Shown piece by piece: positions 1 to 64,000 of a DNA stretch of 64,000 nucleotides. This DNA is from Ylistrum balloti (Eukaryota): the NCBI RefSeq assembly GCF_031769215.1, contig NW_026782152.1, positions 62,001 to 126,000 of the forward strand, given 5' to 3'. Under the pieces are notes generated by a model. It did not search any database and was not told the origin of the DNA. It was given only the letters and a program-made list of their open reading frames with translations. The translations under genes and the position numbers were made by a program. Positions within the stretch are counted from its first letter, which is position 1, and every line of letters starts with the position of its first letter.

Positions 1-376
1 ATTGCCTTGCAGATGCACCCACATGCCACCACGACCGGCATGATGTTGTAAAAATGGTATAAATCAACATGTCGATTCTGATAATGGAACCGCGCGAATT
101 TAAGTATTTCCAGATACTGTGACAATATCATTTATTGTGACAGGTGTATTTTCAAGGCTACTTTTAATCCACTGATCAGAGTGTTCACAAATTAATTGAT
201 TGTTAAGTATTGACATGATATCTATTAATCATTTTAAGTAAAACAATCGTGATTTTCTATGTGTTCAAGTGCATAAGAAGTTATCTTGGTGATTTGTACA
301 TTACATTTAAACTTTTCATGATATAAGAAATTAGTTTTAACATTCCTCTCATTGCCATTTAACACTAGAATCTGAC

Positions 377-3300
377 CTGAATTATGACATAGATGCCACT
401 GGTGAGACACAGGATGTAAGACCAGCCGAACGAGAATTCAGACACGTCAATGTTCCCCATCACAACACATCCGGCGATGCTCAATATTCCTGTAGTAAAA
501 CCAACAACAATCATAGACTGATAATTTCATGTTACACTCCTCGTATTTCACTTATTGTGTGTCAAGTTTAGTATCAAAACACTATGATTTATGGTTAATT
601 ACCATTCCTTCAAAAGCAATTTGGGAATGTATGTATTCATGTTGTAAATGAGGGGAAAAAATCAAAAGGGGCCGCAAAAATGTCAAACAGTATTACAAAA
701 CTCTCTGAATATGAGACATTTAAGGAAGACGTTATACCTGCTATTGGATACAACAGAATGAAGCATCCGCCATAGAGTTTATAACAATCAAACTCTTCAT
801 CTTTATCCTTGCCAATACAGCACAAAATTGTCCAGAACATCAAATAAATGGTGAGTGACGAAGCTTGCAGTCCCAGGGCTGCTGGACTGATGTCTATATT
901 GATATAAAAGCGATGTTTAACTTTTAAAGACAATAAAAGAGAAGAAAATTAATGGTTTAGGTAAAATAAGTAGCATGGGAGTTGTCAAAAGTAATAACTA
1001 CATTTATTTTTATTTGAGAATTTACAATCGAGTTAACACTTCTTAATCGCGTAAACATACCATGTAAACACAGCACTTTCATTACTATAATCACCCAATA
1101 TCTCCAGTTTAATAGCTTCCTTTCGAATTGACCCGATTGCCTTCATATTGAGATAAGTTTTGTTTTAACAAGGACAATATATGTTGTCTTGCGTTTTAAT
1201 GTATCAGTTCATGTTGTTCCTTTAAACGCAGATGGATCAATCGAAGAAGTGAAAAGATATGAAACAATGACCAGGCAAGAGTCTAATATTGACACGAACA
1301 AAAATAAGAATATGTTTCCTTTAATTTTATTGCCAAGCAATAATCTTTATGATAATTGGGTGGGGACCGTTACATAGATATAACCCAGAAACTACGCCCC
1401 CCGATGCGTGGACACACAACCTTGCCAATTCTTACATCGTGAATGTGTTTACTCTTGATACCCAGTATTGCTATATATTGTTAAAGCAGCTATTAACTTC
1501 GATTTTAACATCGGGAAATGGAGAATTCGGCTTACGAATGATAAAATATATCCATAATAAAGCGATACACTCGCCTATAACGTCAACTTTGTTGTTTTTG
1601 TACATATTTTCGACGTCGGAACACTGTTTATCTGGACTATTGTTTATAAACATGTCCACGCTCGGTTTATTACGAAGTAAGCCGACGGGTCACATGGCTT
1701 GTCACGTGACGAAGTCATTTACTCCCGCCGCAAAGAAAACATGGATTACGAGGAAAGTGTAAACAAACGCACATGTCTTATGTATGACGATTGCTTTTGT
1801 GACTTTCTGCTAATTCTTGTTTGCAGTAAATGATTATATAGTGTTATAATATATGATTTTTAACAATCATTCAATTAGTTTTTGTTTTGGATTCTCGTGC
1901 GAGAATTATCTATGTCAATCCTGGGCGCTTAACTAGTGGGGAACCAAAGTGGGTAATTACAATCGGAAAAGAAAAAAAACTTATTGTGAAGAAATGCACA
2001 GGAATTGATACTTTGCCTATACACATTAATAGATATTGTTTACCATTCAACATGTGTCTATGTATTCATGGTGAAGGTTATGTTTCATGGTCGTTATTCT
2101 CAAAGTAACACCAATACCGTCATATTTTTAGAACGAATACCCTCAATTGGGTCCCACCTTCTTGCAGTCAATAACAAACACACGTTGTCGATAGTACATT
2201 CAAGCGAATTACACAACTATTTTCATTCAACATTTATCAGAAAACACTTTTAGTAGTGTTGCTCATAAGATATTCACGCTTCAAGCACTGGATATTGGAT
2301 TATAATCAATGACAGGCGGATACGTTATTATTATGGGGCTAACATTAAGCTAACCAGTCAAGCAGCAGCTTCGCAAATTCCAAATCCGTATTCATTCCAA
2401 GATTCTCCTTCGTCTTTCGCCATCTATCGATCACCTGTCTAAAATAAATTCTTGTCTGTCCTCCTTTCTGGTCTGACTCCTTCCTCTTCCGCTTTCTGGG
2501 ACTTTCTATAAGGTAACTTTTAGGTCCTCGTCGGCTTTTCGTGTTTGCTTCCGCCATATTGCTTCATTTTAGGCTTATACGCATGCGCAGCATCAGGGTT
2601 AACAGTGGTAATGTATGAATTAGATCAAGACCGCACTGTTTACATTCTTTATTTTTCAGATATCAATAAAAATGGTTGCGGTGACTTTTTATTTTAGTAA
2701 TTAAAAGTGTTAGTTTTGTAACATGCTATTGGAAAATAGAACGTTTTATATCGTTTTCTGGTAGTGTTTGTTAACATTATAGTCCCTTTACGAGGTGGTG
2801 ATCTTGACTATTTCCACGATATGACCCAGGACGACTAAGTACCCAGAAGTGGGGCCAGAACTCAGAGCTAATTTAAACATAACAATTGCGTTTATCTCTT
2901 GATCACTAAATTTGCTATATATGCGGGATATCACACAAAAAAATGATTTCCATTCATCTAAACACAGTTCAATCATTCTTAGAGGAGGAGTAGGATTTTA
3001 AAGAATTTGCTGTGCCTCCCATATTGGGCCCCTTTCCTTCCACTCCAAGGGGCAGAGACGCACAGTTAATACAAAAAAATCAAATCATATCTACAAGATA
3101 TGTAGAATTTTAAGCACTTCCAAATTTCCCTTTTTGCCCCCCACCCCTAAGGCGAACGTTTGTGAATCGATTTAGCTAGTTCTATAAAGGATTTCCTCAA
3201 GTCAAATAGGTATGTTTGTTCAAATGGTAAATTGTCAACGGGTGACAAATTTTATCACACAGGGTTTAAGTTCTCGATATCAACCTCAGTTGATCGTACG

Positions 3301-4217
3301 TCAAGGCGAAGAATGCTAAGAGAAACAAAAATGTCTATCTAAACTGTACTTCATGCTATTTGATTGCCATATAGATTCAACGAGTTTTAATAGCTGGTCA
3401 CCCACTAGAAGCTTATTGTTACCGGCTGGATTGCTCGGTCATGTCAAGTAGCATTTCGATGTAATGGCTAACAAATATGACAGCCTGAATTATCATGCTG
3501 AGTTAATGTTCTAACACGGTTATCGATAACGGTAGTCCCTAGAGTGTTCTGGAATAAAACAGGATATGACCTTTCACGAAACGACGCACATTGTCGCTGT
3601 ATTTTAAGATGAGACACCTGTATACAGTTGTATGCCTAAGAAACAGAACGGTAACTTCGCACTTTAAGTTTACTATGATATGACTAGTTATGTGAATTAA
3701 ACTTCATGCAGGTATTCTTCAAAGGACACAATAAGTACCAGCACAGATTGGGCGATTTCTAGAAAAATTGGCGGAATAATCAACGATTAGCCTGCAAAGA
3801 GTTGATTGTATTTGCTTGATCAGAAAAATATCTCATCGAATGAAATAAGACTGGAACGTTAGTGTTCCTCACATTTTGTTTCAGTTTTCATTCAACAGGA
3901 TCTGACATTGTGTGCAATACCAGTTCATTAATTTTTAACATAAAGGTAGTTGAAAATATATTTACAACGGCATAATTAAAGTCAAGAAACCGTACATAGT
4001 TATATCTTGTCAATAATAATGGTTACCTACATTCACCATTCTTGACACATTCATTAGCTGAATTGGATGTTGAAAAGGTGAAAAGTCCTTGAGCATCGCA
4101 TTCTTTCCATTTCACCCAGTAAGGAGAGAAGAATCCAATGGCTTGGAGGAGAAAAGCGGCAAAAAATGTGAACAAGAAACAACAACAAAAAGCCGCGGTT
4201 TCGCCCATGATGTACAC
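377..4217 (-). CDS. Claudin/PMP22/EMP-superfamily-like four-pass membrane protein, multi-exon; the 3' end may continue towards or past the window start
   Basis: Exon 1 runs 4217 to ~4031 or 4037 (two possible phase-1 donors): TM1 FLFTFFAAFLLQAIGFFSPYW, then W..C..QGLF..C. Exon 2 is 893-738 (TM2, TM3). Exon 3 is 489-377 (GILSIAGCVVMG...FSFGWSYILCLTSGIYVIIQ). All introns are GT-AG with compatible phases. The xSPYW / GL / Cys loop and the GWSY motif before TM4 are typical of the superfamily. A possible fourth exon at ~78-1 (VVVACGCICKA, open frame) is uncertain. Confidence 0.75.
2353..2557 (-). CDS. First coding exon of a transposon-associated gene (basic region plus TRIYF...RWRKTKENLGMNTDLEFAKLLLD motif), orphaned
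   Basis: The ATG lies in an aatATGGCGG context and is followed by an NLS-like RKRKRK. The segment closely resembles an N-terminal motif I recognise from animal transposon-derived proteins. It ends at a splice donor (GAC TG|gttagc) right after LLD. No downstream transposase exon is visible. Confidence 0.55.
2578..2589. promoter_or_regulatory. NRF1-like palindrome (TACGCATGCGCA) about 20 bp upstream of the transposon ATG
   Basis: Differs from the NRF1 consensus TGCGCATGCGCA at one position and sits at a promoter-like distance from the ATG at 2557. Confidence 0.4.
2800..3260. repeat. Degenerate HINE/Helentron-type interspersed repeat
   Basis: Contains motifs such as ggggccagaa, tggggcccc and gtttgttcaaatgg, similar in character to the other bivalve-type repeats in the window. 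Boundaries are approximate. Confidence 0.35.
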
Positions 4218-6549
4218 CCTTCTAACAAGGAAGCGATATGTATTCTCGGAAACAGCATATTATTAGAATCTACATGAGATATACATCTATAGATATCAAA
4301 TATCGACAGGTAGTAGTTTTGTACAGCTACACACTTAAGTGTAGCAGCCACCATGGAAGGCGAGATAGAGAAAAGGGGTGGTACATGTATATTTACCATC
4401 ATAAACATTGAATAAAAGAAAACAAACAATCAATGTACCAAGTTCAATTTGAATTTAACGTTAATTTTTCATTTTTTCCATTTTACAAACACATAACTCA
4501 ATATATAAAGTCTTTCAACGCTTCATTTATCACATAAATTCGCAAACACATTAAATCTGTCAATGTATCACTCAGTACAACACATTTGTCTATTTACTTT
4601 TTAAAAAAAGTGTCCAGTGTACAGTGATATGGAATTTTTATCAAGGTAGAAATATATAAAACTGACAAATGAACATAATTTAATAGGAGACAAGTTAAAT
4701 AGCTCTGATAAGAAGTGATATGGAATTGTTATCAAGGTAGAAAAATAACCAGTTGTATAGTTTTTTTATTAAATAGATTACACGTAAGAAGGAGTGTGTG
4801 TTGACGATTAAAGTAGTGAGGCGAAACGCAGGGTACACAAACGCAATTGAGTCTTTCATATTTAGATTTTTCATATATATTTTTATTTGGAAGAATGTGT
4901 ATTGACTATCTGGTTTTTCCAACCAGTTAAGAACATAGAGTGGAACCTGTAAACGTGCTGGATAACGCAAATGTATATATAACATAGTGTTGTTCTTTGC
5001 TGATGTACCCAGGTATATACAAACCTTCTGTGTACTATTATGGTATATGTTCATGTCTATAGCAGGTTCATAACACAAATGTTTGATATGTCAGGTTCTT
5101 GTTACCGATGCAGCTGTACAAATGTATTAAAACGGTTTTATTGTTTGTTTGTTTTTTTCACCCTTCTTTTTTTACAATCAACGACAATATAATAACAACA
5201 TATCGACGGATTTTTTTTCAATCTAAAAAAACAATGAAAAGGAGAAAATTGGACGGTAGGATTTACACGAGGACCCATCTAAAGTACACGGAGAATAAGA
5301 CAAGAGTTATCGTCTTTACCTTCATCGACGACAACATGATTCTGGTTTTAATTTTAGAATGTGACATTACTACAATACCTTTAGCTTTGTTAACCATGCT
5401 TTACAAAAAAGTCAACATCTTTGCTATTATTGTTTCAAAGTAGAAAAAAAGGAAAATCTGATCGTGTTTTGTCAATGCGCAACTTTCACATTAATCAGTG
5501 CTCGTCGAGAAATGTATAAGTGTATCCACTGTTTCGAGCTAAAGACATGCTCAAACATCCACTGATTACATGAACTCTTATTTGTGATGGAAAATTACAA
5601 AAATAAATAAATAAAAATTTGAGATGTGAGATGTGGGATTTAGCTTTACTGTGAATTAAGAATGTAACAATGGTATTTTTAGAATAGTTTAGCTTAAACT
5701 ATTATATCATACAATATCATTTAAACTTCAATTGCTAATAGTTCAATGGCCAATTGTTAGCCTTACAACTATAGCGAAGATTAGGAAGACAACATGGATT
5801 ATGATCACGTTTCGATGCTACAACTGGGGATCGTCTATCTTCTGTCTCTACAACTGACAAATGAGTGAGAAGAATAGTAGATGGTCACACACTGAATACA
5901 AATGCTACACATATAATAAAGGCATTAAATAACGAAAACATTTAACACATATATGTTATATATCCCACAACTATACTTGCATCCATAGCAATATCGATTA
6001 TAAAAAATAGTATACAATATTAAGGGTACGTACATGTATGTTTAAAAACCGAACCAATTCTGCACTGAGGGCAGTTTTTTTTATTCTGGCCTTGGCAAAA
6101 GGGGAACAGTGTTAACTGGCTTCATGTCATTCAAGTAGTTTTGGTTTATCTTTCAAAACAGGTTTCAAGCTATTGATTTTAAGCTCTTTCAAGAATGGCA
6201 TACTGAACCGGTTCATTCTGAAAGTTCTGAAAATTATTCCAAAGCAGCATTTTCTCATTTGAACAACTAAGATTGCAGATATTTGATATCGTTTTAGGAA
6301 ACTCGCTAAGGTCATTGAATTAATGGGCCAGTGAATACAGTCAAAAATATTTGGACCACTGCAATAATTACAGAAAAATTACAACAATTCATTCACCACG
6401 CTAGAAATAAACATTTTTACCATCTACAAGGATTTTGCTAAGAGTGAATATGATAACTCTATCAATAATGTTCTGCTTGAAACATTGACCAGCCATGAAA
6501 GCTATTTCCTATTTTGATGTCATCGAAATCGTTACGAGTGTGTTTATTT

Positions 6550-6910
6550 NNNNNNNNNNNNNNNNNNNNNNNNNNNNNNNNNNNNNNNNNNNNNNNNNNN
6601 NNNNNNNNNNNNNNNNNNNNNNNNNNNNNNNNNNNNNNNNNNNNNNNNNNNNNNNNNNNNNNNNNNNNNNNNNNNNNNNNNNNNNNNNNNNNNNNNNNNN
6701 NNNNNNNNNNNNNNNNNNNNNNNNNNNNNNNNNNNNNNNNNNNNNNNNNNNNNNNNNNNNNNNNNNNNNNNNNNNNNNNNNNNNNNNNNNNNNNNNNNNN
6801 NNNNNNNNNNNNNNNNNNNNNNNNNNNNNNNNNNNNNNNNNNNNNNNNNNNNNNNNNNNNNNNNNNNNNNNNNNNNNNNNNNNNNNNNNNNNNNNNNNNN
6901 NNNNNNNNNC
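6550..6910. other. Assembly gap (361 N)
   Basis: Uninterrupted run of N. Confidence 1.
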
Positions 6911-7059
6911 CGAAAATACCATGTTACTAATTAAATCAAATCCCGAAGTTCCTGACAGCCTTCACTAAAAAAGGTTGTTAAACCAGGTATGTAATGTCGT
7001 AATGTATGTGATACCACATATCTATGACCAAATTGTGGCTATAATTACCACGTGGGATT

Positions 7060-9164
7060 ACTGAAAAACAAGACAAGAATACTAAGCACACATCACACCA
7101 ACTTCCTTGGAAATGCAGATCTGGTCATCTTCATGGATGACGGAATAATCTCAAAAGAGGGCAAGTCCTGAGACATGTCCGTCAAATGAATGTTTTGTTA
7201 TATTGCAGTATTTGTTTAAACATGCTTATGTTTTAGGAAGTCGTGTTTTAAGAAATCGTCAAAGATTCCCGATACCGTCTGTCTTGGAAGTAAAACTCCT
7301 TTTTTTTAATTATTTCAGTAGGAGTCACTAGCTTGCAGAGGAAAAGATAATGTGGAGCAGTCGTTTTAATATCTTTTTTATCTTTAATAGGACCTCCGTC
7401 AGAGGTACTTATAGATATTAGAGTTAGTGGGCACAAACCATCAGACAAAACAGGTGCAGACGGCCGACACTCAAAGGAAAACCACCAAGATAGGAAACTG
7501 GGACAGGAGACTATTGAAACCCTATGCAAGGTTATCTGCCCTTGCTTTAGATATTAGGCAGTATTATCTGTTTTGGTTATATTACTGAATTGATGTTTAT
7601 AATATTTAATTATTAAGCAGAATTATCTGTTTTAGTTATATGTTCTGACACACAGTCATTGATCTGTGGGGGACATATATTAAGGTCACTTTACTACGCT
7701 GTACTGCTGCTGCTGAGGCAGGTGCACAAACTGCGCAATAGTTAATACCTAAAACGCTAACAAATGTTTATGTGACGTAATTTTTTAAAGTCTTTTGTTT
7801 ACACTGGGAGACCGGACCTTGGCGTGTGTGGCCGAATTGAAGGCTTTGTATTTGTTTTCGACTGTTTTAGCTCCAGAATGTCTGGAATTCAATTCAAAAT
7901 TAGTAACAGTTTGACAGCCTTGGTCAACCGGGGTCACCCATCAAATTTGACAGTCACGTAGGCATTAGACATAAATAGGAGGGGACAAGATCGTCCCTCA
8001 CTCCGGTCACTAGACAGCGTATTGGACGGACTGGTGTCACGAGGCCTGGGACCAGGGCAGGTACGGGAGCGAGAGAGTTTTGTAAGCTTACCGGAAATAA
8101 AAGGCGCTTTTCTTCACCTTCGATAGTCCTTCAATTGTGTCTCTCGAACGGTTCGAGAGGGTTACACTATGGCCACTGGGCAGGTGAGAGTGAAAGTGTA
8201 CAAAGCATATCAGGAAGCTGTTGGAAAATGGTTTGTCCTAGCAATGGTCATGCCTATTCTCTTTATGCTAGGTATCTATCTGGTCCTAAATAAGTGTTCA
8301 GCTCGATTTATGATATGCTATGGAAATTATCACGATTTCACTGTATAACCGTATCCTTACGGCAGAATTCTCAATAGATTTTCATCAGACATGGGGACCA
8401 TCGACGACTCCTTAAGTCACATGATCATGGTAGCTTTGCGGCAGTTGTTCGAAGTTGTTGGAACTATACTCATCGTCTGTTACGGAATGCCATGGTTCAT
8501 AATTATCCTCCTACCCTTGGCAACCATTTTCAAAAAGAATCTGGACTCCATCGTGTGTTTCTGTGACGAGGAAGTGTGGTGTGTCTTGTACAGATGTCAT
8601 CTTCGCCAACCTGTAGACTGACTGGGATGACTGAAGAGAGAGGTGGGAGAAAAAGTACGTCATTTTACTGTAGGACAGAAACAACTCATGTGTCTTGCTA
8701 GGACTTTCCTAACCAAAGCCAAAGTAAGCTAATTTCTATTTAGGTATGGGGACACTCAGTAACATGCAATAATGCGACATTTGAACCCATGGAAATCCGA
8801 TGCTCTTTTTTTCTGTAATAATTATTAGTTTTCCATCAACAAGTAAAGGATCATTGAGCATTGATAATGATTATTGTTCCACTCCACAGTCACATTCCAG
8901 ATACTGTGTATTGATGAAGCTACAGCCGGTGTATTCCTGAAGACAGACAGATTAAAACAAGAAACAATTCGTCAGGAGTTTGTGGAGAGTACAGTGTTGA
9001 CCATTGCCCATAGAATCAACACCATAATGGAAAGTGACAGGGTGTTGGTGATTGACCAGGGTCAGGAGGCTGAACTGGACTCTCCAGAAAACCTTCAAAA
9101 ATTCCACAGTCTCAGTTCTATCATTTGGTACAGGGAAGTAGTCTCCAAACCAGCATACAAATGA
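7060..9164 (+). pseudogene. ABCC10: ABCC10 (MRP7)-like ABC transporter pseudogene: C-terminal half, with stop codons, internal deletions and an LTR insertion
   Basis: Collinear fragments: GLLKNKTRILSTHHTNFLGNADLVIFMDDGIISKEG (~7060-7160); a GC-AG intron; GPPSEVL...LGQETMATGQVRVKVYKAYQEAVG (7391-7514 plus 8171-8271); GRILNRFSSDMGTIDDSL (from 8361); KNLD...DEEVW...CHL with two in-frame TGA stops; the ABC signature FTVGQKQLMCLAR; a GT-AG intron at 8724-8900; ILCIDEATA...[25 protein letters not shown] and ILCIDEATA match ABCC10 specifically. Confidence 0.85.
7515..8166 (+). mobile_element. Solo LTR (652 bp, Gypsy-like 4-bp TSD) inserted in an ABCC10 exon
   Basis: Termini are TGAAACCC...GGGTTACA, an 8-bp inverted repeat with one mismatch and TG...CA ends. 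It is flanked by a perfect CTAT duplication (7511-7514 and 8167-8170). Removing it restores an open exon: CAG GAG ACT ATG GCC ACT GGG. AATAAA lies at 8096-8101. Confidence 0.9.
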
Positions 9165-11175
9165 ATTCGTTCAAAGTTGATCAAACTCTACTGTATGTCC
9201 AGGGTGCATTTCCATTTTGAGTAAATTATCAAAAAGTTCAACTATTTTCTTTATCATCAGTTAATTGTCCTGTTTTGACCAACTCGGACTTGAAGAAATA
9301 TCTTAAACAGACAAGTTCAGACAACAAAGCCTGATAGCTGATTAGAGTAAACCAATGGACTTGATTGTAGTCCTATATACAAGCAAAGTCAGTCTCAATT
9401 TACCTCATGAAAACAATATCAATACATCGATTATTTAGGTCAGATTGTTTCTTATTGAGTATTAAATTACATGTGGGATATTTTAATTTTTAAACGTTTT
9501 TTACAGCATTCGTTTAAACCCATATTTTAGTATCGGCACTTTGGTTGCCACGTGTCACATAGAGTTGTGAAAGAATGATCGGCTTTATTTTAGAGCGTTT
9601 CAAGAATAAATGATAATTTTTTATGTAAATGATAGGGGATTAGACTAAAATTATATAAATTGTCAAAAAAATCACCCTTTGTTAAGATAAAAATAGCTAT
9701 GTTTTTATTTATTTTATGATGTTGCATGAATAAATTGTGCATTTTATCTATGGAGTCTATGGTACACTTAGGGGAAAATTTCGAACTTGAGTTATTGTAT
9801 GGATAAGAAATAAAATTGATTTTTAATGGAGAAATAAGTTACTTGATTTATTCTCAGAATGGCATAAATAATGACAAATAACAAAGTATAATGGCTCTTA
9901 CTACAGAGACAGTGGTAAATGGTAAATTAGAGTCACACTGTTGTACAGCACAATGCTAGCATTTTAAGTTGTTTATTAATAAATTATATGCTGTATGTAT
10001 CTTTTTGTGTACTTTGTACAACCGGTTCAGCATCAATATTTTGTATTACTTTAAAAACACCCTATATTATTATTGTATTTGGATACATGATGAACTATGT
10101 GGAACACTCTTGAAATGCGATATGTGTACCCGACTAAAAGAATCTGTGCGGTAGATGCTTTGTATGGCGAATATCATATATATCATCATGGGTTAAATGT
10201 TAAAAAGGGGGTAACTGTTACTTTTTAACATTTTGTGTCACACATAATAAACAGTTTAGAATCAACCGACTCATTTGTACATCTCCTTTTTAGTCTATCG
10301 CCATAATTACATAGTGGGTTGTTTCATCTTTCATCCATGATCCGTGTGTCGGTCATTATCATAAGATGAATGGTACCAAGTGAATATTTAATTTTGAGAC
10401 TGATCGGAAACATACTTGCCAACAGAGATGCAGTCATCATAAATTCTGAAGTCAAAAAGAAATTATTGCGACATCTCAGAAAGTGTGTGTGGCGATCACC
10501 CTGTATTTTATTACAAAAAGTTTGTTTTCATAAAATGAATGTTTCATATTTCGATTTTCCTTGATCCAAGATTGTGTCACTCTAATTTTCAGACTGATCA
10601 TTGTAAGTTAATGATGCTAGCAATTACCACCGGTTGGATTTTTCTTATATTCCATATGTAGAGCTTTCATGGTTCCTTGATGTTCTATTTTCATTTTGTG
10701 ACTAATTGGATACCAAAATAGCACATATTACTAGGCTTTGAAAGTTTTTCTAAAGTCCTTTAAATATGTTTGACAAAAGGGAGTGAATGGTTCTTTCTGG
10801 AATAGCATGTGTACATTTTCCTTAATCTCTTGGTTTCCCTTGGTCTCTTGATCATTGTTACAAATAACCGACAGACAGCCATATTTGATTTTGGAAGTTA
10901 AGGGATTTTTCGCTATTTTGTGACAGACCATGTGATGGTTCTCATTCAGATGTCTGGGTTTTTTGGGTTTTTTTTTTTTTTTTTTGCACAGAATTTAATC
11001 TCATATATTTTGATTCCTCCTTTCTTCACTTTGGATTTTTAATGGCTGTGGTTTAAAAAGAAAATTTAGATTTAATTCATTTGAAAGTTTATTCATTTAT
11101 TGTCTTCCTGCAAAAGTCATTTATGAAGTGACTTGTCAAAATTATAGTGTATAGTTTAGTTATATAAAGCTAAAG

Positions 11176-11202
11176 TATATATATATATATATGTGTTTGA
11201 GT

Positions 11203-11238
<36 letters not shown>
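11176..11238. repeat. Compound (TA)n(TG)n microsatellite
   Basis: Seen directly in the sequence. Confidence 0.95.
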
Positions 11239-11242
<4 letters not shown>

Positions 11243-12022
11243 CTTAGAAAACATCTGTTATGTATGAAAAAAAATGGACATCAGTTCACAGTCATACATA
11301 AAATTTAGTACCCTCATGTAGTCCAAACCATGACAACCATCAAATATTAGCCCAACAAAATTAAACAACAGTACATTATAAGGAACAGATGCTTCCATTA
11401 CTTCAACTTGGGTGTTCAAGATGTAAACAAAATTACATATTTGCCATTGGCATTACTTTACTCAAAAATGCTTTAAAAGACAATGTAAAAACAAAACAGT
11501 ATTTATGTGCATACAGAAATCAAAGGCAGAGTAAAAAATCTAATATAAAAACCAATTCATGACAAGAATACCCTTTTCAATTAACTTAAAATATTTCATA
11601 AGATAAAATGGAAGAAAATAATTACATTCAAGAAAGTTTTTTGATATTTCAAAAGGTTTATAGGGCCAAAACCAACATAAAATGTATGCATTATCCCAAT
11701 ATACTTTGTATCAAGTTGACTCAAATCGAATTTAAAGCATATTTTCAGTCTTGACTACAAAGATTTTTTTTTAATTCACATCATTCAATGATAAAGTTCT
11801 CACTTGTTGGATACTGTGTGCTATCATTACTCGAATGATACTAAAGTCAGTTGATTCAAAGCCATAAGCCTGTTAGGATGTAACCATTCTAAAAATATAA
11901 ACTTAAAAGATACAAGTATACCCATTTCACAAATAATGCAAACATTTATGAGTAATATGAGATTAATCTAGGATTCCAGGAATATATTTATACCATTTTC
12001 TAACATGGAGGAATATTTTTTT

Positions 12023-12107
12023 AGATTGGGTGGAAATCCCTGTTCTAACATTTGTTCCAGGAAAAGATTGGGTGGAAATCCCTGTTCTAACATTTGTTCC
12101 AGGAAAA
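12023..12107. repeat. Tandem duplication, two copies of a 42-bp unit
   Basis: agattgggtggaaatccctgttctaacatttgttccaggaaa begins at both 12023 and 12065. Confidence 0.95.
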
Positions 12108-12485
12108 GGACAAAATGATATTAAATACATCTAATTTTTTATCTATTAATTGACAAAATACTAACATGTGCTATTATTTCAGATAAATTTTGTTTTTCAA
12201 AAAGATTAACATTACTTTTGTAGGTTTTGAAATTTGAGTATTTTTTGCATAAACTGCTTGGGGGGAAATTTATTGCTAAAAAGTGAAGCAATAGGTCTTG
12301 ATTGATCTATGGTAAACTCCAACAGATCTAGATCTTAAATTAGCCTGAAATGCATATAACCCGCCTGTTATAATGTCAATGTTGATTTATTTCCAACATG
12401 TCACTTCTTAATCAACAAGCCAGAGTGTGAAGTCGAAAACTTCTGAGTCCATTGAAAAACTAACTAAGACAAGAAGATTTTAATA

Positions 12486-15406
12486 TCAACTTGTTTTTTG
12501 TTTCATAAATGTATATTTTGAATATGTATTCCTTTTAGAATCCTCTATATCTTCCATAGTTTGGATGGTTTTTGATTTATCCAGGAATAAGTAGCCAAAG
12601 CCCAGTCCAATTATTGATATCCCTGTAAATATAATAAATATATATATAAACAATCTGACATATAGAGGAATATGATCTGTGTACTCATTACTTAATAAAC
12701 TGAAATAAATGAATGCATCACTGTGTTGGAAATAAATTTCTGTAAAGAAAATAAATGTATACATGGAATGACTGAAGCCTATAATAAAGTGTCAAATACC
12801 TGTCTATTAAATATTGTTTGCATGTTTAAAAACCATCCAACTGGATAATAATGTCCCATGTATTTAAACCTATGGGTTGGTAGCTAGATAAGTATCATAC
12901 AATTAATAGTAGCAGCCATGATTGATCGGTATTGAATAATGTATTTATTCCATGTTGATAATGCTGTTGACTTGAATAACCAAGTAATAAAAAAAGTCAT
13001 CAAATCATATTTTACAATTACTGGAGTACTGGTATGACCTTTTAAGTATATCTTTGCAAAATCAGACAAAAACTTCGCCCTTGTACAGGCTCAAATTCTG
13101 TTGATGACTCCTTTGTTAGAACTTATTGTTTTCTGTCGTGTACTGGTCTAATAGGCAATTTAAAATAATAAACTAATGAAGCTTAGGAACTCTGACTGGA
13201 ATTTAGGAATGGCGAAGTTCTATAATTTTCTTATTGTTCTCACTAGCTTGATTGTACATGAATGTCAATGTTTTGATAAATAGAGAGGAAGTCAAATCAG
13301 AGAGTTACTTGTTCTGCTTCAGCTACAGGAAATTTATCTTTAGCTCAAATGAAAGAATACTTGTCAAGCAATTTGTAGTCTTTAGTCTGATTCCTAAGAA
13401 ATAATGGCCTTTATTCAGATTCCCGATTACTGTGTGATGAAAATGCCTCATATTAACATACCAACATACAAGTTCTCTTTCACAACACATCTTGAAAACA
13501 AGTGATTATTTGGTATTCAAACGAAAGTAAGACAAAAAAGAGTAAATGAACCATTAACTTCAGTATGAAGCAACCCAGGTATAGTAATGGGTTTGGGTGT
13601 CTGATGAAAACCCACAGGATTAAACTACATGTCACTTCTTGGGAAACAACTAATCTTTGGCAAACTGTACTTTTCAATCTTGTGCTCTAGGGGAGATAAG
13701 TCTAAAGATTAGGATTTAACACACTCTTTTAAGATGTTAGAAATCAGAGCTACTTGGGTATCTTTATAAGCGTGCAAATATTTTGAAACCAAGCAGGTTT
13801 TACATGAATAACTTTTATATTGAAATAGGCAATAATGTCTGTACCAAATTTTGAAAATGTCGGCCAAGTCAAGATTATCAGCATGTTTTATTGTTATTAT
13901 TATGCACTTTTTAAAGCGTTGTTACAAAATGCAGAAAATTACAACTTTACCTGAAACAGTTATCTGTATTAAAGAAGATGGCATCAGGTCTGTTGTCCTA
14001 TAGTGGAATATTTCAGCCAGTATATGTACGAGTCCCACAAAAAATGACAAAAGTGTTAATCCAAATATCCTGTGATGGATAAAAATAAACACATGAGTTT
14101 AAGTGAGTAAAGGCATAAATGTAGTTCAAAGTATCTTTAGCATTTAGAAAAAAAAATAACTTCATGGGCTTTGACAAAATCTAAAAACTTGTTGGTGGGA
14201 CAATACCTTACTAATAAATGTAGCAACATTATAGTATTATATACACTGCAGTTTTACTAGCACATGATATCAGATGGAAATTGGTCTTCCCTTTGAAAAT
14301 TGATACATTATTTGGTACAAAGTTGAGACTGATGTGAATTCATGAAGATCATGAAACCTAAGTATCCACTTGGATCTTCATACTTTACAGGTAATACTTA
14401 CGGCTTATTATATATGTCTATTGCACAAATGAAGCGTAGAATTGCTGTAATTAGAGTCCAGACACCAACAATCCGACTGGTAAGACCACGATCTGTGAAC
14501 AATTTCAACTTGTAAAAAATTTCATTTCATTAATGACAGATCCTGTAAGTTTTTATTGAACTTACTGTTTTAATAGTAGTTCTGCTCTTTGAACAATAAA
14601 AAACATAGATCAATGCATTTTAGAATATGTACATATGAACACAAATACAGTCATGAAATGAAAAATGATTTAAGACAGGCAGTAGTATAATTATCTATAC
14701 ATGTAGTTGTTCACCATTCTTTCGTTCAATAGCCATCAATCTCAACACTAATCAACACGCAAAATATACATATTATGTACTCTAAAATTTCATTCTACTT
14801 GCAACTCATATATGTATGGATGACATGGCAAGAGCATTATATGTTGAACAACAGTATCAACTTAACTTTTGCTGCCTGTAAACCAACCAGGGCATGTTAA
14901 AAAGATGATGCACTAATTATTTACATGTGTACTTTGTTCAAATTGCATAGCACTTCCTCACTCTTGTATACTAGCATACTAACACTAGCGAAGGAATCAT
15001 ATATTTGATATATGGAATAATGATAAGAAAAAATAGCAGGAATACTGTATACCTACTATTATTATTACCAAGTGTTCATAAATTTCACATGTAGACGTCC
15101 GATTTCCGTGCTAGTATTGACAATAACAATGATATTACTAAGATATAATCACTGACACCTTCTTAACATGCACTATATTCTCGTTGTATTATGCCCCTAT
15201 GTAATATCTACTTTCGTTTTAGCGTGAATTATTTATGAGCAAACACACGTTCTCTATTTACCGTCTTTGGCGTTTGTGTATAGTCTATTTTTCAAAAAAC
15301 TTGGATCAACAAAACATTGTAATGCATTTCCAAACGTCATTAGAGCAACCACAGCGATGCATGTCCTCAAAACAGATATTAACTGCAAACTTCTGCTCTT
15401 AATCAT
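12486..15406 (-). CDS. ERG28: Ergosterol biosynthetic protein 28 homolog (C14orf1), 4 exons, 163 aa
   Basis: Exons 15406-15262, 14492-14402, 14069-13951 and 12622-12486, all GT-AG with consistent phases (total 492 nt). The translation (VLRTCIAVVALMTFGNALQCF...RLYT; SRIVGVWTLITAILRFICAIDIYNK; LTLLSFFVGLVHILAEIFHY; GISIIGLGFGYL) aligns along its whole length with human ERG28 motifs (GNTLQSF, RTFGIWTL, CAIDIHNK, GHFLSELF). The ORF track shows only the last exon. Confidence 0.93.
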
Positions 15407-15878
15407 TCTTCTGTTCTAACTAGCCGGTCATTCGGGATCGTAGAGATGTTTTGCTAGATCTCAAGTAATGTTAACTTCCGGTAAGCGTTTGATTGATGCA
15501 GACATTGACAACACCGTAAACAATCTTCCTTCGTTTATGAAAAATGCAGATTTATAGATAGTTTGAAAGTGATTTTATTCAATTATAACACTCTAACCTT
15601 TTTATCTTATAAAAATGTTCTGAAGTGGAAATAATGCGCTATCTCAGTGGGTCTAAGGGTACGTTTATTACCATTTGTTCTCATTTGATACATGATTATA
15701 TCGGTAAGGACATGCAAATTTTCCAATAATGGCTTAATATCATTATAAAATATGTTTTAAAATAATGTGTGGCTCAAGAAACACATTAATATTTTCACGT
15801 TTGGATTGATCTTTCACATGGAAAGTTCAAAATATTGACATATATTCAAATATACACTGTATACAAGCTTAGTTTACC
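15407..15878. promoter_or_regulatory. Probable bidirectional promoter between ERG28 and vasohibin, with an ETS/GABP motif ACTTCCGG at 15474-15481
   Basis: Two divergent ATGs lie 472 bp apart. ETS motifs are characteristic of metazoan bidirectional promoters. Confidence 0.6.
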
Positions 15879-18800
15879 ATGTCGAAATCCAAACAACGGG
15901 ATCAACTACCACCATTTGGAACACTCGTTCGTGTTTCTGAACCCCCAGAAGAGGAAGAAAAGGGTTGTGTAAGGGTGAAGACAGTTAAAGGATCTAAAGG
16001 TGGAAATGACGATGACACACATGAAGAAAACGGAGTTCTATTTTGGGTTAACAAAAGTGGATTTCCAATTGACAATAGGACATGGGATCGAATGTGGGAT
16101 CACGTGTCGAGAATACATCCAGATGGTTACAGCATGATCAACAAAATTAGAAATAAATCTGATCTACCTCAGGTAAGATTTAATCAAATGACAAAATCTT
16201 ATTCAATTGTACAAGCACTGTATGCTTAATATAAAGTAAAATGCTAAATACTAAACGTACTTCCAAATTATTGGCATAGAGCATTATGGTTAAAGATACA
16301 TTTCTGTATTGCAAACTCTGGTATAATAGAAGATACAATTAGTTTATTTTCTTACGGCAAACAATACCATCTTTCGTAACATATCCGATTGAACCCGTAT
16401 ATTGATAAATCATACATGTGTTACTAGAAAGGCATTCCAGCATTGTGGTTATTCATAATAAGATGAATGACAGTGCAGCAGCCATTAATATTAACGAGGA
16501 GTAAATAATTCATTGAAAGCAAGTGCAATTGAAGACGTGTAAGCATGCTATCTGATGATAAATGTTGTATGTTTTGTCAGTACCACTTATATCTGTATCG
16601 AAAATCAAAAACAATTTTTTTTTCAGATTCCTATACAACAGGCACCATTAAACTTTCCGTCTTCCATGCCTGCACAAGAACGACTGGATAAGGTTCAAAA
16701 CTACATGAAGTCGCTTCAGTATCCTTTAGAAGGGATCAGTCATTTGAATAATGGTAACAATAAACAAATTTATTAATACCCTTAATTGAGATAAGTGATA
16801 TGATTTGAAGATAAATGTCAAAATTGCGCCACATACAAAGTAGTTGCTGCAGTACTTTCACGAGGGATATAAACTTCTTAACATTGATAAAATCACTCAG
16901 TCCAAAAACACAAAAAGGTCTTTCAAATCTGCCTGATTGATTTACTCCACCATTTTATGCTGAAGTACAAAACGTATTTACAAACCATACTTATAAAATT
17001 TTGTTTCGAATACAATTGGATAAATTATTGTCAGTGCTCAAATTCAGGGACGTATAGTATTCCACGTTCTTGTTAAAGCTTGACATTTTTTTATGTCTAT
17101 CATCATTAAATGAAAATGGTGTTGCAGTTCCGTTTTTATGTACCAATTTCAGTTGTAAACTTTCAATCCAATTACAGACCAGATTTGGTTACTGTATAGT
17201 GCTGGTCTCAGAAAATGCTCTTTAAACGCATTTATCCGTTAGGTTCGAACGGCACTCACCGATGGGAAGGTACAGTGATTATATAACACAGAGCTCTAGT
17301 TTTCCCTCCATACTTGCATCTAGAAACAATACCAGACTTATTGATATATAGGTGCATTATGTACAGAGAACAAGAGCCATTAGTCCGAGTACCATGGAGG
17401 ACGGGTTATTTTTCTTTTCGCGCGCTAATAAAAGATCATAATAGTATTCTATATGCTAGATAAATTTAAGGTGTCGTTCAAACCTGAATTTTAAGCATAT
17501 CAGGAAAAAACTGAATCATTTACTGTGAACATACCGATTAATCCTTTTATAACATTCTAAATATAAACCAGGAATATTAAAGATTGTATATTTGAAAATA
17601 CTAGCGTGTTTGTACGACAGTTGCGAAAATAGAAAGAAAATCCTTTATCATAAAATCGTTTACTAGCCGTCTTGTCTCACGCAAGAAACACTGGATGCCA
17701 TTTTATCATGTGTCTGTTATGAATGTTTCCTTAATGTGATTAAGATATAATCATACCGGAACACAGTTTTTTGAAATCAGGAAGCAGAGACCACTATCAG
17801 GGTAAGTTGTTTCTGTCATTCCACATGTTTAATTATATTATATATTTTTTCATTTATCGCACATTGTTAGCAATGTATTATGATATACTCATCGCTTTAT
17901 TGTTAACCAATTTTACAAGCAATATTATTGGTCCGATTTAATCATGTGAACACGATAGACACATATTTCCATGATTCATTATATCATGTTGCTTTATTTT
18001 TCCCTGTAATGAAGGTTGATGGACTGTGCCAGAGAAATGATTAAAGAAGCTCTTCCCATCAAATGCTTGGAGGCTGTGATTCTTGGGTTGTATCCTTCTG
18101 TCAAAATTAAATTATTGATGATTAATTACCTTTACATAAATAAAGATTATTGACTTTCAAGTCTAAAACCAATCTTTTGAATTGTTTAACGATATTTCTG
18201 AATTAGCTCTATCTAATTATTAATTGATTAATCATTTATTTATTGTAGATTAATAGTGTACTTTGTAAGATAATTATATTCAATTTCCGTAAACGTTTTA
18301 AATTTGGTTTTGATTTTAAAGACTTCCTCTTTAGTTTTTACCTTTGAAATATTTCGAAGATGGTTACTGCTACAATCTTGTGCAACGTCATCCTTTACAC
18401 AAAACAGATTTTTAACCAATGGTTTTCTTGGTGTCGAACGCTTTCCGCTAAGTTTTAAGAGTGTGTTTGGTGGAAATGTACATAGACATGTAGTACTAGG
18501 GATATATTATGCTGGTAAATATGGTTCCATTGGTATGAGCAGGAGGGATGAACTGATGTACAAACCTGTTGTCTATAAGGTAATTTACCACAAGTAAAAA
18601 ATATCATCTAAAAATGTACTGGACAAATTAAATCGAGTTTAAGACGTTTTACTAGACAAATTTAATCAAATTTAAGATATTTTCTCGACATTTTTTTGAG
18701 TCCTGGATGAATTCTATTTTCTTGTAACGTGCACGTGTCCAGACATTTTCTTCATAATTTTTCAGACATTTTTTCTCATAATTTGCATATATACTATGTA

Positions 18801-21800
18801 TGTTAAATTCATTAAACGTTGCGTTTATACATGTGTATTAATGTATTTTATAAGCAAGTTACTGCATGTTTCAGTCTCTCTCGGAATTGGTTTTTGAATT
18901 TGAAAGATCTTACAATATGTGTAAGTAATTTTCGTTATTCTGGAAAGTATATTTGCACCACAAATACCGATCAATTTTGTCATGTGATTATAAATCATTC
19001 TGGTAAATGATATATTTCGTCCATTTTATATACCAATAAGTCATGGAAATTTTTTCATTTATTTAATGTATATTTTGTTGATATTTCTGAAAAACAGTAA
19101 CGTTACACAGTCACTGTAGATATTTTTAAAAAATGATTAATAATTTTCGTTAGGAAAGCTAATTAGTATGATACGGAGTTACCTTTAATTCAATGGTTTC
19201 TAGAGAAGAATTCGTGTTTTCTATACAACTTTCTTTTGGAATATTATAAATTAAAGTAAAAGTACGGTAGCATTAATTACATAGTTTGTCCTTTCAGTTA
19301 AACATGACGTAAAGAAGGTAAAAATCGGGCTGCCTGTTCCGCATGATCCTCACAGCTATGAACTCATCAACTGGAAGGTACGTATATATATATATATCTG
19401 ACATATCTTGGCTTATTTGATATCAATATTTATCTAACGAAATAAGATAGATCTATTTCTGTTAAAATAAATCTCGCTTTTAAATAAATAAGTGAAATAC
19501 TGGTTTTTTTTTCATTGTCAGTTATTTATCATTAAAATATACTAAATTCCATATTGTCCCTCTGTCTACATTTTGTTAATGAACTATTAGTGCATGGGGA
19601 TTTTCCCATTTCTTCATTGAAGATAATATATTTGTGCCTTAGCAAAAAACTATTTGAATAGTAAAACTGAAAGTCCCTTTAGTACTTCAGTAACAGCAGA
19701 ATATACTGTATGGAAAATGTAAAGGCACATTTATTTGAGAAAAAAAACTGGTTTTACCATTAAAGTTTTTGTAGCTACATAAATTTATATGCATGTCTAA
19801 TTGTAGGCCCTTACTATAAACATGAACAAAATGAGTCAAAAAGAAGTGACCAAAGACCTTGATGTTGTGGCCAAGGAAATTCGGACAAAAGTAAGAGTTA
19901 TTTTGTATCATGTTGTTAAATGTTTCCCTTAAATTCAATTTTCTATCATACAACAACCTTACTTTTGTTGTATCATACACATTGTGGTTTTACCCTTTTT
20001 CCCAAATTTTGTTTTCAGTTACGTTTCATTAATCGTTCAATATCCGTTGTTCCTATTATATGGAATAACAGATACAGAAATTCGAAGTTAGCTGAGTTTC
20101 CATGCATAACGAAATGTCTAATTCTGGTTGCTATGGGAGATTACTTTATATTTATATTTAATATATGATGTATTTTTTATTAGGCCAAACTCAACTCTCT
20201 GAATCCCGAGGCTAGTTATGCGAAGGTAAAATGTCACCACTAGGTATATATAGATATATATAGATATGTTGTATCGTATTTAACAAAGGACGCCAGCTCT
20301 ACGTAGTCTGTCAGTATTATAAACACATCCTTTCTATAGTCCACGTACATCACACTCGGAGATCTCTTCAAAGTACAGCACAGTCTTCAGAATGTGAATG
20401 TCATAAAAAGTCCAAATTTAGTTGTTTATAATGCGATTGAAGCAAAATCTTTTGTAAAGCTATTATTTCTACGTGAGCTTTCTGTACTACTACTACTTAT
20501 ATTATCACTATTTATTATTCACGTGTTTATGCATGTTTATTACACTACAGTGTCTCATCTGATTTTCACATTATTTCTCGTCGCTTTTTGCAATCTATCA
20601 ACAAGTTTAATGCACATTCCATTCCATACAGCATGCTCGCCTCCAATAAAATAATACATTTTCGTGCTATAAAACCTTAAAATTGATATGAAGTTATAGT
20701 CTGTAGGTACGATACATCCGCCACGTTCACATTTCACAAATGTGTGATGCGTCTCATGTTTATTTCTTGATTCGTCTTTAGTGTTTCCCTTTATTTTTAA
20801 CCCGAATATTTTGAAGCTGTAGTACATATTTATTTATATAATGTGGTATTATTTAAGACGTTTGTTGAGTAATGTGAATGTGATTTTATATTGGTGCGGA
20901 TAGTTTAATGAAACGTGTTTTTAATCATTGTGGTTGATCACGATTGACTTGTTATTCTGTGAATATAACCATGGAATATGTTTTACCTATTACACATGTG
21001 TAATATAACTTATTGTGATGTCAGGTGTTGATAATGAAATGGCACACTGAAGACTCAATGTGACATACCAATGGAGTGGAGGCCACTAATAAGAAGCCGA
21101 AATGGCTTCCTGTGGAAATGTTCGTTTTCCACTTTACTTGAATTATCTATCATGTGATATGAGGGATCCTAATTTCTTTTCAATTTAATATTTGCTTTAT
21201 GAAACTTAATGAAAACGAATATAAGATCATAAATATGTTTGTGTGTAACTTTTGTGTTAGGAATACATTAATCTCAATAGCCATCGTCGTTTGCTATGGA
21301 ATCACTTTATCTATTCCTTACAGTAAGATAAAGTCGGAAATATATTTATCCCACAGGATTACATATAATGGATAAATGAAAAAGTGGCTGTAAATTCGCA
21401 AGAATTCGGATGTATGAATTACAGATACTAATCAATGAAGCCCTGTTTTCACAAATGACACTCAATAATCCCCATATGCTCACAATTTGTATCGAATTAT
21501 ATTCAAAGGAAAAAATCATCATCTTTTTTCACTCTGAATACTCACTCTGCCCGTCTCCAGAACGACTATGATATTGTGTCATTATCTATAGTGATTTTTT
21601 TATGTGTCAACGTACATATACAACTAGAAGATTTGTATTCACGCAGTGGTTTCTGCATGGATTGAAATGTATATTTAGCAGAAAATGGATCGAATTACTG
21701 CAAATTACATCTTTGTCATTTTACAAATAAATAAATGTGCACCATTTAAATCCGATCAGGGACAGAGGGAAGCTCATGACTGCCCTGTAGTAACACTTTA

Positions 21801-24800
21801 CTCCAGCCGTAAGGTAGGCCAGCTGTGTAATACAGCATGCCCGCTAGTTGTATCTTGTCCTGTGCCCTGCTGTATATTCAGACCTAACTGCTAATCACTG
21901 ACAGACTGTGCTATAAAGTCGATCCTTAGGGACTGTAAACTGAAAAATAAGATTTTTACAAGGTACGTTTTTTACCGTCTGTAATATCATAATACCCCTT
22001 TTATTACTATCACAATTGTTTATTTGTCAATGAATACATGTATAGCAATGATAAACACTAAACATAAACGCATATGTTACTCGACCTATCTTATGTTATA
22101 CATTGAATTTGGAATAATGTAAATTGAATATATGATAACACTTATTCGAATTGGTTGATATGAGTGCCAGAATGAGTTGAGGAGTGTATTAGCCACCGTC
22201 AATATATCATTCAATAAGAACTTTTTATAATCTTTCCCTTGGATTACTATATTTTTCCTACTTGATTTGCTTTTTCTTTCTTTTTTTTTTCTTAAATTAA
22301 TGTCACTTGAAAAAATAATGATTTTCAGCTTTGACAAATATTGCTTTTACATATACATTATACTGGTATATGTTTTTGTTTGAAGATGCTATTTATTGTG
22401 TTCTATCTTATTGGGTGAATCACACACGTCATACATTAACTGTCATTTTTCATTCATAAAACATGTTACCTATTACATATAACGCAATGGGATATTAATT
22501 TCCCTTTTTATGAATTTAAATCCAAGAAAGATGTCCCCCTTCAAGCTTGAAATTTGATACAGAGATATCGAATTGTGGTTTGGCTAGTTGTAATGTTGCT
22601 GCTAATTTGAATTGTAACAGGTACATCTTTGAGATTAGCCATCCATCTAGATCCTGTTCTTTGTATGTATTGTTCTTCAAATCTTGTTCTGGCTTTGTAG
22701 TACGCGAATCAAGGAATATATGCTAAAGACAGGTTGATATCGGCATGACCAGAGGTGATGTTTTGAAAATGGTTTGATAATATATCGATATTCGATACGA
22801 AATTAATTTGTATGAATACCACATTATTACACTTCAGTGTATATTTATTTTTTAATTGCAGTGTTTATTTTCCTTATGTGACCTATTGAACATATATTTT
22901 GTTTTTGGTAAGAGTTTGGATTGATTCAAGTTCTGTTTTAAATTTTCAGATTCCATCCATTAATGGTCATAAGGTACATTAATTCCGACAAAAATTTCCT
23001 TGCAGTTTACATGTTACACAATGCCGACTTACACATACAAACTTGTGTAGTAACGTGTCATATGTTTACGGTCGTACACAATTTTTACGAATTTTTTTAG
23101 CATTAGTGCATGGTGTCATGTTCATCGTAACAAGTAATTGTTATTGTTTTTGCTAATACACCAGCATGTTTTTAAACTAAAATATAAGAAGGTGGATTTA
23201 ATTGAAAATGTGGCATGATATTTATTGTTTGATGGGACAAGGAAAACTTTATTCTCGATATTTTTGTAGTAAATTATTTAAAATACCAGTCGTTGTGCAT
23301 ATTGCATAAATTGAAAATACTTTCTCATGTTAAAAACGTAATCGGTCGTTAAATATTCATACATTGGGTTTGGTTATTTTCAAAAGTAAGAGACGGTTTT
23401 TTTATGTATGTTTGTTTTAAAGGAGAAACTACCTTTCAGTGAATGAGGATAGGACCTGAAAGTTATTTAAAACCATGAGATTACAGTGTTATAGTATACC
23501 GCTCATCTCAGAAATCCCATATCATCACATATTACCGTAAATAATATTATAAAAAGGAGTGAAAACTGAAAGAAAATATGCTTTATTTAAATCAGGAACT
23601 TAGATTCATTGAATGTGTTTTTATACAGCATGGACATACTCACCTCACACAATGTTGTGAACACCGATGTAATATTAAATACATCGCAGTTGCCAGTCAA
23701 AACATTTTATTCGGAAGCTTGTTTGTAATTCACCTCTACAACGTTTTAGTCTGTAATGATTAATTTCAGTAAGTTAACATCTGCGATGGAACGTGGGTTG
23801 TTGAAGAAATATTTGGAACATTTCGTTTAGAAATATCGTAATTGCTGTGTCTGTGATAGTATATCAGTGTTATCAGGTTTAGAGTATAATGTTGTTCTTC
23901 AATACAACCTCAAATCATTCCCTTATCGATGAAGTCGTGACCATGGACAAGAAGTATGCAATCTATAATCATAAGGTAGAGGATTCGATAAATCATGGTT
24001 TCAAGGTCATAGGTCATGATAGGACACGGATCAAAATTTTCCTCTGTCATCATCATTTTTTCTATTCAGTAGAGTTACGGAAATCTTGAGATTAGTCTAT
24101 GGCGAACATAAATTTAGTGTACGAACTTCTTGATTTCAATTTTGTTGGAAGGAATTTTAAGTTTATCGCTACTAGTTTTGATCAACTTCAGAAGTAGCTT
24201 CTTAATCAGGAGTTTTTTTTAAAACGCATGCACCAGAAGCTTCCTTTTCTTTAACACTATGCATGAGTTTGGGTTTGGTTTAACTTCATTATAAATCGGT
24301 GATTACATTTCATTATTTAGATGTGCCAATTAAGTTAATGTTCGGTTAGGCTTCATCGCTGCAATACCGCATTAAATAAACCAGCAAAAATTATTCGTAT
24401 GTGATATAATTAGTTCACATGTTTCTGCTTTGCTATTAAATTCAAACCATTGTTCGACCAGACATTTTAGAGTTGTTATATATTTGAGAGTTTGTGTTGT
24501 TTCAATTTATAGTAAAACGATACCTTAATTTTAATAGTCCCGGTCGTGGGTTACTCAGCCTTCTTCACCAAGGAAAAATATCACCTCTATCGATATGACC
24601 ACTGGTAGAGACACATATGCGAGCAACAGTCTAAAGCAGGCATCAAAAATTTACAGATCGTGAGTACCTAGTTTGTCAAAATATTACAACTTGTCATCGC
24701 AAATGTTATGTCAAGCATACACAGATTTATAAATATATCAATAATTTATTAACTTAATGGTGTTCGTAACTTAAAACCTTGGAAATCTCACTTACCTAAT

Positions 24801-25154
24801 GTCCATTATATACAAATATGGACGAGACCAGTATATAACGTTTAGAGTATTTATCTCAAATTAAAAAAAAAAATGGCGTGTTGACGTTATTATTATATAT
24901 CATATTCATTAATAATTCATGTACAAATTTCAACATCTGGTTTGCTTCTTATACTCTTACATCGTTGAAATGTCATTTGTGATTTTATTAATATATTGCT
25001 GTAGTTTTCGACGATTTTCAGTAAGAATTGCGATTTTGTTTACAGATTGGTGTGTGCTTTTATTTTTTGCAGACAAACAATGGTAGGTTCATCCGACAAT
25101 GGCGCCGTTAGGAGGAAATCTACAGATCCCGCAGACTATCAGATACGAATATGA
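15879..25154 (+). CDS. VASH: Vasohibin (tubulinyl-Tyr carboxypeptidase), up to 12 exons, ~389 aa
   Basis: Exons: 15879-16172, 16627-16718, 17745-17801, 18015-18089, 18408-18579, 18875-18920, 19298-19377, 19807-19890, 20184-20225 (probable), 22950-22973 (probable), 24538-24659 and 25073-25154. Phases are consistent. Motifs present: WDRMWDHVSRIHPDG, QYNHTGTQFFEI, ALPIKCLEAVILG (catalytic Cys), HRHVVLG (His), GMSRR (Ser), HDPHS, and the conserved C-terminus YQIRI-stop. It is probably the single invertebrate co-orthologue of VASH1 and VASH2. Confidence 0.95.
16719..17744 (+). other. U12-type (minor spliceosome) GT-AG intron, vasohibin intron 2
   Basis: Donor is GTATCCTTT. Branch point TTTCCTTAAT lies at 17726-17735, 9 nt before the AG, and there is no polypyrimidine tract. 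Confidence 0.9.
18090..18407 (+). other. U12-type GT-AG intron, vasohibin intron 4
   Basis: Donor is GTATCCTTCT. A branch-like ATCCTTTAC lies at 18390-18398, followed by ACAAAACAG, with no polypyrimidine tract. Confidence 0.85.
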
Positions 25155-27699
25155 TGGCCATGTCATCAATGGCACTTGTGCAAGTGATCGTAGCTCTTAA
25201 CTCGGCTGATTTAAAAGTGAGAATTCACTTCCAGTATTGATCACCGTAAAGTGTTATGTTACGTTGTATGAGTCTGATTACTTTGATTGTGTATGGTAAA
25301 CTGGACTGAAATTGTACTGCAAAACTGTTACGGTTAATAAACAAGTTATGACTGTTGAGCGCTGCCTTGCGCGTGAGAGTTGCAGTTGTATATTCTAATA
25401 GAATTAGAGAGTACGATTAAGTATGTGAATGTGAATAACGTTTGATCAGTAAACAAAATAAGCAAGAGCAGGTGTGAAAAAGAGAGTTTTTAGGGGAGAT
25501 AGTGAGTAACAAAAACCTACACGTGCAGGTGTGAACGTGTGGCTGATTAGGAAGACGGCGAATAATTACGGTAGGGTCTCATTGTAAATTTCCCGTATCC
25601 AAGTAATCTAAACATTTCGTATCAATGGTCACGATTTTGGTTATGAGGTGACTGAATTCTGAGACAGGTGCTCTAGGAGCATGATGGACTTGAAACGATT
25701 ATGTTGCGTGACAGCTGATTGATTGTGAGTAGTTTGATTGTGAATCTGTTAGAGTGTGGCAGATATTGAGACTGACAAAAGAGATAACTGGATCACCAGG
25801 AAGACATCCTATTGTACTCGTAATGAGAATGATGTATATGAAATAATGTTGTTGATTTTATTTATTACAATTTATCTGTGATATAATTGTATTCATATAG
25901 GTTAATTATTCAAGTTGCTGAAAGCATGTTCCAATATGTTGACTTGCACTTTCAGTGTATTTTTTTTCGATATGTATTACTTTGATATGAGTGTTCTTGT
26001 TCATGCATCGTTTCCTCCCATATAATTCATATATCAGTTTATTGACAGCATAGTACTGCGAGTAATAGATTTTCGAACTGACACTTTTTGTGGTCTCTAG
26101 AATTAATGCATTATTTTAGAGATAAAGATAATAAAACAGTGTCATAACTTCAAATATTTTGAACTACTATTTGTTCATCTCAGTTTGGATGACGGAAAAC
26201 TTGGTTAAAGTCGTATTTGAATTTATCATTCAAATTTAATCTAGTCAGTGGTTCGTTTGATGACTAATGCTAATGACTAATGACTAATGTTCTGAGGGCT
26301 GGATATGAACTTGGGCTACAAATTAAGTTGAATATAGCTTCCTGTTTTTGTTTTTTGTTCCCCCTCCCCCACGAGATTTGAGTATTGATTTTTGTTCTGT
26401 TTAAATGCTCATGCTTGCCAACAAGCACAACATATGTCATACGTTAGAAAGAAATTTACTTTTTTTTTCAAACGTGACTCTTTTGATTAATACTATATCA
26501 TAAACTATATTTAACAACTTGCTGAAGCTATGAAATCGAATTAATGAAATGAACAAGACAAATCAGCAAAGATTCCGTGTATCAGGCGTTGAGTTTCAAT
26601 ACAAAGCACTAACGCCATTCAGAAGATGAAGAATATACATTTACCTGATGAGTATTACTCAGGTTCAGCTCTAGTAACTGTGGAATGTTAAATAGTGTTC
26701 ATATATGTTTATTCCTACTGCTTGAGACACAGGATGAGTCGTAGCCAATTTAAAATTGTTTACAATCAGACTGACTCATTTTGAAAATAAACTACATCAT
26801 GTTTAGTTGAATAATTCTCCATCACTGCTGTTATATTGATGGTACGACTGTCCTTTTTGTTTGCTTATTTTTAATATTTATTTTTGTGTGTCATTGATAC
26901 ATTGTTGATTTGATTAAAATGTTATTCATAGACAAAAAGATTCACAACGGTTTTATTTTTATCACATCTGTGAGGGCGTCTGTACTAATGTTCTTAAAAG
27001 TTTTAGTCTTGTCAGCTGGGGATATTTAAACTGAAAATAATGGCAACAGAAGTTATTATTTTTCACTTTTCATAATTTCATAAGTCTACCACAATCAACC
27101 TTGTTCAAATGTTGCTTTTTATTTTATTTTATTTTTTTTTATGTTTTTGTTTTTCTTCAGGCCTTTTAAAATCGAAAAAAAAATGCTGACATGAAATGCG
27201 CCAGTGATATGGTTCTCTGATTAATGGAAATAAAAGTTATGATAATATTTCTACAACAAATATTTCTTATCATTTTTGACAATAGTACAGAGTGAGGGGA
27301 GATAAGGGAGAGGTGTTATTTAGTAATCGGATTAAATTCGTTCAAGAAATAACGATATTTATTGTCCAAAATCATGGACTTTTTTTGTTCAGCAACATAG
27401 AATGTATTATTATTAAATAAATGATGCAAATAAGTGGTTGCACATACATAAATAAATATTTGCTTATACTTGTTCTCATCACACAGTTTTTAGAAACAGG
27501 TTCTTGCGTATTTATTTACTTTGACAAAAAGCAGCACGAAATCAGCACAACTGATTAATATTTTTCTTCATTTGAAAAGACACCAACATGCATTAACAAG
27601 TTAATAAGTACATAGATAACTCAATATTTTTTTCTCATTTTCTTCCTTTCCTGGAAAGACCACAATACATTTCCAAAAAATTAATTTTGGTACTTTTTT

Positions 27700-28495
27700 G
27701 CTGTTTTTAATTAAGGTATTCACCATTCGAATAAACTGAGAAATAACTTCTGTGGCAATTGTGGCCAGTTTTGGGCTTTGTCACTTGGATCTGTAAATTT
27801 GGTATTCAGATAACGTTGCAAATTTTTAGTCGGCTTTTTACCGTAAATCTGTTCATGGAGTTTCATAAAGCCGATGACGACTCTGTCATCTTCATCAGAT
27901 GGCGGTCCGTTGTTTATGCGTCTGTCCCAAAACAATTCATGTTATGGCCATTTCTTAAGAAGAATTAGAAGCTTTTTATCTTATTTAGGTTCTCCGCTTG
28001 TGCATTGTTAAATCTTCGGACTGATCCGAAATACAACAAGACCGACAGGCGCCTATCAAGAATTTTACAGTAATAGTTTGTCACTATTTCTGGCGAAGTG
28101 CTAAATGGATACTTCTCAAAATTTGATATGTATGTTCCCCTTGGTCCCTATTTTCTTATTACTATAATTTGTTTATGCTGACCAGAAAAACAAAACGGCC
28201 GCCTATAGATCGTTGTAGCTATTTCTTGGGGTCATTGGATGAATCTCTCGAAAGTTTTGTATTTTGGTTTCTCTTGGTCCCTAGTGGTGTCATTGAATTT
28301 TGAGTCTGCAAAGAAAACAAAATGGCCGACAGCCGTCCATCTTAGGTTTTGACGATCAAGGTCTTTTACTGCTATTTCTTGGCAAGTACTTGATGGATCC
28401 GTCACAAATTTCATATGTAGTTTCCTTTCTGTCCCTATTGATGACCAATCAATTTTCAGCCTACTAGAAATACCAAGACCTCTGGGATCCCATAT
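27700..28495 (-). repeat. HINE/Helentron-type repeat with degenerate internal subunits
   Basis: Recurrent aaaatggccg / atggcggtc / ggccgcc motifs. A GATCCCAGAGG head-like motif lies on the minus strand near 28490. Boundaries are approximate. Confidence 0.5.
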
Positions 28496-29691
28496 CTGTG
28501 ATTGATCACACTAAACACACTATAATACAGAATATCTTTATTTTTCTTTTTTCTTTCCTTTTCTTATAAAATACATGAAATATGACTATAAAGATAAATC
28601 CATTCATCATAACAAATAAAGATACTGAGCATTCTTGAACATGATAAACAACATTAAGATGAGGACAAAGTCATTCTTATCTACTTTACCGATCTGACGA
28701 CTAATGTACAAAAAGTACCCTTTTTAAGTAGTATGCAGATATTTTGTCTACAACAAAAAATATCAAAATTATAACTTTGTAACAATAGAATCATAATATG
28801 GCCTCACCTTTTCAAAAGCAACTTGTATGTTGTGGTCATGTGTAGGACACCTGGTAACTTTAATTGTACCTACATGTCCATACTTTCTCCCGAGACTTCA
28901 CACCTCAAATCTTTATGTAAAGAAAATATCCTCAAAATTGTCACATCATATACATTGTTTTTCTTACTGTGATAAAAGCTGCACATGACACCTTGTAACT
29001 TAAGTGTATATTCACATTCTTTCTCCTGAAAATTAACATCCGAAATCTTGACGTACAGACAACATCCTCTAAATAATAATATATAATTTTATTTTTTTTT
29101 CATTGTGATAGTTTCAAAATAAACTATTTTATGTAATCTATACAACTGCAATCTCGATGTATCATTTTTTTGCATTGCTTTATATCACATATTGCCCATC
29201 ATCAAAAGACAACATACATATATATCGGAAAATTGAAGAACATTGTGATAGAAGAACTAAGTAATATGCTTTTTCATGAAAATAACATTTCCTTAATACA
29301 CATGATCAATAATATATTATCATATCAGCATAAAAATTTAAGCATCATTTACCGTTTCCTCTGTAGGCTTAAAAAGATAGAAAAAGCAATTGAAATATGT
29401 TATAATGAGCAACATATCGTTGTCTATAGCATTTGAATATGTAGGACAGATACCTAATTACAGCCAATTAATTATTGAAATCAGCATTTGCAGTTTTTTG
29501 CAATTTGAACACCTGCCAAATATCAATTTACATGAGAATACAAAACGTGATCTGACTCTTAAGAAATCATATGAAAAGCTGACTGGTATACATTTAACAA
29601 TGACACAGATACAGGCACACTGGTGAGTTAGTCAAATATTCTATTTAATTCCATGAGGTAGTGAAACAAAATCTGTCACCTTCTGTCACTA

Positions 29692-30530
29692 AATAAGAGA
29701 TCCAAGAGTGACCTTGGTGCCTACTATTGTGTGATCTTTATTTGCTCTTTGAAAGTTGGATCTTTTCCTTTCTTTTTTCCTCTTTTCTCTGCTTTTGCTC
29801 TTACTGATAAGAAATTTACCTGCGAAATCCAAGACAATCGCCGGGAAGCCATTTTTTTTTCTGATCAGTTCCAAAAACACACAGGTACAAGTAGAGACCA
29901 AAGAGAACATACACTTGAAACTTGACAGAAATCCATTCAATATTTTATAAGAAATAGGGATAACAAACTTTACTAGGCGAAATCCAAGATGGCTGCCTGT
30001 CGGACATTTCGTTTTTCTGATCAGTCCCAAACTCAAACAGATACAACTAGGGATCAATGAAAACATACACATGAAACGTGAGAAAAATATATGCATTAAT
30101 ACTCTAGAAATAGTGGTACCAATCTTTCAAAGTGAAAATCCAAAATTGCCAAATGGGCACAACTAGGGACAAAGGGGCACCTATACATGAAATCTGAGAA
30201 AGGTCTATGCAGCGAGTTCTCAAGAAATAGCAAAGAACTCAAGAAATAGCAATAACAATCTTTTTGAATACCAAATCCAAGATGGCTACCTTGTTGGCCA
30301 TTTTGTTTTTCTGTTCAGACCCAAAATCAAGTGGGCACACCAAGGGACAAAATGGAATCTACATAGGAAATCTGGGAGAGATCTATCTTGTACTTCTCAA
30401 AAAAGAGTGATAACAAACTTGCACAGTCAAAATCCAATATGGAAACATGTCATCAATTTTATTTCTTGATAGTGATAACAAAAATTGTTTACCATCAGAC
30501 AGACAGACGGACCGATGGACCGTAAAACTG
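29692..30530 (+). repeat. HINE/Helentron-type repeat: AAGAGATCC head, tandem degenerate subunits, terminal (GACA/GACG)n
   Basis: Head reads aataagagatccaagagtgaccttgg. aaatccaagatggc-like units recur at about 29825, 29980, 30135 and 30275. cagacagacagacggaccgatggac lies at ~30496-30520. Confidence 0.65.
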
Positions 30531-31687
30531 AAGTAAATGTAGCTGACCTGTATGTCACATAACCCTGTACTCTTTCATATTAGATAATATCATACCATGA
30601 GTGTTTTGTTCAAAGAGACTGTAATATCCACAGTGCTACCTGACCACCTTAAAAAAATCTGTACAGTAGCTGTCTGTAATATTGAAACCACTTAGGATTT
30701 TATACCATAAACACATACCAACAAATGTACAGTTCAAGAAATTACTTAATTGATAAATAGGTTTTTATTGAGTAAGAAAATAAATATTGAAACATCTTAA
30801 GCCTACATCAATTCAAGCATGGAAACCAAAAATAACTTCAAGATCTTAGTAAAAACAAGTACTTAAATTATGACAAGATGCACACTAAATAAATAATGTT
30901 AAAATTAATTTAAATATGTTATGATAAAGAAGTAGTGCTTTTATGACATAATACTGGTGTAAAAATACTGTTGTTCATTCATACCATGTCAATGTACACT
31001 TAAATGAACATAGTTCAATGATTAATCAAGTATCAAAATATGTTATCTTTCATTGGATAGACAACATACAAAAAATATCAAAAATCTTTAACAAAATAAA
31101 TAATGTTACGCAGGATGCTAAATTATCAACCTGAAAACACTATCATCAACTTTATGTTTTTTGTTATTGCAACAAACAATCATACATTAAATAATTTCAA
31201 CAAAACAGAACTATTTTATAACTTGAATAAAATAAGACTAAAATGTATATTCTTTGTCAATGTGAAGAAAATAAACAGCTGGTTAACAGTTCAAACTTCT
31301 TTATGCCATTGCATTTTCATATGGATTTCATATTCTTATTTTCAGCACTGGTCCTCTCTCTTTCACTATATCAATCTATTCTGACACAATCAAATATCAG
31401 CTATGTGCATGTCTGTTTAAAATTTTTACATTATTTCATTATGTCAACTGGTACGGGCATATTTATTCTGTTTACTTTGTGAGCATCAGCTTTCAAGAAA
31501 GGTTTTAGTTGCTATCGGCTACCAAAAGAGGAGTAAAGGACAGCAAGCTAAGAATGTGGCATAGGAAAATAATTCACTAATATTTTGTTTCAAGCCTGCC
31601 TCAGTTTAAGCCTATCTTATTTATAATCATTGAAACAACCAGATATTTTTCTGTATACATAACATTACAAATGCTGCTTAGTTGGAA

Positions 31688-34600
31688 TCATTCAAGTAAA
31701 AATCTGCTGAGGAGAGGAAGATGGTCAGAGGGGTGGTTTTTACAAGGAAAAGTTCCTATCTGGTTGAGCTCTTTCTCTGACATGAGTCCCCAGCATCCCA
31801 ATAATGTTAAAGATCCTTCTTTGGCATCACCATTGTTGCGATTGTAAAAGATGAAATCCACAATCGAACTGTCATTTCCATGGTGTGTGGTCACTTCACT
31901 GGCAGATTTTCCCAGTCGCTCTATCCAGTGTCTGTAGCTGGACTTTAACACAAGATGATGCCACAGACATCCAGTGTCAAGACCCATCTCTGAGGTGATT
32001 CTTTGTATATCCCAAGGATTCTGTGCTGAAGAACTAGAAGGAAGTTCATTCTGACAGTGATCCTGTGAAGATGACTTTTGATTTGACGGTTGCATATCAA
32101 ACTGATTTTCTTTGTAATATGTGCAGTGGTTGGAGATATTTAATTCAAACGGGAGAAAATTTCTAGGCAGATACATATCCATTCCTCTTCTGCCTTCCGT
32201 TTGACCAGACATAGTCTTTGCTAGGAGTCCCTCAAATTGGATATATCCACTAGCCAGGAATTTGTATAACTTGCTTTTTGGCACCAAGTTAAAGTCACCA
32301 CAAACAATGGTGGGAATGTGAGTTTCTTCCCCTCTTGCAGTCACTGTGTGTGTCAATTTGTTAATCTCGGCCAGAAGAAGAACTATTTGTGCTAATTTGA
32401 CGTCTCCTCGTCTAGGATTAAAGAGAAGATGGGTATTAGCAACACAAACCTCGGTTGGATGTTTCTGCTGATTGACTGGTTGTAGCTTCATTATCATGGC
32501 CACATTGTCACGGTCTAGGATCCTGAACTGTCTGTAATAACACAAATGACTGCATTTGACCATTTTGAACTCACTGGTCTTGTAAAATGTAGCACAGCCA
32601 TCAAATTTGTCATCACCTGTCCTCTTCTGATACTCTCCCTTATAACCTGTTCAATACAAAATAATTGCATTTGATATTGATTTTAATATATGGTCTGAAT
32701 ATCTAAGATTTTTTTTAAAAGAACTGTTGGCTTTCATAATAAACAAGTTTTCTCACCAAGAAAGAATGAAGTCTCTGGTACTTTATACAATATCACTCTG
32801 ATCACAAACCAAAATAACAATGAAAACAAAACAGACTTCACTGCGGCATTTTACGTTTCAGAAAAATGAAGCAAATGATATTGAGCATAAAATGTTATTC
32901 ATGGTAATGAGAGTACATGATCTGATCCATTCATATGATGATACTTATTAATATTTTGCAACAAATTTTAAGGAAAATTACTAAACTGCTTATTGAAACC
33001 ATCATAAATGTACATGTAGGTAAACCAACTGACACTGCAGCAGAAATATTTTCAATTAAACTTACCTAATTTTGCCAGTTCAGGTGTGAAGAATGATTTG
33101 TAGTGTTCCTCGTTAACCTCTTGTAGACACAGAATCTGATAAAATAAAGAAACAAATGCCACTCAGCTGTGGTAATCCATAGAGATTTGGCGCAAAGTCC
33201 CAATCCACAGTCCACATTCGGACGATGGGCTGAGAATTGGAGCCAAATACCTGTGTGATAATCTTGGCCTTCCTCCCTGACCTTGAAAATCAACTTGGCC
33301 CTAATGCCTAATAAATGGCACAAGTTGTATTCAATTCATTTTCATTAAAACTAGTATTTTCCAGTGTCGCAAAAAAAAAAAAAAAAACCTTGATCTTGGA
33401 CCAATAACAACAGAGAACTTAATGTCAGAAACATCTCAGTGAAATCTCATCATAAGGTGGTGTCTTTGATATGTATTAACTATGTGACTTTGACCATCAC
33501 CTTGTTGGAGACATGTGTTATAATTACCTTGGGCCAAGAATCTGAGTGTGTGGTAAATTATGTGAAGTCTCAATAAAATAAGTACAGAGTAATTTCTCTG
33601 AATGTTGCAGAAAAAACAGCAGTTAGGTAACATTAAGTTCTTGTGACCTCAACTTTTGATATGTGACATTAACCTTGACACGTATCAGTACTGTTCTGGT
33701 ACCTAATCTATGATCTGAGAATCTTTTAAAGTTCAGTGAAAAACACTATCAATTACACTTATACAAGTGTAACAACTGCCTTTTATTCCCTCATTTTAAC
33801 CAGTTAATAAAATTTGGCATGACTTCAGTGTCCACAGAAAAATCAAACACCAGTAAGTTAAGTTCTTTGTAACATACAAAAGTACAGTTATCTGGTAATG
33901 GTATAAACAGAAACTATACCTCATGGTTGACTGAATATTATTTTATAGAATGACCAACAGCAGTAGGCAATCAGCAGCTATAAATAAAGTCTGTTGCAAT
34001 ACCGAAAGCCTTCGACAATGTCAAGGTAGATTCTATAAATATCCTGAAGTAACCTGTCGCTAATAATTATCCAATTTAAAGCAATATGTTAATAGTTCTT
34101 TAACATTATAATAATGAACAGAAACTTAGGCTATAAAAAGAATAATGCAACATATGTCGAAGTTTTATAATCTAGGCCTACTTTCAAAAGATAAGAAGCT
34201 TATTCATAAAAAGGTTGTATAACTCATTGTATCCTGAAAAAAATTAAACATTTTGATTTAAGTATCCGTTAAAATCCTACCAATTGTTTACAGCAAGTAT
34301 CATACAGTAGTATACTCATTAAGTCTTGTTTCAGCACTTTTCAAAATGAAAGTGATGTGCTAAAATATGATAGTATTAATTGCAATTTCATGCATAGTGC
34401 TTATTTGTAGCAATCCTTGTGGTTGCATAAGTTCATGAATATCTCAATTTTTCAAAAAAGTGTTTATTACAATATGCTAAATCTGATATTTTATGTATAA
34501 TGTTTTCAGTATTGTGTTAGCTTTTGTCATTAATCTTTAACTATTTGTGTTTTGTGATTTTGTATCCTGTGATTTTCTAGATTCTGGAGAAACATTAAAA

Positions 34601-37166
34601 TTGAAATGGTTTAAAACCTCATATTTTTTTTCTTGGGTTTACAATTACACTGACATCATAAATTAAAAGTAAAAAAAATAAAACTACACTTTGAATTTAC
34701 AGATCAGTAATAAAAATAAATTGTATGTATACACACATATACTTACATCAGGCAAATGTTCTTGAATCTCTCGAAGGAGAAGATGTTTCCGATAATTCCA
34801 TTGTAGATACTTTTCCTCTGATTTATAATACAAATACATGTTATCCTCCAGCAGGTTTTGGGCCAAAACATTATAGGACATGACTGTAAAGTCTGTGCCA
34901 TGATGCTGAAGACGGCCAGATAAACACTGCCTTCCAGTGGTAGTCCATTCCCATGTCCTTTTTGACTTGTAAGAAGGGTAATAAGGTACTTGGTCTTTGT
35001 CTTCTACAAAGATATATCATACCATGTATATTACAAATACGTCTGAATTAACATAGCAAATAAGACTGTTGAAAGCTTCAAGCTTCTCTCCTTTCTCATA
35101 TTGTACATTATACTCTGTTAGACTTTTAAATTATGTTTAAAAAGACCAAATTAGTAAGCGACAAATTTATTCAGTAATCTTAATACTAGTAGGATTTTTT
35201 TTTCTGGCAAGTTCAGATCATCATTTCCAAAATTTGATGAGTACAGTTGCAAGGAAATTTTATGGGTTTTCAATGATCACGAGTTCCCCAAGAAAAGTAT
35301 TTGACCAGGACTCAAATATTTGGGTTCCAAAGCTCACTGTCATTAGAACTGTTTCTTATGTCACACACTCAGATGGCACACAATAACTAAAAGCAACAAT
35401 CAACGGAATATGTTATTGCCTCATACATCGATTATCATATGGACAATACAATTTGGTTTCCAAATTTTTAATTATGCTAACCAGACCAAAAGGGAGTTTC
35501 GTCATTAGTTCCTACTTTCATTTACTACTTCATTTTTTTTTTTGACAAAATCATGTTTCATCCAAAAACTTAATTTGGTTTCTGTATACAATTAAAACAT
35601 TTAAATCCTATTTTACATTATTTCATACTGCCATCCTAGCATATTAGAATCCATTCTATTGATGATGATGAAACATAACCAGGAAGGCGAGATACCATAT
35701 CATGTGATAATTCATTATCTTCCCACAGAGGCCACCACAAAAATATCAAAAGTTTACTGTTATCATCACTAGTCAACCATCAATATCTCAAGTATTTGAT
35801 TTTTTAATTATCAAATCATTTAAGAGCTAGAAAGAAAAGAAACTGAGTATGGTAACTTTGGTATGTGATAACATCTCTTTTAAATGTCATTGTTTCAGGA
35901 CATATCCACAGTTTTGCATATACTATAATGCAGGGTTCAGGGCAGTGGAATAACCTGACACCTGAAATTCCTTCTTTATAAATAACAATCAACTCCATAG
36001 ACTGGCAATGCCCTGGAGTATCACAACTGGAAAATCTCCTGAGAAATTTTCAACAATTTTAGATAAAAAAAGGTAAAAACACATAGGAGTCTGTATGACT
36101 CTGAAAACTGGTCTGGACTGTTAAACTACATTGTACTCCAAGATGAATGCATCAAACTTCATCAACTGAGCTATATGTTCCATTTGACTCTTCAGTCTAT
36201 TTGTCCCCAGAAGGCTCCTGACCTAGCGATACTAAGTCCTTCAATTTAAGTCATCATCCAAACATTAAATATACTATGAAGAGCCAAATGCAGCACAGAT
36301 CACGTGATACAGGTGTAGGTAAGTTAGTAACAATTAGAAGTACTACAACCAAGTGAGGAAAATGCTAGTTAAATCAGACATGGACTGTATACAAATTGTA
36401 AGCTGTATTGATCTATGTTACTCCTAAAACATAAAAGGCTGCTGGTCAGCTGATTTTCTTTTCAACATCTTTGTGCTGACTGTGGAAATTTCAAGCTATG
36501 TAAATCTCTTACATTGTTGTTAGAATAAGATTATGGATATCCTTAACCAGTGGAGGTCGCTCTCATATATATATATAGGAATATATATATCAATTATATT
36601 TACTCTTTTCCTCTTTTAAGTCCCAACTTACCTTGACTTAAATCTTTATCCTCTGTTTTATGCTTCTTTGATGGGGGATTTAATGAACACTGCCTAGCTT
36701 TGTTTTCAATCTCACTAAATGATTCAAACTGTCTTGGGTAACTGGAATGAGAATCACTTTCAAATTGTTTAGAATCCTTTAGTCTTGCAAACAGTGACCC
36801 CATTGGGTTATTTGTCACCTGATTTACTGCAGAACTATCTAAATCTCTGAATGGCATAGATTTGTTTGTCTCTCTGTTATCACTAGTTCCTGTTAAATCA
36901 ATGACTACTGGGTTAACATTATCAACAGTTAAATCAATGATTGCTGGATCATCTTGACACATCTGCTCCCTTATCACATCCGTGAGTTGTGAACTAGTTG
37001 AACTGCTACCACTACAGTATCTCCTTTTCTGAGACTTTATACTTGAACTGCCATCTTCTGTCATCCCTCCTGCTTCATTGCTTTTTGCGTCCATAATACA
37101 GCTTCCATTTAGGACTAGCCTTGAAAACCTAGCAACAAGATTTTTCCTGTTTAATTTTGAAAGCAT
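31688..37166 (-). CDS. ANGEL2: Protein angel homolog (EEP-fold, CCR4 family; RNA 2',3'-cyclic phosphatase), 4 coding exons, 606 aa
   Basis: Exons 37166-36632, 35003-34747, 33135-33066 and 32646-31688 (1821 nt, phases 1, 0, 1). Motifs present: KRTWEW, FTVMSYNVLAQNLLEDN, ILCLQEV, DRDNV, CVANTHLLFNPRRGDVKLAQ, CGDFN, VDFIFY and PSDHLPL. Probably the single co-orthologue of ANGEL1 and ANGEL2. Confidence 0.93.
33330..33720. repeat. Degenerate HINE-type repeat in Angel intron 2
   Basis: Recurrent gtgac(c/t)ttgac motifs, the same family as the repeats at 44-45 kb and 52-53 kb. Boundaries are approximate. Confidence 0.4.
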
Positions 37167-38082
37167 TTCTCTGGATATGTTTGATAAACACAGTTATAAC
37201 ACACGTACTTTATGTTTTATATGAGACATACATGTTACCATGGACAGTATTATATCTAAAACCATGATGCAAGTTTTTGACATATTGAGATATTGTTACG
37301 TATGCGTGTAAATTTAGTTCGGTGAACGACACTACTCTAAGTAAAAATAACCTCGCTACTCTCGCCAATTTCCTCATCCTGAGGTATACTCCATATTTAG
37401 TAGTTAATTCAAAACGATTATTCCAGGCAATATGCCATCAGCTGTTTCACATGTGGTTTCTAAAATAGGCATTAGTTTGAGAAAGGTCAAGGTTACGAAC
37501 AAGCAATTTCATAACGAGGAAAGGCATTTATATAAGAAATAAAAATGTCCTAAAATATATCAATATATAATGGTAAAAGAATAATTACGGTATGTACTTA
37601 GTATATGTCTTCAACAAGTGCCGAAACAGTATAAACGATATCACAAGATGTGCACGCCTTTGTCATGGCGGATTCACGGTGTCGTTGACATTGCATAAGG
37701 TTTTCTGTTTAAGGGCGATAACTCTAATGATTTGTTCTACTTTCGGTTTGACTTCACACAAGCAAAAAATAAGAACACAACATGATTAGATTACTTTCAA
37801 ATTTATTTTTTTTCTATTGCATCGATTCCAAATATAAAAATGAGTTTTGTTTTAGATTAAGTTATAACTAATACATTTTCTAATGTCAGAAATTTTTTTT
37901 TTATTTCCATATTGATATTAAAAATAAAGATAAATTATATGTCTTTTCTTCTCCATCATCAGGACCTTAATTTTGAGTTAACATTGATAAGATTTAAGTA
38001 AACCACTAGCTTTGGCAAATAAATACTACATGCACACAAATCCTAAAGAAAGGTATATGTATGTTATACTGCATGCTGCTTC

Positions 38083-39033
38083 TTATGACTGTTTCTGTTT
38101 CTCCTGATAATTGTTGGTCACCAAATTGTAAACAAGCATGACTAGTTTATTCATCAAAATTTGAAATCCTGGTACATACAATTTCAGTTTTACCAAGAAC
38201 TTGAAAGTCATAATCCTAAGTTCATTAGCAATGGACTGGCGCTCCCTGTTTTGACCAAAGACATCATACATAAAATTAATCACAGCTTCTGGTGTGTACA
38301 ACCTCACTTTGTGCAATATATTCAGCCCATCTGTAAAAGCCTTGGCCATAAAATCAAAATCATCTGGTGGATGTTTCAATGCTTGTAACAAAACTTTATT
38401 TTTTATTTGTTCACAAATGGTATATGTTTCCAGGTAACCGTTTAAACAAATGTTGTTCTGGTCTGTTATTCCAAGATGAGTACCAATAAATCTCCAGAGA
38501 TAAACATAATCATCTAAATCGTTGACATTAGGTTGTATACCAAAATCTTGTGGATGTATAATGATAGCTGCAACAAAACCACTCTGTACCAATGACATAT
38601 CATATTGAGACAGGTACACTTTTTTATCTGTTTTCTGTTTGGTCATAACCTCTGCCACAACATCGTGCATTTTTCTAACCTTATCGAGAGATTTTCTAGC
38701 AGGAGAATCTGCATCACACAAGTCACTTAGATGCCATTTTATAACATGTACAAGGGTCTGAATATAACGATAAAGAGACTTTCTGGGTGTATCTGATGCA
38801 TTTGTAAACACCAAAGGCTCCAACAGATTGGAGACACTTAGTCCACACACTAGTGAACATAACATGGCAAATACGCAGCTGGAAATGTTTTTACGGAAGA
38901 ACAACTGTCCTCTCATTAATTTACTGGCATCACAATGCCTTGGATGGTTATGGGGCTCACTAATCTGGCCACAAGATGATGTGTGAGCTCCTTTCATAAG
39001 GAATTCCAAGTTTCTGAATTCACATCTCTCCAT
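38083..39033 (-). CDS. ER-bound oxygenase mpaB/mpaB'/rubber oxygenase (DUF2236) family protein, single-exon CDS, 316 aa
   Basis: Long uninterrupted ORF with family-like motifs: RGQLFF, PLVFT...S.TP.KSLYRY..T..HV..W, VRKMH (putative haem-ligand His), SQYDM.LVQSGF, LDDYVYLWRFIG.HLGI.D.NNIC. A splice acceptor just upstream (tttcacag at ~39075) implies a 5'UTR intron. Confidence 0.8.
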   Translation of the reverse strand: MERCEFRNLEFLMKGAHTSSCGQISEPHNHPRHCDASKLMRGQLFFRKNISSCVFAMLCSLVCGLSVSNLLEPLVFTNASDTPRKSLYRYIQTLVHVIKWHLSDLCDADSPARKSLDKVRKMHDVVAEVMTKQKTDKKVYLSQYDMSLVQSGFVAAIIIHPQDFGIQPNVNDLDDYVYLWRFIGTHLGITDQNNICLNGYLETYTICEQIKNKVLLQALKHPPDDFDFMAKAFTDGLNILHKVRLYTPEAVINFMYDVFGQNRERQSIANELRIMTFKFLVKLKLYVPGFQILMNKLVMLVYNLVTNNYQEKQKQS

Positions 39034-39484
39034 GACTTATAGGATCATATTGCTCTTCAACAGTAGGCAGTTTCTGTGAAAAGAAATCATCAATGAATGT
39101 AAAAATAAAGAATACACATTTAACCTTTGTACAAATATGAAGATAGCTCTTTTTATGAAGAAATCTGTATAGATTAATCATGAACAAGAAATGGTCCTAT
39201 AACAATGCTTTCAGATGTTCATATCATTAATATCACAACATCAACTTTCCAATGCATACAGTGAACATAATTATAAGACTTTAGAATACTTTACATATCT
39301 ACTGCACGAATAAATAATATTCATTAATCAACACCATCAAGTCATGCAGAATAACCATCGAGTAATTAAAGAAAGATACACAAAATCGTTTACCAGTTTG
39401 ATGTGAACAGAGGTATATCTCAGTCTGATTATACACAAATGTAGAGAGAGAGAAAATGAATCACTTAACATGACAAACAAATAT

Positions 39485-39525
39485 ATTACTAACGTTTTCA
39501 GGCCTCGCGGCCATCTTCAGGTGAT
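39485..39525 (-). ncRNA. Minimal type I hammerhead ribozyme motif (left pLTR)
   Basis: Minus strand reads ATCAC-CTGAAGA-T-GGCC-GCGA-GGCC-T-GAAA-ACGTTA-GTAAT. This gives the CUGANGA and GAAA core, stem II, and a palindromic AACGTT stem III. Stem I has one mismatch. Confidence 0.7.
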
Positions 39526-39848
39526 TACATTACATGTACACTGTACGTTTCTTAGTAATCTACATTGTGGCGTAATGTTATTGTTATATTAAAAAGGGAG
39601 TTAATAACGTTATTAATTGTGTCCCGACGCAATCTTCAGTGCGTATTTAGGGACGGTTTAAACAGTTTGACCAAAAAATCTTCTTTGATGATTTGTTTTG
39701 ACGTTGTAGATTCTGACATCTTATAGAACGGACATCTGCGGCAAAGGAAACTTTTTGATATACCCGTTCTATAATAACATTACATCACAAAGTTGGTTGC
39801 TAAGTATTTGAATTGAATTGAAGTAACATACTGTGTACATGCAATGTA

Positions 39849-39889
39849 ATCACCTGAAGATGGCCGCGAGGCCTGAAAACATTAGTGAT
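39849..39889 (+). ncRNA. Minimal type I hammerhead ribozyme motif (right, inverted pLTR)
   Basis: Plus strand reads ATCAC-CTGAAGA-T-GGCC-GCGA-GGCC-T-GAAA-ACATTA-GTGAT. Stem I (ATCAC/GTGAT) is perfect, but the stem III palindrome is broken by a G>A change. Confidence 0.7.
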
Positions 39890-40864
39890 ATATTTGTCAT
39901 GTTAAGTGGTTAATTTTTCTCTGTATATACGATACACAAAGTTTTTATCATTTTAAATTATATATATATATATATATATTTATACCATCAATTGAGAAGG
40001 GTTATATAAGCACTGCCTGTTATCAAATCCATTTGTGTATATTTACACAGTAAAATTTGTTGAAATGATATGTCCTCAAATGAGAGCAAAAGTTACAACA
40101 AAATGAAATCGAAACCACCATGTTTACGAATCTAGACATGAGCATTCTACATATCTACATCTTGTATAAAAGAAATAAGAATACATCAAAATGAAGTTAC
40201 AATGGCGACCATGAGAATACTTAACCATAGGTTGGGGAAGCAGGATTGTATCATGAGGTCTACAATATAGGGAAATTAAAATGACAGTCAGCTATATAGT
40301 TAAAAATAAAAAAAAAACTTGACTACAAGTTATCGCTTTATTTAGGTAATTTAATTTCGGTATTGTAACTAGTTTACGTGACAGAAAATATCAACATTCT
40401 TTGAAATTCGAATAACGTTATCCAAAATTTTGATAAATATCACAGGGCTATTGTAAAACACTGGTGTAATTATGCATTTGTTATTCAATCTCTGATACGA
40501 TACGTCCGTCTCGTATGCTTGAAACTTTGTCAACCTTGAGCTGGTTGGTATCAGATTAAATTTATATATCGTTATCAATGTACAAAAGTACATGTGACAA
40601 AGTCTCTGTTTAGTAACATATATATATATATTTATTCTATTCTTGTCAACAACAACATAATAAATAATATTTTAAGCTAAATATTTACTTACTGTATGCT
40701 TCGCATAAACATGAAATATAAGCATAGTATCATAGTACATACCCGCAAGAATATACTTCACAACTTGCTGCCACAAAAATAATATTCAATACGACGAGAG
40801 TTATCTCCCAGTGTAAACACGTTGTAGATGTCGCTATATAATGATCATGTGAACAAATATAAAA

Positions 40865-43800
40865 ATGGCGCTAAAAAGAGAGGCTGCAAGACAGAAATAT
40901 TTGGAGGTTTTCGAATTAGATACAAATGCAACTGATGGTAATCAAGCATACTAATACATGTTTACTTATCTGTGATGATATGTATCTGGGCAATTTACAA
41001 TTCAAAACTCTAATGTCCCTCGCATGGAGTAATGACAACTGATGCGAGAAGTTCATGGTGTTTTACAGTTCATGAAAAAATGTCACAAAATTGCTCCAAA
41101 AGGCTGATCAAAGCCGTCGCTTTTCTCATGTACTTGGTCTATTTTAAATCAGTTCGTTTGGTAAGGAACTCTTTATTCTTATTGATGATTTTTTAAAAGC
41201 AAATAAATGTTTTCTTAGAAAGTATTTTCTAGGAAAAGGTTATACCTCAAAGGGGAGATCACTGCTGTTAGTCTTTCGGCCGGATGCAACGTGACCTTCA
41301 TGTACAGTAATAGTTTAAAATCAAACACACTTTATCATTTTTGGAAAATGATGTACACGTTTAAAGATGCAATTGATTTCAATATTTGCATGACGGAAAA
41401 ACGCATCACATACGTATAATAAAGATTTGTGATATCACTTTGTTTGTAATTTATGTAAGTCGGACAAGCCCCACAACATGAAAGTCGCTAAAATAGATTT
41501 GGGACAACCTTTGGTATGAGATGATGCACTGCAACTGGAATATCAAAAATTTTTGAAATATTTTTGCTTTGTTTGTTTTTTTTTTATTAACTTTACAAAC
41601 CTCTCAAATTCAGCTATATTCTTCGCCATGAGTAAACTGCATGTTATTTTCTAGTGTGTTACAAATAAATGTTTAGAGTTTTCTGACCTGACTTTTTACA
41701 ATTAGCAGATTCACAACACGATCTGCATTCAAGTTTTACATGCTATATTATACACAGTACACAATTGATGTTGGTACCAAATAAAAACCCCAAAACCTCA
41801 TGGGCAGGGTTACTTAATTTGGAGGCATTGATAGAGATTAGGAAAACTAGAATAGTAGTGTAAAACAACCAGGTTATTATGGTGAGTGTTAAATTCCATC
41901 CATGGATTCCCTTGGATGTGTTTTTCCCTCAATGTCACAATACAAATAGCAGTTTGACCTACTTGTACTCTAGCTCTTGGTAGCATTAACTACTTTAATG
42001 AAATACCTAGACATTGCATAACTTTAAATTGAAAAAAGAACTTTGTACAAATTCACACATGCATTCCTAATTTTACTAGGCCTAAGGAAGAGGTCAAGAC
42101 ATGATTTTATTTTCTTTTATATGAACTTATGAGTGCACTTTTTTTATTTCATTTACACGACAACATCCATAAGTTAATGGTCACTGTGATAAACTTTAAT
42201 CTACCTGTGATGATAGAATTTTAATGATATATACTTGTTAGAAGCTTAGAATAAGGGATGAAGCTGACTCAAAGTGATATTGACCCATAACAAAGTCTAT
42301 CATAGTTACTTACTGTATATTTCATGCATACTAAACTTAATGTAACAATGATGCTAGAGAGGCAGTTTCAAGAGTTTTTTTTTTAATTTCACATCATGTG
42401 GCCAAACAACATAATCAAATAACTTTTAGGACAAAGTGGCAAACAAAGACAAAACAGGCGTGATTTACCTAATTACATGCAACAACTGTAGTCACACATT
42501 GGTGAAACTTGATGAAGACTCGTGAAACATCTCTAAAACACATAATCACAATGAAAAACAAATAAAATACCAGGAAGATGTCAGAAACAGAATACAATTA
42601 ATCACAGTGATCACAGACCATGTCAGTATTTACAACTACAGTAAAAGACTGAAAGGGAGAAAGGAGAACTGCCGAACAGAGACGAAGAGGATGCCAGCTA
42701 ACATGTTAACATGGAATAAGGGATGAAACAGATGATATATCAACCCTCTCTTCAGACTGCCTGCAGTAAAGGAAAATAGTTGACTCTACACTTTGTCATT
42801 GCGTCAAGTAGTGAACTGTCATTAAGACTCGGTCATTTGCATTTGTAAAGGAAAGGCTCACAAAGAATAGTTTTTAATCACTGGTTGCCATAAACATTTT
42901 CTAAAATATATTCAAATTACTTGGATAACAATAGACAAAGAAAGATTCTATAAAATTTGTGACCTTGCATTTTTAAATTACAAATGAGTAAAGGGCCCTG
43001 GTTAATATAGGTACTTTGGTCTTAGTATATAGTTTGTCTTCAGCAAGGAACCATGTCTTCAACTCCAGTCAAAACCTGAACATCATCATAATCATTTCAT
43101 TAAGTTTAGTTTTTGTTCATTTTGTTTTTTAACTTTTCAGAAGATATCAAGAAGGCCTACAAACAGTTGGCATTGAAGTACCATCCAGATAAGGTAAACT
43201 TGGAGCGTTTTTTAAGGTTAAACCACAGAATGAGCTTTGAAATATAGAACTACAGAATCTCATAAATGTTCATCGAAGCGATGTTCAAATAAATTTCAGT
43301 TTTCAATGAATTTGTTATTGGACACGACTAAACAATAAACTCCTTTTTTTTTCAGAACCTGAACGACCCAGAAGCAACACAAAAATTTCAAGACATTAGC
43401 AAGGCATATTTAGAACTAACAAGATCTAGTATGTTGTGTATCGTCTCTCTCTTGTTAGATTAAATAGGACTGAGATAGATATTTTTTCATACATTTGTTA
43501 AGATATTAAATACCAATGCAAGTCCAGCCACAATGTATGTTGGAAAAGTTTTCTGTCTGTCTCATGAACAATATTTTGACTTTTTCACTTTATTTGTATT
43601 GGTTATCGTTATCAGATAGCAGGCATATGTGTACACATATTTATTGTCTTTTTTCCATGAGGTTAGACTTACATAATAGGTAGGTCGCATGGTGTGACTT
43701 AGATAATAATTTCTAGTAACAATAATTATGCTATCAAGTTATCCATACAGAATTTGAACTGTGTTTTTTTTTTTTTTAAACAAGATTCTGTGTAACATTT

Positions 43801-46800
43801 ATGTATCTATATTGTAACATGTTTGCTGTTATCTTTAAGTCAGTGTAACTAACTCAATGAATATTTCTAAAAGTTAGTTAATAAGAGATATTTTTAGCTG
43901 GGGCAGGTGAGGGGTGGGGGCGGGCAAAGACTACTAGGATATGTTATCATGATAGGTGAAAAACCTGATGGAAGTAATAACTGGAAAACATGAGATCTGT
44001 TTAGGTCTATCTTCTGTAGAACATGTCACTTGAGGAGAAGACAGATCCCTATTTTTTTAAGGGTTGAGCAATAAACTGTTTTATTTCTGTCAATGCCAAG
44101 GCACAGCGCCAGTCATCCAGCTGTCATCAACGTCAACATTTTCCTTTGAGCAACTTCTCAATTCAAGGTTGCAGAGGTCAAATTTATTAAAACATTGAAA
44201 CGACTTCCTCTTATTAACTGAAAGGCCTGGTGGCATGATATTTGGCTGATAAGTTGCTAGGATAAAGCCCAACAAAAAGTTGGAAAAGAAATGACTTTGA
44301 CCCATATTCAAGGTCACAGGATTAAAGACTTGTTAAAACATTTAAACAACTTCTTATTTAACAAAGGGCATAGAGGTATGTTGTTTGTAGTTTGGTAGGA
44401 AGCCCATAAAGTTTGGGAAAAGAAATTACCTTGACCAATGTTCAAGGTCACAGTCAAATTTGTTTAAACCTTTAAACAACTTCTTCTCATGAACTGAAAG
44501 TCCTAGAAGCATGATGTTTGGTAGGTATCTTCCTACAATGATGTCCAACAGAATTTGTGGAGAGAAATTACCTTGAGCCTTAATAAAGATCAAAGGGTTA
44601 AATTTGTTAAATCCTTAAACCAACTGCTATCGACTAACCAATAGATGTAGAAACACGATATTTGGCTTGTTGGTTCAGGGGATGAAGCATCACAGAAATT
44701 ATCGGAAAAAGGACCTTGACCCATATCCAAGGTTTGTTAAAATAAAATTTGTTAAAACCTTCTAATAACTTCTTATGACTAATCACAAGGCATAAGAGCA
44801 TATTTGCCATATAGGTTTCTTGGATGAAGTCTGAAAAATTTAATCCAGGTCATAATTGTCACTGTTTAGAGTTGGGTGTTGGAAGCTAAAGTGTGTTGTT
44901 GAAATTGGTTAGCATTGATAGGATTGCCCACTTTGAATGTGTGATAAACACTGATTCTATTTTTCATGTTCATTGAATCCTACTTGAGTGATACAGGCCC
45001 ATTGGACCTCTTATTGATTGAATTTATTTTGGAAAATAGTGTCCACAGATCATTTGCTGTTAGGGGCCATATCAAGGGGATTTCTATTTGTAACAATTGC
45101 TTAGATAAGGCTCACTGTCAGAATCTACTGTGAGGGGGCCACAAAAGGGAAAATTCATCTTGATTTATAACTTTTCTATACCTGGCATGTAACTATTAGA
45201 CCAGAAATTAACTAGTCATGGTTTTGTATTGTCAGTTTAATTGGAAGAACTGTGATAATGAAATATTTCTTGACCCTTTGGTGATCTATATGTTTACCTC
45301 TGACATATGATTGCAATTTTAGAACACAGCCAACCAAAAAAAAAGAAAAAAATTGTTAGGGAACAGAAATTAAAGAAGTTAGCAGAAATAAAGAGATGCC
45401 AGAAAGTATCCATTTCTTTACCTGAAGAATGAAATATGAAAATAAGTCCATAAAGTTGATTAAGAAACATTTCAGATATCTGCATGTTATATCTCTCCAT
45501 GTATAAAGCAATAATTACCTGATAGGCTCTAGTAGGTGCGGGTATTGTTGCTTGCCAATAGCCCACCATCTATGTGGCCATTGGTCTATTGTTTTAGGTA
45601 ATTTTCTGGCTACCCTTACAAAGTTTGAACCATGTTCCTTATTGAACAAGATTCCTTTGTTTAACATTCATGTTCTTCATGATGTTATACAAATATATAA
45701 CTTTTAAGGCCAAAATCATATCAACTAAAACCATTGAAGCCATTCACCATTCTGGGTTTTCCATAAGAGCCGGTCACCGGCCAATTTGACCGGCTACTTT
45801 GATCATTTGGCCACCTACACCAATCCAGTTTCGTAATGATGTTCCATACACAACTACACGTACGCGGCAGGCCAGCCTCCTACTTTCACTACACAGCCTA
45901 CTACTAACAAAATTATGGGAAACCCTGCCATTGGCAGATACCTGATTTTTTACTCAAAAATTCATATGCTTTTGGTACAAATTACCACAAAGCAATGCCT
46001 GACCAAATTGCTATTGAATATATAACTCTAACCAATCTGTCAAATAAAATATTCTATTGTTATATCTACTCTATAATGACTAATTATGTTTTGTGTTTGA
46101 CCAAAGTTACTGTTTTTCATAGAAGGATTACAAAAATCAGATTTTTGTCTCCAAATGTATAAAGTAGATAAGGCTGAATAAATGCATCGTATAGGTTTAG
46201 GCCAGTTTAGGTCATTTGGTACCTTAATACTTCTTCATTTATTGTAAATCTTTTCTTACTCTCTAGATGTCCTGATCAAATCAATAATGGAATGATTTCA
46301 TGATCAGAATAAAAGCTTTAAATGAAAATTCCTTCATTTGTATTGGTACAGATTTCTCATGTGTTCATTTCTATCAGGGGAGGCGATTTGTACCCAGTGT
46401 GGCTGTGGATGTGATTTTGAGGTCAGTGATGATGATGATGATGACGGTGATTATGAGGATGAAGAGGATTGGTACTATGAAAGTGATAGTGAAGAAATGG
46501 ATGATAATGTAAGAGACTAAAAATCTTACAGGAGTTTTATAATCCCCTCCCCCGATCGGAGATCGAAAGGGGGATATCGTAATGCCACTGTCAGTCTGTC
46601 CGTAAAAGCATTTCTCGACAATAACTTAAGTTCCCTTAGACCAATCGAACTCAAGACTTTACACACTGCTTTTCTTGAATGAGATTGTTGGTTACTTTTG
46701 GTTTGCCTTTTAAGTTGAAATGTCAATTTAGAACAAGAAGTGAAAAATTAATTTTGCAAAAATAATGATAAAAAATGCTTTGCAATAACTCTGGTTTCCC

Positions 46801-49800
46801 TGGACTGATTAGTTTCAAAAATTAGGAAACAGTCCCTGAACTATAAACCCATCAAAGAGTAAAGTATCGTTTAGCAATACCTTGTTAAACTTTGTCTTTA
46901 TGGAGCATTGTTTGTGATAAACCTTTGAATGATTGATCATATTCTTCACAATAAACTGAAGTTTTATACAGCCAGCAGTATGTCAGTATTAACAGGATGT
47001 AATCATTTATGCAAACACAAAAAGACAAATAACAGCATATTATTTGTTTGCAGGTCTTTTACTTTGGGAGAATATTTATGGACGTATTTTCAGAGTTCAT
47101 TTTTAAAAGAAGTAAGTATGAGTTAACTAAATAGTATATTGGTTATAGAAGAAAGTCATGTTTGAACAAGCTTTGTTTGATTTATATTGTAGAATGAATA
47201 ATAAGTACTGTATGACACATTAACCCAGGTCAACATGACTATTTGACTGAGGTTAAAAACCATTTTCACCTTTGATCACAGATGTAGAGAGTAGCTTTCT
47301 TGATATACTGTATAACCAATACTTTTCATGTGCATGCAGTTTTCACTCTGATTGTGAAAAATTCTTAAAGGGAACATAGAAATTTTAAATAGAGAAATCA
47401 TTGTCGGACATGTGTACTTTTGTGATCCATTGAATATACTATGATATGTTTTCTGTTTAAAACAATTACAGGATTCCAAACAAGAAAAAGACCCCCGAAT
47501 CAGAGATATACGGAAGAGGAACAGGAGGAGGACATTTTCTTTGATTTTATCTTCAGGGTACGGTAGACATCTTTACTGGAAAATTTAGTTTATCACTTAT
47601 AATGCAACTCTAGACAATATTCTGGGGGGAAGGGGAGGGGATGTCAATCTTTCTACCCTTAGAATTACAAAATCTACTGTTGTTCTCACAGAGATACAAT
47701 GTCATGTTTTTAATCTGACTTGTTTCAGTAATATATCATTAAAGTCAACAAACCATAAAGGAAAACCGCTTTAAAAATGTTAAAATAGATAATTGATTGA
47801 TATGGTGTTATCTGGAATAGACAATATACAGTGCCTTAGCATGGTTTGATTCAAGGAGCCTGTATAGAAAAGTTTTAATGTAATATCTGCTTTGCACATA
47901 CAAGTTTAGGACATGTACTGTTAATAGGTCATTAATTCTTCGTAGCGTTTTCTGTTTTATAGAAATACAGGACACCAGATGACAGTGACTATGAGCTGAG
48001 GGAAGATGATGTAAGTTTATTTTTACACTGACAGACATTTCATTGATTTATTGATTAAATATATATTTTGAAATTCATCTCAAAATGTTTTGAAGATGTA
48101 GTGAGCTTGCACTCTCCACACAGAGTTAGGAAAGGTAGTTAGGATCAACACCGATGTTATAATAGCACATTTATGAAATTTTCTATGGATGATACAATTT
48201 GACTTTTTGGTCTCCTCTTCCAAGATTGGGGAGGATGCTTATGTTGGTATGAGTATTCATGTCAACATCAGGTGGTTTTGGTTAATGTTTTGATGCAAGT
48301 GTTGTCTGACTTTAATAAATAAAAAGTATATAAAAGCATTATTTGTAATAACCTAAATATTTTAGTATATCACTTGCATTTTGCACATGTCTGCTAACAC
48401 TTACACTTAAAGAAAACCCAACATTGATGCTGTTTAGGAGAGATGGGGACTTTCTTAATAAACTCTCTAGCTTTCAAAAATTTTATTGGATTTTTCTCAA
48501 AAATTTTTGATTTTTTTTTTCTCTTTTTTTTTTTTTTTAAGTTTAGAAATTACTATTTCCATATGTAAATGTACTTATAACTTCAGCTGAAGAAATTTCA
48601 CTCTTATGAAGATTGGATCAAGTCAAGGGATCCAAAGAAAAGACACAATCATCGCATGCGGGTAAGACATAATATTGATGATTAACAGTCATATTTCATT
48701 GAGTGGGTGGGAACTTAGATTTTTCACAAGCATGCAGCACGAGTGAAAAATCCAGTAGTTTCACATTGAAGACAGCTCGTCAAATAATTCAAAGTGAAGT
48801 ACATAAATACAACACATATATCACTTCTCAGATTGGCTAGGATCAATGTAATACAGTATTCACAATCTCTACCAGACATGTCATTCTTTATGTTATCCTA
48901 TTTCACTCCAGGAGATATTGATATTTTCACTACAGATACTGTGATCTGATTTTCAGAAATGAGGGGAAATATTTCACTTGTTAACACTGAGGTTTTCACT
49001 AAAACAATTATATATTTCATCACACAAAATGTAATGAAATTGTTTTCATGTAGATCTTTAGATATTTGTTCATAGACTGAACACATGGCCTATTTTGTTT
49101 GCTCTATTTTGAAAACAGTTTGGACGAGTAGAATTGTAGTCAGCAGTCTTCACTACTGTATACTCTTTCACTCCTTTTGAAACTGGTTTTGTTTTGCTGT
49201 GTTTTCACTGGTACAAAGACATCATATAAAGGATTGTCACTGATACTGGGATACTGGGAGAGCATGTTTCCATATTCAGTTCTATTTTTCAGTCATTTAC
49301 TTTTCTTGTGATAAATAAACTTGGATATCTATTGGTTTATCTGAGAACATTTGTATTGCAGAAGGCCAAAAAGAAAGCCAATAGTAAAATGCCCGGAGAG
49401 AAACCAAAATCTGTCTCAAAGAAGCAGCTGCTAGCTGAACAGCGCCGAAGAGAAAAGGTGACTCCCATAGTGTTAAGAATCTATTTTGACCCTGTCACTA
49501 AATCAGCAAAATACATTGAAAAAAAAACATCAAATACATTTAAAATGTTATATATATATTAAAGAAAAGAATGTCTGGAGATATGATATGAATCATTCCT
49601 GAAAGACATTGGTTACACCTACTCGGTAAAGAAAAGCACAAGTCTAGATTGAAAATGAGTGTTGATATTCCTATTTAAAAAAAAAAAAAAACAAGATAAA
49701 ACTTAAAAATCCCAGTCCTTCTTGTTGGACCATTCAAGAAATTCCACTAAGGTTATCCTGGGTCTCCCTTTCTTGATATTGTCTACGACACACTTGGGCA

Positions 49801-52800
49801 AGGAAAACTGATACCCAATGATTGTATCTTGTTGAGACCCAGTAAGGCAAATGAGGAATATGTTGGACGCATACTGTGCAGTTATTAAAAAAATAAGGTT
49901 CTTAGAATTCTTACAAAAGATTATCGGTTTGAAAGATTCTAGAAAGAAGATTTCGCCATTGTATGAGAAAACAATGGAGGCCTAATGGAAAAATTAAAAG
50001 AAATATTTAAATAGCTGCTTCTTCATAGTACGGCTAAATTCATCATGTTTTTTGGTGATCTCCTATGTTTGTGATTAGGTATATGAATAAGTGGTGGTCA
50101 TAGATGGTCTATTGCATTCTTCATATACATGTACCAAAAAGACATATTTTACATTAAAACTTAAGCCATGTTTGCTTTTCTTATTTTACAGGAAATGAAA
50201 GAAATTGGTGAAAACATACAGTCCAAAATACAACAAGGTAGCAAAAATTCTAAGAAGGCTCATCATGGAGGAGATCAGTGGTAATTGTAATACAATATAC
50301 AATGTAATACTAATTTATGATATAAGGCATCAAATCTTAAATACTCTCTACATTTTTGTTTATTAAAACAAGTGTCAAATTTATTAAAATTTCAAAAATC
50401 ATCTTCTGAAAACCCAGGTATGATCAAATCAGATGTTAAGTTAAATAAGTTACAATGCTAAAGTAGGTTCTTCTGTAATTATAAACCTATCAAAAAGTAA
50501 AGACTATGTAATGAACAGTTTTAGTGCTTTCAAAATTTGTATCCTAGGTAACACCATAGATTTATTGAAGGAATATTGAGATCTGCATAAATGTCACCAT
50601 TGTCATGAAACTTTCATATGTGTTCACAAATAACATTTTTTGTTGAAATATTGTCTGTTAACATCTAGAAACATGAATGTCTCTCGTATTGTCAAGAAAG
50701 CATTTCTAATCACTTTAATTGCAAGGATATTAGCTTTGTCTGCCATGCATTGTTTATGACTGTGTTTATTGTGTTCCTTAAAATCTGTTATATACTATAG
50801 GGAGGAGAATAGGGCTCTGAAGGAGATGGAGATGATACAAGATGAGAGTAGGAAAAGAGAAATAGAGATTGAAAAACAACAGAAGAAGTATGAAGCCCAA
50901 GAGAGATTGAAAGAGAAACGAAAAAAGAAAAAAGAAATGAAGGAAATGGTAAAACTAGTGTATATCAATCTAAGCTGATTATTTAACTACCTAAGACCAG
51001 AAACTTTGTGGAATATTTTCAATACCTATTTGAAGATCTAATAATTCTTTTGATGGAAGTCTTGGTATAGGATGTTCAGTGAAACAAAAAAAATTTATCC
51101 TCCTTTCACAATTGTAATTTGTAAAGCATTCTTCTGGTAAAATTATCAACTATTTGATACACAATTTTCCAATTTGAAATGTACTAGTATAATTTCTTTT
51201 CCATTTTATATGTTTTATACAAAATATATCAATACCAAAATGTTGGTGATTTAACATACAATGGAATTTCTTAAAAGTAGAATAGAATTGATTTGACAAG
51301 CAGCAGAATAATAGAGTTTAGCCTGTCACTTTATAAAATGAGGTTTTCTGGGTTAAATTCAGAAAAAGCAAGTTCAGAGTGAGGCCAGAAAAAAACTACA
51401 GGACCAGGAGGACTTGAAACCTGTGATAGAGGATGTAGACCAAACTGACATTGTACAGCAGTATATAGACAAACAAAACCGTCTGTTTGGGAACAAAGCC
51501 AGTGATAACCAGCGGATAGACAACCAAGAACTCTTCCCAATGGTCAGAACTTGCACATATTTATATGGAAATGTCTTGTTTAAATTTCATTATTGATTTT
51601 GTTAAATGATTTCACTGTTTTGTTTTAAAAAGTTCCCTTTCTAAGGAATATTACTATACAAGTGTGTTTCCTTTCATTTTCATTAGTATGAAAGTATTTG
51701 CATGGAAGCAGAAGAGCTACAATTTAGAATAGTATAACAGAAAAGTACTACAATTTAGACATAAAATGGAAGGTAAATATGTAAATCAATACACTAAACT
51801 GAGTTTTAGGTTCCAGAGACACTTATTAGAATATACATATTATTAAAAGGTTTAATATGAAACTGTAATATAATATTTAGTAGATAAGTGAAGGAGATTG
51901 ACATCACTAAGATATGGCAAATGTTTTATGCATACAAAATATAAAGACCAGCATTATATCTCAAAATGTATAATTTTCTTCGTCACAGGGAAATATGCGA
52001 GGAGATGATGTCTATAGAGAAAGAGACATGAAATCTGGACTCCTGAAACAATATCTCTTCAATGAAGACAACAACAATAACACAACTAATACTTCTTCAG
52101 AGAGCGTGAAAAGGGGAGATAATTCGAGTCTCTTGGACCACCACTTAAAACAGTACAAGGAGTTGATGAAGGTTTATATGTTGCTCTTCATTTCTATCTT
52201 ATATCTATTGAATTTCGTCAGGTCATCTTTTATCTGAGATTTCATTAGAGAGAGGGGGTATAAAGAGTATTCAGATTTACCACATGAAATTGCACACCTT
52301 GTCAAACTACAGTGATCATTTGTCAAGTTTAAAAGATCAACAATTACATGTGATGACATCTGCAATTTCATCAAACAATGATAGTTATAAGCATTGAGCC
52401 ATCCAAGTCTTACATTTTCTTGTTATTTCATGGAACATATTTGAGAAGTATGTCGACTACACATGTGGGCCCTCTTGGTGTGCATGTTTATTGTACATTG
52501 TAGATTATGTCATTCTTTTGTGTGCAGAGCAGCATATTGCCTCTTCGTGTATTTGTTGATACTAAAATCCTTAAAGGAATTCTTCTCAGTAACCAAAAAG
52601 CAGAGTGTGCTGATATAGGGCCTCTAGCATGATGGGAGGAAGAGCTAAAAGTTATTTCAAATGAATGACCTTGACCCACTTTCAAGGTCAAAGGGGTGAA
52701 TATGTTAAAGTCTTTAAACAACTTATTCTCAATAACCAAAAGGCCCAGGTTGCTGATATTAGGCTTGTAACATGCTTGGGTGTAAGGCTACCTTGTCTCT

Positions 52801-55800
52801 TTGTTTGTGTCAGTTTATTCAAGATCTCGTGTGTTAACCGAGTTGAAATTTTTTTTCCAACTTGCAATTGGTTCAGAGTAATAACATTTGTATAGTAGAA
52901 CATATTACGAATATGATTTCAAGTTTGAAGAAAGTGATCTTATAAACTAACAATGTCTTCTTTGTAAGAGTAGTTGAGCAGTTTTGAGCCTTTTGCATAT
53001 TTAGGTCTTTTTAAATCAGATGATGGTTAAGGCCTTAAGGCCTCTTGTTTCAAAATAAAAATTGAAAAAAGATGGAGAACAGTCATGGATCATGGGTTTC
53101 TACTTTATTTTGAATATACTCATTGCTTTAATGACTAATTATATCTAAGTTATAGTTAATGAAACAATATATTGGTGTATTGTGTGATCAAATGAATTTA
53201 TCATCAGTTTTGACAAATTCATAGAAAAAACTGTTGTGAATCATAAAACGATATTGCATCGGAAACTTTACTTTCAACTTGGTAAAATTCTCTCCTTTGC
53301 AGGTGCAGCCTGTTCGACATACAGAACAACAACTTAAGGAGGAGCGAACACGTCAAAAGGAAATACAACTTCAGCAGAAGCATCAAGAACTTGAGAAACT
53401 GCGTGACAAACACAAGGAAAATGTAAGGCAGTTCATCGTTTATAATATATGTTATATCTCAAAAACAATATGACTTTATGTGGTTGTGGCTGTCTTTAAC
53501 AGCATGTTTATTAAGGGTTAATTGGTGATTTGGTTGTTCTAAGTAATTGTAATGTTAATTTCCTTGTTTACACAGTCGCCAAGTACTGGCTGCAGGTGAG
53601 TGGGTTTTTTTTTTCCAGAAACTCCAGCTTTTCTCTGCCACCTAAGCTTGGCACATTCTGGCTATTAATAAGATGTAAAACAACTATAAACTTAACCAAT
53701 ACTTTCTGCCTGGCTGTTCAGTTTAACTGGTTATCTGGTTGAACTGATTTCTGTTAAAAACACTGCTTAACTTTGGTTAGAATTACTGTAATGCTTTCTG
53801 CATATTTTCTCATCATTAGGACAGGAAAACCAAAACTTAAGTATCAATAGTTATTAAATGTTAATGATTGTGTTTTATTAATAATTATGCTGACTAACAC
53901 CAACTTAATGTAGTGATCTGTTTGTAATGGTGTAGTTGTTGCTATATAGCATGATTAAGAAATACTTTTATGAGATTAATGGTAGTGTCAAACTAGATAT
54001 AAAGTACTCCGTACTTCCTAGTTAAACAAATCAAATGTTGACTGTGAAAATTCAACTTCAGTCATGTAATTATTTGGTTTATCGTCTAGTATCAATTCAA
54101 AGTGGAAAAGAAAACTACATCCAGCTTCATCACACTGGAAGACCAGGAATTTGAGAGGATGAGGAAAGAATACCTTCATAAGCAACAAGATCTGGAGCAC
54201 AAACGCAATGAGGAGGAAATCAAGGAATTAAAAAATAAAAGGTGTATATGTCTTTCTTAATTAGACATATTGTGAAATTAAGAAATAAATGATAGAAGAT
54301 ATCTTGTGTAATCCCTGGCCATGAAATGCAGGTTTTATTCATTGGTAGAAAAAGTGATTCTCTCTTGTATGATCCTCTTTCAGTTATTGTCAAATGATAG
54401 TCATAAAGTCATTAACACGACGCTATGTAACAAATTACCATTACTATCAGTACAATCACACATTTTCCTTGAATATGGCACATTTCTATAATGATTTAGA
54501 AGGGTTCACATAGGAAATGAGGTCGATACTTAACTTGATGTTACAGTTATTAGAATCTACCGCTGAAATTTTCAATTTTCACACAGCTGAATTGTTAACC
54601 ATATCTCGTTACTAAATCTCAAGACCATTAAGATTTGATTAAAAACATATTAGAAACCCAGAAACCCATTAAAAATGGGACATGATTCTCATTCGAAATT
54701 TATAAAATGACCATTACTATACATACACCCATTTACTTTGAAAAGTCATCATGAACACCCCGTTAGAAATAATTGAAATATGACACAAAGTTGATAGGAG
54801 GATAATTACGGCCATACCAGTTTCAATGATATAAATAAGCATGAAGTGAATTAATTAATGCCTAAAATGTTTTGTCATTTTTTTTATTCATTAATGGTTT
54901 CCAACATTCTTGTAATGGCCTTTATTTCCATGTTGTAGAGAAAATTCATATTTAAATTGTTCAGACTGAATAAAAAAATGTATGTGATTGCCATTGACTA
55001 AAACGATCTTGAATCTTTAAATTCTTTTTATCATTTAAAATTCATGACTGTAAGGAATTCTTTACATTCATGGCCATCATCAGATGATGGGTTATTCAAA
55101 ATTGTTCTGCATCTGTGGTTCATCCATCTGTCCTTAAACATTCTTGTTTTCACTATTTGCTGAGAAGAACTCTATGGATCTTTATCAAATTTCATATGTA
55201 CAATTCTGTTGGTCCCAAGTTGTGCATTGTTCCACAACTTATCTGGAAAACAACATGGCGGACAGGTGGCCATCTTGGATTTTGACAGTTAGAATCATAA
55301 ATATCCCACATTTGTTTGTATTTCTAAGCACTTCATATGCTGAACCTGGATGGCATTGAACAGTTTTGCACAACTTTCTTCTCCGAAGATTAAGTCTTAC
55401 CTAGGCCCTATTGGTATATGAAATATTCTTTAAAGGGATTTTGTTTTTAACCTGTTTTCTGTGGATGATTTTACTATTATGGTACACAATACTATCATTT
55501 GCACAGACATGAAAAGTCACTTTATATAGTGTAATCCTTTACCATTACTATTGTCTCATGATATGATGGTAGGTACTCATAATTTTTTGCTAGTTACTTA
55601 TCACTAAACACTGCTTTAGATACATGTTCACGTGATGTTGAGTCAGAGAATATCATTCATGTAATCCAGTCCTTGACATCTTGAATTTAAAACCTAAAAT
55701 AATTTTTCCAATTACTAAATCATCTTTTAGAAAAAAAATATATTAAGAGTGTCATGCAATTATTAAACTTTCCTTGATGCTTAGGAAAGTTCATGGCAGT

Positions 55801-58800
55801 TGTATCTCCGATGATTTTAGAACATCAGGCACGTTGTGTATATTCTAAGCCATGCCACTTGTTGACTGAATTGAAATGTGCCATGCAGGTTACATCAAAC
55901 CATAGGGATGATAAGACCACCTGCAGTGTCTACCACTTGCAATCAGGATTTTCTTGTTTTCATTCGATATTTGAAATAAATTAACACATAAATGTTATAC
56001 TCTCACTGAAATGTCAAATAATTACATCATATGTTGATATGGCTATTTTTAGAATCCAAACTCAGAAATGGGTGCAGAAGGTGGAGCCTCCAAAGTGGTA
56101 TGACAAGTCATCAAAAAATACTGAGAGAACAGGTAAATGTAATGTCCTAGTAAGTTATATGTAATTTGTCGAGTAAATCACATATTTCATGGGTAGTAAG
56201 GTTATCTATTATTGGAAACCTACAGTTTAATCTAATGTTATATGTATCATGCTCAAGCAAGTAATAACAACTTGGCACTGTCTGTGAAGTAGAGCTAAGC
56301 ACATATTATATGTAAGGTTGAGATAAGTTATATATATTATCTCAATATATCAAGTTCAGTGTGGCAAATTCCACTGCTTCACGGCAGAATGTGCTAGCTT
56401 GGGATTATTTTTCAGGTCAGGAGCTCAAATATCAAGGTCATGGTATCTATTGATGGAAAACTGGTCACATAATCTCACCTCTACACTGGGATTCTTTTCA
56501 AGATCACATTTCATTAATGATCATGCCATTTATAAAAATAAATGACACTAATTATTGATACTCATTATGTCCTTTACAAAAATAAATGAAAAATGTGCGA
56601 CATTCTGTTCTGTAGTTTCAGCACAGCATGTAAGTCCATACCTGTTAGACTTCTCTATTACATTTGTATAAAAGTGTAAAGACTTGGGTCCAAAATTGAA
56701 TATTTCATATATGGTAATGGAGAAAATGTTTAAACATTGTTATTAATCTTTATTTTAGCTTGATCCTCCACGACTTCCTGTGAAATTTTACAATAAATAA
56801 CAGGAGAAACATGTATTTTTAGAACAATTTATTATCATTCTTTTATTTTGAATAAATGTTTTCATAAGTGAATTGCCAAACATAGATCTGGGGGATAAGT
56901 ATTGCTTTGCAATACCTTTTTACCCCACAGCCCAAAAAGGTGTGGGGTATTGCAATCACGCACGGCGTCCGTCCGTCCATCTGTCTGTCCATCCACAATT
57001 GCATACTGCTTATTATCTCAAAAACTACATTACCGGTCATCACCATTTTCACTGGGGATGTTGGGCCTATGGACCTACACAACCCATTTTGCTTTATGAT
57101 AAATAACTTTTTCCATTTGTGTTCAGTTAGTATTAAACTGTTGCTCATGTTTCTGGGTTTAGAGGCCAGGCCTGTTATGTGTTGTACCTGTAACTGCCCT
57201 AATGTAGAGACAAATAGACTGCAATTATTACTACCACATAGTTAGTAACAGGTTTAAAAGGAATGTTTCTTTTATTATTTTTCCTTAGAACCTCCAGTTC
57301 CGAAGACAAATGTTTGGTCAACACGACAGCAGAGGCTTCAGAACATGGAAATGATGAGACCACGAAATGAAATGGATGAGGAAGCAATTCTTAGGAAAGT
57401 CCTAGAAGAAAGTCAGAAAACAGCAGAGCTGGATGAAGAGAGGAGGAGGCAGTTAGCGGAGAGTAACAGGGAGAAAAGACTGTAAGTTCTTTGAATTAGG
57501 CCTGCTTCTAAACAGGAAATATTTCATAGTATGATATTGGGTTATTTGTCCATTGATCTTTGGCTCAAATTTGAAACCAAAAACAGTTCAAAATTCTCTC
57601 TGAATGATTATTAAGAAATGACAGTGCCTCTAGTTTGATCTCTGCATTCAGATTCTGCCATTGGACAAATTAGATTAAGTTGGGCTTAAACCTTTGTCAT
57701 GCGAGACAAATATGGTTAAGAAAGTTGATTCTTGACCTTCTACATTGCTGAACCATGTACACCAGATAGGTGTAAGTCTAAACTGTTTTTAGTTTGAGTG
57801 GCAGGTGAGAAATAGCCCTGTTGGTGATAATCATTTATTTAATGGTGAAGAATACATATCTGCAAGTGGATATCTTTTCAGAATGGAAAAAGAACTTGCT
57901 GCCAAAACTGTTTTACAAGAACCCGTAGAGAAGCCTTTCGTGAAACCAAAGTAAGAGGCCATTATAGAGATGATTTAACTCAGGGCTTTATAGTTTTAGG
58001 TGAATCAATTGTTAGAATACAATAGATGATTTTAATGTGACAATTAATTGTATCTTATTTGTGAGGATGAAATTACTGTATGAAAATGTAACATATACAT
58101 ATCTTGTATTGTCATTTGATATTGCCATCCTTACATAAAAAAAAAGATGAAAAGTATTTTGAAAATCATTAATTGTTTTATCTTTTTATAATTGTCTTGC
58201 ATTTAATTATGTGGCATTTTTATTGAATTCTAGGCCTATTGAAAGTATCTGGGATGTAAATGAGGATCCTCCATTGCCTGTCAAGTCTGCACCAGTCAAA
58301 CCAGTCGGTGCATGGGCCAATAAGCCTCTTATCAATGCAAAACTCACAAAACAGGAAACCTTGTCAGATTCACAAAAATTCATCACATCCGTTACCACTG
58401 ATGATACATCAAAATATCTAAAATTGAGAACAGGTTTCAGTACCCTGCGCCCTAATGTTCAACTCCGCATCCCGGAAACGACGTTACCACATGATGATTG
58501 GGATGAAGATCTGAAGGATCAATATCTTCCTCAGCGTTCTCCAAGTTCATTTCATCAATACATGAAATGGCAGCCCATAGCTAAAGCTATGCTGGAACAA
58601 CAGAAGGAAGAAACAAAGACACAACTTGGTAAATCTGTTGGTCAGTGCAACAATTTCAACATGAAGAATGATAAGGTAGTGTGTCAGTCACAGACAGTTC
58701 TCAGTAGGGACACATCTATCCATAGTCCTAGCAGTGATTCATTTTCTGGACAGATACAAGATAAAAAATCTCCCTGGATGAAAGCTGCCTCTTACTCTGT

Positions 58801-61800
58801 CAGAGAAGAACAAAAAGTGCAATCAACAGCAGATGAGAACAAAGAGTCTACAGGGTTTCAGAAGTGTCAGAAAGAAAAGAAAGAAAAATCCTTTGGTGAA
58901 GACTGGGAGGATGATATAGATGATGTAGTGTCAGTATGGCCCTCTACAACAGGACCCTGTGATCTTAAAAATAAGAAAACTTCCATTAGTAAGTGTGAAG
59001 ACCATGCTCAACATATTCACCAGCAAGTGTCATCCAAGATTGGAAGTATACACACTGTAAACAGGGATTCAGGCCATGAACCCTGTCTTTCAGAAAAATT
59101 CCAGAGTCACAGAAATCAGACAAGCTGTGAAACACACATGACAGAAATACATCAGACCCCCATCCAAAGTGAATGGACAAAGTCTAATACAAGAAATATG
59201 TCTGCATCGTCAGAGAATGCTACAGACAAAGAGCAGTCATTCCTTCAGCCTCAGGGAACACAGTGTCTTGACTACAGTGATTCCAAACCTCAGGAAGTCC
59301 CAGAAGTGGTGTTTAGTAACAGGCTTGGTGAGTCAGATGAATCCCGACATCAGAGACTGTCAGAGCAACCTAGGCATACCCTACCAAGGATGCCAAAAAA
59401 TCCTCACGAGTCATCTGAACCTTGTTCTCCTAATACTCCGATCGGTGGCAATGTGTCCAAACCTATCACAAAGCAGAGGGTGCCAGCCATATGGAAAAAT
59501 CTGATAAAACATGAAGCTAATCCTCCAAAACAAAGTACAGATGAGATGTCAGATTCACAAGCAGCACCTGTCTTGGATGAAGAAGAAAACAATCAGGAAA
59601 ATTTAGAGAAGAAAAAGGATTGGGCCAGACACCTTCCTCTTCGTCTACCTCGTCTTCCAAAAGCATTGCATTCTCTGAAGCGGTACCAACGTTCTGACAA
59701 TATGTCTAATTCTGTAGCTTCTGTAGTAAATAAACAACTGCCTTCTGCAGAATCACAGAAAATATCTGGCCAGAAATTAGTGCGAGATCTCCTTAGTCAG
59801 CAAGCTGACTCAGAGTTCCTGAAAAGTCTATCAGAAATTGAACATGATGAACAATCATCCATTAGTCCAAAATCTTCGGCTGGGGAACCTAAGTCAGATG
59901 TTGATGAAAGCATCAACATTGTCAAAAGTGATCACAATCCTTTGATGAATGAAAGAGAATCTGCAGCTCCTGGCTGTGAACCAAGCTGCCATGTTCTCCC
60001 ACAAGATAGATTGGAAGTTGATATCCACAGCCAACAAATTATACGTGGTACAGGGGAAGATGCTTCACTTTCTATAGAGCTTGGTCAAAGTGTCTCTCCA
60101 GAAAACCATCTTGCTATTTCTCCTAAAAATGTAATACCCCAAGGTGTGCCTGATCAACATATACTCCAGTCGTCATTACCTCGTGGCCTTCCTGAAGGTT
60201 TGCCTCCATACCTCATACAAGCCTATCTCCAGTATCTCAACCAGTCTTCCACGTCAGAGAAATCTGGTTCTGTCAATACTATCCCAATGCCAACTCCACA
60301 TGCTGTAGCCCAAGCAGAAGCCTCACTAGTTGGTTACCCTGTAGCTACTGGTCTAGGATTAGGTGGTATGCTGCCTTTGTCTGCCATGATGCCTATACTT
60401 AGGCTGCCAAATCCGGTGATGCAAACAGAGTACTTACTGCAACAAAAACTTCAACTACTTCAACAACAGGAGGAGAGACTCCGACAGAACCAGCAACTGT
60501 TGATGCAGCAGCAACAGCAACTTCTTCAGACACACAACCTTCAGCAGAGCAGTCAAATTGTCGAAAGGGAGCTTGGAAAGACACCTGTGCTTTATGCAAT
60601 GAATGAAAACCTGCCAGGTCTCCATCAATCACAACACATAAAGACTAGCAGTCCTTCACAGACTTCTACAGAGACACATAACCTCAATGTTAATCCAGTG
60701 TTACAGAATCTGGAATACAAACAGAGACTCATTAAGATTGAAGGTATTGAAATACCTGCTGGAGAAGGTGACAGTGTGTTGCAGGGTCAAGACATGAAGA
60801 AGTCTCAGTTTCAAAAGTCACCATTTCAGAATTCAAAAGGTGATGCTGAAGGAGATAGCAAAGACAATTTGAGACATACTGATCTGTTTCAAGAGGATGA
60901 AAACTATCAAAGAGATGGTATACAGCAATTCCACCTGTCACAAGTTCCTGAAAATTCAATGAAAACTGAACGGTACAACCCACCAACAGTTCTAGGGACC
61001 ATGCCATCAGTACAACAGTACAATCCACCAACAGTTCCTGGGACCATGCCATCAGTACAACAGTACAATCCACCAACAGTTCCTGGGACCATGCCATCAG
61101 TACAACAGTACAATCCACCAACAGTTCCTGGGACCATGCCATCAGTACAACAGTACAATCCACCAACAGTTTCTGGGACCATGCCATCAGTACAACAGTA
61201 CAATCCACCAACAGTTCCTGGGACCATGCCATCAGTACAACAGTACAATCCACCAACAGTTCCTGGGACCATGCCATCAGTACAACAGTACAATCCACCA
61301 ACAGTTTCTGGGACCATGCCATCAATACAACAGTACAATCCACCAACAGTTTCTGGGACCATGCCATCAGTACAACAGTACAATCCACCAACAGTTCCTG
61401 GGACCATGCCATCAGTACAACAGTACAATCCACCAACAGTTCCTGGGACCATGCCATCAGTACAACAGTACAATCCACCAACAGTTTCTGGGACCATGTC
61501 ATCAGTACAACAGTACAATCCACCAACAGTTTCTGGGACCATGCCATCAGTACAACAGTACAATCCACCAACAGTTTCTGGGACCATGCCATCAGTACAA
61601 CAGTACAATCCACCAACAGTTCCAGGGACCATGCCATCAGTACAACAGTACAATCCACCAACATGCCATCAGTACAACAGTACAATCCACCAACAGTTCC
61701 TGGGACCATGCCATCAGTACAACAGTACAATCCACCAACAGTTCCAGGGACCATGCCATCAGTACAACAGTACAATCCACCAACAGTTTCTGGGACCATG

Positions 61801-62280
61801 CCATCAGTACAACAGTACAATCCACCAACAGTTCCTGGGACCATGCCATCAGTACAACAGTACAATCCACCAACAGTTTCTGGGACCATGTCATCAGTAC
61901 AACAGTACAATCCACCATCAATCCCAGGAAACATTACACCATCACATCAATATAATCCCCCACCTGTTCCAGGAAATATTCAATCAGTAAAACAGTACAA
62001 TCTTCCATCAATTCCACAACGAAATGCTGAATCAAGACGAGATGGATTTGATATACATCATGGAAATTCTCAAATAGTAGAACATTCAATCACAAGACCA
62101 AGGACTCCAGTCTCAAAAATGGAGAACAAAGATCGTGATATGATGAAGGATCCTTCAGTGATATCGGTTGGGAAGAAGTATCTCCAGCTTCCTCCTAAAC
62201 TACAACGTCGACAGGAGCAGACTCGAGCTGTTCAACAGATGATCAGCAAAATTCACATGGATAGTCTTGAAATGGAACAG
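40865..62280 (+). CDS. Very large uncharacterised DnaJ/Hsp40 J-domain protein (at least 18 exons, about 1970 aa or more; probably incomplete at the 3' end)
   Basis: Exons: 40865-40937, 43141-43193, 43356-43428, 46378-46508, 47054-47111, 47472-47557, 48587-48661, 49362-49457, 50192-50280, 50801-50948, 51363-51542, 51989-52171, 53303-53422, 54090-54241, 56053-56132, 57289-57481, 57882-57950 and 58234-62280. All are GT-AG and in consistent phase with no stop through exon 17 (1859 nt). J-domain: KYLEVFEL...ATDEDIKKAYKQLALKYHPDKN...ATQKFQDISKAYLEL. A possible exon 19 lies at 62429-62457. Exon 18 contains a frameshift at ~61662. Confidence 0.85.
44030..45015 (-). repeat. HINE/Helentron-type repeat with tandem degenerate subunits in a DnaJ-gene intron
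   Basis: The head on the minus strand reads aataagaggtccaatgggcctgtatcactc (palindrome-like). ccttgacc...caaggtcaca / gttaaaacctttaaacaacttctt units recur at about 140-150 bp spacing between 44200 and 44790. Confidence 0.65.
45752..45927. mobile_element. MITE, 176 bp, 15-bp TIRs and 5-bp TSD (hAT5-like)
   Basis: Left end is CTGGGTTTTCCATAA; the right end read on the reverse strand is CAGGGTTTCCCATAA (two mismatches). CCATT is duplicated on both sides. There is an internal 9-bp stem, AGCCGGTCA/TGACCGGCT. Confidence 0.75.
46535..46740 (+). repeat. Truncated HINE head (T-run, hairpin, GTCY microsatellite)
   Basis: tttt-ataatcccctcccc-cgatc-gga-gatcg-aaagggggata followed by ctgtcagtctgtccgt. 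Confidence 0.6.
52600..53050 (-). repeat. HINE-type repeat (AAACAAGAGGCC head)
   Basis: The head at ~53050 on the minus strand carries a GGCCTTAAGGCC palindrome. Internal gaccttgacccactttcaaggtcaaagggg shares the subunit seen at 44-45 kb. Confidence 0.6.
55072..55290 (+). repeat. HINE-type repeat head (CCATCATC-A-GATGATGG palindrome)
   Basis: Perfect 8-bp palindrome at 55074-55090, followed by a (CCAT/CTGT) microsatellite remnant and aacatggc / ggccatcttggattt motifs. Confidence 0.6.
56915..57110 (+). repeat. HINE-type repeat head (T-run, 8-bp stem, (GTCC)n)
   Basis: ttttt-accccaca...tgtggggt stem at 56922-56948, then cgtccgtccgtccatctgtctgtccatcc. This is the DINE-1/HINE-like layout. Confidence 0.7.
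60974..62020 (+). repeat. Coding minisatellite, 45-bp unit (YNPPTVPGTMPSVQQ): about 21 near-identical units plus about 3 degenerate units
   Basis: The 45-bp period is read directly (caatccacca at 61021 and 61066). Units 1-15 start at 60974+45n. Unit 16 (61649-61680) is 32 bp because of a 13-nt deletion. Five full units follow from 61681, then degenerate units to about 62020. Confidence 0.97.
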
Positions 62281-64000
62281 GTAGGTAAACACAGAGATTT
62301 TCCTTTTTGACTTTTGCCTTATCAAAAATAGTCATCATGCATTCACCTTAATTACTGCATCAGAATATTTTTGTATTTACATTTTGTTAATAATCTGTCT
62401 TTGTATGTTTTTATTTCTTTTTTTCTAGGATGAGACAGATGAAAATAAACCACAGAGGTGTTTTTAAGGAGAAACACAATCAACTGAATTTCTACTGTGC
62501 AAAATTTTGAGTCAGATATCTCATGTACAAAGATTATTAAGGAATATAGATCTTTATCATCAATGCAGGTTTGATGAGCTCTGAACAAGATAAATTCTTA
62601 TTAATTGCATTAAGATGTTATGCACAGATAGTTCTTTGGGTTTGAGACCGCAGTAGCAATACAATATGGTAAGTTACTTAATAAACAGACATAAGTTTCT
62701 GTGTTATACAATGTTTAGAGACGTACATTTCCTATGTGTTTTATTTTCATAACAGTATTAATCAGTGAAGTAGTGGTTGATTGTTTTTGCATACAATAAT
62801 TTATAACCTGATTAACCCGGTAATGTAAGCCAGGATGACTTGTTCTTTTTATACAAAGATAATGTATGAGTTGAAAATGGCCTTAAGAAAGACAGTCAAA
62901 AATTAAATTGACATATCATTCATTTATTGTGTTAAATCTGATTATTTTTCAGTTTTATATTCACTTTTGATTTACTCTTGATTAGTATCTTCCAAGAAAA
63001 TTTACAAGTATTTTTTACTTTTCGATGATTCTAATTGATCAAACAGCTAACACATCAGGGCCTAAATATTTCAATTCCGATTCATTTAAAGCCCTCTTTC
63101 TGATTTTGTCTGAAACAATTCTTGTTGCTTCCACTTCGTTAGAAATTCTAGATGGACCATTCTCATACTTTAAAGACGAAAATCTTGGATTTTAACAATT
63201 TGAGGTGTTTTTTTGAAAAATATTGGATAATATGCACAAATTTGTATGAAGGTTCCCAAAGGTCGATAGTTTTTGCATATCTAACTTAAGGTGTGATCAG
63301 AAAAATTTAAATTACTAACAATGTTCTAGACAAATTATTCTCATATTTTATTTAAAGTTACATGTCAGAGCTGATTAGGATTACAAAATGTCTGACAGGT
63401 CGCTGTTTTAGATATTAATGGTGTTATCAGGGATGTTTAAAACACATCTTGATCATGTGATAACTGAACGTATATTTCTATTCCATACAGTATTTAGGGA
63501 ATTAGTGTAAGGTCCTTTGGTATATCAAGAATTTGGATAGATATTCATTTATTAGGTGAAGAATGATAATGCAAAATGAAACTGGCCCATTCCTTGTACT
63601 CCTAGGACGTAAACATAAGTCTCAATAGTGATATCCTTGAACACTTTGTATGAAATTATTACTGTGATATGTATACCATGAAAATCTCTTGCCTATGTAT
63701 GAATAATTTTTACTGTAGGTAATGTATAACTGATGGATAAAAAATACATTATTGTTGACAATAAGAGAATGAAGCTTCCTCCTCACATGGTTGTTGAATA
63801 AGTTTAGCCAGTAATACAGATAGCATGTATCCTCCCATTGTCTCAATTTATTGTTAACTGTTGAAATATCTTTCACTGTGGATTTTAATTTAAGTTGTGT
63901 ATCCATTAAATTATATGACATTGCTAAAGATATTTTCATGTATATCTGCAGTAAAAATAGTCAATTATCAATACCTATTTAGAGATTGAACAAAAATAGA

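What the first reader, a model, noticed from the sequence alone, without database searches (positions are those of the whole stretch)
15879..37166. Vasohibin and Angel are tail-to-tail neighbours, as in both human paralogous pairs
Seen: VASH (+) and Angel (-) are adjacent and convergent, with no gene detected between 25154 and 31688. Established: human VASH1-ANGEL1 (14q24.3) and VASH2-ANGEL2 (1q32.3) are each adjacent convergent pairs. Inference: the linkage predates the protostome-deuterostome split. Such a durable pairing of a tubulin detyrosinase with an RNA cyclic phosphatase suggests a shared regulatory constraint, for example enhancers in the long VASH introns or 3' region.
Basis: partly seen in the sequence, partly recalled or inferred. 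Interest (0 to 1): 0.7.

Follow-up and report, generated by a model that had tools for sequence, protein, structure and literature searches.

The report
Ancient ERG28-vasohibin-Angel gene neighbourhood
In this scallop-like bivalve the tubulin enzyme gene vasohibin lies tail-to-tail with the RNA-end enzyme gene Angel and head-to-head with ERG28, a three-gene arrangement also found in amphioxus and partly in fish, a limpet, an acorn worm and a tick, so it is a real but fairly ordinary case of very old gene-order conservation.

Summary
VASH (+, 11 coding exons, 15879-25154) and a single-copy ANGEL-type CCR4/EEP gene (-, 31688-37166) are convergent neighbours. The 6.5 kb between their stop codons has no Pfam-bearing ORF, tRNA or Rfam RNA, only two copies of a dispersed repeat.

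ERG28 (-) sits head-to-head with VASH, 472 bp between start codons.
- Same order and orientation (ERG28(-) VASH(+) ANGEL(-)): Branchiostoma lanceolatum, and Crassostrea gigas from a published gene table.
- VASH-ANGEL convergent: teleosts, for both ANGEL1 and ANGEL2.
- ERG28-VASH only: Lottia and Saccoglossus.
- ANGEL-ERG28 with no VASH between, in the orientation a VASH deletion would leave: Ixodes.
- Broken or not seen within 10 kb: Capitella and the sea urchin.

Repeat insertions in the gap and several lineage-specific breaks argue against a strict constraint.

This is a new member of a known kind: ancient microsyntenic pairs, of which about 600 are described. No indexed paper discusses this pair. 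The scan had not noted it on other DNA.

The parts
13937..15406 (-). ERG28 gene. Three exons detected: 15406-15263 (starting at an ATG), 14487-14395 and 14083-13937. The 3' end was not mapped.
   Evidence: Pfam PF03694 hit at window 14398-14574. tblastx to the annotated Erg28 genes of Lottia, Branchiostoma and Saccoglossus, E about 1e-21.
15407..15878 (.). 472-bp head-to-head interval between the ERG28 and VASH start codons. Inferred to be a shared (bidirectional) promoter region.
   Evidence: Coordinates. The same 5'-5' arrangement with 0.4-2 kb spacing occurs in C. gigas, Lottia (64), Saccoglossus (62), Branchiostoma (58) and metagenome contig L042 (84, 85). Promoter activity itself was not tested.
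15879..25154 (+). Vasohibin (tubulinyl-Tyr carboxypeptidase) gene. Approximate exons: 15879-16172, 16624-16722, 17740-17802, 18016-18093, 18409-18579, 18866-18916, 19303-19380, 19807-19890, 20184-20231, 24538-24660, 25073-25154.
   Evidence: The catalytic Cys (LPIKCLEA), His (HRHVVLG) and Ser (GMSRR) motifs are visible and are invariant columns in alignment A1.
20232..24537 (+). Long 4.3-kb VASH intron of unique sequence. A candidate place for regulatory elements; untested.
   Evidence: No second copy in the genome at E<=1e-60. No relative's DNA was available to test conservation.
25155..31687 (.). Tail-to-tail interval between the two stop codons. No gene detected. Contains two dispersed-repeat copies (27940-28456 and 29692-30470).
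   Evidence: Nearest poly(A) signals are at 25336 (+) and 31462 (-).
31688..37166 (-). ANGEL-type CCR4-family endonuclease/exonuclease/phosphatase gene. Exons 37166-36632 (N-terminal, unconserved), 35003-34744, about 33150-33064, and about 32650-31688.
   Evidence: EEP motifs are present: SYNVLAQ, LCLQEV, CGDFN, SDHLPL.

Best explanation
The VASH-ANGEL convergent pair is two thirds of an ancestral three-gene neighbourhood, ERG28(-) VASH(+) ANGEL(-). [quoted passage not shown] It survives whole in slowly rearranging genomes (this pectinid-like bivalve, oyster, amphioxus) and in pieces elsewhere:
- VASH-ANGEL in both vertebrate paralogons;
- ERG28-VASH in a limpet and an acorn worm;
- ERG28-ANGEL in a tick that has no VASH between them.

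Shown here: the gene identities, the order and orientation in each lineage, and that none of the outer neighbours compared matched the window.

Inferred: (a) the ERG28-VASH half is held by a shared promoter region only a few hundred bases long; (b) the VASH-ANGEL half persists because the two 3' ends are packed closely (1.2-7 kb between stop codons), which leaves little neutral room for a breakpoint and possibly lets 3' UTRs abut or overlap. The constraint is weak enough that several lineages have broken it. The three enzymes have no known common pathway, so the linkage is structural or regulatory rather than functional.
For: Window anatomy.

Branchiostoma lanceolatum (L012): Erg28(-) 6834-7994, Vasohibin(+) 10001-12858, Exo_endo_phos(-) 14063-18307. 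All three are matched by the window's exons. The amphioxus EEP gene hits ANGEL2 at 1e-35 against PDE12 at 2e-8.

Crassostrea gigas: Dcaf4, Angel2(+), Vash2(-), Erg28(+) carry consecutive gene ids (PMC13280272).

Teleosts: Chanos ANGEL2(+)/Vasohibin(-) 5.0 kb apart. Lampris ANGEL1(+)/Vasohibin(-) 6.9 kb apart.

Ixodes hexagonus: Angel(+) then Erg28(+), 0.8 kb apart, no VASH exon in 24.7 kb. Its Angel hits ANGEL2 at 1e-94. This is exactly the triplet with VASH removed. VASH was reported absent from insects and nematodes (PMC2194728).

Lottia and Saccoglossus: Erg28(-)|VASH(+).

Flanking genes differ in every lineage and give no tblastx match to the window.

Randomised gene order yields about 0.015 conserved pairs per genome under the criteria of Irimia et al. 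2012 (PMC3514665), so chance re-association is negligible.
Against: The linkage is not universal.
- In Capitella, Angel is flanked by GCD14 and Vezatin, and VASH is on another scaffold.
- In Lottia a Methyltransf_FA gene follows VASH.
- Saccoglossus and sea urchin show no Angel exon within 10 kb. The Saccoglossus locus holds 3.7 kb of N.
- Two unidentified Angel contigs and about 80 metagenome VASH loci show no partner, except one ERG28-VASH case.

Only 10 kb of flank could be read, so several negatives are weak. No cnidarian, sponge or placozoan was sampled, so the age is bounded only at the bilaterian ancestor.

The mechanism is inference. There is no RNA, chromatin or conservation data, and the gap in the window tolerates repeat insertions.
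Confidence: 0.85

Rival explanations
1. Neutral inertia. The triplet is ancestral, but it is kept only because these genomes rearrange slowly and the intergenic intervals are short. No regulatory or transcriptional coupling exists.
For: Several lineages broke the block without losing the genes. Dispersed repeats have inserted into the VASH-ANGEL gap. Convergent pairs are not the class enriched among conserved pairs, which are mostly 5'-5' (PMC3514665). No conserved non-coding match was found to any fetched locus.
Against: VASH-ANGEL is retained in bivalves, amphioxus and both vertebrate paralogons, while none of the outer neighbours compared gave a match to the window. The tick kept the two outer genes together even after VASH went. 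The ERG28-VASH spacing is promoter-sized in five lineages.
Confidence: 0.4
2. Active cis-regulatory constraint. Enhancers or other elements for one gene lie in the other gene's introns or 3' region, or the convergent transcripts overlap and regulate each other.
For: Both post-duplication vertebrate copies kept the pairing. The 4.3-kb VASH intron next to the 3' end is unique sequence, not repeats. Conserved pairs in general show excess co-expression and intergenic conservation (PMC3514665).
Against: None of the three genes is a developmental transcription factor, which is the usual target in genomic regulatory blocks. No conserved non-coding element or transcript overlap could be shown here. 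The nearest poly(A) signals allow UTRs of about 200 nt that would not meet.
Confidence: 0.3
3. Independent re-association. The genes came to lie together separately in molluscs and chordates.
For: Absence of the pairing in Capitella and Lottia, and within 10 kb in sea urchin and Saccoglossus.
Against: Scallop, oyster and amphioxus share the same order, the same orientation and the same third gene (ERG28). The tick remnant fits too. Chance expectation is about 0.015 pairs per genome.
Confidence: 0.02
4. An unrecognised gene lies between VASH and Angel, so they are not true neighbours.
For: 6.5 kb is room enough. RNA data could not be consulted.
Against: No Pfam family at E<=0.01 in any ORF of 50 aa or more, no Rfam family and no tRNA. 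The longest ORF (135 aa) lies inside a dispersed repeat. The oyster annotation gives the two genes consecutive ids.
Confidence: 0.07

Closest known systems
Conserved ancestral microsyntenic pairs (CAMPs) of Irimia et al. 2012 (PMC3514665)
   Same: Unrelated genes kept adjacent across phyla for more than 550 million years, retained best in amphioxus, molluscs and vertebrates. One half of the block is a 5'-5' pair with very short spacing.
   Different: VASH, ANGEL and ERG28 are not mentioned in that paper's main text, and its supplementary lists are not held. Whether this pair is already listed is therefore unknown. The VASH-ANGEL half is 3'-3', the minority class.
Bidirectional-promoter pairs such as HSPE1-HSPD1
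   Same: ERG28 and VASH are divergent, with 0.4-2 kb between coding starts in five lineages.
   Different: No shared function or co-expression is known or tested. In vertebrates ERG28 is no longer next to VASH; from my memory, human ERG28 lies about 1 Mb from VASH1 on 14q24.3 (not tested here).
Genomic regulatory blocks (developmental gene plus bystander genes)
   Same: Long-lived linkage of functionally unrelated genes, and retention after whole-genome duplication.
   Different: No developmental transcription factor is in the block, and no conserved non-coding elements were demonstrated.
Human VASH1-ANGEL1 (14q24.3) and VASH2-ANGEL2 (1q32.3)
   Same: Same two gene families, adjacent and convergent. 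Teleost orthologues of both pairs were confirmed here. Human co-location is supported by gene lists in PMC3732286 and the Prox preprint.
   Different: There is a single pair in the bivalve, and ERG28 is attached to it. Human contigs were deliberately not fetched, so human orientation and spacing rest on my knowledge.

Membership tests
Vasohibin (Pfam PF14822, transglutaminase-like Cys protease) | Significant match to the family profile over its length | tested here: met
   Exon-wise hits cover profile positions 1-222 of 245, each over the cut-off. 88% identity to a scallop VASH over 11 exons.
Vasohibin (Pfam PF14822, transglutaminase-like Cys protease) | Cys-His-Ser catalytic triad | tested here: met
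   LPIKCLEA, HRHVVLG and GMSRR are present in the window translations. They fall on invariant columns C165, H200 and S217 of alignment A1.
ANGEL subfamily of CCR4-type EEP enzymes | Closer to ANGEL than to CNOT6/6L, nocturnin or PDE12 | tested here: met
   ANGEL2 5.9e-44 against PDE12 4.5e-12, CNOT6L 4e-8 and nocturnin 2e-5. All named hits in the word search are angel homologues.
ANGEL subfamily of CCR4-type EEP enzymes | EEP catalytic motifs intact | tested here: met
   LCLQEV, CGDFN and SDHLPL are present. Enzyme activity (2',3'-cyclic phosphatase) was not tested.
Conserved ancestral microsyntenic pair (Irimia et al. 2012 criteria) | [quoted passage not shown] | tested here: inconclusive
   VASH-ANGEL is seen in Mollusca (two bivalve orders), Cephalochordata and Vertebrata. 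ERG28-VASH is seen in Mollusca, Hemichordata and Cephalochordata. ERG28-ANGEL is seen in Arthropoda. Flanks of 10 kb cannot test the 'four or fewer intervening genes' rule in Lottia, Saccoglossus, sea urchin or Capitella.
Conserved ancestral microsyntenic pair (Irimia et al. 2012 criteria) | The genes are phylogenetically unrelated (not tandem duplicates) | tested here: met
   Three different Pfam families: PF03694, PF14822 and PF03372.
Genomic regulatory block | A developmental regulator gene whose enhancers lie in neighbouring bystander genes, marked by conserved non-coding elements | tested here: not met
   The three genes encode enzymes or a scaffold protein, not transcription factors. No non-coding match to any fetched locus, although only distant species were available.
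Bidirectional promoter pair | 5'-5' orientation with under about 1 kb between starts | tested here: met
   472 bp between the ERG28 ATG (15406) and the VASH ATG (15879). 383 bp in C. gigas. Transcription start sites and co-expression were not testable.

The most novel reading that the evidence does not exclude
ERG28-VASH-ANGEL is a selectively maintained transcriptional unit of the bilaterian ancestor. It would combine a shared promoter on one side with interacting convergent 3' ends on the other, so that tubulin detyrosination, RNA 2',3'-cyclic-phosphate removal and sterol synthesis are co-regulated. That coupling would also explain why both vertebrate duplicates kept the pair.
Probability: 0.15. 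Interest if true: 0.6.

Novelty: new member of a known kind. Interest (0 to 1): 0.35.

Why it matters
It adds a well-documented three-gene example to the catalogue of gene neighbourhoods that have survived since the bilaterian ancestor. It includes a convergent (3'-3') pair, which is the less understood class.

The tick locus, where the middle gene is gone but its two neighbours still touch, is a clean natural deletion. It helps date the block and shows how such blocks decay.

The pair could serve as a test case for a simple question: do tightly packed 3' ends alone preserve gene order, or is there real regulatory coupling? It does not change what is known about the enzymes themselves.

Tried and rejected
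- **RNA evidence.** No data on 3' UTRs, overlap or expression.
- **Short-exon PDB searches.** Searches for the VASH C-terminal exons gave nothing useful. Bivalve and fish proteins settled the exons instead.
- **Wasted look-ups.** The look-ups for Mytilus Angel isoform X2 and Owenia VASH were not on record.
- **Unidentified ENA contigs.** Two contigs carrying Angel showed no VASH exon in 10 kb. The taxon is unknown and the flank is shorter than the distance in the window, so these are uninformative.
- **Conserved non-coding sequence.** None was found against any fetched locus, but all of them are too distant.
- **Outer neighbours.** Methyltransferase, SPRTN, Vezatin, GCD14, TARBP1 and Methyltransf_FA genes give no match to the window. 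The amphioxus and Capitella methyltransferase genes do not match each other.
- **Metagenome scan for VASH.** 80 loci were returned. One ERG28-VASH case (L042), no Angel. Most loci are short and unnamed.
- **Protein atlas search.** It added nothing on arthropod presence.
- **Window species.** The idea that the window is Crassostrea gigas was rejected. Its VASH is 65% identical to oyster VASH and 88% to Argopecten.
- **Steps deliberately left out.** The spliced gene models were not joined; exons were searched one by one by reference. No human contig was fetched.
Full report
**What is in the window**

The window is AT-rich eukaryotic DNA (GC about 0.33) from a 648-Mb genome.

On the + strand, Pfam Vasohibin (PF14822) matches six separate exons between 16035 and 19386, each above the curated cut-off. 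The central exon hits human VASH1 and VASH2 structures at about 4e-19. The representative search with that exon found 479 vasohibin clusters. From these and a follow-up word search I obtained full-length bivalve proteins.

The Argopecten irradians protein P0311 aligns at 88% identity in eleven pieces from 15879 to 25151. These include a 16-residue exon at 20184-20231, an exon at 24538-24660 and a last exon ending ...DYQIRI, with the stop codon ending at 25154. The same C-terminus closes Mytilus and Pinctada VASH (...DYQLRI). A fish VASH2 ends ...GYQIRI exactly at its annotated CDS end. The organism is a pectinid-like bivalve, not an oyster (65% identity to oyster VASH). The catalytic Cys, His and Ser motifs are present.

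On the - strand, the 291-residue last exon (32563-31691) hits human ANGEL2 at 5.9e-44. PDE12, CCR4, CNOT6L and nocturnin follow at 1e-12 to 1e-5, and every named relative is an angel homologue. Further exons lie at 34983-34744 and 33150-33064. The unconserved first ORF from 37166 has a strong donor at 36631 whose phase fits an acceptor at 35003. That exon has no homologue support.

Both genes are single copy in this genome.

**The interval between them**

The two stop codons are 6,533 bp apart. Twelve ORFs of 50 aa or more in the interval have no Pfam family at E<=0.01; two give weak sub-threshold matches. There is no Rfam family and no tRNA.

Two stretches, 27940-28456 and 29692-30470, belong to a dispersed repeat with more than 150 matches in the genome and an internal 156-bp tandem unit. 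The longest ORF of the interval lies inside that repeat.

No transcript evidence exists, so a non-coding or lineage-specific transcript cannot be excluded.

**A third gene belongs to the block**

Pfam Erg28 matches the - strand at 14398-14574. tblastx against annotated Erg28 genes of three phyla maps three exons, the first starting at an ATG at 15406. ERG28 and VASH are thus head-to-head, with 472 bp between start codons.

**Survey of other lineages**

Neighbours come from the look-up of encoding contigs, with flanks of at most 10 kb.

| Lineage | Arrangement found | Calls |
|---|---|---|
| Branchiostoma lanceolatum | Erg28(-), 2.0 kb, Vasohibin(+), 1.2 kb, 731-aa Exo_endo_phos gene(-). Same order and orientation as the window. 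| 58, 61, 66 |
| Crassostrea gigas | Published table lists Dcaf4(-), Angel2(+), Vash2(-), Erg28(+) under consecutive gene ids, with 1.4 kb and 0.4 kb gaps. | 10 (PMC13280272) |
| Chanos chanos | ANGEL2(+) and Vasohibin(-), 5.0 kb apart. | 27 |
| Lampris incognitus | ANGEL1(+) and Vasohibin(-), 6.9 kb apart, with an LRR gene on the other side of ANGEL1. | 52 |
| Lottia gigantea | Erg28(-)/VASH(+), then a Methyltransf_FA gene; no Angel exon. | 64, 65 |
| Saccoglossus kowalevskii | Erg28(-)/VASH(+); no called gene or Angel exon in the next 10 kb, which holds 3.7 kb of N. | 62, 65 |
| Strongylocentrotus purpuratus | Neither partner within 10 kb. | 59, 61 |
| Capitella teleta | Angel lies between GCD14 and Vezatin at a scaffold end; VASH is on another scaffold. 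| 14, 54 |
| Ixodes hexagonus | Angel(+) followed 0.8 kb later by Erg28(+); no VASH exon anywhere in 24.7 kb. | 26, 37, 67 |

For amphioxus, the window's exons match all three genes. The amphioxus EEP exon hits ANGEL2 at 1e-35 against PDE12 at 2e-8.

The two teleost loci confirm with tools that both vertebrate paralogous pairs are convergent neighbours. Human co-location is supported by gene lists. I did not fetch human contigs.

The Ixodes arrangement is precisely the triplet with the middle gene removed. Its Angel hits ANGEL2 at 1e-94. Vasohibin was reported absent from insects and nematodes (PMC2194728).

A metagenome scan gave 80 VASH loci, mostly short and unnamed. One (L042) shows Erg28 head-to-head with VASH, and none shows Angel.

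Outside the triplet, none of the neighbours compared matches the window.

**Interpretation**

Identical order, orientation and third gene in two bivalve orders and amphioxus, together with partial copies in vertebrates, a gastropod, a hemichordate and a tick, cannot reasonably be convergence. Randomised gene orders give about 0.015 conserved pairs per genome under comparable criteria (PMC3514665).

Why it lasted is not shown. For ERG28-VASH the promoter-sized spacing fits the well-known class of 5'-5' pairs, which dominate ancient conserved pairs. For VASH-ANGEL I favour tight 3'-3' packing, which leaves little room for harmless breakpoints and may include abutting UTRs.

Plain inertia in slowly rearranging genomes is nearly as likely. 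Several lineages broke the block, and repeats have inserted into the gap in the window. The 4.3-kb VASH intron next to the 3' end is unique sequence. It is the obvious place to look for conserved elements, but no close relative's DNA was available.

**Novelty**

[quoted passage not shown] No indexed paper links VASH with ANGEL or ERG28 in terms of synteny. The supplementary lists of the main survey are not held. I rate the finding a new member of a known kind, of moderate interest.

**Limits**

- Flanks were 10 kb at most.
- No non-bilaterian animal was sampled.
- No RNA data were available.
- Spliced models were not joined; exons were searched separately by reference.
- Statements about human coordinates and the ERG28 position rest on my memory.

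Noticed in passing
window 38083-39033 (-): Intronless 316-aa ORF immediately upstream of Angel's start. It has only a weak, sub-threshold match to the MPAB_Lcp_cat oxygenase domain (E 6e-4) and no solved relative.
   Followed up: partly
window 27940-28456 and 29692-30470: Two oppositely oriented copies of a dispersed repeat with more than 150 matches (65-84% identity) in the genome and an internal 156-bp tandem unit. The 135-aa ORF at 29689-30096 lies inside it.
   Followed up: partly
L009 (Ixodes hexagonus) 10001-19571: Angel and Erg28 are adjacent and co-oriented, with no vasohibin between them. This looks like the scar of a VASH deletion from the ancestral triplet.
   Followed up: partly
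window 49200-61990 (+): A run of Glu/Lys-rich coiled-coil-like exons, followed by a 1259-aa ORF (58211-61990) with no Pfam family. It is probably one large gene. It is not the Dcaf4 gene that follows Angel in the oyster.
   Followed up: no
window 6550-6909: The only run of N in the window (360 bases). It was left untouched.
   Followed up: no
L042 (metagenome contig JAAUXT010079430.1) 299-1893: An unnamed organism with Erg28 exon 1 about 525 bp upstream of VASH and divergent from it. This is a further instance of the head-to-head pair.
   Followed up: partly
P0145, P0225, P0234, P0261: Vasohibin-domain proteins occur in Syssomonas, a choanoflagellate, a chytrid fungus and Cyanophora. The family is therefore far older than animals.
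   Followed up: no
L010 (Chanos) 19387-24356: In the fish VASH2 gene, no VASH exon other than the last was found in the 4.9 kb of the gene held in the locus. In this window a 4.3-kb intron also lies just before the last two exons.
   Followed up: no
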